Assembly (NCBI GenBank): GCA_038884455.1
Contig: JAWABU010000002.1
Location: 6,948 to 70,947, forward strand
From: Thermoplasmatota archaeon
GTDB taxonomy: Archaea > Thermoplasmatota > E2 > DHVEG-1
DNA length: 64,000 nt
Direction: 5' to 3'
How positions within the stretch are numbered: position 1 is the first letter of the stretch; each line of letters opens with the position of its first letter. Shown piece after piece: positions 1 to 64,000 of this stretch. Position numbers and translations under genes: made by a program. The notes under the pieces were generated by a model. That model was not told the origin of the DNA and ran no database searches. It saw only the letters and a list, made by a program, of their open reading frames with translations.

Positions 1-413
1 GATTGCCATATTGGAACGTAATCTTGCATATCTAATGTAATATCGATTTTACCAGGTAATACTGACACAATTACCTTTGTATCTGATGTTACCTGTATCA
101 TTCCCTCTTCAATCCTATATGGACCTAGTTTTGTTGCAGTATAATGATATGTATCCCCATTTACATAAAAAGTTACTGCTCCATATTCTCCAGGTGTACT
201 TGTTTGCGTTCCAATACCTTCGACAGCAATTGTAACTCCACCAGGTATTGTTTCAAAAACTAATGCATAAGCTAAGGGCTGTTCACTAGCTTTTAGAGGG
301 ATATTAACAAAAGTCGCTATCAACAAAACAAATACACCAGATATAAAAAAATATTTTTTAAAAAATTTTATGCCTCTAGTCTTTTTAAAAAAATACTTAG
401 CGGTTCCATTCAT
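1..413 (-). CDS. Partial CDS (N-terminus in window, runs off left edge): secreted or membrane-anchored hypothetical protein
   Basis: Own minus-strand translation from ATG (413-411): MNGTAKYFFKKTRGIKFFKKYFFISGVFVLLIATFVNIPLKASEQP... It has a basic N-terminus plus one hydrophobic helix and stays open to position 1. It is absent from the ORF track because it is truncated. Confidence 0.5.
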   Translation of the reverse strand, partial: MNGTAKYFFKKTRGIKFFKKYFFISGVFVLLIATFVNIPLKASEQPLAYALVFETIPGGVTIAVEGIGTQTSTPGEYGAVTFYVNGDTYHYTATKLGPYRIEEGMIQVTSDTKVIVSVLPGKIDITLDMQDYVPIWQ

Positions 414-682
414 ATTTTTTCCTCCATTTTTATAAATAATATAATATTATTATTTTATAATATATATACTTTTTTACAAAACTCTAAAAATAAGAAAAAA
501 TTCACTCCAGAGGCGAATATACCAATAATCACTTTCATTAACCTTAACCATTATAAAAATAAAGCTTCAGAGACTCCATATGAGTTCAAGTATCCCTATT
601 CTTTTGGATTTTTTTCATAAATCGTCAGCACAATCTTTTAATAGTAAGACTCGATAAAAGGAATCTCGGGACGAGGCATTCA

Positions 683-1210
683 ATGAGTATTGTTGATCTC
701 ACATCAATGGCCGGGCCGCAAACAGAACAACGCAAAGAAATCAACGAACGGCTGCAGAAACTCAAAAACGAGATTTCAGAATATTGTTTTCAATGTGCAA
801 AATGTACCGCAGGATGTGAAGCGCATAAACTTTTAGAACTTGAACCGCATAAAATCGTTGCATTGTTAAAACGTGGTCTGATCGATGAGATGGTCAACTC
901 AGAGGTCATCTGGACGTGTATGACGTGTTATAAATGCTGGGAACGATGCCCGCAGAAAGTTGCTCCTGTTCAAATTCTGTTCAGCTTAAAAAACATGGCG
1001 GTTGCAAGCGGTAAACAAATACCGGGTAAATACACCGCGATGCTGCAATCAATTATGACCATGGGTCTTATCCAAGATATTCAAGAGGTACGTACAAAAA
1101 AGAATGAATCAATAAAACGTGAAAGCCTTGGGTTGCCATCGTTGTCAAAACCAAAGGATGTTACGAAATTTCAAATGGGTTTAACCAAAGTAGCTGTTGA
1201 AAAACTCTAG
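683..1210 (+). CDS. hdrC: Heterodisulfide reductase subunit C (HdrC-like, 2x[4Fe-4S])
   Basis: Two ferredoxin motifs, CFQCAKCTAGCE and CMTCYKCWERCPQ. It is 175 aa and lies directly upstream of hdrB. Confidence 0.85.
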   Translation: MSIVDLTSMAGPQTEQRKEINERLQKLKNEISEYCFQCAKCTAGCEAHKLLELEPHKIVALLKRGLIDEMVNSEVIWTCMTCYKCWERCPQKVAPVQILFSLKNMAVASGKQIPGKYTAMLQSIMTMGLIQDIQEVRTKKNESIKRESLGLPSLSKPKDVTKFQMGLTKVAVEKL

Positions 1211-1213
1211 CGA

Positions 1214-2110
1214 ATGCTTATGAAAAAGAAATATGTATTATATCCTGGCTGTTTGATGCCAACGGAACAATACGCATACGAACTCTCACTTCGGGAGATC
1301 TTACCAGTTTTTGACATAGAACTTGTTGATATCGATGGTTTTTCGTGCTGTGGTGAACCAATGAAAAGTGTGAACCAGCTGTTAACAGTATCACTTGCAG
1401 CTCGAAATCTTGCGATTGCTGAATCTGAAAAACGTGACCTGTTTGTTCCCTGTTCAATGTGTCATCTTTCTCTTTCTGAATGTCAACGTATCCTAAAAAC
1501 CGATGAATCCTTGAAACAACGCATTAACACAGTTCTTGCTGAGGAAGGTCTCATCTATCATGGATCACATCAGATTGTTCATACGGTTGAGCTGTTCTAT
1601 GATCATATTGGCCTTGACAGAATAAAAGAAAAAGTCAAACACCCACTCACCGGGTTGAAACTGGTGACGCATCCGGGTTGTCATCTCATCAGGCCTAGTG
1701 AGGTTGGACGACCTGATCATGCAGAAAACCCGCAAAAAATGGAAAAAATTATAGAAGCACTCGGTGCACAACCGGTCCATTATTATCCGCAGAAACTTGA
1801 TTGTTGTGGTGCACCGTTGCTTGCAAATCTTCCTGAATCAGCACTCACGAAAACCGGGCAGAAACTTGCTGCTATCCAACAACAAGGCTACGATGGCGTG
1901 GTTGATGTCTGTCCCTGGTGTCATAAGATGATGGATGCTCGGCAAACGAAAGCTGGTGAGACTGTTGCAGCACAACTGGATCTGCCGGTTGTCTATCTTA
2001 CACAGCTTATTGGTCTTGCACTGGGTATTTCATCTGAGAAACTTGGTTTACAGTTGAACCTAAGTCCTGTTGAAAAACTCAAACCAGCTGAGAAAAAGAA
2101 GGAGACCTGA
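1214..2110 (+). CDS. hdrB: Heterodisulfide reductase subunit B (HdrB, two CCG domains)
   Basis: First CCG signature is C13-x31-C45C46(GEP)-x33-C80-x2-C83. A second CCG signature is present (HPGCH...LDCCGAPLL...VCPWCH). The gap to hdrC is 3 nt. Confidence 0.85.
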   Translation: MLMKKKYVLYPGCLMPTEQYAYELSLREILPVFDIELVDIDGFSCCGEPMKSVNQLLTVSLAARNLAIAESEKRDLFVPCSMCHLSLSECQRILKTDESLKQRINTVLAEEGLIYHGSHQIVHTVELFYDHIGLDRIKEKVKHPLTGLKLVTHPGCHLIRPSEVGRPDHAENPQKMEKIIEALGAQPVHYYPQKLDCCGAPLLANLPESALTKTGQKLAAIQQQGYDGVVDVCPWCHKMMDARQTKAGETVAAQLDLPVVYLTQLIGLALGISSEKLGLQLNLSPVEKLKPAEKKKET

Positions 2111-4068
2111 TGCGGCGAATCGGTGTGTTCATCTGTCATTGTGGAATCAACATTGCTCATACGGTTGATGTTGAAAAGCTCACCAAGTATGCAGCAACTC
2201 TTGATAGTGTTGTGGTTGCAAAACAGTACAAGTATATGTGTTCTGATGTTGGAGCAACCTTGATTAAAGATACGATTAAAGAGCATAAACTTGATGGTGT
2301 GGTGATTGCTTCATGTTCTCCAAGGATGCATGAGCATACGTTTCGAAAAGTTGCTAGTGACGGTGGTGTGAACCCGTATAGAATTGAGATAGTAAATATC
2401 CGTGAACAATGCTCTTGGGCGCATACCGATAAAGAAAAAGCAACAGAAAAAGCACAAGCATTGGTTCGAAGCGCAGTTGCAAAAGCAAAACTTTTGGAAC
2501 CTTTAAAAACCTCAAAAGTGCCTGTGATACCAAAAGCATTAGTTATTGGAGCTGGGATCGCTGGTATCCAAGCTGCTCTTGATCTGGCAAATGATGGTTT
2601 TCATGTGTATCTCGTGGAACGTGAACCAAGCATCGGCGGGCATATGAGTCAACTTGATAAAACATTTCCAACCCTTGACTGTTCATCCTGTATTCTGACT
2701 CCGAAAATGATGGAGGTTGCTAATCATGCAAACATTGAGTTATTCACCTACTCTGAGGTTGCCGCACTTGAAGGAAGCATCGGGAATTACACCGTAAAAA
2801 TCCGGAAAAAACCAAGGTACGTTGATGTCACCAAATGCACAGGATGTAACGACTGTGCTCAGGCATGCCGTATGAAAGGTCATGTAAGTGATGATTTTAA
2901 TATGCATCTGGGAAAACGCAGTGCAATATACATGCCGTTTCCCCAGGCAGTACCTTTGAAATGCACGATTGATCCAAAGCATTGTTTGATGATCACTCGG
3001 GGTAAATGCGGTGATGAACCACTGTGTGTGAAAGCCTGTGCGCAGGGTGCTATTGATTTTACTCAAAAAGAAGAAACTGTCGACATCAATGTTGGTGCAA
3101 TTATTGTTGCAACTGGATATGATCTTATGGATCCAAGCATGCTGTATGAGTATAGTTATGATCATGCACCTGATGTGATTACAACTCTTGAACTGGAACG
3201 ACTCATCAGCTCCTCAGGTCCAACCAAAGGAGAAATACTTCGGCCAAGTGATCAGCAGAAACCAAAAAGTATAAGCTTTATCCTCTGTGTTGGGTCTCGT
3301 GATGAAAACCAATGCAGTTGGTGCTGCCGGATTGGGTGTATGAGTGCACTCAAACATGTGTATCTGCTGCGGGAAAAACTTGGTGAGGATGTTGAAATCA
3401 ACCTGTGTTATACCGATATCAGATCCTATGGTAAAGGCTATGAGGAGTTCTACCGGAAAATCAGAGGACAAAAAATTAACATGTTCCGTGGACGCCCCTC
3501 AGAGATACGAGATGAAAAAAACTATCTCAAGTTTGACATTTTTGATACCATGACCAATAAACTCTTTGAGATTACTACTGATCTTGTGGTTCTTGTCCCA
3601 GCAGTAGTTCCTCGTGACGACGCAAAGGAACTTGCACGAATGCTCAACCTCACCCAAAGCGGAGATGGTTTTCTCCTTGAAGCGCATCCAAAACTACGAC
3701 CCATGGATACATTTGTGAATGGTATTTTTATTGCAGGCTGCTGCCAGGGACCAAAAGACATTCAAGATACCGTGTCCCAAGCAAGTGGCGCTGCATCACG
3801 AGCTGCAACGATTCTTTCACAAAAAGAACTGGAAATCGATCCGCTCATCGCAGCAGTTGATGAAGACATCTGCACCGGCTGCGGTTTATGTGTTGATATC
3901 TGTCCCTATGAAGCGCGAACACTTAACAAAAAATCAAAGATTGCAGAAGTCAACGAAGCACTCTGTTTAGGGTGTGGTGCATGTATTGTTGCTTGTCCAA
4001 GTCATGCATCGATTCATAAAAATTTTACAAAAAAACAACTCCTCAACATGGTTGATGAAATCATCTAA
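2110..4068 (+). CDS. hdrA: Heterodisulfide reductase subunit A (canonical-length HdrA, FAD and multiple FeS)
   Basis: N-terminal domain [19 protein letters not shown]; Rossmann motif VIGAGIAGIQAALDLA; LDKTFPTLDCSSC; inserted ferredoxin CTGCNDCAQAC; CVGSRDENQCSWCC. The C-terminus carries CTGCGLCVDICP and CLGCGACIVACP. The start overlaps the hdrB stop (TGATG at 2108-2112). Confidence 0.9.
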   Translation: MRRIGVFICHCGINIAHTVDVEKLTKYAATLDSVVVAKQYKYMCSDVGATLIKDTIKEHKLDGVVIASCSPRMHEHTFRKVASDGGVNPYRIEIVNIREQCSWAHTDKEKATEKAQALVRSAVAKAKLLEPLKTSKVPVIPKALVIGAGIAGIQAALDLANDGFHVYLVEREPSIGGHMSQLDKTFPTLDCSSCILTPKMMEVANHANIELFTYSEVAALEGSIGNYTVKIRKKPRYVDVTKCTGCNDCAQACRMKGHVSDDFNMHLGKRSAIYMPFPQAVPLKCTIDPKHCLMITRGKCGDEPLCVKACAQGAIDFTQKEETVDINVGAIIVATGYDLMDPSMLYEYSYDHAPDVITTLELERLISSSGPTKGEILRPSDQQKPKSISFILCVGSRDENQCSWCCRIGCMSALKHVYLLREKLGEDVEINLCYTDIRSYGKGYEEFYRKIRGQKINMFRGRPSEIRDEKNYLKFDIFDTMTNKLFEITTDLVVLVPAVVPRDDAKELARMLNLTQSGDGFLLEAHPKLRPMDTFVNGIFIAGCCQGPKDIQDTVSQASGAASRAATILSQKELEIDPLIAAVDEDICTGCGLCVDICPYEARTLNKKSKIAEVNEALCLGCGACIVACPSHASIHKNFTKKQLLNMVDEII

Positions 4069-4085
4069 AAAAAGGTTTCATACGT

Positions 4086-7000
4086 ATGGCAAAGAAAAAA
4101 ACAACATCATCTGATTCCTCTGCAAAACACGGCTCAGTTCTTGTTATTGGTGGTGGTATCTCAGGGATACAATCAGCTCTTGATCTTGCTGATGCTGGTT
4201 TCAAAGTCTACCTTGTTGAACGAGGGCTGAGTATCGGCGGGACGATGACGCAGCTTGATAAAACCTTTCCCACCAATGATTGTGCAATGTGTATTCTTGC
4301 ACCAAAACTCGTCTACACCGGTAGACATGAAAACATACAAATCATGACGAATGCAGAAGTAACAAGCTTGTCTGGTGATGTTGGAGATTTCCAGGTAACT
4401 ATCACGAAACATCCACGATTTGTTGATCTTGAGAAATGCAATGGATGTGGTGACTGTGTTGAACACTGTCCAGTCAATATTCTTTCAGAGTTTGATGAAG
4501 GGCTTTCGTGTCATAAAGCGATATATCAACAGTTTCCTCAGGCAATTCCAAATGTTTTTGCGATTGCGAAAACCGATGAGGTTTCACCCTGTAAAATCGC
4601 ATGTCCTGCTGGGCTGAATGCTCATGGTTTTATAGCTCTTGCCGGGCAGAAAAAGTTTGCAGAAGCATTCGAACTCATTAAGGATCGCATACCGCTGCCT
4701 GGTTCACTTGGTCGTATTTGTTATCATCCCTGTGAAACTGAATGTAACCGGAAAGATATCGATGAGTCCATCTCAATTTGTAAGATACGACGATTTGTTG
4801 CTGATTATATTTATGAACACCCTGAGGAACATCAAACATATCTAAAACTCCTTACTGAAAAACAACAAGCACAAGATAACAAGAAACGAGGGAATAATCA
4901 GAAAATAGCAATTATTGGTGCTGGACCAGCTGGTCTAACCGCTGCTTATGATCTTGGTAAACTTGGTTATAAACCAGTTATTTTTGAAGAAGAAAAATAC
5001 AGCGGTGGGATGCTTCGCTATGGTGTTCCTGATTATCGTCTTCCCCGAGATTACTTGAAAAAAGAAATCGAATTGCTCTGTAGCGAGGCTAACATTGAAA
5101 TTAAAAATAACCAGAAACTCGGTAGAGATTTTACGATAAAAGATTTGAAAAACCAAGGTTTCAAAGCAATCTTTCTTGCGATTGGAGCCCACAAAGGAAA
5201 AGCAGTTGATTTCGAATGCTCCCCCGAGTTGAAAAACAACATATTCCAAGGTGTTGAATATCTTGAACAACTCAACCGCGATATGATCGCACCTGATTAT
5301 TTCAAAGGGAAAAAAATCGTAGTAATTGGTGGTGGAAATGTTGCAATGGATGCAGCACGAACTACTCGACGTCTTGGTGCAGATGTCGAAGTTGTGTATC
5401 GAAGAACCATCAATGAGATGCCCGCGCATAAAGAAGAAATCAGACAAGCACAGGAAGAAGGAATCACGTTTACTTTTCTTACCGCACCACTTCGGTTTTT
5501 GAAAAAAGAAAAAACAACCTGTGTTGAATGTGTGCACATGGAGCTTGGGGAGCCTGACAGTAGCGGTCGACGTAGACCTGTTGAGATCAAAGGGTCAAAC
5601 TTTGATATTACCAGTGATTATGTGATTTTTGCGATTGGACAGGAAACCGATCAAAAACTCTTAGAGAATGAAGATATCAAACTCACCTCAAAAGGGTTCA
5701 TTGAGGTTGATCCAGTTACCCTGCAGACGTCGCAACCAGGTGTGTTTGCCGGTGGTGATGCTGTACTTGGACCAGCATCAGCTGTCGAAGCAATAGCTGC
5801 TGGTCATGAAGCTGCAATCTCGATTGATCGGTACCTCAACAATGAGGATGTACGGGCAGGACGTGAAAAAACAAAACCAAAATCAGCATCAATTCCAAAA
5901 ACTGCATTACGAATTCCCATTAACCGAGAACAGACAACCTTGCGTTCACCTCTTGAACGAATTAAAAATTTCCAAGAAGTTGATCAAGGTTTAACGATTG
6001 ATCAAGTACTCCGAGAAACACATCGATGTTTGAATTGTTCAGGATGCTGTGACTGCAAACAATGCGTTGTATACTGCAGCAGGAATGCCATTGATCATAC
6101 TATGAAACCATCAACAGAAACCATCTCTGTTGGTGCAGTGATCATCTCACCAGGTTTTGAGAAATACCATCCAAAAAAAGGAGATAGCCTTGGATACCAA
6201 GTGTACCCAAATGTCGTAACAAGTATCGAGTTTGAACGGATGCTTTCAGCATCAGGACCGTACAAAGGTCATATTCAGCGAATCTCAGATGGCAAAACGC
6301 CAAAGAAAATCGCCTGGCTGCAATGCGTAGGAAGTAGAGATGAAAGTTGTGACCGGAACTACTGCTCCTCAGTATGCTGTATGTATGCAACCAAAGAAGC
6401 AGTGATTGCACAAGAACATGAACCCTCTCTCACCACGCATATTTATTTCATGGATATGCGGAGTTTCGGAAAGGATTTTGAAAAGTACTTTACCCGCGCT
6501 GAGCAAGAGCATCACGTTGTATATCGACGATGCAGAATTCCGCACGTTGAACAAGATCGTGAGACGAAAAATTTGATTATTCAATATGTTGACGAGGCGG
6601 GTAATCTGCAACAAGAAACCTACGATATGGTGGTTTTGTCGGTCGGACTGCAGCCGTGCAAAGCAATAGCTGATCTTGGAAAAATTCTTGATGTAAATCT
6701 AAATGCCTACGGCTTTGTTGAAACACAACCATTTATGCAAACAGTAACCTCACGACCAGGAGTGTATGCTTCTGGGACGGTTACTGAACCAAAGGACATC
6801 CCTGAGAGTGTAACTCAGGCTTCAGCTGCTGCTGCATGTGTAGCTAAAGATATCAGTTGTGTTCGTGGTACTGAAATTGTTGAAAAAACTTATCCTGCTG
6901 AGCTCGATGTGAAAAACGAAGGAGTACGTATCGGTGTTTTTATCTGTCACTGTGGGATTAACATCAGTGGCGTGATTGATGTCAAAAAAGTAGTCAGTGA

Positions 7001-8594
7001 GACGCAGAAATGTCCCAATGTTGTGTATGTTGAGGACAGTATTTTTACTTGTTCTCAGGACACTCAAGAGCGCATCAAAGAAAAAATAAAAGAACATAAT
7101 CTCAACCGCATTGTTATTGCTTCATGTACGCCACGTACTCATGAACCACTCTTTCAGGATACGCTCAAGCAAGCAGGTTTAAATCCGCATTTATTTGAAA
7201 TGGCAAATCTCCGTGATCAAAACAGCTGGGTACATAAAAATAATCCAAAGGAAGCGACAAGAAAAGCTGTTGATTCAGTTCGAATGGCAGTTGCAAAAGC
7301 ACAAGAACTGTACCCTGTACATCATCTTCAGATACCAGTTGTTCCTCAAGCACTCATCATCGGAGGCGGTATCGCAGGTATGACCGCTGCACTTGCAATT
7401 GCTGACCAAGGATACCAAGTTTTTCTAGTTGAAAAAGAATCGTGCCTCGGCGGTCAACTTAAGAATATTTACTTTGGTATCCATGATGAAGAACCACAAC
7501 GATTTTTACAGCAAACCATAGAGCAGGTGACCACGCATGATAAAATAAAAGTTTTTACAGACACAGTTGTTGAGAAAGTTTCTGGATACGTCGGAAATTT
7601 TAAAACGAGTATTCGAACAAAAGGTAAAAAAACAGGTGAGCAGCTTGACCATGGCATCATTGTTGTTGCAACCGGTGGATTACCCTATGAACCGTCAGAG
7701 TATTGCTATAAAAAAACGCAGGATATCATCACGCAAACTGAATTTGAAAAAGATCTGTTCGATAAAAAACCGTACTTAAAAGATCTCAAGGAAGTTGTGA
7801 TGATTCAATGTGTTGGTTCACGAAACAATGATCATCCGTACTGTAGCAGGATTTGCTGTTCACAAGCAGTAAAAAATGCTCTCGTCTTAAAAAAACAAAA
7901 CCCTGCTGCTGCGATTTATGTACTCTACCGCGATATTAGAACGTATGGTTTCCGTGAAGACTCATTGTACAGAAAAGCTCGACAACAAGGAATATTGTTT
8001 GTTCATTTCAACGAAAAAGAAGAACCAAAAGTAACTGTTTCAGAGGGAAAAATCAGTGTTACCATCAAAGAGCATCTTCTTGGTCGGGAACTACATCTCC
8101 ACCCAGATAAACTGATCCTCAGCACGGGTGTTGTCCCTCAGGAAAACACACTGCTTGCCCAACAGTTAAAAGTCCCACTCACAGAAGATGGATTTTATGC
8201 AGAGGCACATGTGAAACTCAGACCTGTTGATTTCTCAGCAGATGGCATGTTTCTCTGTGGTCTTGCACATTCACCTCGCTTTATTGAAGAATCAGTAGTA
8301 CAAGCACAAGCAGCTGGTGCTCGAGCAGCAACGATTCTTTCAAAAAAATATCTTGAAACTAAAGGAAACATTGCTCGCATCCGAAACCGTAATTGTGTTG
8401 GTTGCAAGCAATGTATTGAGATTTGCCCGTATGATGCGATCAGCTTTGATGAGGAGAAAAAAATCGCAGTGGTGAATGAAATTCTTTGTCAAGGCTGTGG
8501 TGCATGTGCAACGATTTGTCCAAGTGGCACTTCACAGCAGAATACGTTTACTAAAAAACAGATTGTATCTATGATTGATGCATGTTTGGAGTAG
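4086..8594 (+). CDS. Giant HdrA-family fusion (1502 aa): HdrA-like module 1 interrupted by a GltD/NfnB-type NAD(P)H:FAD oxidoreductase module, then HdrA-like module 2 with C-terminal 2x[4Fe-4S] (HdrL-like)
   Basis: Module 1: [41 protein letters not shown]. GltD-like part: [58 protein letters not shown]. Module 1 resumes with [13 protein letters not shown] and [19 protein letters not shown]. Module 2: [70 protein letters not shown]. Confidence 0.85.
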
Positions 8595-8601
8595 ATCATC
8601 T

Positions 8602-9048
8602 ATGAGTGAAGATAAAAACGAAAAGAAAAAAGAATTTGAACCAAAAATCGTTGGTTTTCTCTGCAACTGGTGTAGCTATGCTGGAGCAGATCTTGCAGGT
8701 ACGAGTCGTATCCAGTATCCCCCGAATATTAGAATTATTCGGGTGATGTGTTCAGGATCTGTCGATTCTATGTATATTCTCCGAGCATTACTTGAAGGTG
8801 CTGATGGTGTTTTTGTGGGCGGCTGTCATCCTGGTGACTGTCATTATCTTGATGGGAACTACAAAGCCAGACGACGTATGGTGCTGCTTAAGAATATTCT
8901 AACAACACTAGGCATTGAACCTGACCGTGTTTGGATTCGCTGGATATCAGCATCAGAAGGTCAAAAATTTGCAGAAACTATGAAAGATATGACTGAAACC
9001 ATTCGGAAACTTGGACCTAACCCAATACCGAAACATTGGAATCTCTGA
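8602..9048 (+). CDS. mvhD: MvhD/FlpD-like [2Fe-2S] electron-transfer subunit
   Basis: [15 protein letters not shown]...IRVMCSG...[10 protein letters not shown] is the MvhD signature. I prefer the ATG at 8602 ([10 protein letters not shown]), 7 nt after the upstream stop, to the track start at 8575, which overlaps the upstream gene. Confidence 0.85.
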
Positions 9049-9061
9049 GGTGAAAAAAACT

Positions 9062-10186
9062 ATGCAACATGGTTTGTTAAAAATAAAAAACGATGATGTT
9101 TCTGAAACAGTCAATGAATTCTTAAGAGAACTGCTTGCATCAAAAAAGATTAGTGCATTGCTTGTTCCTCAGATGGTTCCCTCAAAGAAAACAGTATTTC
9201 CAGTTCTTATCTCTGATCCGAAAAAACTTTCAGCTGATGTTTTCGCACCGGTTCTTCCTGTATCAACAGCAACTATGGTGTCAAAGATAACGAAACATCA
9301 AGCGCCAAGCACGCCTATCGCGGTTGTTCTACATCCCTGTCAGATCCGTGCTCTTATCGAACTTACAAAACTGAATCAAGCACGTCTTGAAAACATCATA
9401 CTCATTGGTGTTGATTGTCTTGGTACCTATCCGGTTACAACCTATGCAGTGCTTGCTGAGAAAAAAAATCCAACCAAACAGATACTTGAAACACTTACAA
9501 AAAAAACAAGCGATACTGAAAGTAAGCTTCGAACAGCGTGCAAGGTATGTACTGAACCAATCCCAGGATACGCTGATATGAGTATTGGCTTGTATGGCAT
9601 GCATCTTGAAAAAGAAATCCTGATCCAAGCACATACTGATGCTGGAAAAAAACTTATCTCTGAAGTTACTCTTGAGGATGCACAAGATAAAATCAAACAT
9701 CGTGATCAAGTTGTTAAAAAAATTTGTGAAGAACGAGAAAAAGCAGTGCAAAGTTTTATACACGAGAAAGCAGGTAGTAAAGGAATTGAAGCACTCACTA
9801 AATTTTTTGATACCTGTAGTAACTGTCATAATTGTATGAAGGCTTGTCCGATTTGTTATTGTAAAGAATGTTTGTTTGATTCCTCGATTTTTGATGCAGA
9901 GGGAAATAAGTTTATCAGAAAAGCAGAACAGAAAGGTTTGTTTAAAATGCCCAGTGATGTACTCCTATTTCATGTAGGACGGATGAATCACATGATTCTC
10001 TCCTGTGTGAAATGCGGTCTTTGTGAGCAGGCTTGTCCAAGTCTGATTCCATTGATGGATATTTTTATTCCAGCTGCTGTGAATGCACAAAAAGAATTCA
10101 CGTATCATCCTGGTAAAGATAAAGATGAGAAAATCCCTATGATTGTGTATCGTGAAGATGAATATACTGATGTTGGAGAAGCGTAA
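9062..10186 (+). CDS. FrhB/FdhB-family flavo-iron-sulfur protein with C-terminal 2x[4Fe-4S]
   Basis: VLHPCQIRALIEL..LIGVDCLGTY and ACKVCTEPIPGYADMSIGLYG resemble FrhB/FdhB signatures (recalled from memory). The C-terminus has CSNCHNCMKACPICYCKEC and CVKCGLCEQACP. The ATG at 9062 is preceded by GAGGTGA (9047-9053). Confidence 0.7.
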   Translation: MQHGLLKIKNDDVSETVNEFLRELLASKKISALLVPQMVPSKKTVFPVLISDPKKLSADVFAPVLPVSTATMVSKITKHQAPSTPIAVVLHPCQIRALIELTKLNQARLENIILIGVDCLGTYPVTTYAVLAEKKNPTKQILETLTKKTSDTESKLRTACKVCTEPIPGYADMSIGLYGMHLEKEILIQAHTDAGKKLISEVTLEDAQDKIKHRDQVVKKICEEREKAVQSFIHEKAGSKGIEALTKFFDTCSNCHNCMKACPICYCKECLFDSSIFDAEGNKFIRKAEQKGLFKMPSDVLLFHVGRMNHMILSCVKCGLCEQACPSLIPLMDIFIPAAVNAQKEFTYHPGKDKDEKIPMIVYREDEYTDVGEA

Positions 10187-10189
10187 ACC

Positions 10190-10855
10190 ATGGAAGGTAT
10201 TGATTCTCAAAAACTTGATCCGAACTTCAAATTCCAGATAGCCCAAGAACCGGGTGGCGAAGGCATTCTGAAATGTTTTGCGTGTGGATCATGTACTGCA
10301 CGATGCCCTGAGATGCAGGTGAAAACCTCATGGAACCCACGATTGATCATTCGGAAAGCATTGTATGGTTTGAAAGAAGAAGTCCTGAGTAGCGAGTTTC
10401 CTTGGATTTGCAGTGCACATTATCGCTGTCTTGAAAAATGCCCGCAAAAAGTCAATGTCAAAGAAGTCATGAATGCCGTACGCAACACAAGACTTGACGA
10501 AGAATATATTGAAGATATTACTGAGAAACAAACAAAAAAACAACTTGACCTAAGCTTCAAATACACCATAGCCAAGGATGCATCAGGAAAAGATTTGTAC
10601 GAATGTTTCTCCTGTGGAACATGTACTGCTGGCTGTCCAGAACGAGAACTCGATCCGTTATATTCATCCAGAAAAGTGATCAAACAAACACTGCTAGGTA
10701 TGAAGGATCATGTCTATAGCAATAAGTTTGTTGAAATCTGTTCTATGCATCATCGATGTTTGACGCAATGCCCACAGGGTGTTGAGATTCCAAAACTGAT
10801 GAATGCATTAAAAAACATCGCAGTTCGAGAAGGATATGAACGAAAAAACGAGTAG
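10190..10855 (+). CDS. Tandem-duplicated HdrC-like FeS protein (two HdrC repeats in one chain)
   Basis: Repeat 1: CFACGSCTARCPE ... CSAHYRCLEKCPQ. Repeat 2: CFSCGTCTAGCPE ... CSMHHRCLTQCPQ. Each repeat is about 105 aa. Confidence 0.75.
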   Translation: MEGIDSQKLDPNFKFQIAQEPGGEGILKCFACGSCTARCPEMQVKTSWNPRLIIRKALYGLKEEVLSSEFPWICSAHYRCLEKCPQKVNVKEVMNAVRNTRLDEEYIEDITEKQTKKQLDLSFKYTIAKDASGKDLYECFSCGTCTAGCPERELDPLYSSRKVIKQTLLGMKDHVYSNKFVEICSMHHRCLTQCPQGVEIPKLMNALKNIAVREGYERKNE

Positions 10856-13800
10856 ACAACCTATGACCAAGAAAACAGAAAAAATCGGAGCTGTTGCAGT
10901 AATCGGTGGTGGGATTACTGGTGTTCAAGCAGCACTTGATCTAGCAGACATGGGGTTTAAAATCTTTCTTTTTGAAAAAACACCGGCGATTGGCGGTGTC
11001 ATGGCACAACTTGATAAAACCTTTCCAACCAACGATTGTTCAATGTGTATTCTTTCACCAAAACTCGTCGACTGTGCTCGTCATCCAAATATCCAGATGT
11101 ATACGAACACCGATGTTGAAGCAATCCATGGTAAACCAGGTAATTTTACAATAACAGCAACGAAAAAACCAAGGTTTGTTGATCTTGAAAAATGCACCTC
11201 GTGTGGTTCCTGTGCCGATGTCTGCCCAATAAAGTTACCTAATGAATATGAGTTTGGGTTAGTTGATCGAAAAGCTATCTATAAATGTTACCCTCAGGCG
11301 ATTCCTAATGCCTATGTGATTGATAAAATCGGTGATGGAAAAAAACGAAAATGTGTTGAATGCATGAAATGTGTTGAGGTGTGCACATCAGGTGCCATTA
11401 ACCATAAAGAAAAACCTGAAACACTTGAAGTATCTGTTGGTGCTGTGATTATTGCTGCTGGATCAACACCTTTTAACCCGGTGGTTAAACCAGAGTTTGG
11501 GTATACAAAATACAAAAATGTGCTGACAAGTATTGAGTTTGAACGTATTCTTTCAGCATCAGGTCCGTTTCAAGGAAAAATCCTTCGACCAAGTGATCAA
11601 AAAGAACCAAAAAAAATTGCTTGGATTCATTGTGTTGGGTCTCGTGATGCAAGCGTGGGAAATCCGTATTGTTCTGCGATGTGTTGCATGTATACGGCGA
11701 AAGAAGCAGTAATTGCCAAAGAACACAGCAAACACATAGAACCAACCGTGTTTTACATTGATATCAGATCGTATGGTAAAGATTTTGATCGGTATATTGA
11801 TCGTGCAAAACAAGAACACAACATTCGGTATGTACGATCACGGATTTCTGAAATTATTGAGGATCCAAAAACAAAGAATCTGGTTATCCGCTATGAGGAT
11901 GATTGTGGAGAATTGAAAAACGATGTTTTTGACATGGTGGTTCTCTCAGTTGGACTCTGTAGTTCTGAGCCGCGCCGTCATGAACTTTTAGAAAAGCTTG
12001 GCGTGCCACTAAATGAGTTTGGTTTTCTCAAGTCCAATGCTGATGACCCAGTTACAACAAACATTCCTGGTGTTTTTGTTGCTGGATCAATTCTAGAGCC
12101 TCAAGCAATCCCTGAGAGCGTAACTCAGGCGTCAGCTGCTGCTGCAAAAGCAGCAATGCTTCTTGCAGATGTGCGTGGAACCTTAGTTCAAGAAAAAACC
12201 TATCCAAAAGAACGTGACGTTTCTGATCAGGAACCACGTGTCGGTGTTTTTATCTGTCATTGCGGGATCAACATCGGAGGCGTTCTTAATATTGAACAGC
12301 TGGTTTCATATACCAAGAAACTACCGGATGTTGTTCATGTTGAAGCGAATCTGTATTCATGTTCTGAGGATACTCAGAAAAAAATCGTTGATGCTATCAA
12401 AAAACATAACCTGAATCGTATCCTTGTTGCCGCGTGTACACCGCGTACTCATGAACCATTGTTTCAGAAAAGTCTTCGACAGGCTGGGTTAAACCCGTTT
12501 CTATTGGAGATGACCAATATTCGTGAGCAGTGTTCCTGGGTGCATATGGACACACCAAAAAAAGCAACAGAAAAAGCAGAAAAACTGATTGCAATGAATG
12601 TTGCAAAAACACGGCTCCTGCAACCGATACGAACTGTTCAAATACCCGTGATTCAAACCGCTCTGATCATTGGTGGTGGTATCGCAGGTATGACTGCTGC
12701 GCTCTCACTAGCGGATCAAGGGTTTGAAACAGTTCTAGTGGAAAAAGAAAATCGTCTTGGCGGTCATCTCCATGACGTGTTCTCCACCGTTGATGGTGTT
12801 GATATTCAAAAGCTGCTTCAAAGCACTACTGAGAAGATCAGGAATCATCCGCGAATCAAAACATATCTTAATGCCCAGGTGAAAAACGTGAAAGGATACG
12901 TGGGTAATTATGAATCAGAGATTCAAACACCAGCAGGACTTGAACGATACACCCATGGTGTCATTGTTGTTGCCACCGGTGTTCAAGAATATATCCCAAC
13001 AACGTATAATTATGGGAAAGACAACCGTATACTAACCCAGACACATCTGGAAAAACAACTCGCCACAATGACCAAAGATGATATTGTTGATGGTGAAACC
13101 TTTGTGATGATTCAATGTGTTGAATCACGAGACGAGAAACGATCATACTGTAGCAGGATTTGCTGTATGCAAGCAGTAAAAAATGCATTAAAAATAAAAG
13201 AACTCAACCCAAAAGCAGAAGTGTTCATATTGTATCGAGATCTTATGACGTATGGTTTCAAAGAAATTTTCTACAAACAAGCTCGGGAACAAGGTATCAT
13301 GTTTATGCAATATGATCCCTGTAAAAAACCAAAACTGGAAATAAAAAAAGAACTCAGTGTGAATATCTATGAACCGATGCTTCAAGAAACTGTTGAGATC
13401 CCAGCGCATCATGTGATTCTAGCGAGTGGTATGAAACCTTATGAAGACACAGAGAGGCTTGCAAAACTTTTAAAAGTCCCGATAACCAGTGATGGTTTTT
13501 TCCTAGAGGCACATGTAAAACTACGGCCGGTTGATTTTTCAACCCGTGGCGTGTTTCTTGCAGGCTGCTGTCATACACCAAAATTTATCGCTGAATCGAT
13601 CTATCAAGGACAAGCTGCTGCTGCTCGTGCCGGAACACTTTTGTCATCCTCCTTGTTAGAATCAGAACCAAATGTCGCTGTGGTCAACAAAGAGTTATGT
13701 AGTGGATGTAAAACCTGTATTATCACGTGTCCGTATCATGCAATAGATTCAGCTCAAGAAGAACAAAAAGGAAAAAAAATAGTCTACGCAAAGGTTAACG

Positions 13801-13913
13801 AAGGTTTATGTCAGGGTTGTGGCACATGCGTTGCTTCTTGTCCTGCAGGTGCTATTGAGCAATGTGGTTTTAGAGATCGGCAAATCATCCCAATGGTTGA
13901 TGAAGCAGTTTAA
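10836..13913 (+). CDS. HdrA-HdrA fusion (1025 aa), paralog of the 1502-aa protein without the GltD module
   Basis: Collinear with 4086-8594: [71 protein letters not shown]. Module 2: [74 protein letters not shown]. An alternative start at ATG 10863 would avoid overlap with the upstream gene. Confidence 0.85.
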   Translation: MNEKTSRQPMTKKTEKIGAVAVIGGGITGVQAALDLADMGFKIFLFEKTPAIGGVMAQLDKTFPTNDCSMCILSPKLVDCARHPNIQMYTNTDVEAIHGKPGNFTITATKKPRFVDLEKCTSCGSCADVCPIKLPNEYEFGLVDRKAIYKCYPQAIPNAYVIDKIGDGKKRKCVECMKCVEVCTSGAINHKEKPETLEVSVGAVIIAAGSTPFNPVVKPEFGYTKYKNVLTSIEFERILSASGPFQGKILRPSDQKEPKKIAWIHCVGSRDASVGNPYCSAMCCMYTAKEAVIAKEHSKHIEPTVFYIDIRSYGKDFDRYIDRAKQEHNIRYVRSRISEIIEDPKTKNLVIRYEDDCGELKNDVFDMVVLSVGLCSSEPRRHELLEKLGVPLNEFGFLKSNADDPVTTNIPGVFVAGSILEPQAIPESVTQASAAAAKAAMLLADVRGTLVQEKTYPKERDVSDQEPRVGVFICHCGINIGGVLNIEQLVSYTKKLPDVVHVEANLYSCSEDTQKKIVDAIKKHNLNRILVAACTPRTHEPLFQKSLRQAGLNPFLLEMTNIREQCSWVHMDTPKKATEKAEKLIAMNVAKTRLLQPIRTVQIPVIQTALIIGGGIAGMTAALSLADQGFETVLVEKENRLGGHLHDVFSTVDGVDIQKLLQSTTEKIRNHPRIKTYLNAQVKNVKGYVGNYESEIQTPAGLERYTHGVIVVATGVQEYIPTTYNYGKDNRILTQTHLEKQLATMTKDDIVDGETFVMIQCVESRDEKRSYCSRICCMQAVKNALKIKELNPKAEVFILYRDLMTYGFKEIFYKQAREQGIMFMQYDPCKKPKLEIKKELSVNIYEPMLQETVEIPAHHVILASGMKPYEDTERLAKLLKVPITSDGFFLEAHVKLRPVDFSTRGVFLAGCCHTPKFIAESIYQGQAAAARAGTLLSSSLLESEPNVAVVNKELCSGCKTCIITCPYHAIDSAQEEQKGKKIVYAKVNEGLCQGCGTCVASCPAGAIEQCGFRDRQIIPMVDEAV

Positions 13914-14551
13914 AAACAGGTTATTTTTGATTCAAACTCTGTGAGATCATAAACAACATGATTGCCCGTTGCTGTTCTGGTCCGATCAAGAAAAAACGAT
14001 TTGATTCCCAGCTGCGAAGGAACCTTGTAATCAAATTCTTCATGATCACCAACATGAATTAATTCATCAGGTTTCACTTTGATTTCCTCGCAGATTTTCT
14101 CATAAAATAATGGAACTTTTTTTACCTGATGAAAATCAGAGGTTGACGAGAAAACGTAGGTAAAATATTGTCCAAGTTTTGATTGTTCAAGTTCGATGTC
14201 TATGAATTCTCTTTTTGCATTCGAAAGAAGTATCAGATTGTAGTCCTTTGAAAGGCGACGAAGGATATCTGGTACCTCGGGAAAAACCTGGATGGTATGT
14301 CGATACTCGTCGAGAAGATCCTGCCATGAGGTTGTTAAGTTGAAACGACTGAACCAGTAGTGAATATCATACCACTCTGGATTGGTATCACCAACAGCAT
14401 CATATTCTTTAATAAGGAATGTTTGCGCAGTGTGAAATGGAATGTTCTTCTCTTTTGCATATATTCGTGGTAATCCTTGAAGCCAAACTGCATCAGGATA
14501 GCTTCGATCAACAAGAGTTCCATCAAGGTCAAAGGATATTGTTGGTTTCAT
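13910..14551 (-). CDS. HAD-superfamily hydrolase
   Basis: N-terminal FDLDGTLVD (DxDGT motif), LLSNA and VGDHEEFD motifs. Its stop overlaps the stop of 10836-13913 (ttaa, convergent). Confidence 0.75.
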   Translation of the reverse strand: MKPTISFDLDGTLVDRSYPDAVWLQGLPRIYAKEKNIPFHTAQTFLIKEYDAVGDTNPEWYDIHYWFSRFNLTTSWQDLLDEYRHTIQVFPEVPDILRRLSKDYNLILLSNAKREFIDIELEQSKLGQYFTYVFSSTSDFHQVKKVPLFYEKICEEIKVKPDELIHVGDHEEFDYKVPSQLGIKSFFLDRTRTATGNHVVYDLTEFESKITCF

Positions 14552-14665
14552 AGGAGAGTAGGAAAAAACTGAGTGATATTAAAAGGTATTGGATATATCT
14601 GAAGACCAGATGTTCCTTAGGTAATCGTACAAGGAAAAACAGGATAGGCCACAAGGTGAATCGTG

Positions 14666-14854
14666 TTAATTTTTAATAATACCATAGATCGTGATGATGA
14701 AAGCAACGATTTCAATAATCGTTAACGGAAACAGGGTTGAACTGATTTGATCACAGTTGAGATTCATCCCACTCAGTTGACCGGGAAGAAAAATTTTCAA
14801 AATAAGCATAATTCCCCAGATACCAACGCCAAGAGCAATCAACGTTTTATTCAT
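14666..14854 (-). CDS. Small two-helix membrane protein (hypothetical)
   Basis: 62-aa ORF with two hydrophobic segments (LIALGVGIWGIMLILKIF and LTIIEIVAFIITIYGII). No recognisable motif. Confidence 0.35.
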   Translation of the reverse strand: MNKTLIALGVGIWGIMLILKIFLPGQLSGMNLNCDQISSTLFPLTIIEIVAFIITIYGIIKN

Positions 14855-14959
14855 AAATTATCTCCTCAGGAACTTTGCACATCCAATCAAATTAGTATCA
14901 CTTCTGATGTTTAAATACATTTCCTGGGTGTAGCTAGGGAAGGTAAAAAATGTTGAAAG

Positions 14960-15031
14960 TGGACTTGTCGGGATTTGAACCCGAGGCCTCTCCCATGCCA
15001 AGGGAGCGATCTTCCGCTGATCTACAAGCCC
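14960..15031 (-). tRNA. tRNA-Ala (anticodon GGC)
   Basis: Reverse complement folds by hand: GGGCTTG/TA/GATC-AGCGGAA-GATC/G/CTCCC-TTGGCAT-GGGAG/AGGCC/TCGGG-TTCAAAT-CCCGA/CAAGTCC/A. It has a G3:U70 pair (the tRNA-Ala identity element) and discriminator A. No CCA is encoded. Confidence 0.9.
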
Positions 15032-15120
15032 AGTTTTTGGTTAACTCCAGAATAAACAAAGGCAAATAAATGTTGTGGGGGAAATTATTAGAACTACAAA
15101 AGGTTTTGTGCCGATACCTC

Positions 15121-15747
15121 ATGAAAAAGAAACATCTTGAGATGATCTTACAACAAGTACCCCTGCCAAAGAATCCAAAACCAGAACTGGAACAATATGT
15201 AACGCCAGCAACAATAGCAGCAGATATCATCTTTCTTGCATATCACCACGGAGACATTGAAGATAAAATCGTGGTTGATCTTGGATGCGGCACCGGTATC
15301 TTTGCAGTTGGTGCATTTCTTGCTGGTGCATCGCAGGTGTACGGATTTGATATTGATAAAAATCTGATACGACTTGCACAACAATATACCGCTGAAAAAA
15401 AATATACAATAACCTATCAGGTCTGTGACGTGACACAAGTATCAACCGTCTGTGATACGGTGATAATGAACCCGCCGTTCGGTGCTCAGAAAAGCAATCA
15501 ACAAGCTGATCGGAGGTTTCTTGAAAAAGCATATGAAATTGGACAGGTGATTTATTCGCTTCATCTTACAAAAACACTACCATTCATTAGAAAAATGATT
15601 GCAGCATTACCGGCAACAATCACCTTTGAAAAAACCTATCGATTTCCAATACCTGCTCAATTTGCATTTCATGAAAAAACAGTGATGCAGTATGACGTCT
15701 CTCTCATCAGAAGTGAGAAAAAAGATCAGAAAAAAAGACAATTTTAA
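15121..15747 (+). CDS. Class I SAM-dependent methyltransferase, NPPF-type (predicted RNA methylase, METTL5/COG2263-like)
   Basis: VVDLGCGTGIFAVGA (motif I), GFDID, and VIMNPPFG (the N6-A/N2-G/Gln methyltransferase motif IV). I prefer the ATG at 15121 because the longer track ORF runs toward the tRNA. Confidence 0.65.
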   Translation: MKKKHLEMILQQVPLPKNPKPELEQYVTPATIAADIIFLAYHHGDIEDKIVVDLGCGTGIFAVGAFLAGASQVYGFDIDKNLIRLAQQYTAEKKYTITYQVCDVTQVSTVCDTVIMNPPFGAQKSNQQADRRFLEKAYEIGQVIYSLHLTKTLPFIRKMIAALPATITFEKTYRFPIPAQFAFHEKTVMQYDVSLIRSEKKDQKKRQF

Positions 15748-15756
15748 AAACAGGTT

Positions 15757-15785
15757 ATCTATTTGTTTCTCGAGAAACAATAGAT
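15757..15785 (+). terminator. Imperfect 14-bp inverted repeat (hairpin) 10 nt after the methyltransferase stop
   Basis: ATCTATT(T)GTTTCTC/GAGAAACAATAGAT, with one bulged T. Its role as a terminator or operator is not established. Confidence 0.25.
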
Positions 15786-15932
15786 TTGCCTGGTAGGTTT
15801 ACCAAAACGAGGTAGATACGCAAGATGAAGGTTTATAAAAAACAATGAGATATCTATCCGAAAGTATAATAATATCTTACTTTATCTGGGCTTCAATCTA
15901 TTTGAATAAAACATAAGGGACTTGTGAGTAGT

Positions 15933-16328
15933 ATGGCGCGTACAAAAACAAAGAAATTCAGAGGTTCACATACCCACGGTAAAGGAAAAAAGGGTGGCCG
16001 CGGTGCTGGTCTTCGCGGTGGCCGAGGAAACGCTGGGCTTCATAAACATCGCTATATGTATATGATGAAATATATGCCCGATCATTTCGGCGTCCATGGA
16101 TTTACTAGACATGCAGCAACCCATGCTACCATCAAGGTTATAAACGTTGGTCAGTTGCAAGAACGATTCCCATCGAAGAAAGAAATTGATCTCTCATCTG
16201 AAGGATACGACAAACTCCTTGGGAGTGGGACAATTAAAAAAAGTGTTATTGTGAAAGTGAAAGCTGCCTCACAAAAAGCAATCGATAAAATTGTTGCTCA
16301 AGGTGGAGAAGTAAAGATACTAGAATAA
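15933..16328 (+). CDS. rpl15: Ribosomal protein uL15
   Basis: MARTKTKKFRGSHTHGKGKKGGRGAGLRGGRGNAGLHKHR is the typical uL15 Gly/Arg-rich N-terminus. It lies immediately upstream of secY. I prefer the ATG at 15933 to the GTG at 15924. Confidence 0.9.
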   Translation: MARTKTKKFRGSHTHGKGKKGGRGAGLRGGRGNAGLHKHRYMYMMKYMPDHFGVHGFTRHAATHATIKVINVGQLQERFPSKKEIDLSSEGYDKLLGSGTIKKSVIVKVKAASQKAIDKIVAQGGEVKILE

Positions 16329-16339
16329 GGGTATCGAGT

Positions 16340-17884
16340 ATGGCTGAAGAGAAAAAAAGTCGTCTGTATGTACTAAAACCGTTAATTGAACGATGGCCTG
16401 CGGTTGCAAAGCCAGAAATCCACGTTAATTTTCGGACAAAACTCCTTTGGACAGTTCTCTGTCTCATCATTTACTTTGTTTTAACCAACATCATGATTTA
16501 TGGGATACAAGGACAGGTTCTTGATTTGTTTGCAAGTTTTCGAGCAATCATGGCAGGTGCCTCCGGGTCTTTGATGCATCTCGGTATCGGACCGATTGTC
16601 ACTGCGTCAATCATTCTTCAGCTTTTTGTCGGTGCAAAAATCATCAAATTGGATTTAACCAAAAAAGAGGATAAAGCAATCTACCAGGGAACCCAAAAAA
16701 TTCTGGTTATCGTGATGATTCTTGTTGAGGCGATCCCTCAGATTTACGGTTATCTTGAACCAAGTACGCAGCTCGTCAGCATGGTTGGAGGCATGGGTGC
16801 GAATCTCATTATTATCTCCCAGTTGTTTATGGGTGCGATCCTTGTTTTTTTCATGGATGAGTTGATCTCAAAATGGGGTATTGGCTCTGGTATATCCTTA
16901 TTTATTGCAGCAGGTGTTTCACAATCACTCTTCACTGGTTTGTTTAACTGGTTACCAGGTGACGCAAAACATCCAATAAGCTTTAGTAATCCACCTGCTG
17001 GGACGATCCCTGGTGTCTACTATATGATGTCTCAGATGAGCCTTGGAGAACTCGTCGATGGTGGATTTCAATATATCTTCATTGGTCATGGTGGATTTCA
17101 AAACGCAATTATACCTCTGATTGGAACTATTGTGATTTTCTTTGTTGTTGTGTTCGTTGAATCATCACGAATTGAGCTTCCCCTTGCTCATGCAAAAGTA
17201 CGTGGTGCACGAGGAAGATACCCAATACGACTCATGTATGCCTCAAATATTCCAGTTATTCTCATGTCTGCATTGCTTGCGAATATCAATATGTTTGCTT
17301 TGCTGTTTTACACGCATCCCACGTTAAAAAATCTCCCGCTGCTCGGCCATCAATGGTGGATTGGCACCTACGATACCTCAGCAGGTTCGACGATGCCAAT
17401 TGCTGGTGGTGCCTGGTATCTCTCAGGACTCAATGGTATCAATAGTTGGTTTATGCCGATTTTTGCAGGTGGTTACGGTGGTCATGCTGCCTGGCAGTAT
17501 GCCTTGAAAGTAATTATCTACATGTCGGTGATGATCTTTGGTTCAATCTTATTTGCGAAGTTTTGGATTGAAACAACCGATATGGGGCCGCAGGCTGTCG
17601 CAAAACAGATTCAAAACTCAGGGATGGTTATCCCTGGTTTCCGGAGAGATCCTCGAGTTCTTGGAAAAGTTCTTGAGCGGTATATTCCTGTTGTGACCGT
17701 GATTGGTGGTGCGTCTGTTGGTGCACTTGCAGCACTTGCAGATGCAGTAGGAACTCTTGGAAATGCGAGTGGTACCGGTGTGCTGCTCACAGTTGGTATT
17801 ATGATTCAGATGTATGAACAGATCGCTCGTGAACAAGCAATGGAAATGCATCCGATCCTCCGAGGGTTCTTTGGAAACGAATAA
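16340..17884 (+). CDS. secY: Preprotein translocase subunit SecY
   Basis: 514-aa polytopic membrane protein in the conserved uL15-secY-adk context. Plug and TM2 region: IMAGASGSLMHLGIGPIVTASIILQL. Confidence 0.93.
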   Translation: MAEEKKSRLYVLKPLIERWPAVAKPEIHVNFRTKLLWTVLCLIIYFVLTNIMIYGIQGQVLDLFASFRAIMAGASGSLMHLGIGPIVTASIILQLFVGAKIIKLDLTKKEDKAIYQGTQKILVIVMILVEAIPQIYGYLEPSTQLVSMVGGMGANLIIISQLFMGAILVFFMDELISKWGIGSGISLFIAAGVSQSLFTGLFNWLPGDAKHPISFSNPPAGTIPGVYYMMSQMSLGELVDGGFQYIFIGHGGFQNAIIPLIGTIVIFFVVVFVESSRIELPLAHAKVRGARGRYPIRLMYASNIPVILMSALLANINMFALLFYTHPTLKNLPLLGHQWWIGTYDTSAGSTMPIAGGAWYLSGLNGINSWFMPIFAGGYGGHAAWQYALKVIIYMSVMIFGSILFAKFWIETTDMGPQAVAKQIQNSGMVIPGFRRDPRVLGKVLERYIPVVTVIGGASVGALAALADAVGTLGNASGTGVLLTVGIMIQMYEQIAREQAMEMHPILRGFFGNE

Positions 17885-17920
17885 CAATTATCATCAAGAT
17901 GAGTGGAGTGTGAGGAAGAC

Positions 17921-18469
17921 ATGGGTGTCGTTGTAGTAACTGGTATTCCCGGCGTTGGAAAAACCACGGTTATGAAATATGCTGCTGAGGGACTCAACAT
18001 CGAATTTGTGACGTTTGGCACAGTGATGGCCGATATCGCTCTTGAAAAAAAATTGGTAAAAGATCGCGACGAGATGCGTAAGCTTTCTCTTGAACAGCAG
18101 AAAAAATTACAGATTCTTACTGCTGAGAAAGTTGGCAAAATGAAAAATGTGATTGTCGATACCCACTGCACGATTAAAACACCAAAGGGATACATGCCTG
18201 GTCTTCCTGAATGGGTGTTAAAGAAACTCAAACCAACATCAATTGTTATTGTTGAGGCAGATCCTCAAGAGATTTTCAACCGACGGGCAAAAGATACAAC
18301 GAGAAATCGAGACCCGGATTCTGTGGAAAAAATCGCTGAACATCAGATGATGAATCGTGCCGCTGCCATGGCATATGCAGCTTTGACTGGCGCAACCGTG
18401 AAAATTGTTTTCAATCATGATAATGCTCTTGATGCAGCCGTAAAAGAAGCTGAACCGGTGATACGATGA
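17921..18469 (+). CDS. adkA: Adenylate kinase, archaeal type
   Basis: P-loop VVTGIPGVGKTT, correct size, and position after secY. I prefer the ATG at 17921. Confidence 0.85.
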   Translation: MGVVVVTGIPGVGKTTVMKYAAEGLNIEFVTFGTVMADIALEKKLVKDRDEMRKLSLEQQKKLQILTAEKVGKMKNVIVDTHCTIKTPKGYMPGLPEWVLKKLKPTSIVIVEADPQEIFNRRAKDTTRNRDPDSVEKIAEHQMMNRAAAMAYAALTGATVKIVFNHDNALDAAVKEAEPVIR

Positions 18470-19149
18470 AAAAACTCGATAATACTGGATTAAGTTATGG
18501 GAATCAGATGCTCCTCATGCTTCTCGTGTTATTTGCTATGATGTTCATCTTTGCAGACGTTGGAATTCGAACATGGGTTGCACAAGCGTTACACACTGTT
18601 TTTTATCCACTCATTGGTTTTCATGGCCAGTATCCGTTGTTGACAATTATACTGTCAGGAATCATCGTCGTTTTTCTTTCATCGTTTTTCACTCATTTGT
18701 TTACGAACTGGAAAGCAATGGGAAAATCACAGGAAATCAACAAAGCATTCCAAAAGGAACTCTCGAAAGCACGACGAGAAGGAAACACCAACCGTATGCA
18801 GAAACTGATGAAGATGCAACCGCAGATTATGAAAATGACGATGGATTCCAGCAGTGGGATGATGAAACCCATGATCTTCTTAGTTATTTTTATTGCACCG
18901 TTGTTTATTTGGCTAACCTATTTTTTAGGAACGCTACAGTATTATTCAGTAACAGTTCCTTGGGCGTCAGACGTTTCATTGTTCAACCGCTCTCCCCTCT
19001 ATATTACGAATTGGTTTTTACTGTATCTTGTTTTTTCATTTCTGGTTGGTCAATTGTTCCGGCAAACATTCAAATGGATTAGCTGGTCGGAACGATGGCA
19101 GCAACTGAAAAAAACATTATTTCCGAAGTCACACGTTAAACAACCATGA
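18466..19149 (+). CDS. DUF106/EMC3-like membrane protein (archaeal Oxa1/YidC-superfamily insertase candidate)
   Basis: Three hydrophobic helices with a basic coiled segment (QKELSKARREGNTNRMQKLMKMQ). It sits in the conserved archaeal slot between adk and cmk, with ATGA overlaps on both sides. Confidence 0.7.
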   Translation: MKKLDNTGLSYGNQMLLMLLVLFAMMFIFADVGIRTWVAQALHTVFYPLIGFHGQYPLLTIILSGIIVVFLSSFFTHLFTNWKAMGKSQEINKAFQKELSKARREGNTNRMQKLMKMQPQIMKMTMDSSSGMMKPMIFLVIFIAPLFIWLTYFLGTLQYYSVTVPWASDVSLFNRSPLYITNWFLLYLVFSFLVGQLFRQTFKWISWSERWQQLKKTLFPKSHVKQP

Positions 19150-19673
19150 CGACGATTACAATTAGCGGAAAACCTGGAACTGGAAAAACAACGGTTGCTA
19201 AGTTGCTCGAAAAGAAAACAGGACTCAAATATGTCTATGTTGGTGATCTTTTTCGCCAGCTTGCACAGCAACACCATATGAGTCTTGAAGAATTTGGCAG
19301 ATACTGTGAGCAGCATCGAGAGATCGATGAACAACTTGATCAACAGCAACTTGCTATTCTCAAAAAAGGAGATGTGATTGTTGAAGGTCGCCTCACCGCA
19401 TGGCTTGCTCATCGACATAACATCCCTGCGTTGAAAATTTTTTTAACAGCTGATCTTGAAACACGAGCAAACAGAATCGTTAAACGAGAACACGGAACAC
19501 TCCTGCAGCGGAAAAAGGAAATAGAAACTCGTGAAAAAAGCGAAGCAACACGGTATAAAAAATATTACAACATTGATATTACGGATACCTCAATTTACGA
19601 TTTGATTGTTGATACTGCTGATAGAACACCTGAAGAAATCGTTGAGTGTATCGTTCAAAAATTACATCGGTAA
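19146..19673 (+). CDS. cmk: Cytidylate kinase, archaeal type
   Basis: P-loop ITISGKPGTGKTTVAKLL, 175 aa, conserved context. Confidence 0.85.
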   Translation: MTTITISGKPGTGKTTVAKLLEKKTGLKYVYVGDLFRQLAQQHHMSLEEFGRYCEQHREIDEQLDQQQLAILKKGDVIVEGRLTAWLAHRHNIPALKIFLTADLETRANRIVKREHGTLLQRKKEIETREKSEATRYKKYYNIDITDTSIYDLIVDTADRTPEEIVECIVQKLHR

Positions 19674-19714
19674 AGATTTTTTATACTTGATGTGTATTTG
19701 CCTGGACTGCAGCT

Positions 19715-20716
19715 ATGTCTGAGAAAATCCATCTTCTCCCAAGCGACGCGAAGCGGAAACGGCTAATTCGTGCTCAAGTATCAACAAATCCACATTATGG
19801 AAAAGCACCACACAATCGAACTATCCAGGAACTTCTTAGTAACGGTTTTATTAATCTTGATAAACCACGTGGTCCGACATCACATCAGGTTGATGCATGG
19901 ATTAAAGAGATCCTTGACATCGATAAAGTCGGACATGGTGGAACTCTTGATCCTGGCGTCACTGGGGTTTTGCCTGTAGCACTTGGCAGTGGGACTCGAG
20001 CTTTACAAGTATTGCTCGTTGCAGGAAAAGAATATATTGCTTTGATGAAACTACATAAATCAGTTGAGAAAAAAAAACTTATTGAAACTTGTGAGAGTTT
20101 TATTGGTGATGTTGAACAACTCCCGCCGGTCCGTTCCGCAGTGAAACGAGTCAAACGTAAAAGAAAAATTTATTATCTTGACGTATTAGAAGTTCGAGGT
20201 ACTGATGTTTTGTTTAAAGTTGGCTGTGAAGCTGGAACGTATATTCGTACGTTGTGTGTTGATATTGGAAAAAAACTTGGTTGCGGTGCCCATATGGTCG
20301 AGCTGCGGCGAACTCGTGTTGGAACAATCACTGAACATGAATCAGTAACCTTGCATGATGTCAAAGATGCCTACGTCGCGTGGAAAGAACATGGCGACGA
20401 AACCGATATCCGAACTACAATTCAACCAATGGAACGACTTCTTGATCTCGTACCAAAAATCATTATTCGAGATTCAGCAGTTGATGCACTCTGCCATGGA
20501 GCACGTCTAGCAATTCCTGGTGTTGTTGAGCTTGATTCAGGGATAAAAAGAGATGATATTGCTGCAGTTCTAACGCTGAAAGGTGAAGGTGTTGCATTAG
20601 TGAAAATGGTGTTATCTACTGAAGAGATCATGCAGAAAGATTCCGGTGTTTGTGCACATCCAGAACGGGTGCTGATGAATAAAGGAACATATCCGTCAAT
20701 TTGGAAAAAACAATAA
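19715..20716 (+). CDS. cbf5: H/ACA RNP pseudouridine synthase Cbf5 (TruB family with PUA domain)
   Basis: Catalytic motif GHGGTLDPGVTGVLPVAL, plus a C-terminal PUA-like region. Confidence 0.9.
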   Translation: MSEKIHLLPSDAKRKRLIRAQVSTNPHYGKAPHNRTIQELLSNGFINLDKPRGPTSHQVDAWIKEILDIDKVGHGGTLDPGVTGVLPVALGSGTRALQVLLVAGKEYIALMKLHKSVEKKKLIETCESFIGDVEQLPPVRSAVKRVKRKRKIYYLDVLEVRGTDVLFKVGCEAGTYIRTLCVDIGKKLGCGAHMVELRRTRVGTITEHESVTLHDVKDAYVAWKEHGDETDIRTTIQPMERLLDLVPKIIIRDSAVDALCHGARLAIPGVVELDSGIKRDDIAAVLTLKGEGVALVKMVLSTEEIMQKDSGVCAHPERVLMNKGTYPSIWKKQ

Positions 20717-20756
20717 AAACTAAGAAGATATGTTCGGAAAAATTAGAAATGTGGAT

Positions 20757-20840
20757 GCCGAGGTGGCTCAGTCCGGCTACGGCGCGAGTCTGGAAAGCTC
20801 GTGGGCCCTGCCCTCGGGAGTTCAAATCTCCCCCTCGGCG
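20757..20840 (+). tRNA. tRNA-Ser (anticodon GGA), long variable arm
   Basis: Acceptor GCCGAGG/CCTCGGC, anticodon stem CGAGT/GCTCG with loop CTGGAAA, variable arm GGGC-CCT-GCCC, T arm GGGAG-TTCAAAT-CTCCC, discriminator G. Confidence 0.88.
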
Positions 20841-21164
20841 TTTCCAACTTTTACAAAAAAAAAGTTTTAGAAAGAAAAAATAATTGAAAAAATTAAAAAA
20901 TTTTTTATGCTGTACATTGATTTGGAAAAAAGAATTTGAGGAGATGAACAACATGCCCGCAAAAAAGAAAAAAGCTGCAAAAAAGACAACCACAAAGAAA
21001 AAGAAGTAAAAATTTTTACTTCTTTTTCATACTTTTAAAAAAACATTTTGTGATGTTGCGCAGATCATCTGATATTTGTTCTCTTGTACATCGGTCATCC
21101 TTTTAAGAAACTTTATTATGGTGGAGTAGCTTTCTGTTCTCGTATATTGCGTATGTGATTTGTC

Positions 21165-21854
21165 ATGATACCTCAAGCAAGTCTGTTTCTTGGAATTATA
21201 CCTGCATTGCTTCTACTATTTGTAGGTTTGAAAGGTTTTCAGGGTTTATACAAAGAAAAGAATATTTTCCTTTCGTTTGTTGTTGGTATCTTTCTTGGTG
21301 TTATTGCTGCAATTATGCAATCATTTACTATTCTTACAATTGTATATGTTGTTTTACTTGCCTTTATTAATCAGCTTTTGAAAACCATGATTTTAAATAT
21401 CGGGCGACTTCAGGAACAGCGAGTAACCGTAATTTATGGTCTTTCACTTGGTCTTGGATTTGGTTCTGCGTTTACACCGATGATCATTCTTGCAGTTGAT
21501 CGCCTGGTGACAACAGACATGACTGTTCAAGCTGTTCTTGTGATTGGAACACTGGGAATTATCCTGTTCCATGGTGCCACCGGTGCATTCCTTGGCTATG
21601 GTATTTATCTCGGAAAAACAATGAAATATCTATTTATGGCTATTTTTGTTGAACTTGCGTTTGATGTCCTTTTAGGTATTACAATTGCATATAGCAGACC
21701 TGAATCAATACTTGTTGTCAGTGGATGTACTATTGGACTTGTGTGCTATGGAGCAGTATTGTTCTTGTATGTCACACAAAAAATGATGCCAAAGATACTT
21801 GATGAATATCAACGAAGAAAAAGATCGCGAAATCTCCAAACACTGATAAAGTAA
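21165..21854 (+). CDS. Polytopic membrane protein (hypothetical, about 6-7 TM)
   Basis: Uniformly hydrophobic 229-aa ORF with a basic C-terminal tail (QRRKRSRN). No motif I can assign. Confidence 0.55.
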   Translation: MIPQASLFLGIIPALLLLFVGLKGFQGLYKEKNIFLSFVVGIFLGVIAAIMQSFTILTIVYVVLLAFINQLLKTMILNIGRLQEQRVTVIYGLSLGLGFGSAFTPMIILAVDRLVTTDMTVQAVLVIGTLGIILFHGATGAFLGYGIYLGKTMKYLFMAIFVELAFDVLLGITIAYSRPESILVVSGCTIGLVCYGAVLFLYVTQKMMPKILDEYQRRKRSRNLQTLIK

Positions 21855-21887
21855 AAGCGTATGTATGTGCTGTAACATGTGATAGAT

Positions 21888-22346
21888 ATGAATGATCAAC
21901 TAACAATTCCAACTCAACAAGAACTTCTTTATCAAAAAAGAGATATTAAACCGGTTCTTGCAGGTATTTTTCTGATTCTTGCTGCAGTATTTGGTTTTTT
22001 CTTATGGACGATACCGTTTACATTAGATGATACCGCATTTGAATCAATGATTAACATCACTCAGATCAAAGAGATGTACCCAGAGATTACATTTGAGCAG
22101 TTGAAATCATCGGTTATGATGTGCAGCGTCATTCAATACATTCTCTGCGTGGTGACACTGCTTGGTGGCATCCTTGCATTCAAAAAGAAAGTATGGTATA
22201 TTGCGATACTTGGAAGTATCTGTGGGATTTTTACGGTTGGTACACCGCCTGCTTTTGTCTCAACGATGCTGTCAATACTTGCATTGATCCTACTGCTTCT
22301 TTCAAGAAAGGAGTTCCAGGGAACTGCTCCACAAGAAAAAATATGA
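21888..22346 (+). CDS. Membrane protein (hypothetical, about 4 TM)
   Basis: Hydrophobic segments PVLAGIFLILAAVFGFFLW, VIQYILCVVTLLGGILAF, VWYIAILGSICGIF and STMLSILALILLLL. The start is ATG 21888 or GTG 21879. Confidence 0.5.
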   Translation: MNDQLTIPTQQELLYQKRDIKPVLAGIFLILAAVFGFFLWTIPFTLDDTAFESMINITQIKEMYPEITFEQLKSSVMMCSVIQYILCVVTLLGGILAFKKKVWYIAILGSICGIFTVGTPPAFVSTMLSILALILLLLSRKEFQGTAPQEKI

Positions 22347-23276
22347 CGACGTACCATAATTTTTAGGGAACTGCTCAAATTTTTTTCCACAGTATGGACA
22401 TACCAATGCATCAAAAGGTATACTCCGACCACAATTTGGACAATGTCGATCTGAATAACCTGATGTTTTTGCGATATTCAGGAAACCGCCTGCTGAAGGA
22501 AAAAGGACAGCTAATTCTTCTGTTTTAATTCGTCTGTAAGGAATGTATAACGCTCCGAGAAGTAATAAAGTGGTGATTATATTCCCGATAAGACTTATAA
22601 ATCGTGTTGCACCTATCCAAGGATAATATGAGGATAATGACGAGAAAGATGATACTCCAGTTTTTTGTATTTCTTGTAGAACACCTGAACTGTATAATTC
22701 ATGAAAGACAGATGTCGAATTCCAAGCAATGATACATGCAGTTGCAACAGATGAAACATATGCAGCTAGGAGTAATTTTTTCCCAGTATCATCTTCAAGT
22801 TGATAGAGACCAAAAACCCAAATTAAGCCGCTTAAAGCTGCTGAGATAACACTTGCAAAAGAGCATAGTAAAAAATTTTCATGCAGGAACGGCTGCGCAG
22901 AGGAACCAGAATTTGCAGTGGACACATTCTGTGCACTATAAAAAAACGTTAGAAATGAGTTTGTAACAGTGATAACAATCATAACGACAACAGTTACTAC
23001 AAAGAGGATGATTGCGTATTTTATTGATTTTTCATGAGCAGAACCAAATTCTTTTCGACCTGAGAACACAAAAAGAACTCCGATGAGGCTAAGGATTCCA
23101 GCACTGATAGTAATCATCGATAGAGGTAGGAGTGCTGTAAAAAAACGAAATGATTCTTGGGAAAAATTGTCTTGATCTATAGAATACGAAAAGCTATACA
23201 GAAGAAAAATTAGTATAAGTGATATGCTACTTGATATCATTAAAAATAATAAACCTGATTGTGTGTTACTTTTCAT
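22302..23276 (-). CDS. Polytopic membrane protein with C-terminal zinc ribbon
   Basis: About 7 hydrophobic helices, then CPNCGRSIPFDALVCPYCGKKF. Its 3' end overlaps the convergent gene 21888-22346 by 45 nt. Confidence 0.6.
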   Translation of the reverse strand: MKSNTQSGLLFLMISSSISLILIFLLYSFSYSIDQDNFSQESFRFFTALLPLSMITISAGILSLIGVLFVFSGRKEFGSAHEKSIKYAIILFVVTVVVMIVITVTNSFLTFFYSAQNVSTANSGSSAQPFLHENFLLCSFASVISAALSGLIWVFGLYQLEDDTGKKLLLAAYVSSVATACIIAWNSTSVFHELYSSGVLQEIQKTGVSSFSSLSSYYPWIGATRFISLIGNIITTLLLLGALYIPYRRIKTEELAVLFPSAGGFLNIAKTSGYSDRHCPNCGRSIPFDALVCPYCGKKFEQFPKNYGTSSYFFLWSSSLELLS

Positions 23277-23496
23277 AAGTTACACCTGAACATGACGCTA
23301 TGTTCATTAACATTAATGGTGACACAAGATATAAACATGTCCGCAAGAATCGTTTTGTTCTAAGAGAGAAACCATATATATCGAGCAGACATCTACGAAA
23401 AAAAAGTGTAGGCCGCAAAAAGAAAAAAATAAAAAAGATAAGGAAAAACAGGAGAAATACTCTGTTTTCCACAGTCGATTTATAGTATTTTTTTAT

Positions 23497-23916
23497 TTAT
23501 GGTTGGTCAAATTTTTTGTTACAGTACGGGCAGACTCGAGCATCTTCTGGTATACTCCGGCCGCAACTGGGGCACATTCGTGCGGGTCCTTGTGATTTTT
23601 CACCTCGAACCACCAACCAGATAATCAAACCAATTATTCCAGTTAAAATGACGATCAATAACCAAATCACTCCACTTTTCCCACGTTTCTCTGCATCTTT
23701 GTAGACCCATATCGCAACAAGAATCCACACGACAAACCAGATAATACAAATGACTGCGCACATAACAAGCCCAAGGCCCATAAAAGCCGCGGCATCAGCA
23801 TTTTGTTGATAATAGTTGGTCCAGTCATAATCATCTGCTGCACTTACCATATTGGATAGTGCGATAGTCATAAGTAGGCCTATTGCTAACATAATACATT
23901 TTTCTGATATTCTCAT
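23497..23916 (-). CDS. Small membrane protein with C-terminal zinc ribbon
   Basis: Signal/TM helix, two TM helices around YKDAEKRGKSG, then CPSCGRSIPEDARVCPYCNKKF. Confidence 0.65.
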   Translation of the reverse strand: MRISEKCIMLAIGLLMTIALSNMVSAADDYDWTNYYQQNADAAAFMGLGLVMCAVICIIWFVVWILVAIWVYKDAEKRGKSGVIWLLIVILTGIIGLIIWLVVRGEKSQGPARMCPSCGRSIPEDARVCPYCNKKFDQP

Positions 23917-24049
23917 ATCTATCTCCTTTCCTTACGGTAGGAAATCAAGTTCCATTTTAACTACTTTGTGTTTTTTATGTCTATATACCTTGGTTTTTCA
24001 CGGCTAGAAAACAAGGTGTATAGACACTATTTTTTATTGTGGACAAAAA

Positions 24050-24646
24050 TCACTTCAAATCCTTTTTATTTTTCCGGGTTAACAACCCCTGAATTTCATC
24101 AAAAATAACACCAAATGCAACACCACAGATCAAACCAGCTAAGAGACCTGTCATGAATCGAATAAGATTGATGCTTTCCCAGAAACCGAAAAGTTGTCCA
24201 AAGCCATCAATGCCAATTGGAATCAAACATAGTAGGATTAGAACAATGAATCGTTCAGTGAGTTCGAAACAATAAAAAAGCATTATTCCGAGGCCAAGAA
24301 CAATTCCAAGCCAGATCGCAGTGCATCGACTGCAGAATGGCATTTGATTGCCGTTAATAAAAAAAGAACGTTCCTTGTGTTGATGACAGAGTTGATCTCC
24401 GATTGTGTAGATCGTACTCCAAGGAGAAGGCATTTGATCAAGGTGGTCTGTATTATCAATACTTCCGACAACACCAGTAAGGTTAGTAACTGATCCTGAA
24501 GGAAGAAAAATTGGTGCAAGGATTTGGAGCAGAAACCAGATCAAAAAGAAAAAGAAAAAAACTGAAATGATGATTTTGCCTGTTTTCCGACGGTGAATTT
24601 TTTGAAAAAACGCAAAGTACGCGGAGTAGTCTCGATTCATGGACAT
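24050..24646 (-). CDS. DUF2085-like membrane protein
   Basis: GDQLCHQHKERSFFINGNQMPFCSRCTAIWLG motif plus 4 TM helices. I shortened the 312-aa track ORF to Met115 (ATG at 24646-24644) because its upstream part is antisense to the eL40 gene. Confidence 0.65.
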   Translation of the reverse strand: MSMNRDYSAYFAFFQKIHRRKTGKIIISVFFFFFLIWFLLQILAPIFLPSGSVTNLTGVVGSIDNTDHLDQMPSPWSTIYTIGDQLCHQHKERSFFINGNQMPFCSRCTAIWLGIVLGLGIMLFYCFELTERFIVLILLCLIPIGIDGFGQLFGFWESINLIRFMTGLLAGLICGVAFGVIFDEIQGLLTRKNKKDLK

Positions 24647-24785
24647 TGGCTTTACAGCGTCTGAATGGTATGCTTTTTTATAGGTTTTGCTCTTTACTTT
24701 AGGGGAAGAGAACCGAAGTCTCCTGGCATCATATTTAAATAGCGTTTGGGTATACCAAGATACACAAAAAAACAGGTGAACCTGA

Positions 24786-24935
24786 ATGACACGATTTCCT
24801 GAAGCTGAAAAAAGATTACTCTTAAAGAAAATTTGTATGAAATGCGGTGCATCCAATGCGATGCGTGCCGAACGATGTAGACGATGCCGCTCTGATGAAC
24901 TCCGTCCAAAAGCAAAAGAAGGTCGAGGAGTATAA
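24786..24935 (+). CDS. rpl40e: Ribosomal protein eL40 (zinc-ribbon, 49 aa); not in the ORF track
   Basis: Own translation: [49 protein letters not shown]. It has the FPEAE..KKICMKC..N....C.(R/K)C...LRPKAKE pattern of archaeal L40e. GGTGA lies 7 nt upstream. Confidence 0.85.
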
Positions 24936-25009
24936 GAATTGTTCACCTGGCATGTTAAAAAAAAATATCTTTTCTTCAGTACATTCATGAAAAACTGGTT
25001 GGCTGAGGT

Positions 25010-26428
25010 ATGCCTGAGACGAAAACAAAAAAAACAGAGGATTTTAACGAGTGGTACAACGAAATTGTAGAACTTGCAGATCTCTGTGACAAACGATATC
25101 CGATTAAAGGTATGAATGTCTGGCGGCCGTATGGATGGAAACTTATGTCATATGTTGATACGTTGATCCGTCAGGAGATGATCAGAACGAATCATCAAGA
25201 AGTATATTTTCCTTTGTTGATCCCGGAGTCGTTGTTTAAAAAAGAAGAAGAACATATTGAAGGATTTGGTAAAGAAGTTTTTTGGGTGACACACGCTGGG
25301 CATAACCAGTTGGAGGAACGATGGCTCCTACGACCAACCTCTGAGACGGCAATGTACCCGATTTTTTCTCTTTGGATTCGATCTCATGCTGATCTGCCGT
25401 TAAAAATCTTTCAGATTGTGAACACGTTCCGCTATGAGACAAAACAAACACGGGCGTTTATTCGTGTTCGAGAAATCCATTTCTTCGAAGCTCATACCTG
25501 TCATGTTGATTTTACCGATGCAGAAGCACAGATTCAAGAAGACAAAGAGATTGCTCAACGTTTCTTACAAAAACTTTGTCTCCCTTTTATCTTCAGCAAA
25601 CGACCTGAATGGGATAAATTTGCTGGTGCCCATTATACGATTAGTATTGATGTATTGATGCCTTCAGGAAGAACTCTGCAGATTGGTTCGATTCACCAGT
25701 ATCGGAATAATTTTGCAAAACCCTATAATATTTCATATGAGACTACTGACGGTGATCACCAGTTTTGTCATCAGACAACCTATGGTATGAGTGAACGGCT
25801 CCTCGGTGCTCTTGTGGGCATTCATGGTGATAACAAAGGGCTCGTGTTACCCCCAGAGGTTGCACCGATACAAGTTGTCATTATTCCAATTATTTTCAAG
25901 GGAAAAGAAAAGCAGGTTACTGACGTTGGAAAAAACCTTGAACAGAAACTACGGGCTGCGGGAGTACGTGTTCATCTTGATCTGCGAGACATTACTCCCG
26001 GAAATAAGTATTACGATTGGGAGTTAAAAGGTGTGCCACTACGCCTCGAAATCGGCCCTCGAGATCTTGAGAAAAACACCGTGTTATTGGTACGTCGAGA
26101 TACCCTTGAAAAAAGTACAAGCCCTTTGCATGCTGTTGAACAAAATGTACAGGATACGCTGCAGAAAATTTCAGAACATCTATATACTCAGGCGTTCCAG
26201 TTGCTCAAAAATAATATGCATGAGGTTGTATCTGTTGAAGAAGCAAAAACAAAAACAGGAATCGTTGCACTTCCTTGGTGTGGTGTTAAGGAGTGTGCAT
26301 TGGAAATCGAAAATGTTTTAGAGGGTGTTACGATTGGGGAACCGATTGATCAGCAAGAATGTCACGGGTCATGTCCCGTGTGTGGACAACCTGCACAGAC
26401 TTGGATGCGGTTTGCTCGATCATATTAA
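25010..26428 (+). CDS. proS: Prolyl-tRNA synthetase (archaeal/eukaryal type)
   Basis: Class II motifs: WLLRPTSETAMYP, NTFRYETKQTRAFIRVREIHFFEAH, TTYGMSERLLGAL. The C-terminus is a Zn-binding end, CPVCGQPA...Y. Confidence 0.93.
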   Translation: MPETKTKKTEDFNEWYNEIVELADLCDKRYPIKGMNVWRPYGWKLMSYVDTLIRQEMIRTNHQEVYFPLLIPESLFKKEEEHIEGFGKEVFWVTHAGHNQLEERWLLRPTSETAMYPIFSLWIRSHADLPLKIFQIVNTFRYETKQTRAFIRVREIHFFEAHTCHVDFTDAEAQIQEDKEIAQRFLQKLCLPFIFSKRPEWDKFAGAHYTISIDVLMPSGRTLQIGSIHQYRNNFAKPYNISYETTDGDHQFCHQTTYGMSERLLGALVGIHGDNKGLVLPPEVAPIQVVIIPIIFKGKEKQVTDVGKNLEQKLRAAGVRVHLDLRDITPGNKYYDWELKGVPLRLEIGPRDLEKNTVLLVRRDTLEKSTSPLHAVEQNVQDTLQKISEHLYTQAFQLLKNNMHEVVSVEEAKTKTGIVALPWCGVKECALEIENVLEGVTIGEPIDQQECHGSCPVCGQPAQTWMRFARSY

Positions 26429-26465
26429 AAAAGAAACAAAAGAAATGATCTGGATGTGAAGATGT

Positions 26466-26858
26466 ATGAGTGGAAAGATAAGCAGTTTTCTCCGAGAATT
26501 AGTCGCACCGTTCAGTATCTTTTTCGTAATCCTTGGGATTATTTTCATGGTGTTTGGTATCATCTGGATTTTTTTTAAAGATCTGGCAACAAATACCAGT
26601 TCACCAGTTTATTTCCTAAGTTCAGTTGGTGAGTGGAATTGGTATGTGCTTGCAGGAGGCGTTCTCCTGTTTGGGATCGGTCTGTATTATCTGTATAGTT
26701 TTCTGTCGAAACGTCATTTTGTTCTCAAAGAGTTAAAAACAAATAAACGATCAGAATTATTAAAAAGACATGCTGAGTTAAAAGCAAAAGTTAAGCGGCT
26801 TCCAAAGAAATATCAACGGATGCTTGCAGAAAAAGAAGAAGAACTCCAGATTGAGTAG
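26466..26858 (+). CDS. Two-TM membrane protein with basic coiled C-terminus (hypothetical)
   Basis: Hydrophobic helices FSIFFVILGIIFMVFGIIWIFF and YVLAGGVLLFGIGLYYLYSF, followed by a K/E-rich tail. Confidence 0.5.
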   Translation: MSGKISSFLRELVAPFSIFFVILGIIFMVFGIIWIFFKDLATNTSSPVYFLSSVGEWNWYVLAGGVLLFGIGLYYLYSFLSKRHFVLKELKTNKRSELLKRHAELKAKVKRLPKKYQRMLAEKEEELQIE

Positions 26859-26870
26859 TTTTTGGTTCGA

Positions 26871-27593
26871 ATGTCTCGTCAAAAGAAGATTTTCTCTCAG
26901 TTTGTTGTACTTCTTGTGGAGCCGAAGTACAGTGGTAATATTGGTGCCGTTGCTCGTTCGATGAAGAATTTTGATTTTGAGACGTTGTATCTGGTAGATC
27001 CCTGTGAACTTGATGCGGATTGTTATGCTCGAGCAATGCATGCACAAGATCTGGTTGACCATGCTCGTATTTTTTCTTCATTTGATGAGGCGTGTAAGGA
27101 CATTGATTATCTAGTTGCAACCTCGTCAATTGAGACAACGTCTGAGAAACGACATCTTCGTCAGCCGTTTATTCTTGATGAGTTTGCAAAAAAAATTTTT
27201 GACGTTGAAGGTCGCATTGGTTTGGTGTTTGGCCGCGAGGATTATGGTTTGTTTAATGAGGAGATTGCAGCATGTGATGTGATGGTGAAAATCCCAACCA
27301 GTCCATCATACCCATCATTGAATTTATCTCATGCAGTTACCGTAGTTTTATATTCTCTGTATACGCATAATGTTGAGTACAAAAGAAAACGAAAACTCAG
27401 TAAAGTTGAGAAAGAGATGTTGTTTCGGTTTTTTTCTGATCTGCTTGATGAAATAGATTATCCAAAGCATAAAAAAGAAAATACGAAGATTATGTTTAAA
27501 CGGATGATGGGGAGAGCCTTGCCGTCACAATGGGAGTATCATACGTTGATGGGTGTGCTCAGTGGAGCATTGGAAAAAATAAAGAAAAAATAA
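26871..27593 (+). CDS. SPOUT (TrmH/SpoU) RNA 2'-O-methyltransferase, TrmJ-like
   Basis: VLLVEPKYSGNIGAVARSMKNFDF, LVFGREDYGL, SLNLSHAVTVVLY. I prefer the ATG at 26871. Confidence 0.8.
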   Translation: MSRQKKIFSQFVVLLVEPKYSGNIGAVARSMKNFDFETLYLVDPCELDADCYARAMHAQDLVDHARIFSSFDEACKDIDYLVATSSIETTSEKRHLRQPFILDEFAKKIFDVEGRIGLVFGREDYGLFNEEIAACDVMVKIPTSPSYPSLNLSHAVTVVLYSLYTHNVEYKRKRKLSKVEKEMLFRFFSDLLDEIDYPKHKKENTKIMFKRMMGRALPSQWEYHTLMGVLSGALEKIKKK

Positions 27594-27694
27594 TATTTCT
27601 TTGGCTATATTGCTATAATCGTTGTAAAAAATAAGGAACTAAATAGATACGAAAAAACTATGAAAAAAAAATTGGAATATTATGTATAGTTTTA

Positions 27695-27961
27695 TTGTAC
27701 ATAGGAATGTTAAGCGGTTGTCAAACAATCGAACGAGGCGCCACCATGGTAAAAATTGAATATATTCCTGAGAAGTATATCAATTTTATCACCGAAGTAA
27801 AAGAAAATTTTCCCTTCATTTTAGAATCCATTTTAAATCACACAATGGTTAAAATATCTGCATCTCAAGAAAAAAAATTACGAGAATTTTTAAATGAGCA
27901 TGAAACAGATATGTTCCAATATTCTGGAGAATACTATCAAATAAGGATTTTTACAACATAA
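27695..27961 (+). CDS. Small hypothetical protein; probable lipoprotein whose signal peptide is out of frame with its ATG (see finding)
   Basis: The in-frame upstream sequence encodes ..KKIGILCIVLLYIGMLSGC, a hydrophobic region plus an LSGC lipobox. The only ATG (27660) is displaced by one frame across an A9 run (27663-27671). Confidence 0.4.
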   Translation: MYIGMLSGCQTIERGATMVKIEYIPEKYINFITEVKENFPFILESILNHTMVKISASQEKKLREFLNEHETDMFQYSGEYYQIRIFTT

Positions 27962-28009
27962 CATTTACCAAGTACTTTAGAAACTGTATATTCTGATTTA
28001 AATCAATAT

Positions 28010-28234
28010 TTATATTGTTTCAATACTAAAATAGACATTACTATGTTTTAATGCTGCATGAACCTTATCAGCAAAAAAGATAAGATCTTCAACGTTTTGC
28101 TGTTCTTTGCCCCAGTCGTAGACAAAATCATAGTTACCTTTCGTTGCTTTAAAACCCATATTCATGAGCTGGTTTTTTACTTCTGACGGAGATGCTCCTT
28201 CACTGTAGAACATGATTTTTAGGTAGGTTTTCAT
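28010..28234 (-). CDS. Small hypothetical protein (74 aa)
   Basis: Isolated ORF with balanced composition. No motif recognised. Confidence 0.4.
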   Translation of the reverse strand: MKTYLKIMFYSEGASPSEVKNQLMNMGFKATKGNYDFVYDWGKEQQNVEDLIFFADKVHAALKHSNVYFSIETI

Positions 28235-28341
28235 AGGAATATCACTCTGAGAACCTTATCAGGATATAGGTATTAAATCATTACGCTCCTACGGTGAAAA
28301 ACATCGTCTTCGAATCGGATTTGAAAAATAAAGTTTGTTGT

Positions 28342-29472
28342 TTAGGAAAAAGGAATAGGTGCAAAACTTAAGATAAAGACGATAATGATGAGAACTCCAA
28401 GGAGTTTTCGTCGAGTATCCAAGGTATCATGTTCATTGAGCGGGGGTTGATGATGCGTACCAATCAATAGAAAAACTATAAGGGCAAACATAAGCCAACC
28501 AGTATAGAGAAGCCCTAAGATGAGAAGGATAATAACAACAGCCCAGCTTGCGTACCTGTGTTTTTCTTTGAGAAATGCTCGTGCAACATGTCCGCCATCA
28601 AGCTGACCAACTGGGAGAAGATTGACAGCCGTAAGAAAGATTCCAACCCACCCTGCAAAAAGTGTCGGATGAATTAATATATTGTCTGGAAGTGAAAAGA
28701 AAGTTTGAATCCATTGGATAATCAGCGGAGGTGACATATACCCAATATTCTCAGATTGCGGGATACTGATTGGATTCTGTTGCATGAGAAAAAATCCGAC
28801 AAAGCAGACAGGTATTGCAACCAGAAAACCTGCTAGAGGACCTGCTATCCCAATGTCAAGTAATGCTTTTCGATTTGGTATAGGTTCACGGGTTGAGATC
28901 ACTGCACCAAAAGTTCCAAGAATAAAGGGGGGTGGCAATGGTATAAAATACGGGAGAGATGATTCAACATTATGTTTTTTGGAAATGAGATAATGTCCCA
29001 TCTCATGACATCCTAGGATTAACAACAACGGAATCGAGAAGAAAAGGAAACCATTGCTCAGATATTCTGGAGAAAAGCTTTTGCTTAGAATTGCGATAAA
29101 ATCATTGAGTGTTGGTTCAAGGATACTTACCCATTGAAGAGAACCTGCAAGGGTTGTAGTAAAAACAGTTGCGATGAGTAAGGCAAGATTGATCCATACT
29201 GGTTTTTTCCGTATGAGTGGTTTTTTGATAATATAGATGAGATGTTCTCCTCCTTCAAACCGTATCATCGGAATGTACCCTTTTTCCGCAAGAGATACCC
29301 GGAGTTGTTCGAATTTTTCTTCAAGCAGTAGTTCATCGACTCTACAGAAAAAAACAGCGGTGTTTCCATCGGTTTTCATATCATAAAAGGGAAATCGTTG
29401 ACCGACTTCTCGTTTCAAGAGTTCTATATCAAAGATTGGTGATGAATCCGGCGTCGTCCACGTTTCAGACAT
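28342..29472 (-). CDS. Site-2 protease family (M50) intramembrane zinc metalloprotease
   Basis: HEMGHY (HExxH) within a TM helix and NLLPVGQLDGGH (the LDG motif). Multiple TM helices. Confidence 0.85.
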   Translation of the reverse strand: MSETWTTPDSSPIFDIELLKREVGQRFPFYDMKTDGNTAVFFCRVDELLLEEKFEQLRVSLAEKGYIPMIRFEGGEHLIYIIKKPLIRKKPVWINLALLIATVFTTTLAGSLQWVSILEPTLNDFIAILSKSFSPEYLSNGFLFFSIPLLLILGCHEMGHYLISKKHNVESSLPYFIPLPPPFILGTFGAVISTREPIPNRKALLDIGIAGPLAGFLVAIPVCFVGFFLMQQNPISIPQSENIGYMSPPLIIQWIQTFFSLPDNILIHPTLFAGWVGIFLTAVNLLPVGQLDGGHVARAFLKEKHRYASWAVVIILLILGLLYTGWLMFALIVFLLIGTHHQPPLNEHDTLDTRRKLLGVLIIIVFILSFAPIPFS

Positions 29473-29810
29473 ATGAAGAAGCCCGATATTAGATGTGTTT
29501 TATAAATCCTTCGCCCGATACAATAGCGCCGTGATTCTATAAACATTTTTTTTATGTACTTGTACGAAGGAGAAGGCTTGCAATAAGATAGAGAACAAAA
29601 ACAAAGAAGAGTATCCAATAGAGAAATGAATGATACTGATTTTGTTTCTGAAATGAGTGTCCTGCTAACTCACCGCTCTTTTCCAAATGCATTCCCAAAC
29701 CCGTGACCCAGTATTTTGTAGCGATTTTTAAAATTTTTGGAACGTTGTATTGATGTATCGAAAAGAAGATAAACAACAAATCTTTGTGTGAGGCGAGGTT
29801 TTGATGCAAT

Positions 29811-31758
<1,948 letters not shown>

Positions 31759-31762
<4 letters not shown>

Positions 31763-31899
31763 ACTGCTTTAATACGTTTGGCAACAGTTGGTCGCTCTTT
31801 GTAGAACACCTTACTTCCACAGTACGGACATTGCATACCGATATTTTTAACGTCAAATTGAACTGCCTTCTTACAGAGTCCGCATTTATATCTCGTCAT
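31759..31899 (-). CDS. rpoP: RNA polymerase subunit P (Rpo12/RpoP, zinc ribbon, 46 aa); not in the ORF track
   Basis: Own codon-by-codon translation: MTRYKCGLCKKAVQFDVKNIGMQCPYCGSKVFYKERPTVAKRIKAV*. It has a C-x2-C...C-x2-C ribbon followed by K.R. The ATGA overlaps both the eL43 stop and the pcc1 start. Confidence 0.8.
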
Positions 31900-32189
31900 A
31901 CTTCGTCACTGCTCATGAGTGGTGGAGCTATTAATCCTTTCACAATTTTTTCAACATCGGAACCCTGTGGTGTCTGTGGAAGGTATGAACCGCCTGCAAA
32001 AATCGTACCACATTTGGTACATTTCCAGATACTTGTACTAGTTCTTTTTACACTGAGATGGCTGCATGACGGGCATTTATGTTTTTGTTTCTGTAACGCC
32101 TCAACCTCACGAATCCGGGTTCTGGATCGGACACCATACCGTGCTTGAAAACGACCTGCAGTTCCAACTTTTTTCGTCCTTTTTGCCAT
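31896..32189 (-). CDS. rpl37ae: Ribosomal protein eL43 (L37Ae)
   Basis: MAKRTKKVGTAGRFQARYG..., with zinc ribbon CPSC...CTKCG. Confidence 0.9.
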   Translation of the reverse strand: MAKRTKKVGTAGRFQARYGVRSRTRIREVEALQKQKHKCPSCSHLSVKRTSTSIWKCTKCGTIFAGGSYLPQTPQGSDVEKIVKGLIAPPLMSSDEV

Positions 32190-32191
32190 AG

Positions 32192-32974
32192 TTATTTCCC
32201 TGTACTTTTATATAATTGTGTTCTTATTTCTCGCCCGTTATCAATCGAGGCTTTTATAACTTTTTGTATCTCTTCTCTGGTGAAACTCCCTTTGAGCCCT
32301 TTCTGCATTGCTCGAATATCTCCATTTGTATCTGTTGCAACGGTGAGACGTGCATCAGCAATTTGTTCCTCATCAAGCGAGGGATCTAAAAAAATAACGT
32401 TGTTGATTTTAACTGAGGTACATGAGATCGGCGGTTCTTTCAATGGCAAAGGATAATCATCACCGAGTTCAAATCGCCGTGCTGGAACTTTTGTGGTCAT
32501 TAAGGCTGCAAGAGATGCAAGTGATGCGGCATCAAACAAGTTTCCATCATAGTCAAGAACATGAATATCAATAAAGATAACCCAGACTTTTTCACCAGGG
32601 GTAATACAGAGTTTTTCAACTTCAACGAGTTCTGATTCTCGAACACCTCGATCAACAACCCGTGCGAGTTCTATTGCATCTTCCTGAGGAGGACCTGCTT
32701 CAAAATCAGGAGATGCCATCGGGACCAGTTCTGCTGCAGTTGAGAGAACCCCGCTATCTGGTGAATCAGGATATGGTTCACCGACCTCCATTTTTATCCC
32801 TGCAAGAACCTGCGTATTCCCAATTTTTACCCGCGCTGATCCTTCTGCTTTTTGTACAACATTGGTTTCAATTGTAATCGGCCGGTATTGATCAAACCTT
32901 CTCCCGTCGATCCGTTTACCCTGTTCTGCAAGTTTAATGATGTAATCTCGTTTAATAACTGGAACAACTGTCAT
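32192..32974 (-). CDS. rrp42: Exosome complex subunit Rrp42 (RNase PH-like, non-catalytic)
   Basis: RNase PH fold pattern (RIDGR..DQYRPITIE). 260 aa, third gene of the rrp4-rrp41-rrp42 order. Confidence 0.88.
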   Translation of the reverse strand: MTVVPVIKRDYIIKLAEQGKRIDGRRFDQYRPITIETNVVQKAEGSARVKIGNTQVLAGIKMEVGEPYPDSPDSGVLSTAAELVPMASPDFEAGPPQEDAIELARVVDRGVRESELVEVEKLCITPGEKVWVIFIDIHVLDYDGNLFDAASLASLAALMTTKVPARRFELGDDYPLPLKEPPISCTSVKINNVIFLDPSLDEEQIADARLTVATDTNGDIRAMQKGLKGSFTREEIQKVIKASIDNGREIRTQLYKSTGK

Positions 32975-32977
32975 ACC

Positions 32978-33706
32978 TTATTCAACCTCCAAAAGTTTCT
33001 CATATTTATCAAGAAGTGCTTTTTTCTGCAGCTGTGCAACCTTATGGCAACCTCGTATCGCGAGGTCAAATGCATGATTAAATTCCTCAAGTGTGAGATG
33101 TCCATCCATTTGAAGCAGGAGAATCTCATCAGTTCGAGGTGCTATTGCAACAGGAAGGTCTGCTTGTCCGTAGTTATCTTCTTCTTTCCCAAGATCAAGG
33201 ACAATGTGATCAGCGATTTTTCCAGCGGCACAGGCAACAGGTATATCGGTCATCGGTATGCCTGCATCAGCTAAGGCAACTGCTGCAGCAGTGAGTCCAG
33301 CACAACGCGTCCCAGCCTCAGCATCAAGAATTTCAATATTCACATCGATTGCTGCACGGGGGAACTGTTCGGTGAGGATGACTTTATCTAACGCTTCTGA
33401 GATTACCTTAGAAATTTCTCGGCTACGTCGATCTGGTCCTGGTTTTTTTCGTTCTTCAACACTGAACGCAGCCATATTATACCGAGCGTTTACTACCGCT
33501 CGTAACGGGTTTTGGGTATGTCGTGGTACTGCTTCTCGAGGTCCATAGACAGCAACAATAACTTTGTTGCCCCCCCATTCAAGATAGCAAGAACCATCTG
33601 CTCTGTGAAGGACACCTGCATCGATTTTTATTGGACGAAGTTCTTCGAGATCTCGCCCGTCTCTTCGTTTTCCATGACTATCGAGGAGTTCAATATCTGA
33701 TTTCAT
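32978..33706 (-). CDS. rrp41: Exosome complex exonuclease Rrp41 (RNase PH-like)
   Basis: [34 protein letters not shown]. 242 aa. Overlaps rrp4. Confidence 0.9.
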
Positions 33707-34386
33707 AGTACAACTTCCTTTGAATCTTTTTTTAATAATTCAGCGATTCGATTGGTTAATCCATGACTCACTGCTTCTTGCTCAATCTTAGCGATTGCTT
33801 GCAGTACTTTTTCAACACCTTGGGTGTCTCCATCGATCCAGATGCGGCCATTTTGGCCGACAAAGATCCGGCATCGAGTGTACTGTTTGATCAGTGATAT
33901 CATCGAACCTTTTTTACCGATGATGCGTGGAACGATTGATGGTTCTACATCAATAATAGTTCCACCTTTGATTTTATAGAGATTTCTATCTTTTAAGGTA
34001 ATATTGAGTTTTTTTTGTTCATCAACTGAAAGAACTTTAGCCATGATGGAATCTCCGTGATTTAAATATTTTTCAGTATTTCCAAATTCGATATCCCATG
34101 GTACTTCGCTCACATGGAGTAATGCAGGATATGGTGCATTAATATCAACCATCCAGCTGGACTGCGATGCCTCTTCGACGACACCAATAACAAAATCACC
34201 AGGTATTGGTTCATATCGTCCTTTTATAGGGACAACCTCAATGGTTGAATCTGAAATGTTGAGAACACCAAGCCGTGCTGCAATAATTTTTCCTTGTTCA
34301 ATAAACGTACCTCGGCCAGATCGATGGCTTTTCACATCTCCTAAAATTTGACTGGGATAAACAATGATACGTTTTTCATCTGCCAT
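33703..34386 (-). CDS. rrp4: Exosome RNA-binding subunit Rrp4 (S1 + KH)
   Basis: An S1-like segment ([15 protein letters not shown]) and a KH motif ([17 protein letters not shown]). Confidence 0.9.
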
Positions 34387-34409
34387 AAAAATAACCTATA
34401 TACTCCGTA

Positions 34410-35105
34410 TTATTTAAGAATTCGTGTTTCGACATTGCCCTTGGTAAGCGTATTGAGTTTATCATAAAAATCAGTCTGCATACCTGCAGGGATACGAACG
34501 ATACCAAGCCATGATCCATCTGATTGCCAATCTTCACGTTCAAGAACTCCGAAATTCCGAGCAACACCATAGGCTTTCCCGGTATATGCTGCTGGAATTT
34601 TAACAGATATTTTTACCTGCTCCATTGAAATTGGAATAATGGGTCGTAATGCTTCGAGAACGGTTTTGACTTGTTGGGTAACTGGTTTAAAGGGATCAAT
34701 ATGAACCTTTGCTTCTTCAAGTGCTCGTTCAATCCGTTGTCGAGGATGCGGCATTTTTGTCTGTGGGTCCATAGCGTTTTTTACAATGATATCAACGATT
34801 CGTTTCTTTTTTTGCTCCTGCATAGTATGTCGTTGTTCTGTAGTGAGTTGAATGTCTCCTTTGAGAATGATGGTTTTCGCGATGGTTATTATATCTGATG
34901 TTCCAAAATTTTTAATCAATGATTCCTCAGAGGCATGAGTCCCTTTTTTAGCGTCTTTAAAGATTGCGTCGATTGCAAGAGATCCACGTATGTCAACGTC
35001 TTTTCCTTCTAACACCTGATCTGCGATGTGAGGATCAACAAGTATTTCAAAATGTTCTTCTCCTTTATGATATCGAGCAATGACTGCATCTTCAAGGCTA
35101 ACCAC
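34410..35105 (-). CDS. sdo1: SBDS/Sdo1 ribosome maturation protein
   Basis: N-terminal VIARYHKGEEHFEILVDP (FYSH domain). 231 aa. Conserved position between psmA and rrp4. Confidence 0.88.
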   Translation of the reverse strand: MVSLEDAVIARYHKGEEHFEILVDPHIADQVLEGKDVDIRGSLAIDAIFKDAKKGTHASEESLIKNFGTSDIITIAKTIILKGDIQLTTEQRHTMQEQKKKRIVDIIVKNAMDPQTKMPHPRQRIERALEEAKVHIDPFKPVTQQVKTVLEALRPIIPISMEQVKISVKIPAAYTGKAYGVARNFGVLEREDWQSDGSWLGIVRIPAGMQTDFYDKLNTLTKGNVETRILK

Positions 35106-35107
35106 GT

Positions 35108-35830
35108 TTACTTACCTCCGATTGCTTTGATAACATACATGCGTGTTTCTTCTGGCGAGAGAATATGGAATTTCCAGCCTTTTTTAACTACGCCGATCTC
35201 AATTGCTTCAGCATTGATTTTACCTTCGGTTCCTTTATGCAACGCCTTGATGCCGAGATCGATTGCTTCGTCAAGACTTAAATCATCTCGATATTTTTCT
35301 TCAAAAAACGCCATAGCTCCTGCTCGACCAGCGCCCTCGCTGCTTGCCTTGTATTCCATAAGAGCTCCAGATGGATCAGTCGAGAACAGTCGAGGACCGG
35401 TCTCATCAATACCTGCGATAAGAAGGGCGGTGCCAAAAGGTCGAACACCACCGTATTGTGTATAGGTTTGTTTGAAATCACAGATTCGTTTTACGAGTGT
35501 TTTTACTTGGATTTTTTCATTATAGGTTATTTCGTTGATTTGTGCATCAAGCCGGGCGCGATCAATCAACGCACGAGCATCAGCCACAAGACCAGAAGTT
35601 GCACATCCGATGTGATCATCGATCGCGAAAATCTTCTCAATGGAATCAGGTTCAATTAACCGGGAGGTTATACGTTTATCGACGATGAGTACAACACCAT
35701 CCTTACATTTTAAACCAACCGTAGTTGTTCCTCGTTTCACTGCCTCTCGTGCGTATTCAACTTGAAAGAGTCGACCGTCTGGAGAAAAGACGGTTATCGC
35801 GCGATCATATGCAATATTTGATGGTTGCAT
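35108..35830 (-). CDS. psmA: Proteasome alpha subunit
   Basis: [24 protein letters not shown] hallmark N-terminus. Confidence 0.95.
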
Positions 35831-35937
35831 GCTCTTTGTTCACCTCAACTTTTTTAATGATATGGAGAATGTTCAACCAAGAATACGCTTTTACTGTATA
35901 TACTTTGTGATTATTTGTTTTCTCAGGATTTTATGTT

Positions 35938-36591
35938 CTAAACACCGGGCTGATCCCCCCAGAGTATTTTATGTAGTTGTAATCCTAAGCGAACTGGAAG
36001 ACCATCCTGAAGGATCCATGAGAGGAGAATTTTCGGATCAGTGCCCCACACAGGTTGAAAAAAAACATAACATGAGGGATGATATTTTTCAATGACCTCT
36101 CGCGCGCAGGAATAATCCTCAGAATTCTGAATGATGAATTTTAGTTGATCGTGAGGTCGGAGAAGATTAATATTTTCAAGATTCATATGAGTATGCATGT
36201 GTGAAGAAGGGCATTTGTAATCCAGTGAAATCATGATTTTTTTCATTGAGCGTAATGTTTGTATCGAAATACTCCCATTCGTTTCAACACTGATTTTATA
36301 GTTCTTATCAAGTAACTGGTGAAGAAGGTCGTAGCAATCAGGTTGCATAAGTGGTTCCCCTCCAGTAAGACATATTGTCGAACATGGATATTGTTGTAGT
36401 GCATCTACTATTTCTGGGATGCTCATTGTTTTGCCGGTATGGTATGCGTACGTAGTATCGCAATAGCTGCAGCGTAGATTACATCCTGTCGTTCTGATAA
36501 AAATTGTTGGAATTCCAGCAAGAATACCTTCGCCTTGGATTGAATAAAAAATCTCATGAATGTTCATAGGTGAAAAAGAAGAATGGATCAT
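35938..36591 (-). CDS. queE: 7-carboxy-7-deazaguanine synthase (radical SAM QueE)
   Basis: IFYSIQGEG, CNLRCSYCDT (radical SAM CxxxCxxC variant) and LTGGEPL. Confidence 0.82.
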   Translation of the reverse strand: MIHSSFSPMNIHEIFYSIQGEGILAGIPTIFIRTTGCNLRCSYCDTTYAYHTGKTMSIPEIVDALQQYPCSTICLTGGEPLMQPDCYDLLHQLLDKNYKISVETNGSISIQTLRSMKKIMISLDYKCPSSHMHTHMNLENINLLRPHDQLKFIIQNSEDYSCAREVIEKYHPSCYVFFQPVWGTDPKILLSWILQDGLPVRLGLQLHKILWGDQPGV

Positions 36592-36611
36592 ACCTATAAA
36601 AAAATGTGTGT

Positions 36612-36644
36612 GGTAAACCGTTTGGTAAACAACCGCAGGTAAAC
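36612..36644. repeat. Three direct GGTAAAC heptamers (12- and 14-nt spacing) in the queE / tRNA-Lys-rpoH intergenic region
   Basis: GGTAAAC at 36612-36618, 36624-36630 and 36638-36644. Related GTTTAC (inverted) lies at about 36660 and GGTAAAG at about 36694. Confidence 0.3.
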
Positions 36645-36798
36645 GTTCAGGATGGTTAGGTTTACTCCTCCAGAATATTTTGAGTTAACGTGAGGTAAAG
36701 ATATTTATATAAGAATTGGTATTACGGGTAAGCCGTTTCAACAGTTAATATGAGATAGTGTGTATCATATATCAATCATGAATCACTGCTAAGTATCG

Positions 36799-36806
36799 AT
36801 ATATAA
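36799..36806 (+). promoter_or_regulatory. TATA-box candidate for tRNA-Lys (and possibly the rpoH operon)
   Basis: ATATATAA is centred about 24 nt upstream of tRNA position 1 (36827), the usual archaeal TATA-to-TSS spacing. Confidence 0.35.
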
Positions 36807-36826
36807 CTGAAGAATGGCCCTTGTCT

Positions 36827-36900
36827 GGGCCTGTAGCTCAGCTAGGTAGAGCATCTGGCTTTTAACCAGGTGGCCAAGGGTTCGAATCCCTTCAGGCCCG
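36827..36900 (+). tRNA. tRNA-Lys (anticodon UUU)
   Basis: GGGCCTG/TA/GCTC-AGCTAGGTA-GAGC/A/TCTGG-CTTTTAA-CCAGG/TGGCC/AAGGG-TTCGAAT-CCCTT/CAGGCCC/G. Clean cloverleaf by hand. Confidence 0.9.
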
Positions 36901-36941
36901 CCTTATTCCTCAACGGAAGCCACAACCAGGAGGAATGCAGC

Positions 36942-37259
36942 ATCGCCACCCCCAAACCAAAATATTACGACATATTAGGTCATAAGCTGGTACCAGAACA
37001 TAGTATTTTATCAAAGAAAGAGGAAAAAGCGTTGCTAGACAAGTATAAAATAAAACCTGAACAACTCCCAAAGATTCTCAGCACCGATCCAGCGGTTGTT
37101 GCTATCAAAGCAAAACCTGGAGACATTGTTAAAATAGTTCGACAGAGTCCGACTGCAAAGACATCGATTTGTTATCGATTGGTTATTGAAAGTGAGCTTG
37201 CTGACATTGGAGAATTTACCATCCCTGCTGATTTTGGAGAATCAACTGAGATTGAATAG
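36942..37259 (+). CDS. rpoH: RNA polymerase subunit H (Rpo5); start codon unresolved
   Basis: HKLVPEHSILSKKEEKALLDKYKIKPEQLPKILSTDPAVVAIKAKPGDIVKIVRQSPTAKTSICYRLV is the RpoH signature. There is no in-frame ATG/GTG/TTG between the tRNA and this motif. The coordinates use ATC 36942, which lies 8 nt after AGGAGG (see finding). Confidence 0.8.
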   Translation: MATPKPKYYDILGHKLVPEHSILSKKEEKALLDKYKIKPEQLPKILSTDPAVVAIKAKPGDIVKIVRQSPTAKTSICYRLVIESELADIGEFTIPADFGESTEIE

Positions 37260-37298
37260 AGTAAAAAAAAGAAAATATTTTAGGTGGGTTGAAGAAAA

Positions 37299-40200
37299 AT
37301 GAGAGAATTAATTGATGCTTTTTATCGAGATCGAAGCATTGTAAACCATCAGATTGCATCCTACGATGATTTCCTCAATAATCGGTTACAACGGATTGTT
37401 GATAGTACCGTTATCGGTCAAGAAGACGAAAACATGGAACGAGGGTTCATTTATCCTGAAATTGAAGGTTTTAAAATAAAATTCGGGAAAATCAAAGTTG
37501 GTTTTCCTGAGGTCAAAGAAGCAGATGGAACCGTCCGACCGCTTACCCCCATGGAAGCACGACTGCGAGATCTCACGTATGAAGCTCCCATCGAACTTGA
37601 ATTTATTCCAGTGAAAAATGATGTTGAATATGAACCTGAATTGGTTCGAATCGGTGAATTACCGATTATGATCAAATCAAAAAAATGTACGATTTCTCGG
37701 AAGGTTTTAGAAGAAAAATTAGAACATGTCCTCACTGATGAGGAATATAAAAAAGAATTACAGCATATGCAGGAAGACCCGTTGGATCCTGGCGGATATT
37801 TCATTAGTAATGGAACCGAACGGGTGCTCATCACAGTCGAGGATCTTGCACCAAATCGCGTGCTTGTAGAAAAAACAAGTAGGTATGGCACTGATGTTGA
37901 AGTTGCAAAGGTGTTTTCTCAACGAGAAGGATACCGTGCGTTGACGGTTGTCGAAAAACGAAAAGACGGTATGCTCATGGTGACGCTGCCGACGACGTAT
38001 GGTCAAATACCGTTGATTATCTTATTACGAGCTCTTGGTATGGAAAACGATGAAGAAATCGTCGATGTGATCTGCGTTGATCCAAAAATGGAACCGTACG
38101 TACTTGCAAATATCGAAGAATGCGCTCGGGAGTTTGGCATTTCAACAAAAGAGGAAGCAATTGCATTTCTTGGGAAAAAATTTGCAGGAGGGCAAGCAAA
38201 AGAATATCGGGTGAAACGAGTTGAAACCATTATGGATCGTCATCTGCTCGCACATCTTGGAACGTCTCCTGATGATCGACTCACGAAAGCTATCTTTATG
38301 GCACGGATGGGGCTTGCAGTTCTTGAGCTTGCTCTTGGGAAACGTCAGCCTGATGATAAAGATCATTATGCCAATAAACGGTTGAAACTTGCCGGAGATC
38401 TCATGGAGGATTTATTCCGAGTAGCGTTTACTGCGCTTTGTAAAGATTTGAAGTACCAAATTGAACGAGTACATGCAAAAGGTAAAGATGTAAAAATCAG
38501 CGCCTGTCTACGTTCAGATGTTCTCAGCCAACGTATCCACCATGCACTTGCAACCGGGAATTGGGTTGGTGGAAGAGCTGGTATTTCACAGCTGCTTGAC
38601 CGGACAAGCAATCTTGCAGTGATCAGTCATCTGAGACGCGTAACCTCGCCGCTGACTCGATCGCAACCTCATTTCGAAGCTCGTGATTTACATTCAACGC
38701 AGTGGGGGCGACTGTGTCCAAATGAGACGCCTGAAGGTCCAAATTGTGGTCTAGTGAAAAACCTCGCGCTTGCTGTTGAAATTTCAGAAGGTTTCTCAGA
38801 AAAAGAACTGGAAAACGTTCTCCGAGATCTTGGAATTAAGGATATTACCAAACATGTCACCGGTTCACGTGTCTATCTCAACGGGGATTTGATTGGGATG
38901 CATCCCAATGGTCAAGAGCTGGTAAAAAAACTACGTGAACGTCGACGGAAAGGATTGCTCAGTAATGAAATTAATGTTATGTATGATAGCGAAGGAAACG
39001 ATGTTATCGTGAATTGTGATTGTGGCCGTCTCCGCAGACCGTTGCTTGTTGTTGAGAATGGAAAGTTGCTACTGACAGAGAAATATCTTCAAGAGTTAAA
39101 GGAAGGTCGGAAACGATGGATTGACCTCATTAACGAAGGTATTGTTGAGTATATTGATGCTGAGGAGGAGGAAAATGCACTCATTGCATTAACCAAAGAG
39201 GACATCACCTCAGATCATACGCATATGGAGCTTGATCCTATGTGTATTCTTGGTATTGGTGCTTCGCTAGTTCCGTATCCTGAGCATAACTCGTCGCCGC
39301 GTATTACTATGGGTGCAGGTATGGGAAAACAGTCACTTGGTTTTGGTGCTGCAAACTATCGAATCAGACCTGACACTCGCGGTCATCTCATGCACTACCC
39401 GCAGATACCTCTTGTTCAGACTCATCCGATAAAATATATTAAATTCCGTGAACGACCTGCAGGTCAGAATTTTATTGTTGCAGTTGCCTCATTTCAAGGA
39501 TATAACATGGAAGATGCGCTGGTTATGAGTAAAGCTGCGATTGAACGTGGTCTTGCTCGGAGTACGTTTATTCGGACGTATTCAAGTGAAGAGAAACGGT
39601 ATCCTGGTGGTCAAGAGGATCATTTTGAAATTCCAAGTCCTGACTGTCGAGGGGTACGCAGTGAAGATGCGTACAACAATCTTGGTGACGATGGATTGAT
39701 TTCACCAGAGAGCACCGTAGATGGTGGTGACGTGCTCATTGGAAAAACATCTCCGCCGCGTTTCCTTGAGGAACCTACTGATTTTCTCACTCCACAGAAA
39801 CGACGTGAAACCTCAGTGACAGTACAACATGGTGAAGGAGGAATTGTTGACAAAGTAATGCTCTCTGAATCAGTCAATGGGTCTCGAATGGTGAAAATTA
39901 AGGTTCGTGAACAGCGTATCCCTGAGTACGGTGATAAGTTTGCATCAAAGCATGGTCAGAAAGGAGTTATTGGTTTTATTGTTCCTCAGGAGAATATGCC
40001 GTTTAACGAGCAGGGCATCAGTCCAGATCTCATTATCAACCCGCATGCAATTCCCTCACGTATGACGGTTGCTCATGTCTTGGAAATGATTGGGGGAAAG
40101 GTTGGTGCACTTGAAGCACGGACGGTTGATGGTACTGCTTTTTCTGGAGAAAGTGAAGATCATCTCCGGAGAGCACTTGTTGCGAATGGATTTAAACATA

Positions 40201-40664
40201 ACGGTAAAGAACTACTCTATGATGGTATCACGGGTCAGCCGCTCGAATGCGACATCTTTGTTGGCTGTATTTACTATCAGAAACTGCATCATATGGTTGC
40301 AGGAAAGATTCATGCTCGATCCCGTGGACCTGTTCAGATTCTTACCCGTCAGCCAACTGAAGGTCGAGCTCGGGAAGGTGGTCTGCGGTTTGGTGAGATG
40401 GAACGTGATTGTCTGATTGGTCATGGTGCATCCATGGTGATTAAAGATCGACTGCTGGATGAATCAGATCTCACGATGAAATATGTTTGTAACACCTGTG
40501 GTCATATTGCAATGATTGATCGACATGGGCGATTGCATTGTACGATATGCGGTGATAAGGCTGATATTCATCCAGTTGAAATGAGTTATGCGTTTAAGCT
40601 TCTCATTGATGAGTTGAAATCACTGGTGGTTGTTCCACGAATACGGCTTGAGTCATTGGTGTGA
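37299..40664 (+). CDS. rpoB: RNA polymerase subunit B (unsplit, 1121 aa)
   Basis: Conserved blocks include [54 protein letters not shown] and the C-terminal Zn ribbon CNTCG...CTICG. Confidence 0.97.
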
Positions 40665-40682
40665 TCCGTGGAGGGATAAAAG

Positions 40683-43352
40683 ATGGCAGGATCTCGAAAT
40701 GTGACAAAAAAGATTGGGAGTTTAGAATTTTCTGTTCTTTCGCCAAATGAAATTCGAAAGATGAGTGCAACAAAGGTTATTACTGCTGATACGTATGATG
40801 ATGATGGTTTTCCGATTACGATGGGGTTGATGGATCAACGACTCAGTGTTATTGAGCCTGGTCTTCGCTGTAAAACCTGCGGGTTGAAGGTTGGGAAAGA
40901 CAAATGTCCTGGTCATTTTGGACATATTGATCTTGCTATGCCTGTGGTACATGTTGGTTTTGTGAAAACCATCAGGAATTGCCTTCGGGCAACGTGTCGC
41001 CGATGTGGTCGTATTCTTCTCACGGATGATCAAATCAAAGAGTATATGAAAACCATCGAGAAGAATAATGCTGATGGGCGAGATAATGCGTATGTTTTCA
41101 AAAATATTCTTACTGATTGTGTGAAAACAGAATCGTGTCCTCGATGTAAAACACTCGTTGGAAAAATTGATCTTGACAAACCGACATCATTTCGTGAAAA
41201 TGGGAAAAAACTTACACCGACGGAAATTCGAGAATGGCTTGAAAAAATTCCTGATGAAGATCTACCCTTGCTTGATATCAATAAAAATGCTGCTCGTCCT
41301 GAATGGATGGTGCTGACAGTTCTGCCGGTTCCTCCAGTGACGGTTCGTCCCTCGGTTACACTTGAAACTGGTGAACGATCAGAAGATGATCTCACCCATA
41401 AACTCGTTGATGTTATTAGGATCAATCAGCGACTGCAGGAAAATCGAGATGCAGGTGCACCGCAACTGATCGTTGAGGATCTCTGGGAATTACTGCAGTA
41501 TCATGTCACAACGTATCTTGATAATCAAACATCTGGGATTCCACCGGCTCGTCATCGATCAGGACGGCCGTTGAAAACCCTTGCACAACGATTGAAAGGA
41601 AAAGAAGGTCGTTTCCGAAGTAATCTTTCAGGAAAACGAGTGAATTTTTCCGCTCGTACAGTTATTTCTCCTGATCCAAACCTCAGTATCAATGAGATTG
41701 GCGTCCCGATTGAAATCGCTCGGGAGTTGACGATTCCTGTGCGGGTTACTCCTCAGAATCTTGAATGGTGTAAACAACTCATCAGACAAACCAAAGAATC
41801 ATTCCATGCTCATCAAGGATACATCCCACAGGTGAATTACATTAAACGATACCGTGAGGGTGTTGAACAGCGAATTAAAGTAACTGATAAGAATGCCGAT
41901 GATGTTGCAGATAAACTTGAGATTGGAACAATTATCGAACGGCAGCTCATGGATGGTGACATTGCATTGTTCAACCGTCAGCCGTCGTTGCATCGAATGT
42001 CAATGATGGCACATCGTGTTGTGGTTGTTCCGTATCGTTCATTCAGATTTAACCTCTCAGTCTGTCCACCATACAACGCTGATTTTGATGGTGATGAGAT
42101 GAACCTGCATTTATTGCAAGGTGAAGAGGCAAAAGCTGAAGCAGAGATTCTCATGAAAGTTCAGGAAAATATTCTTTCGCCACGCTTTGGCGGTATCATC
42201 ATCGGTGGATTGCATGATCATATCTCAGGGTGTTTTTTACTGACGTTTAACAATAAACGATTCACAAAAGAACAAGCATCGCAGATCCTCGGCGGGTTTC
42301 AATACACAGGAAAATTCCCAGAGGTTCATGAGGAAAACGGGACGTCTTTTGTATATGGCCGTGATATTTTCAGTGTCCTGTTACCAAAGGATATATCGAT
42401 GAGTTACAAAGCAAAATCATGTTTCAACTGTGAGGTGTGCAAAGCTCCTGATTGTCCCCATGGTACGTATGTCGTGATTAAAAATGGTGTGCTGAAACAA
42501 GGTGTGATTGATGAAAATAGTATTGGTTCATTTAAAGGTCGTATTATTGAACGGATCATCCGTGATCATGGAACCAATGCTGGCCGTGAGTTCATTGATC
42601 AGGTAACAAAGCTGGGTATTGCGACAGTAAGTGTTCTTGGTTTTACGACAAGCATTGATGATGAAGATATTCCGTTGGAGGCACGACGGCAGATCGAAGA
42701 TGGTCTTGAGAAAGCCCAAAAGAAGATTAAAAATCTTGTTCTCGCGTTTGAGAATAATGAACTTGAAGCGTTACCTGGTCGAAGTCTTGAGGAAACGCTT
42801 GAAATGGAGATCATGCGGGTTACTGGTCGTGCTCGTGATATGGCTGGAGAAATCGCAAGTAGGTATCTTGGTATGAACAATAGCGCAGTGATTATGGCAA
42901 AATCTGGTGCTCGAGGATCCATGTTGAACCTTTCGCAGATGTCTGGATGTGTCGGTCAGCAGGCAGTTCGAGGAGAACGTATTTCCCGTGGATATAAGCA
43001 GCGGACGTTGCCGCATTTCAAAAAAGGAGATCTTGGTGCTAGTGCCAAAGGGTTTGTTGCAAGCAGCTATAAGAGTGGTTTGACACCGACTGAGTATTTC
43101 TTCCATTCTATGGGTGGTCGAGAAGGGTTAGTCGACACTGCGGTTCGAACATCTCGCTCTGGGTATATGCAACGTCGTCTGGTGAATGCATTAGAAGATC
43201 TCAAAGTTGAAGATGATGGTACTGTTCGGCATACCGGTGGCGAGATCATTCAGTTTATTTATGGTGAGGATGGTGTTGATCCTGCGAAAAGCATGAATGG
43301 AAAAGCAGTTGATATCGAACGTGTGATTACTGAGATTAAAGAGGAGGCATAA
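40683..43352 (+). CDS. rpoA1: RNA polymerase subunit A'
   Basis: Zn motifs [13 protein letters not shown] and the catalytic [10 protein letters not shown]. 889 aa. Confidence 0.97.
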
Positions 43353-43356
43353 GGCT

Positions 43357-44862
43357 ATGGTTCAGAAGAAATCAGGAACGGCAAAGAAAAAAGATAAAAA
43401 ACATCAGGTAAAAAAAATAACGGTGAAACCTCAACACAAACACAAAAGCAGAGCTGACCAAAAAAAACCAGTAAGAAAAATAAGTACAAAACCTCTGAAA
43501 AAAATTAAGAGTAGCAGAGAGCTGTTGAAAAAAATCCAAAAAACACCGGCAATAAAAACCGAAAAGATGGAACAGCGCGAAGAAGAACTACAGGAAGTCA
43601 TAGTTGAACCGACCAAGAAAGAAAAGGTTGTACCTGAACGGAAAATGCTTCCCCGTCCGGTGAAAATCGACGATGAACCCAAGGAATACAAAGAACTTCG
43701 AGGAAAGATTGAGAAAATTTTGAAGGATCGTTTTCTTCCAACAGCAATTATTGATACTCTTGTTGAACGTATTGCAAAAGAAAAAAAACTCGAATCAAAA
43801 CTTGACAAAATTGTCGATCGAGTGTATGCTGACTATCAGAAAAACAAGATTGATCCGGCTGAAGCCTGCGGTATGGTTGCCGCTCAGAGCATCGGAGAAC
43901 CTGGTACGCAGATGACGATGCGGACGTTTCACTATGCTGGTGTTGCTGAGATTAACGTTACGTTAGGGTTACCTCGTCTCATTGAAATTGTTGATGCACG
44001 TTCAATTCCATCAACGCCGATGATGAACATCTACCTGCGTGATGAGTATCGGGTGAATCCTGATCTGGCAAAGGAAATTGCTAATAAAATCGAGATAACC
44101 CGGCTTACTGATGTCGCTGATCTTGAGATGGATCTCATTAATATGACGATTTTGATTAAACCAAACAGTAAAACAATGGAGACGAAAGGACTCACGATTG
44201 ATGAACTTCTTGAGGTGATTCAAAACATCAGGAAGATCAATGCAAAAATCGAAAAAGATGCCATTAAAATAACCTTAGAAGAACCAGGATATAAAGCATT
44301 ACAAAATATTTATGAATCGCTAAAAAAACTCAAAATCAAAGGTATCGATGGAATCAAACGAGTGATTATTCGAAAAGAACCTAATGAAGGATATGTGATC
44401 TATAGTGAAGGGAGCAATCTCCAAGAAGTGCTTGACATCGATGGTGTTGATCCGTATCGAACTACAACAAATGACATTCATGCAATTGCCCGTGAACTTG
44501 GGATAGAAGCTGCACGAAATATGATTATCCAAGAAGCACATAATACCCTTTCTGAACAGGGGTTAAACGTAGATATGCGTCATATCATGCTGGTTGCTGA
44601 TGTGATGACTGCTGATGGAACTGTTCGAGCAATCGGACGGCATGGTGTAAGTGGTGAAAAAAGCTCAGTGTTATCCAGAGCAGCTTTTGAAATCACCGTG
44701 AATCATCTGCTGCTTGCCAGTCAACGCGGTGAGTCTGATATTCTGAATGGTGTTGCTGAAAACATCATTGTCGGTCAACCTGTGAATCTCGGAACTGGTG
44801 CTGTTGAACTTGTGATGAGTCGATCACGATCAATGAGTAAAAAGAAAACAAAAGGAGAATAG
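43357..44862 (+). CDS. rpoA2: RNA polymerase subunit A'' with an unusual N-terminal lysine-rich extension of about 110 aa
   Basis: Core motif [22 protein letters not shown] and the following blocks. GAGGAGG lies 9 nt upstream of ATG 43357. The first 70 aa contain 24 Lys. Confidence 0.93.
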
Positions 44863-44867
44863 GTGTT

Positions 44868-45176
44868 ATGGTAGATGTTAATCAGGCGTTAAAAGAAGTT
44901 GCAAGTAAAGGAAAAATGCTGCTGGGTGAGAAACAAACGAAAGCTGCAATTAAAAATAAGACTGCAAAACTTGTTGTTCTTGCAAATAATTGCCCATATT
45001 CAGCTGCATTGATCAAAGATGCTGAAGCAGAAAAGATACCAATCTATCACTATCAATCTGATAACATTGAACTTGGGTATATCTGTGGGAAAAGTTATGG
45101 TGTTGCTGCGTTAGCTGTTGTTGACGTTGGAGATACGAATATTTTGCAGCTTGTTGGTGCAAAGAAAAAGAAATAA
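44868..45176 (+). CDS. rpl30e: Ribosomal protein eL30
   Basis: 102 aa with KLVVLANNCP. Canonical position between rpoA'' and nusA. Confidence 0.88.
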   Translation: MVDVNQALKEVASKGKMLLGEKQTKAAIKNKTAKLVVLANNCPYSAALIKDAEAEKIPIYHYQSDNIELGYICGKSYGVAALAVVDVGDTNILQLVGAKKKK

Positions 45177-45193
45177 AAAAAAGATTTGATGTC

Positions 45194-45619
45194 ATGGGTC
45201 AGATTGTTCTTTCTAATGAAACTGTTCAGTTCATCAATCTTGCGACGAAAACAACGAATGCTCAGATTATTGATTGTTTAGTTGAAGATGATCGAGTTGT
45301 TTTTATTGTTGAAAAAGGACAACTTGGAATTGCACTTGGTCGGAAGGCAAAGAATCTCGAACGACTGAACCATCTGTTGAAGAAGATGGTAAAATTCGTT
45401 GAATATGATGCTGATAAGAAGAAATTTATCGAAAATCTCTGCAAGCCATATGCTGTTCGCTCGGTCACTTTTGAGGGAACCGATCAGGAGAATATTGCAA
45501 AAGTTGAGGTTGAAAGTAAGGATAAGTCAAAGCTTATTGGGAAAGGCGGGCGAAATATTTCCATGATTCGAAAACTCGCACAGCGTCATCATACGATTAA
45601 AGATGTTCAAATCGTATAA
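45194..45619 (+). CDS. nusA: Archaeal NusA-like termination factor (two KH domains)
   Basis: 141 aa with GIALGRKAKNLERL and LIGKGGRNISMIRKL (GxxG KH motifs). Canonical position. Confidence 0.88.
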   Translation: MGQIVLSNETVQFINLATKTTNAQIIDCLVEDDRVVFIVEKGQLGIALGRKAKNLERLNHLLKKMVKFVEYDADKKKFIENLCKPYAVRSVTFEGTDQENIAKVEVESKDKSKLIGKGGRNISMIRKLAQRHHTIKDVQIV

Positions 45620-45668
45620 TTGAAAAACCTGATGGGGTACCCTACGGTTTTTTAAAGGGTTTCTGCAT

Positions 45669-47165
45669 TTGAGGGGTAGAGCAACACAGGGGGTTTTATG
45701 GTTGCGGATTCAATCTCATCCGATCCTTGAGTTCCCATCGAAGAAAAGCATTCCGTTCTATTTCAATAATCAAAAAATGACCGGTGTTGAAGGAGATACG
45801 ATCGCCTCTGCGTTGCATGCTGCTGGTGTTACAACACTCAGTAGAAGCCTTCGATTGCATCGTCCTCGAGGTTTTTTCTGCGGTATTGGGAAATGTTCTT
45901 CGTGTCTTATGCGTGTGAATGGTATTCCGAATGTTCGAACCTGCACCGCACCGCTCCATGAAAATATCCATGTTGAAACCCAAGATACACTTCCAGATGT
46001 TTCAGATCAAGTGTCGCTTCCATCCTCCCTGCAACCAAAACAGGACGTAACCGTTGATGTGCTCGTAGTTGGTGGTGGTCCTGCTGGACTTTCTGCTGCA
46101 TTGGAAGCAGTATCGTATGGAGCTTCGGTACTGCTCGTTGATGAGAATCAGATGCTTGGAGGTCAGCTCGTGAAGCAGACGCATAAGTTTTTTGGGTCAA
46201 AAGAGGAACGCGCAGGAACCCGGGGTATTGAGATTGCACGGCAGCTTACGTCGGAACTCGAACCATTTATTGATCGGAAAAAAATTCAAGTGATGCTTGA
46301 TGCAACCGTTATCGGTTACTATGAAGGTTCGAAGAATTTGCATCGATTCGGCATTGTACAACGTAAGGGATATCATAGTGTCCTGTATCAGGTTGACTGC
46401 AGAGCAGCGATTCTTGCCTGTGGTGCTATGGAGAATATGGTGTTGTTTCCTGGGAATGATCTTCCTGGGGTGTATGGCGCTGGGGCGGTACAGACCTTGA
46501 TGAATGTGTATGGCGTTCGGCCCGGAACTACTGTACTTATGGTTGGTGCAGGTAATGTTGGTTTGATCGTGTCGTATCAGCTTCTCCAGGCAGGAATCAA
46601 AGTTGATCGGGTTGTTGAAGCAGCACCGGTGATCGGCGGGTATCATGTCCATGCGGCAAAACTTCGACGATGTGGTGTTCCGATTCAGACGCAGCATACG
46701 ATTCAAGAGGTGTATGGAACAGAACATGTTGAAGGTGCGGTGATCGTCCGTCTTGACCACCAGTGGAAACCAATTCAAAACTCAGAGGAATATATCACTT
46801 GTGATACGATTTGTTTGGCGGTTGGTTTGACGCCGTCGACGCGGTTACTCTCACAGATCGGAGTTGCTCAGGAGTTTATCGCTGAGGCTGGTGGGTATGT
46901 TGCACTCCATAATGAAGCGATGGAAACAACGGTTCAGAATATTTTTGTCGCAGGTGACAGTTCAGGTATTGAGGAAGCATCAACTGCGATGGTCGAGGGA
47001 AAAATCGCTGGTTTTTCTGCAGCCTATAATCTTAACTACACTACTGATGATCAGATCAGGAAGAAGTATCTTGATCAGTTAGAATGTCTCAGAGCAGGAC
47101 CGTTTGGTGAAAAACCACGGATTGCAAAGCAAAAAATCAACGAATTGCTGGTGAAGCAGGTATGA
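45669..47165 (+). CDS. Alpha-type subunit of a proline-dehydrogenase/sarcosine-oxidase-like complex: N-terminal 2Fe-2S domain fused to an FAD/NAD(P)-binding oxidoreductase
   Basis: GDTIASALHAAGV...FCGIGKCSSCLMRVNG..VRTC (2Fe-2S, SoxA/HcnA-like N-terminus). Then VLVVGGGPAGLSAALEA and a second Rossmann motif, VLMVGAGNVGL. The start is uncertain (TTG 45669 or TTG 45702); ATG 45777 would truncate the domain. Confidence 0.78.
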   Translation: MRGRATQGVLWLRIQSHPILEFPSKKSIPFYFNNQKMTGVEGDTIASALHAAGVTTLSRSLRLHRPRGFFCGIGKCSSCLMRVNGIPNVRTCTAPLHENIHVETQDTLPDVSDQVSLPSSLQPKQDVTVDVLVVGGGPAGLSAALEAVSYGASVLLVDENQMLGGQLVKQTHKFFGSKEERAGTRGIEIARQLTSELEPFIDRKKIQVMLDATVIGYYEGSKNLHRFGIVQRKGYHSVLYQVDCRAAILACGAMENMVLFPGNDLPGVYGAGAVQTLMNVYGVRPGTTVLMVGAGNVGLIVSYQLLQAGIKVDRVVEAAPVIGGYHVHAAKLRRCGVPIQTQHTIQEVYGTEHVEGAVIVRLDHQWKPIQNSEEYITCDTICLAVGLTPSTRLLSQIGVAQEFIAEAGGYVALHNEAMETTVQNIFVAGDSSGIEEASTAMVEGKIAGFSAAYNLNYTTDDQIRKKYLDQLECLRAGPFGEKPRIAKQKINELLVKQV

Positions 47166-47632
47166 ACCGAGTGAAAACGTATGAGCAAACCGGCATTCTT
47201 GCTCTTTCAGATCTCATTCTTCCATCAAAAAAACAGTTGGAGAAAGGAGTTGCGATTCTTGAATGTATCCAAGAAATACCATGTAACCCCTGTGTTGATG
47301 CATGTCCTGTGCATGCGATTTCTATGAAAGATATCAATGCACCTCCGGTGAACAACTATGATCTCTGTACCGGATGTACTCGATGTGTCGGGATTTGTCC
47401 TGGTCTTGCTATTTTTGTCATAAAAATCAAACAAGGAAAGGCATATGTGACGCTTCCGTATGAATTTTTACCGATTCCAAAGGTTGGAGATACTGTCCGT
47501 GGATTGGATCGAGCTGGAGTGTATCAGACCGATGCCGTGGTTACTCGGGTTGTTCGACAGGGGAAAACCATGGTGATTACGATTGAAGTTCCAGAGCAGT
47601 ATGCTCTTGAGATTAGAAATATTCAGGTTTGA
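47162..47632 (+). CDS. Ferredoxin-like small subunit (gamma-type) of the same complex
   Basis: CNPCVDACP and CTGCTRCVGICP motifs. 156 aa. ATGA overlap with the upstream gene. Confidence 0.7.
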   Translation: MNRVKTYEQTGILALSDLILPSKKQLEKGVAILECIQEIPCNPCVDACPVHAISMKDINAPPVNNYDLCTGCTRCVGICPGLAIFVIKIKQGKAYVTLPYEFLPIPKVGDTVRGLDRAGVYQTDAVVTRVVRQGKTMVITIEVPEQYALEIRNIQV

Positions 47633-47638
47633 GATGGT

Positions 47639-47920
47639 ATGGTTCAAAAAAGTGTTGTGTGTCGATGTGAGGATATCACAGAAGATGATGTTCTTGAAGC
47701 AATTGCTGAGGGTTACACTGATCTTGAGGAGCTGCGGAAAAAACTCCGTATTGGAATGGGGCCATGTCAGGGTCGTGTGTGCATTCAGCTTGTTATGAAG
47801 ATTCTGGAGAAAAAAACCGGGAAAAAAGTTACCAAAGCCTCATTGCATAAACCACGGCCGCCGTTGATTCCGGTGCCGCTGAAAACACTTGCACGTGATC
47901 ATGATGAAACGAAAAGCTGA
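47639..47920 (+). CDS. BFD-like [2Fe-2S]-binding small subunit (delta-type)
   Basis: CRCEDITEDDVLEAI...GMGPCQGRVC is the BFD-like 2Fe-2S pattern. 93 aa. Confidence 0.7.
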   Translation: MVQKSVVCRCEDITEDDVLEAIAEGYTDLEELRKKLRIGMGPCQGRVCIQLVMKILEKKTGKKVTKASLHKPRPPLIPVPLKTLARDHDETKS

Positions 47921-49052
47921 TGTTGTGATTATTGGTGGCGGGGTGAATGGCTGTTCATTAGCCTATCATCTCGCGAAACGTAAGCTTACGGTAGTTGTTG
48001 TTGAAAAGAAGTATCTCTCATCTGGAGCGACTGGTGCATGCGGTGCTGGTATTCGACAGCAGTGGTCAACCCGTGAGAATATCGAACTTGCGATGGACAG
48101 CGTAAAGATGTTTGAAAATCTAAGCCGAGAACTTGGGATGGATATTGAGTTTCGACAAGGCGGGTATCTGATTGCGATCCATGATGAAAAAGAGATGCGG
48201 CAAGCTGAAAAAAATGTGTCGTTACAGCGGTCGTTAGGTTTAACTGTTGACATTATTCCTCCTGAGAAGATGGTTGACATTGTTCCGATTCTTGATGTGA
48301 AAGGGATGCAGGCGATCGGTGCATCGTTTTGTCCAACCGACGGTCATGCGAATCCATTTAAAACCACATTTGCGTATGCACAGGCAGCGCGTCGTTATGG
48401 AGCTGAGATTTATACGCATACGACGGTTACTGATCTCGTCGTTGCGAAAAAAAGAATCACTGCAGTAAAAACCGATAAAGGAACGATTACGACACCAGTA
48501 GTGGTGAATGCTGCTGGGGTTGATTCTGTTGGAGTTGCAGAGATGGTTGGGGTTCGACTGCCGATCACCCCTGTTCGCAAGGAAATTATGGCAACGGAAC
48601 GGTTGAAACCGTTGTTTGAAGCAATGGTCATCAGCTTTAAAGATGGTATTTATTTTAGTCAGCAGCCTGAAGGACAGATTGTTGGTGGTATTCCTATTCC
48701 TGAGGAACGAAGTGGGTTTAAAACTATGCCGACGTTGCAGTTTGTCTGGCATATGTCAAAGACGTTGATTCGATATGCACCGGTGTTATCGGAGGTGAAT
48801 ATGCTTCGTCATTGGACTGGTTTTTATGATGTGACTCCTGATGCTCGGCCGATTCTTGGTGAAGTTCATCACCTGAAGGGTTTTATTCAATGTAATGGTT
48901 TTTCTGGCCATGGTTTTATGTTGTCCCCGATGGTTGCGCAAATGTTAGCGGAGTATATTGTCTCAGGAAAAACACCTGAAGTTTTGAATAATTTGAATTT
49001 GGATCGGTTTCGTGGGAAAAAGATTGAGAAAGAGTTATCGGTGGTTGGATAA
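47901..49052 (+). CDS. FAD-dependent amine oxidoreductase (DAO family; beta-type, proline dehydrogenase/sarcosine oxidase beta-like)
   Basis: DVVIIGGGVNGCSLAYHLAKR dinucleotide fold and a C-terminal GFSGHGFMLSP. I prefer the ATG at 47901. Confidence 0.85.
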   Translation: MMKRKADVVIIGGGVNGCSLAYHLAKRKLTVVVVEKKYLSSGATGACGAGIRQQWSTRENIELAMDSVKMFENLSRELGMDIEFRQGGYLIAIHDEKEMRQAEKNVSLQRSLGLTVDIIPPEKMVDIVPILDVKGMQAIGASFCPTDGHANPFKTTFAYAQAARRYGAEIYTHTTVTDLVVAKKRITAVKTDKGTITTPVVVNAAGVDSVGVAEMVGVRLPITPVRKEIMATERLKPLFEAMVISFKDGIYFSQQPEGQIVGGIPIPEERSGFKTMPTLQFVWHMSKTLIRYAPVLSEVNMLRHWTGFYDVTPDARPILGEVHHLKGFIQCNGFSGHGFMLSPMVAQMLAEYIVSGKTPEVLNNLNLDRFRGKKIEKELSVVG

Positions 49053-49071
49053 AATCAAAAAAACGAGAGGT

Positions 49072-49785
49072 TTATTTTTGTACGTGATGCATGGTAACTC
49101 GTTTTTTGAATAAGAAGAGTAAGTTTTTCCACCCATCGGAAAAACTTTCGAGTTTCACGTTTCCTTCGCGGAGGTATAACGTTGAGGGGATTTCTCGTGC
49201 TCTGATCTTTTTATTCGTAAACATTTCAATTTTGATTTCTTCTGAGAAGGGCATACCGTCGTTAAAGGCTTCAAGAGGTTGTATTTTTGATAACGCTTCT
49301 TTTTTCAAGATCCACATTCCTGATTGTGAATCTTTGATATGAACCCAAAAGAGGATGCGGACTGTCCATGCAAGGATGAGGTTTCCGAACCGATGTTTGA
49401 CACTCATCGATCCTTTCGTCAGTTGTGCGAATCGGTTGGTGGTCATAAAATCAAGGTTTTCCTGGAGAAATAGATCGAGGTATTGGGGGATGCAATCAAA
49501 TGGGTAGGTCGCATCAGCATCACCTGTGATGATGATATCTTCGGTGAGATGGTGCAACCCGGTTTTATACGCCCGGCCGTATCCTTTTCGTGGTTCAAGA
49601 ATGACGTGGACGTTGTGTTGTTTGGCGATCTGCTGGGTGTTGTCGGTAGAGAGCCCATCGATGATATAGAGAGTAAGTTGCCAGTTCTTCTTTTGAAAAT
49701 AGGTATATGGGATTGTTGCAAGTGTTTTTTTGAGTCCTTGTTCTTCATTAAGAGTAGGCATGAGAATGGCAATGTTCAGAATCAA
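49072..49785 (-). CDS. Family-2 glycosyltransferase (dolichyl-phosphate sugar synthase-like)
   Basis: IAILMPTLNEE, IIDGLSTDNT and ITGDADATYP (DxD) motifs. Confidence 0.85.
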   Translation of the reverse strand: MILNIAILMPTLNEEQGLKKTLATIPYTYFQKKNWQLTLYIIDGLSTDNTQQIAKQHNVHVILEPRKGYGRAYKTGLHHLTEDIIITGDADATYPFDCIPQYLDLFLQENLDFMTTNRFAQLTKGSMSVKHRFGNLILAWTVRILFWVHIKDSQSGMWILKKEALSKIQPLEAFNDGMPFSEEIKIEMFTNKKIRAREIPSTLYLREGNVKLESFSDGWKNLLFLFKKRVTMHHVQK

Positions 49786-49901
49786 TCACATCCTAAGGAT
49801 AGCAAAAGAAATAGGAAAAGGTGTTAAAAAAGTTTTATAAAAAGAGAAAAAGAGAGAAGTTTGAGAGAACCTTTTTGTTTGTTCTCTCAGGTGCTTTGTC
49901 T

Positions 49902-52900
49902 TTACTGGTGTCGTCGGCGTCGTAAGAGTATGAATGCGACTCCGATTGCTCCGATAAGGGTGAGCAGTTCGAAGCCAGGTATTCCTTTCTCTTTGGCGTT
50001 GATGGTGACTGGTTCAGCTGAGGTGAATCCGGTTTTCACTGCGGTGATGGTGTATGCAGTCTTCTGTCCGGTAACCGTGAAGGTTGCTTGTCCGTTGACT
50101 GTGGTACCCGTTTGGCTGCCGAAGGTGACCGTTGCACCGGTGACAAGGTTGCCAAGATCATCGCTGACAACGACGGTAACCGGTGAAATGTAGGTTCCTT
50201 CGCTGTCTTTTTCACCGCTCACCGTGATGAACAGTTTTGGAATGTTGACCACGGTTATGGTGACCTTATCTTCTGCATAACCTTCTTTGGTTGCTGTTAT
50301 AGTATAGGTCCGATCACTGGTAACTGCTGGTGCGGTAAAGGTTGCTTTACCATCAGACTCAGTGGTTTTGGTTGTTCCTGCGAAGACAACTGCAACACCA
50401 GGTATGCCAGCTGCTGTTGAGCTACCATTTCGAGCAGTAACGGTGAATGATCCGAGTTCGTCAACCTCAACAGGTGCTTCAAGATAGATAACCCATGAGG
50501 TTACCTTGATTTTCACATCAGACGTCTTGTTTTCAACTTTGATGATGACGTCACCAGTGGTTGGCGGTGTGAAGGCAAAGGTTACCTGACCATCAGCATT
50601 GGTTGTTGAGTTCATCTGGCCACTCAGACCAGGTATGATGATGCTGACGAATACTTTAGGTAAGCCGACTCCACGCCCTGTGATGGTTAAGGTGACTTGT
50701 GCAGGTTTGTTGTAGGGGATGCTGTAGACTGATGAGGCAACATTTGCGATTTTCACAGGGATCCGCCCGTTTGCTCGAGCGTAGGCGCTTCCTGAGGTTT
50801 TCGGTTTGAATTCAAAGGTGATGTTTCTCAGAGGAGCTGTACCAGGTAATGCATTCGCAGTGATGTTGCTAAGGGTTGCAACACCATTCTTGATATCAAG
50901 GGTGATTGGATCTCCTTCACCATTGCTATAGTTTACCCAGGTCTTATTGTAGGCACCGATGTCGGTGATGTTGTAGAGTTTTAAGGTACCGTTAACTGGT
51001 TCTCCTTGGTAGTTTACGGTGAAGGTTGCGCTGATGTTTTTATCAACACGCCAGATGAATTCTGAGATGTCACAGGTGACATCAACTGCCTGCACCGTGA
51101 AGGTTGCATTCCAACCTCTGCTGTTGTAGGTGTCGTTGTAGGCATAGACCGTGTAGACTCCTGGTTTTGTGAAGTACTGGTTGACAACTGATTTGTTGAC
51201 GGCGCCATCAAGGCTTGTTGCTCCAAGGCTTCCGATGTCTGCAGTGACATCATGACCAGTTGAGTTGTAAATGCGTACTTTTAATCCGGTTGCTGATGGA
51301 TACCTGGTTGTGTTGCCGCTACTATCAACAACACTAGTGTTGAAGTAGATCTTTGGTATCCGTTCTCCGGCCATAACTGTGTTTGGTGAAACAGTTACTT
51401 TGAAGTCGGATCGTGCCTTCATGGTTGCCATAGCATATCCATAGATGTACATTGGAGTACCACCGCGGTAGAGTTTGACATATGCTGTAATATTACGAGG
51501 TGCTTTAATTGATCCATATGCTAAGGTTTGGTTTTTCCGCTGGATGGTTGTATTCATGGAAAGAACGTATTCACCAGTTGCCGTTCCTCCTCCCAGTTTT
51601 TCTGCGATCGTACCATCGCCGGTTTTGTTGACAAGAGAGCAGTTGTTGTCATACATCCACTTGAGGTATACTTGTGCATTCGGGTAAGCATATCCGGAGG
51701 AATCTTTCACAGTGACGGTAAAGGTGACATTCTCACCATAGGTAAACTCTGTTGGAGAGATAGTAACGACAGTACCATTCATTTTGGTTCCACCGATCGT
51801 AAGTGTCTCAGTGACAGTGCCTCGATCTTTCCATTTTGCAGTAAACGTTATCTGCCCGCCGTTCAGTTTCATAACAGGTGTCAGATTAACAGTCCAGGTT
51901 CCGCTGCTATAGGTAACTGCGTCACCAGGAAGTTTATCTAAGGTCGTCGGGAGATATAAGGCATCTCCAGTGATGGTAATATTCTTTCCATACATGGCTT
52001 GCGGATTACTACCGCCACCATACTTGTTATTATCCTGGTCGATGATCTGGAAACTAATCGAAAGTGGTTGCGATGTGTTTTTCGGAACCATCGGGATAAC
52101 CCCATCATTATTTTTATTGGTGGCCGAATAATCACTATTGACACCATCATCATCGATCCATTTCCAGAGGATTTTTGGAGGTTGTTCAACGGTGAAGGTT
52201 ACCGTAGTGTTCCATTCGTGTGAGTATTGAGGTGGATTCGTTGCAGAACCATCACCATCAATATCTCTCCAGATGAAGACAGTCCAGGTTCCATTTTGAG
52301 CATAGAGACCTCCTCCGCTCTTTTGACCCCAGTGGCTTGAGTTGATGTCAATGAAACCAGCACTTTTTGTTATGGTTAAGTATTGGGTGACATTCCTTTC
52401 AACTCCAGTTGCATTCGGTGCAAATACCTTCACAGACATGCTTGAAAGGTTGTTTTTATCATAGTCTTGTACAGAGATGTTCACCGTGCCATCTCTACCC
52501 CAGTACATGGTTTGATTCTTTGTAGGTATCGAGGCGGTTGGCTCACCAGGTCGCACCCAGAGCCGTGATGCATATTCAGCACCAGAGTTTTGATATTCGG
52601 GTGGGTCCCAGGGACCACAGGTAGTATAGTTGTAATAATCTGCAGTGATCGCAGGAACTCCTCCATAGGTTATATTCCATCCGGTTGTCCCATAGGTTTC
52701 TGCTTGTGGGAATGCATCAGTATCAACGTATCCTCGAACCGTATAGTTACCTGATCGATTGAAATACGTGTTGGTACCAGAGATGTGATCCTTAAAGGTG
52801 TGTTGGCCGTCGTTATCGATTCTCGGGAAGCTGGTAATACTTGCATTTGTTGTTTTCCGGCGAACATCAAAAATACAGTTTGGAACAAGGGCATCTCCAT

Positions 52901-53462
52901 TTTTTAATTCAAAGGTAACCGTTGCGTTTTTCCGGTAGTAAATCTCTGAAGGACTAACAGTAAGTGTATAGGATTTTGATGCGTTCACCCAGAACCATTT
53001 CTTTGCGGATGCATTAAAGTTGCTAAAATTGTTTAAATTAACTAATTTACCTGAAGTATATGTTGACTCATTTACTACAATCCAGAGACCCGAGCAGTTG
53101 AGAACAACACCTTCAATGTAGGATGCTCCACCGACGGTTTCAGGTGTTTTAAACCGAGCTCCTGCGCCGTATGGACGCATGGTGAAGTTATAGGTCGTTC
53201 CTGACCGGTAGTAGCGGGGGTAGTACAGATAATACCAAGAGTTTGCAACTAATCCTGTGGTATTAATACCGAGGTCTATCGGTTCTGTTGACACGGTTAA
53301 CTCAGCAGAGTTCGTAACTTGCGTTGGTTTTCCCCAGGCATTAACACCAGGGATTGCACTTGCTTGTTCAATAATTTTTATGTCAAACTTGTTTAAGACT
53401 ACCAGTGTTGATAGAGCTATTGCACAGACGATCAACATGGTTAGTACCTTTTTTCCATTCAT
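49902..53462 (-). CDS. Large secreted surface glycoprotein candidate (S-layer-like) with PGF-CTERM sorting signal
   Basis: N-terminal signal/anchor MNGKKVLTMLIVCAIALSTLVV. About 47 N-x-S/T sequons by manual count. Three C-terminal Ig-like repeats (..DG(Q/K)(V/A)TF(A/T)..TYTITA.K.G(Y/F)..). C-terminus GIPGFELLTLIGAIGVAFILLRRRRHQ. AGGAGG lies 8 nt before the ATG. Confidence 0.85.
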   Translation of the reverse strand: MNGKKVLTMLIVCAIALSTLVVLNKFDIKIIEQASAIPGVNAWGKPTQVTNSAELTVSTEPIDLGINTTGLVANSWYYLYYPRYYRSGTTYNFTMRPYGAGARFKTPETVGGASYIEGVVLNCSGLWIVVNESTYTSGKLVNLNNFSNFNASAKKWFWVNASKSYTLTVSPSEIYYRKNATVTFELKNGDALVPNCIFDVRRKTTNASITSFPRIDNDGQHTFKDHISGTNTYFNRSGNYTVRGYVDTDAFPQAETYGTTGWNITYGGVPAITADYYNYTTCGPWDPPEYQNSGAEYASRLWVRPGEPTASIPTKNQTMYWGRDGTVNISVQDYDKNNLSSMSVKVFAPNATGVERNVTQYLTITKSAGFIDINSSHWGQKSGGGLYAQNGTWTVFIWRDIDGDGSATNPPQYSHEWNTTVTFTVEQPPKILWKWIDDDGVNSDYSATNKNNDGVIPMVPKNTSQPLSISFQIIDQDNNKYGGGSNPQAMYGKNITITGDALYLPTTLDKLPGDAVTYSSGTWTVNLTPVMKLNGGQITFTAKWKDRGTVTETLTIGGTKMNGTVVTISPTEFTYGENVTFTVTVKDSSGYAYPNAQVYLKWMYDNNCSLVNKTGDGTIAEKLGGGTATGEYVLSMNTTIQRKNQTLAYGSIKAPRNITAYVKLYRGGTPMYIYGYAMATMKARSDFKVTVSPNTVMAGERIPKIYFNTSVVDSSGNTTRYPSATGLKVRIYNSTGHDVTADIGSLGATSLDGAVNKSVVNQYFTKPGVYTVYAYNDTYNSRGWNATFTVQAVDVTCDISEFIWRVDKNISATFTVNYQGEPVNGTLKLYNITDIGAYNKTWVNYSNGEGDPITLDIKNGVATLSNITANALPGTAPLRNITFEFKPKTSGSAYARANGRIPVKIANVASSVYSIPYNKPAQVTLTITGRGVGLPKVFVSIIIPGLSGQMNSTTNADGQVTFAFTPPTTGDVIIKVENKTSDVKIKVTSWVIYLEAPVEVDELGSFTVTARNGSSTAAGIPGVAVVFAGTTKTTESDGKATFTAPAVTSDRTYTITATKEGYAEDKVTITVVNIPKLFITVSGEKDSEGTYISPVTVVVSDDLGNLVTGATVTFGSQTGTTVNGQATFTVTGQKTAYTITAVKTGFTSAEPVTINAKEKGIPGFELLTLIGAIGVAFILLRRRRHQ

Positions 53463-53626
53463 CTTTTATTTCCTCCTTGAATATTTTATATCCCAATTAA
53501 TTATAGTCCAGCAAAACACGTCTCGGTTCACACCGTGAACCGATATGAAATCACCACACCAACAAGGTTCTGGAGATTCCAATCCGTGTCCTCACCGGAC
53601 CTCATCCCACGTAAATATTATCCTTA

Positions 53627-53634
53627 TTTATATA
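53627..53634 (-). promoter_or_regulatory. TATA-box candidate for the surface-protein gene (would give a leader of about 140 nt)
   Basis: The minus strand reads CTATATAAATAAGG. The ATG is at 53462. Confidence 0.3.
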
Positions 53635-53830
53635 GGTTGCGTTTTTCTACATCTTATAAAGCGCTGTTGGTACAACATTTTGATGATATATCTTAAGAAA
53701 GATTCTAAAAAGGTATCTCTCACGTCCACCTGCGTATGTTTTTAGTATCAACCACAACCTTAACGAATAAATACACCTATGTTTATTCAACCCCCTAACC
53801 ACAGAACTCACTACTACGGTAAACTATAAA

Positions 53831-53922
53831 CCCGCCTTAGCTCAGTCTGGCTGGAGCGGCCGGCTGTAGACCCATATATGGCCGTTACCGGCAGGCCCCC
53901 GGTTCAAATCCGGGAGGCGGGA
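53831..53922 (+). tRNA. tRNA-Tyr (anticodon GUA) with a 17-nt intron 3' of position 37
   Basis: CCCGCCT/TA/GCTC-AGTCTGGCTG-GAGC/G/GCCGG-CTGTAG[ACCCATATATGGCCGTT]A-CCGGC/AGGCC/CCCGG-TTCAAAT-CCGGG/AGGCGGG/A. It has a C1:G72 pair and A73 (the archaeal tRNA-Tyr identity set). Intron is 53870-53886. Confidence 0.8.
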
Positions 53923-54017
53923 CTCATTCTTATGTTCATCAAAAAGAAATTTTCAGGTCTGAAAACCGTGATGCTTATAAGCTTATAATATAGATATTAA
54001 TTATATGTCGTTCTTTT

Positions 54018-55064
54018 ATGAAATCAAAAAAACATATCGCACTCGGCGTACCGCTTTCTGATGCTGAAACCATCCGAGCCTACCTTCTCAACAACAAGCT
54101 ACTTGACCAAACCTATCGCATTACAAAAAATAAAACAACGGTCTATTTCCCGGTAAAACAGATTGCTAAAAACTTCGGACAATATATCAAAACGTATCGA
54201 TATTTTGAGCAGAAACAGCAAAAACCAACCTCCTACAAGCAGCTCCTTACACTCCCCACCCCGCTCCAAGAACAACTGCCGACATCCTACGATATTGTCG
54301 GAAAAATCATTCTTATTAAAATCCCAGAAGAATTAAAAGAGTTCGAACAGCAGATCGGGGCAGCACTACTTCAAGGTCATAAGCAGGTTGAAACTGTTTT
54401 TTCATCTGAGCCGGTTCGTGGTGAGTTTCGCCTTCGAAATCTCCATCGTATCGCAGGGAAACAACAAACAACAACCCTACAGAAAGAGTATGGTTTGTCT
54501 TTTTTGGTTGATGTTGAAAAAACCTATTTTTCACCCAGGCTTGCATCAGAACGACGACGGATTGCAGGATTCGTTCAACCCGGTGAAACTGTTGTTGATC
54601 TGTTTGCAGGTGTTGCACCGTTTTCATGTATGATTGCAAAATATGCACAGCCAAAAATGGTTTATGCAGTGGATAAAAACAGTGATGCCGTTGAATTAGC
54701 ACGACGCAATATTGTTCTCAATAAGCTGGTTGATCGTGTTACGGTTATCCATGCAGATGCACACGATATACCCGCAATGTTTCTGAAAACGAACCGGTAT
54801 GCTGATCGGATCGTTATGAATCTTCCGTTTGAATCACATCGGTTTTTCCCAGTTGCGCTAGCGTTGTTAAAAAAACAGGGCGTCATCCATATGTATACGG
54901 TTGCTGATGAAGAAGATCTTCAAACCACGATCAAAGAAGTACACCGGCATGCACAACAGGCACAATTCATCTGTACTGAGATCAACATCCGGAAGATTAA
55001 AACCTATGCGGCTCGAGAATTTTATATAGCATTAGACATTACCGCTACGAAGATGCCGACGTAG
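54018..55064 (+). CDS. trm5: tRNA (guanine37-N1)-methyltransferase Trm5 family (Met-10+ like)
   Basis: VVDLFAGVAPFS (SAM motif), RIVMNLP (NLP motif), 348 aa. The stop codon lies inside tRNA-Thr. Confidence 0.82.
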   Translation: MKSKKHIALGVPLSDAETIRAYLLNNKLLDQTYRITKNKTTVYFPVKQIAKNFGQYIKTYRYFEQKQQKPTSYKQLLTLPTPLQEQLPTSYDIVGKIILIKIPEELKEFEQQIGAALLQGHKQVETVFSSEPVRGEFRLRNLHRIAGKQQTTTLQKEYGLSFLVDVEKTYFSPRLASERRRIAGFVQPGETVVDLFAGVAPFSCMIAKYAQPKMVYAVDKNSDAVELARRNIVLNKLVDRVTVIHADAHDIPAMFLKTNRYADRIVMNLPFESHRFFPVALALLKKQGVIHMYTVADEEDLQTTIKEVHRHAQQAQFICTEINIRKIKTYAAREFYIALDITATKMPT

Positions 55065-55127
55065 CTCAGCTGGTGGAGCGGCTGACTTGTAATCAGCAGG
55101 TCGAGGGTTCAAATCCCTCCGTCGGCT
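55055..55127 (+). tRNA. tRNA-Thr (anticodon UGU)
   Basis: GCCGACG/TA/GCTC-AGCTGGTG-GAGC/G/GCTGA-CTTGTAA-TCAGC/AGGTC/GAGGG-TTCAAAT-CCCTC/CGTCGGC/T. Confidence 0.9.
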
Positions 55128-55299
55128 TCTACATGGTTGTGAGCCTGAAGGTGCAGGATTTCATCAATCGAGAGTTTTTATACAAAAACAAAGAACTTTT
55201 GTATATATATTTTCCTGTGCATAGGTAACTACATGTCTACCTACAAACAAGTCTAATAAATACATACTTGCTCTCATTGTCTTTACCAACAACTGAAGG

Positions 55300-56124
55300 A
55301 TGGGACCAGATATTACGGTAAATAAGAAAAGATTATTACTTGCCCCGGTACGGATATGTACACATACGATTAAGAAACGATCATCACAGCGGTTTATTGA
55401 ACTGGATATACTCAGAGGCATCGCAATTCTTCTCATGATTTTTTTCCATATCCTCTGGGATCTTGATTATTTCGGTATTGTACCGTTGAATCATCAAATC
55501 TATGCATTTCAAAAAATCGCACCAATCATGTTTTTCCTACTTCTTGGCATGTGTCTTGTTGTAAGTACCAACAACACTCAGAAGGGAAACCCAGATAAAC
55601 AGAAAAAATATAGAAATCATCTGATTCTTCGAGGATTAAAAATTTTTAGTTTCGGGATGATCCTGACGACAGGAAGCTTTATTTTTATTCCCGATCGGCC
55701 AGTTATTTTTGGTGTGCTTCATTGTATCGGTGTTTCAATTATCTTAAGTATTCCTTTTCTGTATCGAAGCACAATTACAAAAATTGTGTCATCGGGAGTG
55801 GTCATGATTGCTGGTTACTTTTTCGGACAGTATATCGTACCGTATCCCTCAGCGGTTCATCTGGCGATCGGGTTCCATCAAACCAATGTCTATAGCTATA
55901 CGGTTGATTATTTCCCGATTTTCCCCTGGTTGGGTGTGTGTCTCCTAGGAATGGCTCTTGCTGATATTTTTTATGCCGATAACACACGGAGAATTCCGTC
56001 ATTTGCTCTCTCAAAATCGAAACCATGTTTAATGGTTTCATGGCTTGGACGGCATTCGCTGTCAGTTTATATGGTGCATCAGCCGATCATCGCTGGAATT
56101 ATTCTCCTCTATATCTTCTTATAA
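55300..56124 (+). CDS. DUF1624 (HGSNAT-like) polytopic membrane acyltransferase candidate
   Basis: RFIELDILRGIAILLMIFFHILWDL is the N-terminal signature. Multiple TM helices. Confidence 0.68.
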   Translation: MGPDITVNKKRLLLAPVRICTHTIKKRSSQRFIELDILRGIAILLMIFFHILWDLDYFGIVPLNHQIYAFQKIAPIMFFLLLGMCLVVSTNNTQKGNPDKQKKYRNHLILRGLKIFSFGMILTTGSFIFIPDRPVIFGVLHCIGVSIILSIPFLYRSTITKIVSSGVVMIAGYFFGQYIVPYPSAVHLAIGFHQTNVYSYTVDYFPIFPWLGVCLLGMALADIFYADNTRRIPSFALSKSKPCLMVSWLGRHSLSVYMVHQPIIAGIILLYIFL

Positions 56125-56132
56125 AAAAATGG

Positions 56133-58232
56133 TTACTTCTTACGCTGCCAGATCTTCTTCCGGAGTGACAGAATAATGGTCAATGCTGCTAAAAAGATGA
56201 GGAGTTCAAACCCAGGAAATCCTTTTGGTTGTTGTATGGTGATGGGTATAGATGTCGATTGTTGCGCACCTGCATCATCAGTGACTTTTAAGATAACAGT
56301 GTAGCTTCCTGCCTGAGAATATTTATGCGTAACGAGAGATCCATATCTTCGTGTTCCATCACCAAAACTCCAGGAGTAATTCGTAATGCTTCCATCTGGA
56401 TCAGTGCTATTAGACGCAGAAAAAATAAGGTATTCACCAAGCATCAACGAACCTTGTGTTGATATCCGTGGTATTGGCGGTTGATTTTCAACGATTGAGG
56501 AAAGTACGGTTACCGTCGTTGTTGCAATATTGCTCTGACCAACATTATCAATAACTGTCAGTGTCACGGTGTAGATGCCTGGATAGAGGTAGGTGTGCTG
56601 CGGGTTGATGCTGAGAATCTCACTACTTCCATCACCGAAGTTCCATCGGTAGAAATCAATCTTTCCATCAGGATCCCTGCTTTGCGATCCATTAAAGGTG
56701 ATCTGCTGATTAATTGCAGCGGTATACGGACCTCCTGGGTTTGCCACTGGTTTTTGATTCGTAGGAGGAATCATTCTTGTTGTGAAAATAAAGATATCTG
56801 AACGGTTTTCAAATTTTCCATCACTGACAACGGCATACCACGGATAGCTTGTTTCAAACGGCAGTCGAAAACTACAAGAAGCGTTTTTCCCGCTTTGAAC
56901 ATTATACTGAACGCCGACAAGTTCATCATCGGTAGCATGATAGAAATACACCGTAAGAAGACTACTATCATTATCACGAACACGGACTGATAAGGTGACT
57001 GATAAACCAACGTTTTCTGCACCATCCTTAGGAGAAGGATTGGTTGGTTTCATAGGTGGCTTTAAAAAAATACCGAGCGGATATCGATCCTGAACCGAAC
57101 CTGAGACGTTATAAGGAATGTCTCCGATGCCGTCATGGTTTCGATCGCCATCGGTGTAATCATCCCAGTAGTTTCCCCGTTCTTCATTGTACCATTGGTT
57201 TCGTCCGGTGTCTTGAACTTGGACTTTATTTTTATAAAAGCGGTTATACGAAAAGATATTATTTTTTGACATACTTCCAAGAGATACGCCGAAAATTTTT
57301 GAGTTGTTGATATAATTATAGGTGATGAAATTGTCAGATCCGCTAATGAGCATCCCAATCTGATTTCCCGTGAATTTGTTTCGTTTGATTTCATGTTCAG
57401 ATGAGTCAAGGTTGATCCCGTTTCCCTTACAGTTCTTAATCATGTTGTTGATAATTTTCGTTCTTGGGCTGTTTGATAGTTTGATCCCATCGTAGGTGCA
57501 CAATGAAAACGTATTTTTTGTAATGTTATGCGTACCGGAGAGTGAAAAAACACCATAAACATCTCGATAAAAGGTGTTGTTATAGAAGATATTATTGGTT
57601 GACGACATCATCTGTACTCCTGCAGTCGAACACCAGGAAATGTTGTTGTTCGAAAAAACATTGTTGTTTGACGAAACAAGATTTACACCTCTTGTGTTGT
57701 TAATCCAGCAGCTGCCGATGGTGTTATCATTTGAGGAGGCAAAGTAGATCGCCCAGACGCTGCTTCGATTGATGATACAGCTTTGGATTGTGGTTGAATC
57801 GACTGTGGCATAGACAAGTGATACTGAACATTTATTGTTTGGATCAGTAAGGGTAAGGTTTTCTAAGGTGACAAACGGAGCAGTGATTTCAACTAGATAG
57901 CGATATAGCGGTCCATCTCGTTGGAGAATCGTCTGCGTTTTATTCAAACCAATAATAGATATCTGTTTCGTAATTTTCAATGTCTCATTGTAGACCCCTT
58001 CAAAAACATAGATCACATCGCCATCTTGTGCAACATCATGAGCATATTGAATTGTTTCATAGGGTTTATTGGCACTGCCATCGCGAATACCGACGACGAT
58101 AGAATCATCAACATAGATGCTGCGTGCTGCTCGTGTTGTTTTTATACCACTAAGAGAGGTACCGATACAGAAAAGTATGCATAAACAGCAAATTACAATC
58201 GTTTTTGTTTGTTGTCCCATCCTCATATACAC
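56133..58232 (-). CDS. Secreted right-handed beta-helix (NosD/PbH1-like) protein with two PKD domains and PGF-CTERM
   Basis: Signal peptide. Repetitive N-rich beta-helix turns (..NNISWCSTAGV.., ..NNMIKNCKGNGI..). Two PKD units (FNGSQSRDPDGKIDFYRWNFGDGS...YTVTLTV and SASNSTDPDGSITNYSWSFGDGT...YTVILKV). C-terminus GFPGFELLIFLAALTIILSLRKKIWQRKK. Confidence 0.85.
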   Translation of the reverse strand: MYMRMGQQTKTIVICCLCILFCIGTSLSGIKTTRAARSIYVDDSIVVGIRDGSANKPYETIQYAHDVAQDGDVIYVFEGVYNETLKITKQISIIGLNKTQTILQRDGPLYRYLVEITAPFVTLENLTLTDPNNKCSVSLVYATVDSTTIQSCIINRSSVWAIYFASSNDNTIGSCWINNTRGVNLVSSNNNVFSNNNISWCSTAGVQMMSSTNNIFYNNTFYRDVYGVFSLSGTHNITKNTFSLCTYDGIKLSNSPRTKIINNMIKNCKGNGINLDSSEHEIKRNKFTGNQIGMLISGSDNFITYNYINNSKIFGVSLGSMSKNNIFSYNRFYKNKVQVQDTGRNQWYNEERGNYWDDYTDGDRNHDGIGDIPYNVSGSVQDRYPLGIFLKPPMKPTNPSPKDGAENVGLSVTLSVRVRDNDSSLLTVYFYHATDDELVGVQYNVQSGKNASCSFRLPFETSYPWYAVVSDGKFENRSDIFIFTTRMIPPTNQKPVANPGGPYTAAINQQITFNGSQSRDPDGKIDFYRWNFGDGSSEILSINPQHTYLYPGIYTVTLTVIDNVGQSNIATTTVTVLSSIVENQPPIPRISTQGSLMLGEYLIFSASNSTDPDGSITNYSWSFGDGTRRYGSLVTHKYSQAGSYTVILKVTDDAGAQQSTSIPITIQQPKGFPGFELLIFLAALTIILSLRKKIWQRKK

Positions 58233-58335
58233 CCGATACCACAGAACGGTTAAGGGTATTTTATAGTTTTCTTAAATTGTTCCAGATGTTCAGACAGAGA
58301 TACGTATAAGAGGTTGAAACGATATTCTCTGGTGT

Positions 58336-58797
58336 ATGCATGTCTGTATCGGTGGAACGTTCAATCCGTTGCATGAAGGACATAAACTCTTAATTCGAAC
58401 CGCGTGTGCTGTTGCTGGACCTGCTGGATCAGTCTATATTGGTATTACTTGTGGGACGCAGTTTTCATCATACAAAAAGATTCCCTCATATCGTGAGCGA
58501 AAAAAGATACTACAACAATTCATCCTTGAAGAACAGATTTCAACAACGATCTGTTTCGGCAGATTAACCGATAAATATGGCCCTTCGATTACCGATGATT
58601 TTGATGCAATAGTGGTGTCTCCTGAAACAAAACCAACTGCTGTTGAAATTAATCGTATTCGTCAAAGCAGGCAGAAAAAACCACTCCAGATCATTGAAAT
58701 ACCCTTTGTGCTCGCTGAGGATGCAAAGCCAATCAGCTCCACCCGGATTCGAAACAAGGAAATCGATATACACGGGCGCCTCATCTGTAGAGATTAA
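58336..58797 (+). CDS. coaD: Phosphopantetheine adenylyltransferase, archaeal type (cytidylyltransferase fold)
   Basis: GGTFNPLHEGHKLL nucleotidyltransferase (H/T)xGH motif, ISSTRIR, 153 aa. Confidence 0.78.
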   Translation: MHVCIGGTFNPLHEGHKLLIRTACAVAGPAGSVYIGITCGTQFSSYKKIPSYRERKKILQQFILEEQISTTICFGRLTDKYGPSITDDFDAIVVSPETKPTAVEINRIRQSRQKKPLQIIEIPFVLAEDAKPISSTRIRNKEIDIHGRLICRD

Positions 58798-58840
58798 TTT
58801 TATATAGCATGAAATGATGCGCTTGAACGGTGATTCTCTG

Positions 58841-59140
58841 ATGACCTATGTGATCTTTGAAGTAAAATCGACTGATGTTGGTAAAATTAACACGATGACT
58901 GCTGATGATACCGTAAGTCGGCAGAGCATTCTTACTCGTGATGCATCATCTCTTGATTTGAAAGGAGATGCAACGTATCTGAAAATCGAAGGAAGTGCTG
59001 CTGGTATCAAACGAGCAGAGGAACTTGCGAAAAATCTAGGGTTTAAAAAACTCTCTGAGAAAGAAGCACACAGCATCAATGAAAAAATCAAAGAGCAAGA
59101 AGATTCTGCTGCAACTGGTATGGGTATGATCTTTGATTAA
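58841..59140 (+). CDS. Small hypothetical protein ending in a ribosomal-stalk-like acidic/hydrophobic tail
   Basis: MTYVIFEVKS... ends ...KIKEQEDSAATGMGMIFD*. GGTGA lies 7 nt upstream of ATG 58841 and TTTATATA is at 58798-58805. Confidence 0.5.
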   Translation: MTYVIFEVKSTDVGKINTMTADDTVSRQSILTRDASSLDLKGDATYLKIEGSAAGIKRAEELAKNLGFKKLSEKEAHSINEKIKEQEDSAATGMGMIFD

Positions 59141-59157
59141 CCCAAACAAATCGTTTT

Positions 59158-60198
59158 TTAAAGCGTCCAATACTCTTTTAATTCTTTTTTCAATTGTTGG
59201 AGAATTGTTGGATCGAGTGCTTTTGTTTCTGATACAGTATCGTGGTAGTGCAGTGGATGGTTGCAAAGTTGACCAAGTTGTGAGAGAACACATTTTCCAA
59301 GCCAGTTAAGATTATATCCTCCTTCAAGCGTACAAATAATTTTTGGTTGTATCTTTTGGAATTGCGCGATGAGTTCTCCGAAATAATCCGCGGTCAACCG
59401 TAAACCACCCAACGGGTCTGCATGGTGAGAATCAAAACCCGCTGAAATGAGGATGAGATCCGGTTTAAACTGACGTGCAATTGGGAGAAAAACATCATCC
59501 ATGATGCGGGTTACTGTAGCGGTTCCATTTCCTGGTGAAAGCGGTGCGTTGACGGTATATCCCCGGCCGTTGCCTTCACCGATTTCATCGATATCTCCGG
59601 TTCCTGGGTAATGGGGTGACAGATGGAGAGATTGATACATCACATCATCTCGATCATAGAATATATACTGCGTACCGTTGCCATGATGGACATCATGATC
59701 AAAAATAAGAACGTGGTTTCCTTCAGTGGCTGCGTAGTGGTGCGCTGCGATAGCCGCATTGTTGAATAAACAGAATCCCATGGATCGATCATATCGAGCA
59801 TGATGTCCTGGTGGTCGAACGAGGGCAAAACCATTATCAGCACGATCAGCAAGTACGTTGGCACAGAGTTGTACGACACCACCGGCAGCAAGACGAGCGA
59901 CGTTGTAATCATTTTTACATACATAGGTATCTAAATCAATCCATGTATCGCCACGATCACTACAGTCTTTGACAAGTTGGATCATTTCAGGTGCATGGAC
60001 CGTATACAACAGTTCTTCAGGAAGCATCTCAGGTTGTATCATCTTGATTGCATGGTACAAGGTGCTCTGTTTGAGTTCCTGAATAATGACATCAAGTCGC
60101 CGAGCGTTTTCAGGATGTCCTTGGTTATCGTGGTTGTTGAAGTCTGAAGAGTAGACAACCTGCGTTGTCATAGGCATCACGGGTACAGCATCAACCAA
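59158..60198 (-). CDS. Histone deacetylase-family (class I/II, AcuC/Aph-like) deacetylase
   Basis: LVRPPGHHA, FDHDVHHGNGTQ and GGY motifs. Confidence 0.9.
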   Translation of the reverse strand: MVDAVPVMPMTTQVVYSSDFNNHDNQGHPENARRLDVIIQELKQSTLYHAIKMIQPEMLPEELLYTVHAPEMIQLVKDCSDRGDTWIDLDTYVCKNDYNVARLAAGGVVQLCANVLADRADNGFALVRPPGHHARYDRSMGFCLFNNAAIAAHHYAATEGNHVLIFDHDVHHGNGTQYIFYDRDDVMYQSLHLSPHYPGTGDIDEIGEGNGRGYTVNAPLSPGNGTATVTRIMDDVFLPIARQFKPDLILISAGFDSHHADPLGGLRLTADYFGELIAQFQKIQPKIICTLEGGYNLNWLGKCVLSQLGQLCNHPLHYHDTVSETKALDPTILQQLKKELKEYWTL

Positions 60199-60273
60199 GA
60201 ACGATATAAATATATTTTTTGAAACTTTAAGTAGCCCAAATGTATACTGAGTGATGGTACGGAGTTCTTTGAT

Positions 60274-63144
60274 ATGGCTGACATGTTGCTTGGTGTATCA
60301 CCTGAGTTCTTGTATTTCCATGGAAAAAAACCACAGAAGATAGCTGAGGTTCATAAACCGTATTTTCTCGCATTTTCTCCAGATCATCAACCTCTTGATA
60401 GCGTACGAAAAAATCTGATTCATACCTGGGAGACACAGAAACAAACCCATGAAAAAATGGAAAAAATCGTTGGTTTTGGACCCTGTAAGACGTATCGAAG
60501 TTTTTGTGAATATCAAAAAACACGTGATGTCTTTAAAGTTTATACAAAGGCATCGTACATGGTACCAGAGGTGAGTGATTTTCTTTTTTTTGACCAGAAT
60601 CTATGCACCGCTGAACATGATATTCCGTACCATCAACGGGTGCTTGTGGATCTTGCTGCTGAAAACAAAGCATGGCTTTTTGATACCCAGGGTGTGCCGA
60701 CCAAGGCTAACATTTTTATTTATGACATTGAGATCGTAAATTACGAAGAAGGAAAAAAAGACCTTCCCATCGACATCATCGGATACGCAGATTTTACCAT
60801 AACTTTTGCATCAGAAAAAAACCTTGATCGTGAGGAGTTTCATTTTGAACTCATTGATCTGCCGAAAAGTTGGGAAGAAGTTGAAGTTTCTCAACTTTGT
60901 GCACATTCAACTGATGACGAGATACAGAACCTGCTGAAACTATGTGATTTGATCACCTCTCATGATATTATCTCTGGGCATAACATCACCGGGTTTGATA
61001 ATCTTCATCTCATTGGTCGAATAACAAAGCTTGCTCAGACCTATGCTGATTCAGTATCTCGAGAAGAACAACAAATCTTTGATGATTTTTTAACCAAGTG
61101 GAGTCGTTTTGATAAATCATTTCATTTCGGTGTTGGATCAGAAGTTGCACATCTGTACCCATGTAGCTTTGATACGTATCTTGCGGCACGGAAATTTTAT
61201 CCATATCTTGATGATTACAGTTTGAAAACCATTGCTCCTTTTCTCAATGTCGTGATTCCAAATCGAATACACCTCGCCCCAGATCATATCAAAATTGATA
61301 CAAAAACTCTATTGTATAACAAACAAGATATCCAAGAACAAATCGGGGTTACACTGCATTTACTGCAACAGGGGTTACCCCTTGCATTTACCACCTGCAT
61401 GCCCTTTGATCTGCTGCTTCCTGCAGGTGCTGTCACCATGTGGGATCATATGGCATTGATCCGAGGGCATCTTGAAAAAAAAATCATGCCACCGCTGTGC
61501 CGTGTTGCTTCAATCGCAGAAACGCTGCTCCGTGATTTTTCCGATTGTTCAACAAAACAAGAGATCGTTACCAAGGCGAAACGGAAAAAAGAGCAGTTGT
61601 CAAAAGATTTTATTCGAGTGCTTAAATATGGTGATGAGATGCCGGACTGGGTTCTCTATCCCTATGTAATCTACAACGAAGCAGCAACCGATGAGGAAGA
61701 CGTGCTTGGGTACCATATGCCCGGCGGTATGACCATCAAACCAGATAAAGATGTTAATTCACATTTTATTCCATGGTACCATGTTGTAGTTGCTGATGTT
61801 GGTGCAATGTATCCCACGATTCTTAAGGCGATGAATGTGGGTGCTGATTCAGTTCGTCTCGCAAAAAAACATGAAACTGCTGATGAATGGATCTGGTTGA
61901 AGAAACTTCCTGAGAAATTTTTTGAAACGCAAGATGTTCTCTGGCGGAGGGTTGCATCAACGGAGCGTTTCGCTGATCAAGGGTATATGCTTGGGGTGAA
62001 GATTGACCGTAAACCAGGTGTGGTAAATCGGAGCATGTCTGGCGTTATGAGTATGATCGGAAAGATCAAAAAAGAACTCCAGGAGGAAAAAAAACATGGA
62101 AGTACTTCATCTGAGGTTCAACGGTTAAAGATGATGTATCAAAGTATGAAGGGGGCTCGAAATGCGGGTACCCATGGTATTCTTTCAGCGCCGACGGTGA
62201 CCGGACGGCAGTTTAACCTCTGGGGTGCTGCTGCGATTACGACGAAAGGTCAGATGATTCTTGCCGATATCTTAGAGTATTTAAACCAGAGAAATATTCG
62301 AGTCATCTATGGAGATACCGATGGGATTTATCTGGGATGTGCACGATCTGCTGGATGTATCCCAGCTTTTGCAAAGGCGTTGAAAGTAGACGTTGATGCT
62401 GATGATTCAAAGTGGCTAACAAAACCAGAGGTTGCCCTTGCTGCAATTGAAGCGTGTGATGCGAAATGGCAGCAACTGCTTCGGTATCCTGATTTTGATC
62501 TTGAGCCTGAAATCCATGATGCAATGTTGTTTGTAAAGCATAAAAATTATCTCATATTTGATATGATTAAAGATAAAATTGAGATGGTGACGAAAGGGAA
62601 TAATTTTAAGGGTTCTGATAAGGCTGATATCGCACGGAAGGTACTTGAAGATATCATGATCAAAGTGTTACAGGATGTTCCTGAGTGGGATGACGAGGAA
62701 AAAACTCGAGAGAAGGTGAAAAACAGTATCCGTCTTCGAACTGCAGAGGTGGTGTCAACGCTTGATTTATCAAAAGTTGATCTTGAAGATTTAACCTTGA
62801 TTCAATCAGTTCAACCGGCGAAGCGGTATAAGACAAATCAGGATGGCTCAGCATCTGTTTTTGGGCAACGTTCTGCAGCGTTAGAAAAACTCCTTGGCCG
62901 ACAGATACGAACTCGGGTAAAGATGAAATTCGTCGTTACTAAAAAGCCATTGCCAGGTATCGAGAAACCGTCGAAGAGCGGAGTGAAACCTATCGATTAT
63001 ATGTATCCTGTTGAGCTAATTAAGGATCGAAAAGAAATCGATCTTGACTGGTATAAGAAGATGGTTGAAAACTATGTGCAGGGGGCATTTGGGTTAACGA
63101 CGATTCAGAGTACGGAGCAAACAGGATTGGATGCATGGATGTGA
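60274..63144 (+). CDS. polB: Family B DNA polymerase, divergent motifs A and B
   Basis: Exo I FIYDIEIV, Exo II GHNITGFD, Exo III YNKQD. Pol motif A DVGAMYPT (61795-61818), motif B-like KGARNAGTHG (from 62149), motif C YGDTDG (62308-62325). Confidence 0.85.
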   Translation: MADMLLGVSPEFLYFHGKKPQKIAEVHKPYFLAFSPDHQPLDSVRKNLIHTWETQKQTHEKMEKIVGFGPCKTYRSFCEYQKTRDVFKVYTKASYMVPEVSDFLFFDQNLCTAEHDIPYHQRVLVDLAAENKAWLFDTQGVPTKANIFIYDIEIVNYEEGKKDLPIDIIGYADFTITFASEKNLDREEFHFELIDLPKSWEEVEVSQLCAHSTDDEIQNLLKLCDLITSHDIISGHNITGFDNLHLIGRITKLAQTYADSVSREEQQIFDDFLTKWSRFDKSFHFGVGSEVAHLYPCSFDTYLAARKFYPYLDDYSLKTIAPFLNVVIPNRIHLAPDHIKIDTKTLLYNKQDIQEQIGVTLHLLQQGLPLAFTTCMPFDLLLPAGAVTMWDHMALIRGHLEKKIMPPLCRVASIAETLLRDFSDCSTKQEIVTKAKRKKEQLSKDFIRVLKYGDEMPDWVLYPYVIYNEAATDEEDVLGYHMPGGMTIKPDKDVNSHFIPWYHVVVADVGAMYPTILKAMNVGADSVRLAKKHETADEWIWLKKLPEKFFETQDVLWRRVASTERFADQGYMLGVKIDRKPGVVNRSMSGVMSMIGKIKKELQEEKKHGSTSSEVQRLKMMYQSMKGARNAGTHGILSAPTVTGRQFNLWGAAAITTKGQMILADILEYLNQRNIRVIYGDTDGIYLGCARSAGCIPAFAKALKVDVDADDSKWLTKPEVALAAIEACDAKWQQLLRYPDFDLEPEIHDAMLFVKHKNYLIFDMIKDKIEMVTKGNNFKGSDKADIARKVLEDIMIKVLQDVPEWDDEEKTREKVKNSIRLRTAEVVSTLDLSKVDLEDLTLIQSVQPAKRYKTNQDGSASVFGQRSAALEKLLGRQIRTRVKMKFVVTKKPLPGIEKPSKSGVKPIDYMYPVELIKDRKEIDLDWYKKMVENYVQGAFGLTTIQSTEQTGLDAWM

Positions 63145-63228
63145 AGAAACCGAAAGATTAAAGAACGAGATATGCTAATAGTACTGTAATGAACGTAATA
63201 AGTAGGGGGCATCTATAACTTGTCGAAA

Positions 63229-64000
63229 ATGAGTTTTGAGAAAATCACAGTAATCGTGGTTTGCCTATGTTTTTTTGGAACAATTGTTTCAGCAGTACAA
63301 AGTATGAATGCTGAAATAAGGATTGCTCAAAAAGCAACTGACAACCAGATTGATTGTACCAAATGTGGTACGAATTTTTTTGAGGAGCCCGGATATCCAC
63401 CACGGTACGTTATGAATGAACTCATCCTTGCACCTGACGAAGAACAATCACCAAAACCGACAGTTCTCCGAAGTCTTCCCGCTGCATTCAGCTGGCTTAA
63501 CTATAATGGGGCAGACTGGACAACACCTGCTCGAAACCAAGGGAGCTGTGGAAGCTGCTGGGCGTTTGGCGCTATGAGCTGTCTTGAAAGCAGGATCAAC
63601 ATTGCGTGGAATACACCAACACTTGATATTGACACGTCTGAGCAGTACATTCTCTCTTGTTTACCCTCGTCAGGAAGTTGTAATGGTGGTAACTCCTACG
63701 CTGCGTTTAAATGCATCAAAAGTGAAACTGCGTTTGGGAACTACCGCAATGGCATCATCCCAGAATCATGTCTCCCGTATGCTGCAGAAGACACAGTTCC
63801 CTGTGAGGATAAATGCAGCGACTGGGAGCAAAAACTCATTCCAATCACCGCATGCGGTTTTTGGAATCCACGATACCCTGATGATATCAACGCGATTAAA
63901 TCACAAATCATCAACGAAGGACCGGTGGTTACCTACTTTTATGTAACAAATCATTTTGCCAGCTGGGGAAACTCCCATCACAGCCCAAATGACTACTATC
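63229..64000 (+). CDS. Secreted papain-like (C1 family) cysteine peptidase, truncated at window end
   Basis: Own translation from ATG 63229: MSFEKITVIVVCLCFFGTIVSAVQS... (signal anchor) ...ARNQGSCGSCWAFGAMSCLESR (catalytic Cys motif). It stays open to position 64000. The track ORF 63584-63946 is in another frame. Confidence 0.85.
   Translation, partial: MSFEKITVIVVCLCFFGTIVSAVQSMNAEIRIAQKATDNQIDCTKCGTNFFEEPGYPPRYVMNELILAPDEEQSPKPTVLRSLPAAFSWLNYNGADWTTPARNQGSCGSCWAFGAMSCLESRINIAWNTPTLDIDTSEQYILSCLPSSGSCNGGNSYAAFKCIKSETAFGNYRNGIIPESCLPYAAEDTVPCEDKCSDWEQKLIPITACGFWNPRYPDDINAIKSQIINEGPVVTYFYVTNHFASWGNSHHSPNDYY

Follow-up and report, generated by a model that had tools for sequence, protein, structure and literature searches.

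An eight-gene HdrABC/HdrL-type operon with a predicted pyridine-nucleotide entry site in an uncultured Thermoplasmatota archaeon

Introduction

How could an Hdr operon be supplied with electrons when neither a hydrogenase nor an FdhA gene belongs to it, but a module for NAD(P)H and a flavoprotein of the FrhB/FdhB type do? This combination, pointed out in an earlier note and found again here, occurs in a stretch of 64,000 nucleotides (the window) from an uncultured Thermoplasmatota archaeon. The eight-gene operon is real and its existence is confirmed. The most plausible reading of its sequences is a system in which NAD(P)H, a deazaflavin or both would be coupled to ferredoxin and to a disulfide.

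Organization of the operon

Eight closely spaced ORFs, here called O1 to O8 in gene order, occupy positions 683-13913 of the window, all on the plus strand. The successive gaps are 3, -1, 17, 7, 13, 3 and -20 nt, the second corresponding to the TGATG junction of O2 and O3 at 2108-2112, and these coordinates bear out the description of co-directional ORFs that overlap or lie at most 17 nt apart. Mechanical ORF calling starts O5 and O6 at TTG 8575 and TTG 9011, while ortholog alignments begin instead at ATG 8602 and ATG 9062. The AT-rich intergenic region between a divergent minus-strand gene and ATG 683 (414..682, plus strand) is the probable promoter region. On the left, this divergent gene (start 413) encodes a signal-anchored protein, as read from its sequence, and on the right lies a minus-strand HAD hydrolase gene (13910-14551). 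Both flanks are those given in the earlier note, whose gene calls also agree with Pfam/NCBIfam and PDB-chain matches.

Partner genes were sought throughout the window. No NiFe hydrogenase homolog was found by tblastn in the 64 kb, which cover 682 bp upstream of the operon; no molybdopterin enzyme or Mcr was found among the window ORFs scanned with Pfam or NCBIfam, that is, all but about twenty smaller ones; and no methanogenesis genes were seen in the window. The claim that a hydrogenase partner is lacking thus stands inside the window, but not for five related loci, in which an Mvh-like NiFe large subunit is encoded 2-8 kb from the operon. The framing of the locus by methanogens does not fit either, as synteny sets the contig in Thermoplasmatota beside the MAGs L009 and L011.

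The HdrCBA core

O1 (683..1210) encodes an HdrC-like protein of 175 aa with a C-terminal extension and eight cysteines for two [4Fe-4S] clusters, arranged as CFQCAKCTAGC and CMTCYKCWERC. It matches TIGR03290 at 3.5e-22, under the curated cutoff, and its orthologs share 51-75% identity with it in most Thermoplasmatota loci and 39% in L006. O2 (1214..2110) encodes an HdrB of 298 aa with two CCG domains, which provide ligands of non-cubane [4Fe-4S] clusters. Both CCG motifs are complete (Pfam CCG 1e-23, in two stretches), the protein aligns over its whole length with PDB HdrB chains (4e-53), and its score against TIGR03288 is 228 bits for a cutoff of 345. The NCBIfam equivalog cutoffs for CoB-CoM Hdr are not reached by the operon proteins. 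O3 (2110..4068) encodes a canonical type I HdrA of 652 aa with the complete domain set, namely the N-terminal domain, the thioredoxin-reductase-like FAD core, the inserted ferredoxin and the C-terminal ferredoxin, and it matches Methanothermobacter wolfeii HdrA (5odc_A) end to end (residues 3-649, E 7e-218). O3 keeps E356, K409, C197 and every cluster cysteine except one, its variant signature CVGSRDENQCSWCCRIGC corresponding to C403G in M. wolfeii numbering; the same variant occurs in four Thermoplasmatota orthologs. By their sequences, O1-O3 make up a complete and canonical HdrCBA core, with a putative HdrB disulfide site bearing two non-cubane cluster motifs and an HdrA with FAD, E356/K409 and six clusters.

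Two fused HdrA heterodimers

The product of O4 (4086-8594), 1502 aa long, is an HdrA fusion into which an NfnB/GltD module is inserted. Motif analysis and comparison with HdrA assign to the N-terminal part of its unit 1 (4086..4562) the FAD Rossmann fold, the C194/C197 motif and the first inserted-ferredoxin cluster; the HdrA N-terminal domain is missing. The inserted-ferredoxin domain is then interrupted by the NfnB/GltD-type module (about aa 160-650, 4563..6029), which is delimited by PDB and Pfam matches and contains two [4Fe-4S] clusters, FAD and an NADPH-type site (GGGNVAMD...VVYRRT). Its best PDB matches are 9n5u_A (2e-106), the NfnI large subunit 5jca_L (2e-87) and Thermotoga maritima NfnB 4ylf_B (2.5e-84), and its Pfam matches are Fer4_20, Pyr_redox_2 and Pyr_redox. 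The motif GGGNVAMD...YRRT is as in NADPH-binding NfnB/GltD chains, and specificity for NADPH is predicted on this basis. The C-terminal part of unit 1 (6030..6920), assigned in the same way as the N-terminal part, carries the second inserted-ferredoxin cluster, the remaining FAD core, the HA4 cluster motif and E356/K409. By comparison with HdrA, unit 2 (6921..8594) consists of the HdrA N-terminal domain (CHCG), a second FAD core with HA4 motif and a C-terminal 2x[4Fe-4S] ferredoxin, and has neither C194/C197 nor an inserted ferredoxin.

O8 (10836-13913) encodes a 1025-aa HdrA-HdrA fusion, divided by motif analysis and comparison with HdrA. Its unit 1 (10836..12230) has an FAD core with C194/C197, an inserted 2x[4Fe-4S] ferredoxin, the HA4 motif and E356/K409, and lacks the N-terminal domain and the C-terminal ferredoxin. 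Unit 2 (12231..13913) has the HdrA N-terminal domain, a second FAD core (CVESR...CSRICC, E356/K409) and a C-terminal 2x[4Fe-4S] ferredoxin, and lacks C197 and the inserted ferredoxin. Compared half for half, O4 and O8 are 52% (unit 1) and 51% (unit 2) identical, and in both the halves are complementary, with the N-terminal domain set against C194/C197 and the inserted against the C-terminal ferredoxin. Judged from these domains and motifs, O4 and O8 are paralogs, each a covalently fused HdrA heterodimer. The Cys197-type ligand and the ferredoxin-output domain come from the first half; the second contributes the 'shuttle-cluster' domain at its N-terminus along with the C-terminal ferredoxin. 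In known complexes, these last two domains dock MvhD and the donor arm.

The five HdrA modules counted previously therefore overstate the number: there are three functional HdrA units, as each fusion is one heterodimer with complementary halves. All five FAD cores keep E356, K409 and the HA4 ligands. Of the repeated signatures, CV[GE]SR does occur five times, but the complete form CV(G/E)SR...CS..CC only four times, O3 carrying the variant, and the three occurrences of LDKTFPT.DC..C were recovered.

MvhD, an FdhB-like protein and a tandem HdrC

O5 (8602..9048) encodes MvhD, a [2Fe-2S] adaptor of 148 aa (Pfam FlpD 2.9e-58; NF045873 VhuD 2.7e-44) with orthologs at 72-90% identity, the alignments of which start at residue 1. 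O6 (9062..10186) encodes a 374-aa FeS (flavo)protein of the FdhB/ElpB/FrhB family with a C-terminal 2x[4Fe-4S] domain. It matches the PDB FdhB chains 9t1s_M (4.5e-29) and 7bkb_E (5e-21) and also 8rvu_E (7e-20), and its AF2 model (pLDDT 77, pTM 0.81) is aligned by Foldseek with 7bkb_E (TM 0.67) and 8rvu_E, that is, ElpB (TM 0.66). FrhB_FdhB_C is found in 38 of 38 O6 homologs and FrhB_FdhB_N, weakly, in 10 of the 38 (best E 0.007).

O7 (10190..10855) encodes a tandem HdrC-like ferredoxin of 221 aa. The second motif of each of its two repeats reads C-S-x-H-x-x-C-x3-C-P, histidine replacing a cysteine ligand, and in the alignment with PDB HdrC (8e-19) CSAH stands opposite CTTC. All 16 orthologs, including those from bacteria, have this histidine in both repeats without variation, and the HdrB-binding C-terminal extension of HdrC is missing from O7. 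O7 is best described as a two-repeat HdrC-type wire with predicted His-ligated clusters. A search of 1.84 billion cluster representatives returned one other full-length O7-like tandem representative at E<=1e-30, and a tandem HdrC with an invariant histidine for a cluster cysteine is apparently new.

Conservation in relatives

The same order of all eight genes, proposed earlier as something to be sought in genomes and MAGs, was found as complete loci in 11 species-level genomes, and five further loci are collinear as far as their contig ends. Thermoplasmatota make up most of the carriers, which also include one Clostridia MAG and Ca. Aerophobus. Recurrence of the order in independent assemblies, at 42-90% amino-acid identity, is more than chance would produce, and its retention across these three groups indicates one selected functional unit.

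Proposed function and alternatives

The operon is proposed to encode an HdrABC/HdrL-type flavin-based electron-bifurcating (reversibly confurcating) system with its own pyridine-nucleotide entry site, a proposal given about an even chance of being right. Such a site would free it from dependence on hydrogenase or formate dehydrogenase. Electron exchange between NADPH and the HdrA-type flavins would take place by way of the O4 insert, and MvhD would relay electrons to a bifurcating FAD. The high-potential branch would run through the HA4 clusters and the HdrC-type ferredoxins to HdrB, which would reduce a putative disulfide or another high-potential acceptor, and the low-potential branch would use the inserted-ferredoxin domains that are free in O3 and O8 as its exit to ferredoxin. 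The net reaction, near equilibrium and reversible, would be 2 NADPH + Fd(ox) + R-S-S-R' <-> 2 NADP+ + Fd(red) + 2 RSH, analogous to that proposed for FlxABCD-HdrABC. O6 might be a second hydride entry (for F420H2 or another flavin-type carrier) or an FeS connector only; O7 most likely connects HA4 sites in the fused HdrA proteins, either with one another or with the HdrBC branch. The NADPH-linked proposal is supported by the strong matches and the NADPH-type motif of the O4 insert, and by NAD(P)H-linked neighbors: an NAD(P)-malic enzyme gene directly upstream of the operon in four loci, Flx-like modules appended in L005 and L018, which also accompany hdrL in Desulfobacteraceae, and a beta-oxidation/Etf cluster in L012, L007 and L014. 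Further support comes from the complementary halves and the paralogy of O4 and O8, from the likeness of O6 to FdhB and ElpB, which feed HdrA by way of MvhD (PMC12350162), from the conserved gene order and from the fused BamE dimer as a structural precedent.

A doubtful but serious alternative divides the operon into two enzymes: an ordinary HdrABC made of O1-O3, with its donor encoded elsewhere (Mvh hydrogenase or other), and a disulfide-independent Nfn-like transhydrogenase or ferredoxin:NADP+ oxidoreductase made of O4-O8. The latter would link NADPH at the O4 insert with ferredoxin at the inserted ferredoxin of O8 and with a third hydride carrier, F420H2 or NADH, at O6. The Mvh-like hydrogenase near the operon in five relatives could feed the HdrABC part and counts against a single system. 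In L006 and L018, moreover, hdrCBA is far more divergent than the more tightly conserved O4-O8 (31-55% against 61-86% in L006), so that the two blocks evolve as separable modules. HdrL-MvhD or HdrAA-MvhD sets occur without HdrBC in Desulfobacteraceae, which also weighs against the NADPH-linked proposal; L028 and L029 have unfused unit 1 and unit 2-MvhD genes with their own HdrD-like partner; and O7 lacks the HdrB-binding extension. Against this division, hdrCBA belongs to the same gene string in 11 of 11 complete loci, with gaps of at most 17 nt in the window, a single MvhD serves three HdrA units, and the five HA4-type clusters require high-potential outlets, for which HdrB is the sole encoded terminal site.

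It is less likely that the system is an F420H2-dependent Hdr of the Elp kind, in which the O6 FAD would oxidize F420H2, electrons would pass through MvhD to the bifurcating flavin, and the O4 NfnB insert would be the acceptor, NADP+ being reduced instead of or beside ferredoxin. The ElpB-MvhD(ElpC)-HdrABC complex is a proven F420H2-dependent bifurcating precedent (PMC12350162), and FdhB-only Hdr clusters occur in ANME-1 (PMC9012536). The FdhB/ElpB fold of O6, its FrhB_FdhB_C domain and the location of the insert in the output (ferredoxin) domain of O4 agree with this model. On the other hand, O6 is only 19-21% identical to ElpB and FdhB, its N-terminal FrhB domain is barely detectable, and an ElpA/FdhA-like partner is absent. 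The operon is also found in the Clostridia MAG and Ca. Aerophobus, in which F420 is not expected.

Quite improbable is a third model, in which the partner of the HdrB module for high-potential electrons would be an electron-transferring flavoprotein (ETF) and not a thiol disulfide, coupling acyl-CoA oxidation or reduction to the NADPH and ferredoxin pools. It is modeled on class II benzoyl-CoA reductase (BCRII), in which ETF binds the HdrBC-like BamD subunit (bioRxiv 10.64898/2026.04.10.717634). In L012, a same-strand cluster about 45 nt upstream contains genes for acyl-CoA dehydrogenase, EtfBA, thiolase, 3-hydroxyacyl-CoA dehydrogenase and enoyl-CoA hydratase; L007 and L014 share this arrangement, as seen from matching ORF layouts and Acd/EtfA tblastn matches, L001 has an Acd/EtfA pair upstream, and the O8 relatives of L028 and L029 are part of a Bam-like cluster. 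Yet the association is limited to four loci from one or two related lineages, etf and acd genes are absent from the 64-kb window, and HdrB has both complete CCG motifs, as in disulfide-reducing HdrB.

Nothing speaks for chimeric assembly or for fused pseudogenes as the origin of the giant ORFs. This idea is refuted, with virtually no chance of being right, by orthologs that match the 1502-aa and 1025-aa proteins collinearly over their full length in more than ten assemblies made independently in different studies, and by the intact cofactor motifs of O4 and O8.

Comparison with known systems

The earlier statement that the operon matches no Hdr complex was too strong, as precedents exist in Syntrophobacter fumaroxidans, in the HdrA types of ANME-1 and in Elp-Hdr. 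The name HdrL, suggested there for the large fusion, is right: Strittmatter et al. 2009 (PMC2702500) defined HdrL as the fusion of HdrA to glutamate synthase that mvhD follows. O1-O6 form the same gene set as the S. fumaroxidans HdrABC/HdrL cluster Sfum_0819-0824, which was detected in the proteome (PMC5947623). NfnB-inserted and fused double HdrA proteins have been described in ANME-1 and classed as types II and III (PMC9012536, PMC12054007), and the complementary fused halves of O4 and O8 resemble ANME type II HdrA and BamE, a fused HdrA dimer with one bifurcating FAD (bioRxiv 10.64898/2026.04.10.717634). Use of NAD(P)H has been proposed for HdrL and type III HdrA (PMC2702500, PMC5947623, PMC9012536, PMC12054007); according to the 2025 classification paper, the GltD insert may block ferredoxin access and not act purely as input (PMC12054007). 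O5, an MvhD, and O6, with its ElpB/FdhB fold, correspond to the donor-arm subunit pair of Elp-Hdr and Fdh-Hdr complexes, and in Elp-Hdr this arm, an FdhB homolog and an MvhD homolog without catalytic FdhA, has been characterized as F420H2-dependent (PMC12350162). Each building block has thus already been described, and it is their fixed eight-gene combination that is apparently new.

Operon layout and family assignment

The operon at 683-13913 (+) begins 682 bp into the window and comprises eight co-directional ORFs, O1 to O8, spaced by 3, -1 (the TGATG at 2108-2112), 17, 7, 13, 3 and -20 nt. Profile and PDB searches assign O1 (683-1210, +) to HdrC and O2 (1214-2110, +) to HdrB with two CCG domains. 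Pfam CCG matches two stretches of O2, whose two CCG motifs have flanking cysteines as for non-cubane [4Fe-4S] clusters, and its match to PDB HdrB chains (4e-53) spans the entire protein. O3 (2110-4068, +) is a full-length HdrA, with an E value of 7e-218 to M. wolfeii HdrA and an alignment to 5odc_A over residues 3-649. Next come O4 (4086-8594, +), which joins HdrA material to an NfnB/GltD module, the MvhD protein O5 (8602-9048, +), the FdhB-like protein O6 (9062-10186, +), the tandem HdrC O7 (10190-10855, +) and the double HdrA O8 (10836-13913, +). Mechanical ORF calling places the starts of O5 and O6 at TTG 8575 and TTG 9011; since ortholog alignments begin at ATG 8602 and ATG 9062, we take these as the probable true starts.

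The cofactor-binding residues of O3 (FAD, Glu356/Lys409 and the N-terminal, HA4, inserted and C-terminal cluster ligands, in M. wolfeii numbering) are all kept except for C403G, with an extra cysteine adjacent. At aa 393-412 (window 3286-3345) its HA4 cluster motif reads CVGSRDENQCSWCCRIGC, with glycine at the Cys403 position. The same variant is recovered in four Thermoplasmatota orthologs (L012, L013, L016 and L017) and is not found in the divergent hdrA of L005, L006 and L018. The curated NCBIfam equivalog cutoffs for the CoB-CoM enzyme are missed by HdrB (228 versus 345) and HdrC (79 versus 160), as are those for HdrA2 (841 versus 1100) and HdrA (651 versus 1400).

The earlier note, made from the sequence alone, is borne out in most of its description of the locus. 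The ORF map agrees with its eight tightly packed genes and TGATG overlap, and the profile and PDB searches with its eight gene identities. The motif LDKTFPT.DC..C occurs three times, as counted there. Its flanks are likewise found, as a minus-strand signal-anchored protein from 413 and a minus-strand HAD hydrolase at 13910-14551. The Cys-rich signature, for which five copies had been claimed, needs correction: CV[GE]SR occurs five times and the full CV(G/E)SR...CS..CC only four times, O3 carrying its variant instead.

The fused HdrA proteins

Alignment of five HdrA modules (O3 and both halves of O4 and of O8) to the M. wolfeii numbering reveals how the domains are distributed. The N-terminal domain, C194/C197, the inserted 2x[4Fe-4S] ferredoxin and the C-terminal ferredoxin are all present in O3. 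The first halves of O4 and O8 possess C194/C197 and the inserted ferredoxin and lack the two terminal domains, while the second halves possess the N-terminal domain (C11, C13, C46, C71) and the C-terminal ferredoxin and lack the other two elements. Glu356, Lys409 and the HA4 cluster ligands are kept in all five FAD cores. Each fusion therefore contains two thioredoxin-reductase-like FAD cores in one chain, complementary for the N-terminal domain and Cys197. Because one full HdrA domain complement is spread over two flavin cores, O4 and O8 are each predicted to be a covalent HdrA heterodimer. The five HdrA modules proposed in the earlier note thus stand as five FAD cores, each fusion amounting to a single full HdrA complement. 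Complementary halves in tandem or fused HdrA of ANME archaea were inferred by Chadwick et al. (PMC9012536), fused complementary forms are classed as type II HdrA (PMC12054007), and in the BamE structure two HdrA units are fused into a dimer in which one FAD bifurcates and the other does not (bioRxiv 10.64898/2026.04.10.717634).

O4 (1502 aa) and O8 (1025 aa) are 52% identical in their first halves and 51% in their second halves, compared with only 26-31% between first and second halves, and are paralogous. What sets O4 apart is an NfnB-type module of ~490 aa (residues 160-650), located inside the inserted ferredoxin domain and flanked by cluster motifs at aa 118 and aa 654. NfnB-type chains match this insert with E values of 2e-106 to 2.5e-84, NfnB and GltD chains together with values of 2e-106 to 2e-53, and Fer4_20 and Pyr_redox_2 also match. 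Its dinucleotide motif, GxGxxA followed by YRR, has the same pattern as in aligned NADPH-binding NfnB and GltD chains, from which we infer a preference for NADPH. The mvhD gene (O5) begins 7 nt past O4. The resemblance of this large fusion to HdrL, suggested in the earlier note, is upheld, since the O4 architecture corresponds to HdrL (PMC2702500); it also corresponds to HdrA9-11 of ANME-1, type III, class A9-TRX-C (PMC9012536, PMC12054007).

The FdhB-like and tandem HdrC subunits

F420-dependent FdhB chains match O6 at the sequence level with E values down to 4.5e-29, at ~20% identity to FdhB/ElpB chains. An AlphaFold2 model built from 38 homologs (pLDDT 77, pTM 0.81) has TM scores of 0.66-0.67 to 7bkb_E and 8rvu_E with a probability of 1.00. 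In the fold ranking, the M. marburgensis Elp-Hdr complex (chain E, TM 0.66) stands ahead of FrhB, Fsr and HCAR. The FdhB/FrhB fold, the FrhB_FdhB_C domain and the C-terminal ferredoxin are present, while the N-terminal FrhB domain (PF04422) is weakly matched, in 10 of the 38 homologs with a best E value of 0.007; residues 15-134 align to PDB FdhB chains at ~1e-6.

O7 (221 aa) consists of two HdrC-type repeats devoid of the C-terminal extension that binds HdrB. The second motif of each repeat is C-S-x-H-x-x-C-x3-C-P, with the histidine aligned to the second cysteine of the second HdrC cluster motif and invariant in 16/16 archaeal and bacterial orthologs, which implies two putative His-ligated or three-Cys clusters. 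A search of 1.84 billion cluster representatives (50% identity) returned four proteins at E<=1e-30, one of them a full-length tandem, so that the subunit appears essentially specific to this operon type. Similarity of O7 to QmoC is confined to the soluble HdrC-like N-terminus (profile positions 9-100 of 360). A Qmo-like membrane complex is ruled out because the HdrE-like membrane cytochrome b domain is missing.

Conservation across genomes

The conservation of the operon, like its cofactor-binding anatomy, paralogy and context, is directly observed. One genome per GTDB species was scanned with O4, then searched by tblastn with all eight proteins. The same eight-gene order, which the earlier note had proposed looking for elsewhere, hdrC-hdrB-hdrA-hdrL-mvhD-fdhB-like-(hdrC)2-hdrAA, is complete in 11 loci (L001, L002, L004, L006, L007, L009, L011, L012, L014, L017 and L018) and collinear to the contig ends in five more (L003, L005, L008, L013 and L016). 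Assembly chimerism of the two giant ORFs is ruled out by these collinear orthologs in genomes of other species; O4 and O8 are therefore real. Identities across O3-O8 range from 49 to 90% within Thermoplasmatota and from 37 to 72% in a Clostridia MAG (L018) and Ca. Aerophobus (L005), and the eight-gene unit has been exchanged between archaea and bacteria.

Several loci carry a second mvhD as a ninth gene, followed in L005 and L018 by Flx-like genes for an FeS protein, a Fer4_22 protein and a PyrK-like NAD(P)H flavoprotein. The loci of Desulfobacteraceae contain only HdrL or HdrAA, MvhD and Flx-like genes, in agreement with the hdrL loci of Desulfobacterium autotrophicum (PMC2702500).

Proposed mechanism and alternatives

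There is about an even chance that the products of the operon form a bifurcating or confurcating system of the HdrABC/HdrL type. We infer its wiring, donor specificity, stoichiometry and HdrB substrate as follows. NADPH would enter or leave at the O4 insert, and MvhD, with O6 as donor arm or connector, would pass electrons to a bifurcating HdrA flavin. High-potential electrons would travel from the HA4 clusters through the HdrC-type ferredoxins (O1, O7) to the non-cubane clusters of HdrB and on to a disulfide, and low-potential electrons would reach ferredoxin by way of the inserted-ferredoxin domains that are free in O3 and O8. Standard potentials (E°') are near -320 mV (NADPH), about -480 mV (ferredoxin) and about -140 mV (a heterodisulfide). 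Given these values the proposed reaction would lie near equilibrium and be reversible, as also proposed for FlxABCD-HdrABC.

Alternatively, the operon may encode two separate enzymes, an HdrABC and an Nfn-like O4-O8 transhydrogenase, a reading that is possible though doubtful. The hdrCBA portion of L006 and L018 has diverged far more than O4-O8 (31-55% versus 61-86% identity in L006), and the operon is thus made up of two separable blocks; both loci are among those that keep all eight genes in order.

An Elp-like, F420H2-dependent system with NADP+ as acceptor is unlikely. In Elp-Hdr, ElpB oxidises F420H2 and electrons pass to ElpC, an MvhD homolog, and then to HdrA, ElpA being a non-catalytic FdhA remnant (PMC12350162). 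From this role and from its own match to ElpB/FdhB in sequence and fold, O6 may have a characterised functional analog in ElpB. Profile searches found no ElpA/FdhA-like or molybdopterin partner for O6 among the operon ORFs, and no molybdopterin enzyme, Mcr or F420 gene occurs among the window ORFs scanned, a set outside which ~20 smaller ORFs lie.

Genomic context

The HdrABC/HdrL-type reading can also be set against the surroundings of the operon in the window and in related genomes. Outside the operon, the window genes scanned have housekeeping functions (RNA polymerase, SecY, aminoacyl-tRNA synthetase and tRNAs). No homolog of NiFe hydrogenase was found by tblastn anywhere in the 64-kb window, and no mcr or CoM/CoB biosynthesis gene among its scanned ORFs. 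The claim that no hydrogenase or FdhA partner accompanies the operon thus holds within the window, by tblastn for hydrogenase and among the scanned ORFs for FdhA. Five relatives (L004, L007, L012, L013 and L014) have a gene for an Mvh-like NiFe large subunit at a distance of 2-8 kb from the operon, always outside the co-directional string. At L004:123-2310 the large subunit gene precedes HycI and a separate MvhD; in the other four loci the gene occupies the downstream flank. The canonical HdrABC part may thus be able to use an Mvh hydrogenase encoded elsewhere.

Other neighbors in relatives are metabolic. A gene for NAD(P)-malic enzyme lies directly upstream of the operon in L004, L009, L011 and L018, and a fused Fer4_22/NAD-binding/DHODB protein follows in L004, L009 and L011, succeeded in L004 by the NiFe hydrogenase genes. 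In L012, a cluster for acyl-CoA dehydrogenase, EtfBA, thiolase, 3-hydroxyacyl-CoA dehydrogenase and enoyl-CoA hydratase ends ~45 nt before hdrC on the same strand, and an AMP-forming acetyl-CoA synthetase lies downstream of the operon. The ORF layouts of L007 and L014 match that of L012, with tblastn matches to Acd/EtfA, and L001 has an Acd/EtfA pair upstream. Together these neighbors suggest a fermentative or fatty-acid metabolism linked to NAD(P)H. A system linked to ETF, as for BamD, is very improbable; the acyl-CoA/Etf genes of the relatives, like their malic enzyme, Fer4_22/DHODB and Mvh genes, were not found in the window.

Beyond the operon, the window segment 29811-37259 (purA and a six-gene minus-strand block) is syntenic with the region downstream of the operon in the Thermoplasmata MAGs L009 and L011, at 62-86% aa identity, and the contig is therefore assigned to a related Thermoplasmatota archaeon. 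In L009 and L011, the nearest relatives, this segment lies ~100-500 bp past the operon. In the window, ~16 kb of other genes intervene at 13914-29810 (HAD, tRNA-Ala, SecY, kinases, a Cbf5-like protein, ProRS and others), which indicates a rearrangement or insertion beside the operon; the HAD, tRNA-Ala, methyltransferase and SecY genes of the near flank have no matches in the related loci. A secreted protein of 1186 aa (49902-53462, -) carries a Loki-CTERM sorting domain above the NCBIfam cutoff. The Lokiarchaeial origin that this match might imply is ruled out by the synteny at 29811-37259, and the Loki-CTERM sorting signal is apparently not confined to Lokiarchaeia.

Several further features were observed in passing. 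The adenylosuccinate synthase ORF at L004:22226-24748 (825 aa) has its PurA homology in two blocks ~1.1 kb apart, a split suggestive of an intein or other insertion. At 45669-49052, some 800 bp downstream of rpoA'', the window encodes a 2Fe-2S and pyridine-nucleotide-disulfide oxidoreductase protein (498 aa), a 156-aa ORF and a DAO-family FAD oxidoreductase (387 aa), a trio that resembles archaeal proline/opine dehydrogenase complexes. The tRNA-Tyr at 53831-53923 is 93 nt long (51 bits versus the Rfam tRNA model), consistent with an archaeal intron.

Novelty and significance

Flavin-based electron bifurcation by HdrA holds a central place in anaerobic energy conservation. Structural studies have so far addressed only type I HdrA complexes (Mvh-, Fdh- and Elp-Hdr) and BamE, and fused and NfnB-inserted HdrA types have been catalogued for ANME-1, with types II and III stated to be without biochemistry (PMC12054007). 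The present operon unites type I, type II and type II/III hybrid HdrA with an NADPH module in one conserved unit, widespread in Thermoplasmatota of sediments and soda lakes and exchanged with bacteria. Literature searches found no papers on a Lokiarchaeota HdrABC with FrhB, and in the literature on Thermoplasmatota and MBG-D MAGs only generic HdrABC/MvhADG statements, this operon not being described. Nor was any description found of the fixed eight-gene unit, its spread over Thermoplasmatota, a Clostridia MAG and Ca. Aerophobus, or the His-bearing tandem HdrC; ANME-1 clusters were compared by text description, and an identical arrangement may exist there.

The operon is thus a well-defined biochemical target for the use of Hdr by non-methanogens, for the acceptor of HdrB (disulfide or other) outside methanogenesis and sulfate reduction, and for the coupling of several bifurcating flavins. 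Recognition of this operon type would correct the routine annotation of these genes in MAGs as 'HdrABC/MvhADG, H2-dependent'.

It is rather unlikely that all eight products assemble into one supercomplex of ~489 kDa (about 0.5 MDa) per protomer, in which the His-ligated tandem HdrC would connect two or three bifurcating flavins of the HdrA type, either serially or in parallel. The eight proteins have a predicted content of 6-7 flavins and ~35 FeS clusters, as counted from conserved Cys motifs. If such an assembly exists, the energy of one bifurcation could drive another, as in the two coupled modules of the class II benzoyl-CoA reductase BCRII. It would join four redox pools (NADPH, a second hydride carrier at the FdhB-like subunit, ferredoxin and disulfide) and would represent a new class of multi-site bifurcating enzyme in non-methanogenic archaea and bacteria.

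Comparison with known systems

In the MvhAGD-HdrABC complex of hydrogenotrophic methanogens, HdrC, HdrB, HdrA and MvhD have full-length homologs in O1-O3 and O5 with all cofactor motifs. The difference is that mvhA and mvhG are present neither in the operon nor in the window, where no methanogenesis genes were seen.

FlxABCD-HdrABC of Desulfovibrio vulgaris is an HdrABC system that depends on NAD(P)H, has FlxD as its MvhD-type subunit and lacks a hydrogenase; the same overall reaction has been proposed for it. The NAD(P)H site is nevertheless a PyrK-like FlxA in Flx and an NfnB-type insert in HdrA in the window, where tblastn with the L018 and L004 homologs found no FlxA or FlxB/C-like genes; such genes are appended downstream in L005 and L018.

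The ElpABC-HdrABC complex of Methanothermobacter marburgensis and the FdhAB-MvhD-HdrABC complex of Methanospirillum hungatei place, as the window does, an FdhB-fold subunit and an MvhD-type [2Fe-2S] adaptor beside HdrABC. Compared with them, the window operon lacks ElpA/FdhA, has two extra fused HdrA and an NfnB module, and encodes an O6 with a divergent N-terminal domain.

BamE of Geobacter metallireducens BamDEF, like O4 and O8, combines two HdrA-like units in one chain with permuted or complementary domains. Its partners are an MvhD-like adaptor and an HdrC/HdrB-like partner, as in the window, the BamE fusion acts as its own dimer, and BCRII BamDEF demonstrates that two bifurcation modules can be coupled. 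The window operon differs in lacking AOR-type BamB, BamC and the HydBC-like BamGHI, in having HdrB and HdrC as separate proteins, and in keeping the Lys409 equivalent at both FAD sites of O4 and O8, where the second BamE FAD has Gln. Because the genes for AOR, BamC and BamGHI are missing from the operon, a BCRII-type enzyme is ruled out for it. A separate archaeal gene set similar to class II benzoyl-CoA reductase is present in two more distant loci, at L029:5693-14489 and in L028 (Thermoplasmatales MAG contigs CAYGAC010000017 and CAYFVP010000126). It encodes a Fer4_11 FeS protein, an AOR-family enzyme (659 aa), a family III CoA-transferase, an unfused HdrA unit 1 (455 aa), an HdrA unit 2-MvhD fusion (717 aa) and an HdrD-like protein (HdrC plus two CCG, 373 aa), with acyl-CoA dehydrogenase and hydantoinase A/B genes nearby.

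The ANME clusters share further traits. HdrA9-11 of ANME-1 have, as O4, an NfnB-like insertion of ~500 aa in the inserted ferredoxin domain and an extra thioredoxin-reductase core (PMC9012536, PMC12054007), and the fused halves of type II HdrA3/4 are complementary in the N-terminal domain versus Cys197, as in O4 and O8. ANME-1 clusters, like the window operon, contain several hdrA genes and an FdhB without FdhA (PMC9012536, PMC12054007). However, the order of the halves is reversed, the Cys197-bearing half coming first in O4 and O8 and the half with the N-terminal domain being described as first in ANME HdrA3/4 (PMC9012536). Furthermore, the dinucleotide motif of O4 is of the NADPH type, GxGxxA with YRR, versus the GxGxxG reported for type III (PMC12054007), and the hosts differ, the window operon type being found in Thermoplasmatota and bacteria and the ANME types in methane-metabolising archaea.

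Finally, the cluster Sfum_0819-0824 of Syntrophobacter fumaroxidans (hdrA, hdrB, hdrC, FdhB-like FeS, mvhD and HdrA/GltD fusion) equals, by gene content as described, the first six genes of the operon, and neither includes a hydrogenase catalytic subunit. NAD(P)H-linked bifurcation or confurcation has been proposed for HdrABC/HdrL and for HdrL1-3 of Desulfobacterium autotrophicum (PMC5947623, PMC2702500), and the HdrABC/HdrL set of S. fumaroxidans, abundant in sulfate-grown cells, is known from proteomics and not from enzymology (PMC5947623). DsrC has no evident substrate role here, since the host is an archaeon and no dsr genes were seen in the window. To the set shared with S. fumaroxidans, the window operon adds the tandem His-HdrC and a second, insert-free HdrA-HdrA fusion.

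What the first reader, a model, noticed from the sequence alone, without database searches (positions are those of the whole stretch)
4578..6026. A complete GltD/NfnB-type NAD(P)H oxidoreductase module is spliced into the inserted-ferredoxin domain of an HdrA module
Seen in sequence:
- Aligned by eye, the 1502-aa and 1025-aa paralogs are collinear up to ...QAIPN(V/A)(F/Y)(A/V)I(A/D)K. They are collinear again from C(L/V)(N/E)C...C to the end.
- Only the 1502-aa protein carries about 480 extra residues in between (aa 165-647).
- The insert has the two N-terminal Cys clusters ([10 protein letters not shown]...CYHPCETEC). It also has both Rossmann folds of glutamate-synthase small-subunit-like proteins ([17 protein letters not shown] and [14 protein letters not shown]) and VFAGGDAV.
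Inference:
- The insertion sits exactly where HdrA carries its peripheral ferredoxin domain.
- That would wire a pyridine-nucleotide site directly into the HdrA FeS chain in one polypeptide.
- The insert-free paralog in the same operon gives a before/after pair.
Basis: partly seen in the sequence, partly recalled or inferred. Interest (0 to 1): 0.65.

Follow-up and report, generated by a model that had tools for sequence, protein, structure and literature searches.

The report
HdrA protein with nested NADPH module
An archaeal redox protein of the heterodisulfide-reductase type carries a full NADPH-binding flavin module nested inside one of its iron-sulfur domains; this is real, but the design (HdrL, or "type III HdrA") is already published and is common in anaerobes.

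Summary
The ORF at 4086-8594 (1502 aa) and the ORF at 10836-13913 (1025 aa) are collinear paralogs. The long one has about 490 extra residues (aa 163-653, nt 4572-6044) between the two Cys motifs of the HdrA inserted-ferredoxin domain. The extra piece is a GltD/NfnB-type FAD/NAD(P)H module.

It is not new. The architecture is published as HdrL (Desulfobacterium, Syntrophobacter), as HdrA9-11 with an NfnB-like insertion (ANME-1, 2022), and as "type III HdrA" (2025). Here it sits in a hot-spring Thermoplasmatota MAG. The same roughly 1500-aa protein occurs in more than 100 sequence clusters and in many bacterial and archaeal phyla, so a mis-join is excluded.

- The module is circularly permuted relative to NfnB/GltD. 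Its first CxxC lies at the C-terminal end (C648, C651), fused two residues before the ferredoxin motif.
- Its closest solved relatives are the non-bifurcating NADPH-entry modules of the NfnABC/StnABC transhydrogenases, not NfnB or GltD.
- Both paralogs are tandem HdrA fusions.
- They belong to two ancient, co-inherited families (100% bootstrap), so they are not a recent before/after pair.

Most likely function: a hard-wired NADP(H) port on an Hdr bifurcating complex.

The parts
683..1210 (+). HdrC-like subunit (175 aa)
   Evidence: NCBIfam CoB_CoM_SS_C E 3.5e-22; Pfam Fer4_8/Fer4_17
1214..2110 (+). HdrB-like subunit (298 aa, two CCG domains)
   Evidence: Pfam CCG E 1e-23; NCBIfam CoB_CoM_SS_B E 1e-67
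2110..4068 (+). Canonical full-length HdrA (652 aa). It has the N-terminal domain, the TrxR-like FAD domain, the inserted ferredoxin and the C-terminal ferredoxin.
   Evidence: NCBIfam HdrA2/HdrA models match over aa 3-651. Used as the domain ruler.
4086..8594 (+). HdrL / type III tandem HdrA (1502 aa): unit 1 carrying the nested NADPH module, fused to unit 2
4086..4571 (+). Unit 1, N-part. It contains the FAD Rossmann motif (GGGISG at aa 22), the C66xxC69 pair (the equivalent of 'Cys197'), ferredoxin motif 1 (C118xxC121xxC124xxxC128P, nt 4437-4469), and a linker ending at the invariant K162. There is no HdrA N-terminal domain.
   Evidence: L19-155 aligns to canonical HdrA 144-282 at 54% identity. 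C118/121/124/128 and K162 are invariant in 40 family members.
4572..6044 (+). Nested, circularly permuted NfnL/GltD-type module (aa 163-653)
   Evidence: Absent from the paralog; Pfam; PDB hits
4584..4817 (+). Fe-S helical domain of the module (Fer4_20 profile positions 30-111). It holds C169, C173, C212, C216 and C220. The variable fourth-ligand position is R235 (nt 4788-4790), with C232 (nt 4779-4781) three residues before it.
   Evidence: The five Cys are invariant. Position 235 is K in 21 and R in 19 of 40 members; position 232 is C in 20 of 40. Position 235 aligns with StnC K170 and the NfnL Glu (papers).
4917..4934 (+). FAD-binding Rossmann fingerprint G278-A-G-P-A-G283 of the module
   Evidence: Invariant GxGPxG in 40/40 members
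5328..5405 (+). NAD(P)H-binding Rossmann: G415-G-G-N-V-A420 (GxGxxA) through Y438-R-R440
   Evidence: GxGxxA in 40/40 members and YRR in 38/40. The same motifs occur in the NADPH-using StnC and NfnL (alignments).
5958..6038 (+). Permuted tail (aa 625-651, ERIKNFQEV...RC648LNC651). It corresponds to the N-terminal segment of NfnB/GltD and supplies the last two Cys of the module.
   Evidence: The tail alone matches Fer4_20 profile positions 1-27 (E 8e-4). A de-permuted construct matches positions 1-111 in one stretch at 91 bits, against 59 bits as found. NfnL residues 7-45 align here.
6045..6077 (+). Ferredoxin motif 2 of the HdrA inserted-ferredoxin domain (C654xxC657xxC660xxxC664), fused two residues after C651
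   Evidence: Aligns to C173-C183 of the paralog. The motif RC[LIM]xCxxCxxCxxCxxxC is present in 118 of the 120 best family members.
6078..6920 (+). Unit 1, C-part of the TrxR-like domain with the C747/C760/C764/C765 cluster motif. There is no C-terminal ferredoxin.
   Evidence: L654-911 aligns to canonical HdrA 300-557
6921..8591 (+). Unit 2. It has the HdrA N-terminal domain ([10 protein letters not shown]...), the TrxR-like FAD domain (GGGIAG at aa 1093) and the C-terminal 2x[4Fe-4S] ferredoxin. It has neither the CxxC pair nor an inserted ferredoxin.
   Evidence: L948-1179 aligns to canonical HdrA 3-234, and L1190-1498 to 329-649
8575..9048 (+). MvhD-like [2Fe-2S] subunit. The true start is probably downstream of the TTG at 8575.
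   Evidence: Pfam FlpD E 3e-58 over aa 25-147. The ortholog in L081 is 149 aa.
9011..10186 (+). FrhB/FdhB-like flavo-iron-sulfur protein (391 aa)
   Evidence: Pfam FrhB_FdhB_C E 7e-10 plus Fer4_8. Conserved at the same place in L081 and L083.
10190..10855 (+). HdrC-like protein with two dicluster domains (221 aa)
   Evidence: NCBIfam CoB_CoM_SS_C E 5.5e-38, two stretches
10836..13913 (+). Insert-free tandem HdrA paralog (1025 aa) with an intact inserted ferredoxin (C120..C130, C173..C183)

Best explanation
The ORF at 4086-8594 encodes an HdrL-type protein, also called 'type III HdrA' (class A9-TRX-C-like). Two complementary HdrA units are fused in one chain.

The first unit carries a circularly permuted NfnL/GltD-type module between the two Cys motifs of its inserted ferredoxin. 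The module holds FAD, a NADPH site and two [4Fe-4S] clusters.

The module most likely acts as a non-bifurcating two-electron/one-electron converter, as it does in the NfnA/StnC subunits of the Bfu-type transhydrogenases. The proposed route runs as follows:
1. NADP(H) exchanges a hydride with the module's FAD.
2. Single electrons pass through the FAD-proximal cluster (C173, C212, C216, plus R235 or C232).
3. They pass through the distal cluster (C169, C220, C648, C651).
4. They enter the two clusters of the HdrA inserted ferredoxin.
5. They cross the cluster shared between the N-terminal domain of unit 2 and C66/C69 of unit 1.
6. They reach an HdrA flavin.

The branch that in methanogen HdrA ends at free ferredoxin is thereby turned into a hard-wired NADP(H) port. 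That port belongs to a larger complex of HdrABC, MvhD, an FrhB-like protein and a second tandem HdrA.

Shown: the anatomy, the conservation of all ligand and nucleotide motifs, the permutation, the family membership and the distribution.

Inferred: cofactor occupancy, NADPH over NADH, the direction of electron flow, and the other substrates. The most economical reaction is NADPH as the mid-potential donor, reducing a disulfide at HdrB and a low-potential acceptor elsewhere in the complex.
For: Anatomy.

The module's closest relatives by sequence are NfnA of T. sibiricus NfnABC (361 bits), C. saccharolyticus NfnA (353) and StnC (340), against NfnL at 294 and GltD at 186. The order is the same by fold. 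The AF2 model has pLDDT 91.3 and pTM 0.90. Foldseek gives TMq 0.73-0.74 over 520-553 columns for NfnA/StnC, against 0.66 over 441 columns for NfnL.

In those enzymes the module is the NADPH entry site with a non-bifurcating FAD (PMC10482914; PMC12018979).

Permutation: Fer4_20 positions 30-111 lie at aa 167-244 and positions 1-27 at aa 625-651. De-permuting raises the score from 59 to 91 bits.

Conservation across 40 diverse members: seven invariant Cys plus a K/R position, invariant GxGPxG, GxGxxA, YRR and R318.

The fused motif RCLxCxxCxxCxxCxxxC is present in 118 of 120 members.

No NfnA/NfnS-like (PyrK-type) partner gene is in the 64-kb window.

The eight-gene operon is conserved in a 75%-identical relative.

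The role of the inserted-ferredoxin branch and of the Cys197/N-domain cluster is taken from Chadwick et al. 2022. The same repurposing hypothesis was published for type III HdrA (PMC12054007).
Against: No biochemistry exists for any HdrL.

I could not read coordinates of the model, so no cluster-to-flavin distances were measured.

The Arg that hydrogen-bonds flavin N5 in bifurcating NfnL is conserved here (R318), so bifurcation at this flavin cannot be excluded from sequence alone.

The proximal-cluster ligand is Arg (or C232) in this clade. It is not the Lys of NfnA/StnC, and its effect on potential is unknown.

A published analysis argues for NADH rather than NADPH.

This archaeon is not known to make CoM/CoB, so the HdrB substrate is unknown.
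Confidence: 0.7

Rival explanations
1. The NfnB-like flavin is a second true bifurcation site. HdrL would then hold two bifurcating flavins joined through their low-potential branches, as suggested for ANME-1 HdrA9-11.
For: Chadwick et al. 2022 raise this possibility. R318, the equivalent of NfnL R201/R187, is invariant. NfnL is a close homolog at 39% identity.
Against: The module belongs to the permuted NfnA/StnC lineage, whose FAD is non-bifurcating although it keeps the same Arg. No NfnS/NfnA(PyrK)-like partner that would provide the high-potential exit is in the window. The proximal-cluster Glu of NfnL is replaced by Arg or Lys.
Confidence: 0.12
2. The module uses NADH, not NADPH, as proposed for type III HdrA from a GXGXXG motif.
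For: PMC12054007 argues for NAD+ preference. The module does contain a GxGxxG motif (G278AGPAG283).
Against: In the GltD/NfnL fold, that GxGxxG motif is the FAD-binding Rossmann. The second, pyridine-nucleotide Rossmann reads G415GGNVA420 (GxGxxA). It is followed by Y438RR440, exactly as in the NADPH-using StnC, NfnA and NfnL (alignments; conservation). Assigning these motifs to the 2'-phosphate site rests on established knowledge of the family, not on a test made here.
Confidence: 0.15
3. The extra segment is an assembly chimera (mis-join) or a recent insertion private to this genome.
For: Logan contigs of the source run are fragmentary and do not span the downstream junction at 6024-6044.
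Against: A 99%-identical full-length protein is on an independent MAG contig, and more than 100 clusters of 1473-1529 aa have 98-100% coverage. At least 79 of the 80 best loci, each from a different species-level genome and from many phyla, cover the tail-plus-junction region. A 243-nt contig with no differences spans the upstream junction. There is no change in composition across 4-7 kb.
Confidence: 0.01
4. The module is a degenerate, cofactor-free structural insert that merely blocks ferredoxin access.
For: None specific. The published structure prediction notes that the insert would occlude the ferredoxin docking face.
Against: All seven Cys ligands, both Rossmann fingerprints, YRR and R318 are invariant or nearly so across 40 members at about 45-75% identity. 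That pattern indicates purifying selection on cofactor binding.
Confidence: 0.02

Closest known systems
HdrL of sulfate reducers and syntrophs (Desulfobacterium autotrophicum HdrL1-3; Syntrophobacter fumaroxidans Sfum_0824, in the cluster HdrABC / FeS protein / MvhD / HdrL)
   Same: A large HdrA/glutamate-synthase fusion with a NAD(P)H site, followed by mvhD and clustered with hdrABC and an FdhB/FrhB-like FeS protein. The junction-specific alignment retrieves Syntrophobacterales, Desulfobacterales and Smithella loci.
   Different: This copy is archaeal (Thermoplasmatota). It has Arg plus Cys232 instead of Lys at the proximal-cluster position. No selenocysteine is evident. I did not align the named HdrL proteins themselves.
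ANME-1 HdrA9/10/11 (Chadwick et al. 2022) and 'type III HdrA' classes A9, A9-TRX-C and A10 (Microbiol Spectr 2025)
   Same: A roughly 500-aa NfnB/GltD-like insertion interrupting the inserted-ferredoxin domain of HdrA. The A9-TRX-C class also carries a second thioredoxin-reductase unit. The same hypothesis is made that the ferredoxin site is repurposed for NAD(P)H.
   Different: Those papers report it as rare: some ANME-1 and Bathyarchaeota, nine sequences, a 'recent' insertion. Here the family is broad and old. The papers do not mention the permutation, and they infer NADH where I infer NADPH.
NfnL-like module of the Bfu-type transhydrogenase large subunit (T. sibiricus and C. saccharolyticus NfnA; S. 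ovata StnC; PDB 9n5u, 9bov, 8oh5)
   Same: The best sequence and fold matches. The order is the same permuted core-then-tail. The module is likewise inserted into a host Fe-S protein, and the proximal cluster has three Cys plus one basic residue. These modules use NADPH and have a non-bifurcating FAD.
   Different: The host there is a NuoG/HydA-like subunit, entered after a [2Fe-2S] domain. The tail continues as RCLxCGCxxxxxC rather than into a ferredoxin CxxCxxCxxxC motif. The ligand is Lys there and Arg here.
NfnB/NfnL of NfnAB/NfnSL (PDB 4ylf, 5jca) and GltD (PDB 2vdc, 6s6s)
   Same: The same two-Rossmann FAD/NADPH fold with two [4Fe-4S] clusters, at 36-39% (NfnL) and 28-29% (GltD) identity.
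   Different: Those proteins have the canonical N-terminal tail, a Glu (NfnL) ligand, and an obligatory partner subunit (NfnA/NfnS or GltB). That partner is absent from the window.

Membership tests
HdrL / type III HdrA (HdrA with inserted GltD/NfnB-like domain) | HdrA thioredoxin-reductase-like FAD domain with its Cys-rich [4Fe-4S] motif | tested here: met
   PDB HdrA chains match at E 1e-148 to 1e-176 in four collinear stretches. NCBIfam HdrA/HdrA2 models match. The motifs CVGSRD...YCSxxCC are at aa 747-765 and aa 1242-1258.
HdrL / type III HdrA (HdrA with inserted GltD/NfnB-like domain) | GltD/NfnB-like FAD/NAD(P)H module located between the two Cys motifs of the inserted ferredoxin domain | tested here: met
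   Motif 1 is at aa 118-128, the module at aa 163-653, and motif 2 at aa 654-664.
HdrL / type III HdrA (HdrA with inserted GltD/NfnB-like domain) | Gene followed by mvhD and clustered with hdrB/hdrC | tested here: met
   FlpD/MvhD at 8575-9048; HdrC and HdrB at 683-2110. The arrangement is conserved in L081/L082.
HdrL / type III HdrA (HdrA with inserted GltD/NfnB-like domain) | NAD(P)H-dependent activity of the complex | not testable with these tools
   No biochemistry is available. Only proteomic detection in S. fumaroxidans is reported.
Bifurcating NfnB/NfnL (large subunit of NfnAB/NfnSL) | Canonical order: N-terminal helix plus CxxC preceding PCxxxCP | tested here: not met
   Fer4_20 positions 1-27 lie about 455 residues downstream of positions 30-111.
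Bifurcating NfnB/NfnL (large subunit of NfnAB/NfnSL) | Glu as fourth ligand of the FAD-proximal [4Fe-4S] cluster | tested here: not met
   The aligned position is R235 here, and K or R across the family. The papers define the position.
Bifurcating NfnB/NfnL (large subunit of NfnAB/NfnSL) | Partner NfnA/NfnS (PyrK-like, [2Fe-2S] plus FAD) encoded alongside | tested here: not met
   tblastn with a PyrK-like protein from L083 finds nothing significant in the 64-kb window; the best hit has E 0.006 and lies inside the module's own Rossmann fold. The rest of the genome was not searched.
Bifurcating NfnB/NfnL (large subunit of NfnAB/NfnSL) | Arg positioned to hydrogen-bond flavin N5 | tested here: inconclusive
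   R318 is invariant. The same Arg is kept in the non-bifurcating StnC/NfnA, where it points away from N5.
NfnL-like inserted module of Bfu-type NfnA/StnC | Permuted core-then-tail order and insertion into a host Fe-S protein | tested here: met
   Single collinear alignments to 9bov_A residues 99-584 and 8oh5_C residues 101-575 include the tail. Foldseek aligns 520-553 columns.
NfnL-like inserted module of Bfu-type NfnA/StnC | Lys ligand on the proximal cluster, and a NuoG/HydA-like host | tested here: not met
   This protein has Arg235, and the host is HdrA. Bacterial HdrL clades do have Lys.
Glutamate synthase small subunit GltD | Equivalog-level similarity, and partnership with GltB | tested here: not met
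   TIGR01317/TIGR01318 score 197-259 bits against cut-offs of 448-483. No GltB is in the operon.

The most novel reading that the evidence does not exclude
HdrL and the co-inherited insert-free tandem HdrA work in one supercomplex. In it, NADPH enters through the nested permuted module. Electrons then pass through two successive HdrA-type bifurcations (up to five HdrA flavins are encoded in the operon). The final acceptor is ferredoxin, reduced at the free inserted-ferredoxin domain of the insert-free paralog. This would give non-methanogenic Thermoplasmatota, and many anaerobic bacteria, a NADPH-driven, disulfide-coupled route to reduced ferredoxin. The Arg/Cys versus Lys choice at the proximal cluster would tune the port.
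Probability: 0.12. Interest if true: 0.6.

Novelty: new member of a known kind. Interest (0 to 1): 0.25.

Why it matters
Hdr-type complexes are one of the four families of flavin-based electron-bifurcating enzymes. No HdrL has been purified, so which pyridine nucleotide it uses, and in which branch, is still unknown.

This window adds no new kind of protein. It does add four points to the published picture:
- The family is much more widespread and older than described. It is not confined to a few ANME-1, Bathyarchaeota or sulfate-reducer genes.
- The nested module is a circular permutant whose termini meet at one [4Fe-4S] site. That explains how a 490-residue flavoenzyme can sit inside a 60-residue ferredoxin.
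- The same cassette recurs in many other Fe-S hosts.
- The nucleotide motifs point to NADPH.

These points help in choosing constructs and cultured organisms for the first biochemical or cryo-EM study.

Tried and rejected
1. Read-level test of the junctions. The source run (a hot-spring metagenome) is available only as fragmentary, low-depth Logan contigs. One contig spans the upstream junction cleanly and none spans the downstream one. The three 'joints' listed have sides of only 21-27 letters and come from 90-95%-alike contigs, most likely other hdrA genes. I treated this test as inconclusive and relied on conservation across assemblies.

2. Search for an NfnA/NfnS (PyrK-like) partner in the window. 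Nothing was found.

3. Literature search for a description of the circular permutation in NfnB, GltD, NfnL or HdrA papers. None was found in the searchable library. This does not show that it was never noted.

4. Search for papers on Hdr clusters in hot-spring Thermoplasmatota. Nothing specific turned up.

5. The first bootstrap tree script timed out. I redid it with a faster distance routine.

6. I considered a recent in-operon duplication followed by insertion. I rejected it because the window's HdrL is closer to bacterial HdrLs (59% identity on HdrA-only columns) than to its operon paralog (51.6%).

7. I considered ANME-1 as the source organism, because of the literature match. I rejected it because the 99%-identical database protein is labelled Thermoplasmatota.

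8. Cluster-to-flavin distances could not be measured, because model coordinates are not returned by the tools.
Full report
**1. What is in the sequence**

The region holds one long operon on the + strand:

| Coordinates | Product |
|---|---|
| 683-1210 | HdrC |
| 1214-2110 | HdrB |
| 2110-4068 | Canonical 652-aa HdrA |
| 4086-8594 | The 1502-aa protein in question |
| 8575-9048 | MvhD |
| 9011-10186 | FrhB/FdhB-like flavo-FeS protein |
| 10190-10855 | HdrC-like protein with two dicluster domains |
| 10836-13913 | 1025-aa HdrA paralog |

Downstream genes include ribosomal protein L15, a SecY with a Sec61-type plug, and RNA polymerase subunits B, A' and A''. The organism is therefore an archaeon. 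The nearest database protein is 99% identical, has the same length, and comes from a 'Candidatus Thermoplasmatota archaeon' MAG. The only public run holding the sequence is a hot-springs metagenome.

**2. Check of the observation**

BLASTP of the two large proteins shows collinearity of aa 9-162 with aa 11-164 (57% identity) and of aa 654-1498 with aa 173-1022 (51% identity). Residues 163-653 of the long protein have no counterpart.

Pfam finds Fer4_20 (aa 167-244) and Pyr_redox_2 (aa 273-573, E 3e-67) in that segment.

The one factual correction concerns the right boundary. BLAST and family conservation instead pair C654xxC657xxC660xxxC664 with C173xxC176xxC179xxxC183. C648 and C651 therefore belong to the insert.

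**3. The host is a tandem HdrA**

I used the canonical HdrA of the same operon (A) as a ruler against the 1502-aa protein (L):
- L19-155 matches A144-282. This is the FAD Rossmann motif, the CxxC pair and ferredoxin motif 1.
- L654-911 matches A300-557. This is ferredoxin motif 2 and the rest of the thioredoxin-reductase-like domain.
- L948-1179 matches A3-234. This is the N-terminal cluster domain and a second FAD domain.
- L1190-1498 matches A329-649. This is the rest of that domain and the C-terminal ferredoxin.

Unit 1 lacks the N-terminal domain and the C-terminal ferredoxin, but it keeps the C66xxC69 pair and the inserted ferredoxin. Unit 2 has the opposite set.

This is the complementary 'built-in heterodimer' pattern that Chadwick et al. 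2022 describe for fused and tandem HdrA of ANME. Here, however, the unit without the N-terminal domain comes first. The 1025-aa paralog has the same two-unit plan without the insert.

**4. The insert is GltD/NfnB-like but circularly permuted**

Against solved structures, the segment scores as follows:

| Target | Bits |
|---|---|
| T. sibiricus NfnABC NfnA (9n5u_A) | 361 |
| C. saccharolyticus NfnA (9bov_A) | 353 |
| S. ovata StnC (8oh5_C) | 340 |
| P. furiosus NfnL (5jca_L) | 294 |
| T. maritima NfnB (4ylf_B) | 284 |
| GltD | 186 |

The alignments to 9bov_A and 8oh5_C run in one piece through aa 163-660. The alignment to NfnL splits. NfnL residues 48-473 match the core (aa 165-587), while NfnL residues 7-45 match aa 613-651 at the far end of the insert.

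I tested this directly:
- As found, the insert matches only positions 30-111 of the 113-position Fer4_20 profile (59.4 bits).
- The tail alone matches positions 1-27 (E 8e-4).
- An in-silico de-permuted sequence matches positions 1-111 in one stretch (91 bits).

The module is therefore a circular permutant. The new termini fall between the CxxC and the PCxxxCP that together bind one [4Fe-4S] cluster. Both ends of the insert meet at that cluster, which is what allows a 490-residue flavoenzyme to sit inside a small ferredoxin fold.

The junctions are minimal. The invariant K162 is followed by 3-5 residues and then PC169. At the other end, C651 is followed by two residues and then C654.

The resulting motif RC[LIM]xC-xx-CxxCxxCxxxC is present in 118 of the 120 best family members.

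An AlphaFold2 model of aa 105-690, built with 40 homologs, is confident throughout, including the tail and both junctions (pLDDT 91.3, pTM 0.90). Foldseek ranks NfnA and StnC first (TMq 0.73-0.74 over 520-553 aligned columns). NfnL follows (0.66 over 441 columns), then GltD (0.63) and DPD (0.61). The roughly 100 extra aligned columns fit the tail being collinear only in NfnA and StnC.

**5. Cofactor sites**

Seven Cys of the module are invariant in 40 diverse members: C169, C173, C212, C216, C220, C648 and C651. The eighth ligand position is R235 here, and K (21) or R (19) across the family. It aligns with Glu in NfnL and with Lys170/Lys165 in StnC/NfnA, where it ligates the FAD-proximal cluster. 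In the Thermoplasmatota clade a Cys (C232) lies three residues before it.

By homology, the proximal cluster is C173/C212/C216 plus R235 or C232, and the distal cluster is C169/C220/C648/C651. The StnC and NfnA papers fix which cluster is proximal. The rest of the assignment is from my memory of the DPD and NfnB structures.

Because C651 and C654 are three residues apart, the distal cluster and one ferredoxin cluster must lie close together. This is a geometric inference, not a measurement.

The other conserved sites are:
- The FAD Rossmann fingerprint G278xGPxG283, in 40 of 40 members.
- The second Rossmann, G415xG417xxA420, in 40 of 40 members.
- Y438RR440, in 38 of 40 members.
- R318, in 40 of 40 members.

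The GxGxxA and YRR pattern is identical to the NADPH-using StnC, NfnA and NfnL, so I predict NADPH. A 2025 paper inferred NADH from a GXGXXG motif. In this fold that motif is the FAD site, so I consider NADH less likely.

**6. Distribution**

The full-length search returns more than 100 clusters (at 90% identity) of 1473-1529 aa with 98-100% coverage. They come from Thermoplasmatota, Sumerlaeota, Aerophobetes and unnamed metagenomes. There are also variants of about 1650 aa.

I scanned one genome per GTDB species with an alignment limited to the tail, the fused motif and the first 70 residues after it. One of the two scan patterns is generic to HdrA, so not all 595 are necessarily HdrL.

Of the 80 best loci, at least 79 cover the tail and junction. 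They include:
- Thermoplasmatota
- Smithella, Syntrophobacterales, Desulfobacterales, Desulfobaccales and Desulfarculus
- Dehalococcoidia
- Planctomycetota
- Acidobacteriota
- Verrucomicrobiota
- Bacillota, including the isolate Desulfotruncus arcticus DSM 17038
- Armatimonadota, Bacteroidota and TA06

This excludes a mis-join. It also shows that the family is far broader than the nine archaeal sequences of the 2025 survey.

An exhaustive search with the insert alone shows that nearly all of the 150 best 50%-identity representatives carry the permuted core-then-tail order. They fall into these groups:
- 30 have the HdrA-type nesting. Ferredoxin motif 1 lies 41-64 residues upstream, and the tail motif is fused.
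- About 50 are StnC/NfnA-like proteins of 1050-1250 aa, whose tail continues as RCLxCGC.
- 11 are other hosts in which the tail is fused to a CxxCxxCxxxC motif.
- A few are stand-alone proteins of about 500 aa, for example P0236 (513 aa, 56% identical).
- Only two have the canonical order.

The permuted module is thus a promiscuous cassette.

**7. The 'before/after pair'**

The insert-free tandem HdrA is itself a wide family of about 1015 aa, found in Thermoplasmatota and Sumerlaeota-like bacteria. It repeatedly shares contigs with HdrL, as matching contig lengths show. The whole eight-gene operon is conserved in a 75%-identical relative.

I built a neighbour-joining tree on 995 HdrA-only columns, with 31 HdrL proteins (inserts excised) and 18 insert-free proteins. 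The split between the two families has 100% support in 200 bootstraps. Each family contains an archaeal and a bacterial subclade, also at 100%.

On the same columns, the window's HdrL is 59% identical to bacterial HdrLs but only 51.6% identical to its operon paralog.

The two genes are therefore ancient, co-inherited paralogs. One gain, or one loss, on the branch between the families is compatible with the unrooted tree. It is not a recent event, and its direction is undetermined.

**8. Mechanism**

In methanogen HdrA, the inserted-ferredoxin branch carries low-potential electrons from the bifurcating FAD to free ferredoxin. The electrons pass through the cluster shared between the N-terminal domain and Cys197 of the partner (Chadwick et al.). 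In HdrL, that branch ends in the nested module.

In the closest characterised relatives of the module, NADPH reduces a non-bifurcating FAD, which feeds single electrons into a cluster chain. No NfnS-type partner is encoded nearby.

My best-supported reading (about 0.7 for identity plus general mechanism) is a hard-wired NADP(H) port. The chain runs: NADP(H), module FAD, proximal cluster, distal cluster, two ferredoxin clusters, N-domain cluster, HdrA FAD.

The direction and the partner substrates are inferred only. NADPH as the mid-potential donor, reducing a disulfide at HdrB and a low-potential acceptor elsewhere, is thermodynamically the neatest option. It is also the published hypothesis for type III HdrA.

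One candidate site for the low-potential acceptor is the unobstructed inserted ferredoxin of the insert-free paralog. Another is the MvhD/FrhB-like arm.

Rivals:
- A second bifurcating flavin (0.12).
- NADH instead of NADPH (0.15).
- An assembly artefact (0.01).
- An inert insert (0.02).

**9. Comparison with what is known, and novelty**

The architecture has been described three times:
[quoted passage not shown] The window's protein is a new, Thermoplasmatota member of that kind.

Four things I could not find in the searchable literature:
- The circular permutation and the fused 2+4 Cys motif.
- The kinship with the NfnA/StnC cassette.
- The real breadth and age of the family.
- The co-inherited insert-free partner.

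These are refinements, not a new category. Interest is modest (0.25).

Noticed in passing
L083 (Aerophobetes MAG contig JAYEHT010000075.1), 1-18633: This bacterial locus carries two HdrL genes in one operon; one is cut by the contig end. With them are two mvhD genes, an FrhB-like gene, hdrC and hdrB. A PyrK/NfnS-like gene (NAD_binding_1 plus DHODB_Fe-S_bind) and lactate-related genes (LUD domain, LarA-like, FAD-linked oxidase, CCG protein) are also present. Some bacterial HdrL complexes may therefore be tied to lactate oxidation and may have an NfnS-like partner.
   Followed up: partly
Proteins P0081, P0083, P0108, P0109, P0111, P0113-P0115 and others (about 1650 aa): In one HdrL subgroup the distance from PCxxxCP to the RCLxC tail is about 630 residues instead of about 480. 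Something of roughly 150 residues is therefore inserted inside the already nested module, a third level of nesting. One example is labelled Thermoplasmata archaeon M8B2D.
   Followed up: no
Protein P0236 (513 aa): This is a stand-alone protein consisting of just the permuted module. It ends right after RCLQC and is 56% identical to the window's insert. It is either a free-living form of the cassette or one piece of a split HdrL gene. Its context could not be looked up.
   Followed up: no
window 4779-4790 (C232, R235) and family alignment A2: The fourth-ligand position of the FAD-proximal cluster is Arg with a Cys three residues upstream in the Thermoplasmatota clade (SIC[KR]IRRF). It is Lys without that Cys in most bacterial clades (AIRDIKRF, AIDLLKRF). 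Some sequences are mixed (SICALKRF). This may be a lineage-specific tuning of the cluster potential.
   Followed up: partly
window 8575-8594, 9011-9048, 10836-10855: Successive ORFs of the operon overlap by 20-38 nt as listed. The TTG starts at 8575 and 9011 are probably not the real starts. The FlpD domain begins at aa 25, and the ortholog in L081 starts 6 nt after the HdrL stop. Tight spacing suggests translational coupling.
   Followed up: no
window 45669-49052: This three-gene cluster encodes a [2Fe-2S] (Fer2_4) plus Pyr_redox_2 protein (498 aa), a 156-aa ORF, and a DAO-family FAD oxidoreductase (387 aa). It resembles the archaeal sarcosine-oxidase/proline-dehydrogenase-like clusters.
   Followed up: no
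window 49902-53462 (-) and 56133-58232 (-): The first is a 1186-aa ORF with only a weak CarboxypepD_reg-like match. The second is a 699-aa protein with NosD/beta-helix and PKD domains. Both are probably secreted or surface proteins.
   Followed up: no
window 4935-5537 (-): A 200-aa GTG ORF lies antisense inside the module-coding region. Nothing supports it as a gene, and it is probably a shadow ORF.
   Followed up: no
window 3800-9200, run X1: The contigs of the only run holding this sequence show three apparent 'joints' (skips of 90, 2665 and 820 nt). Their sides are only 21-27 letters long, and they come from contigs 90-95% alike. They most likely reflect conserved motifs shared with other hdrA genes of related strains, not deletions.
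   Followed up: partly
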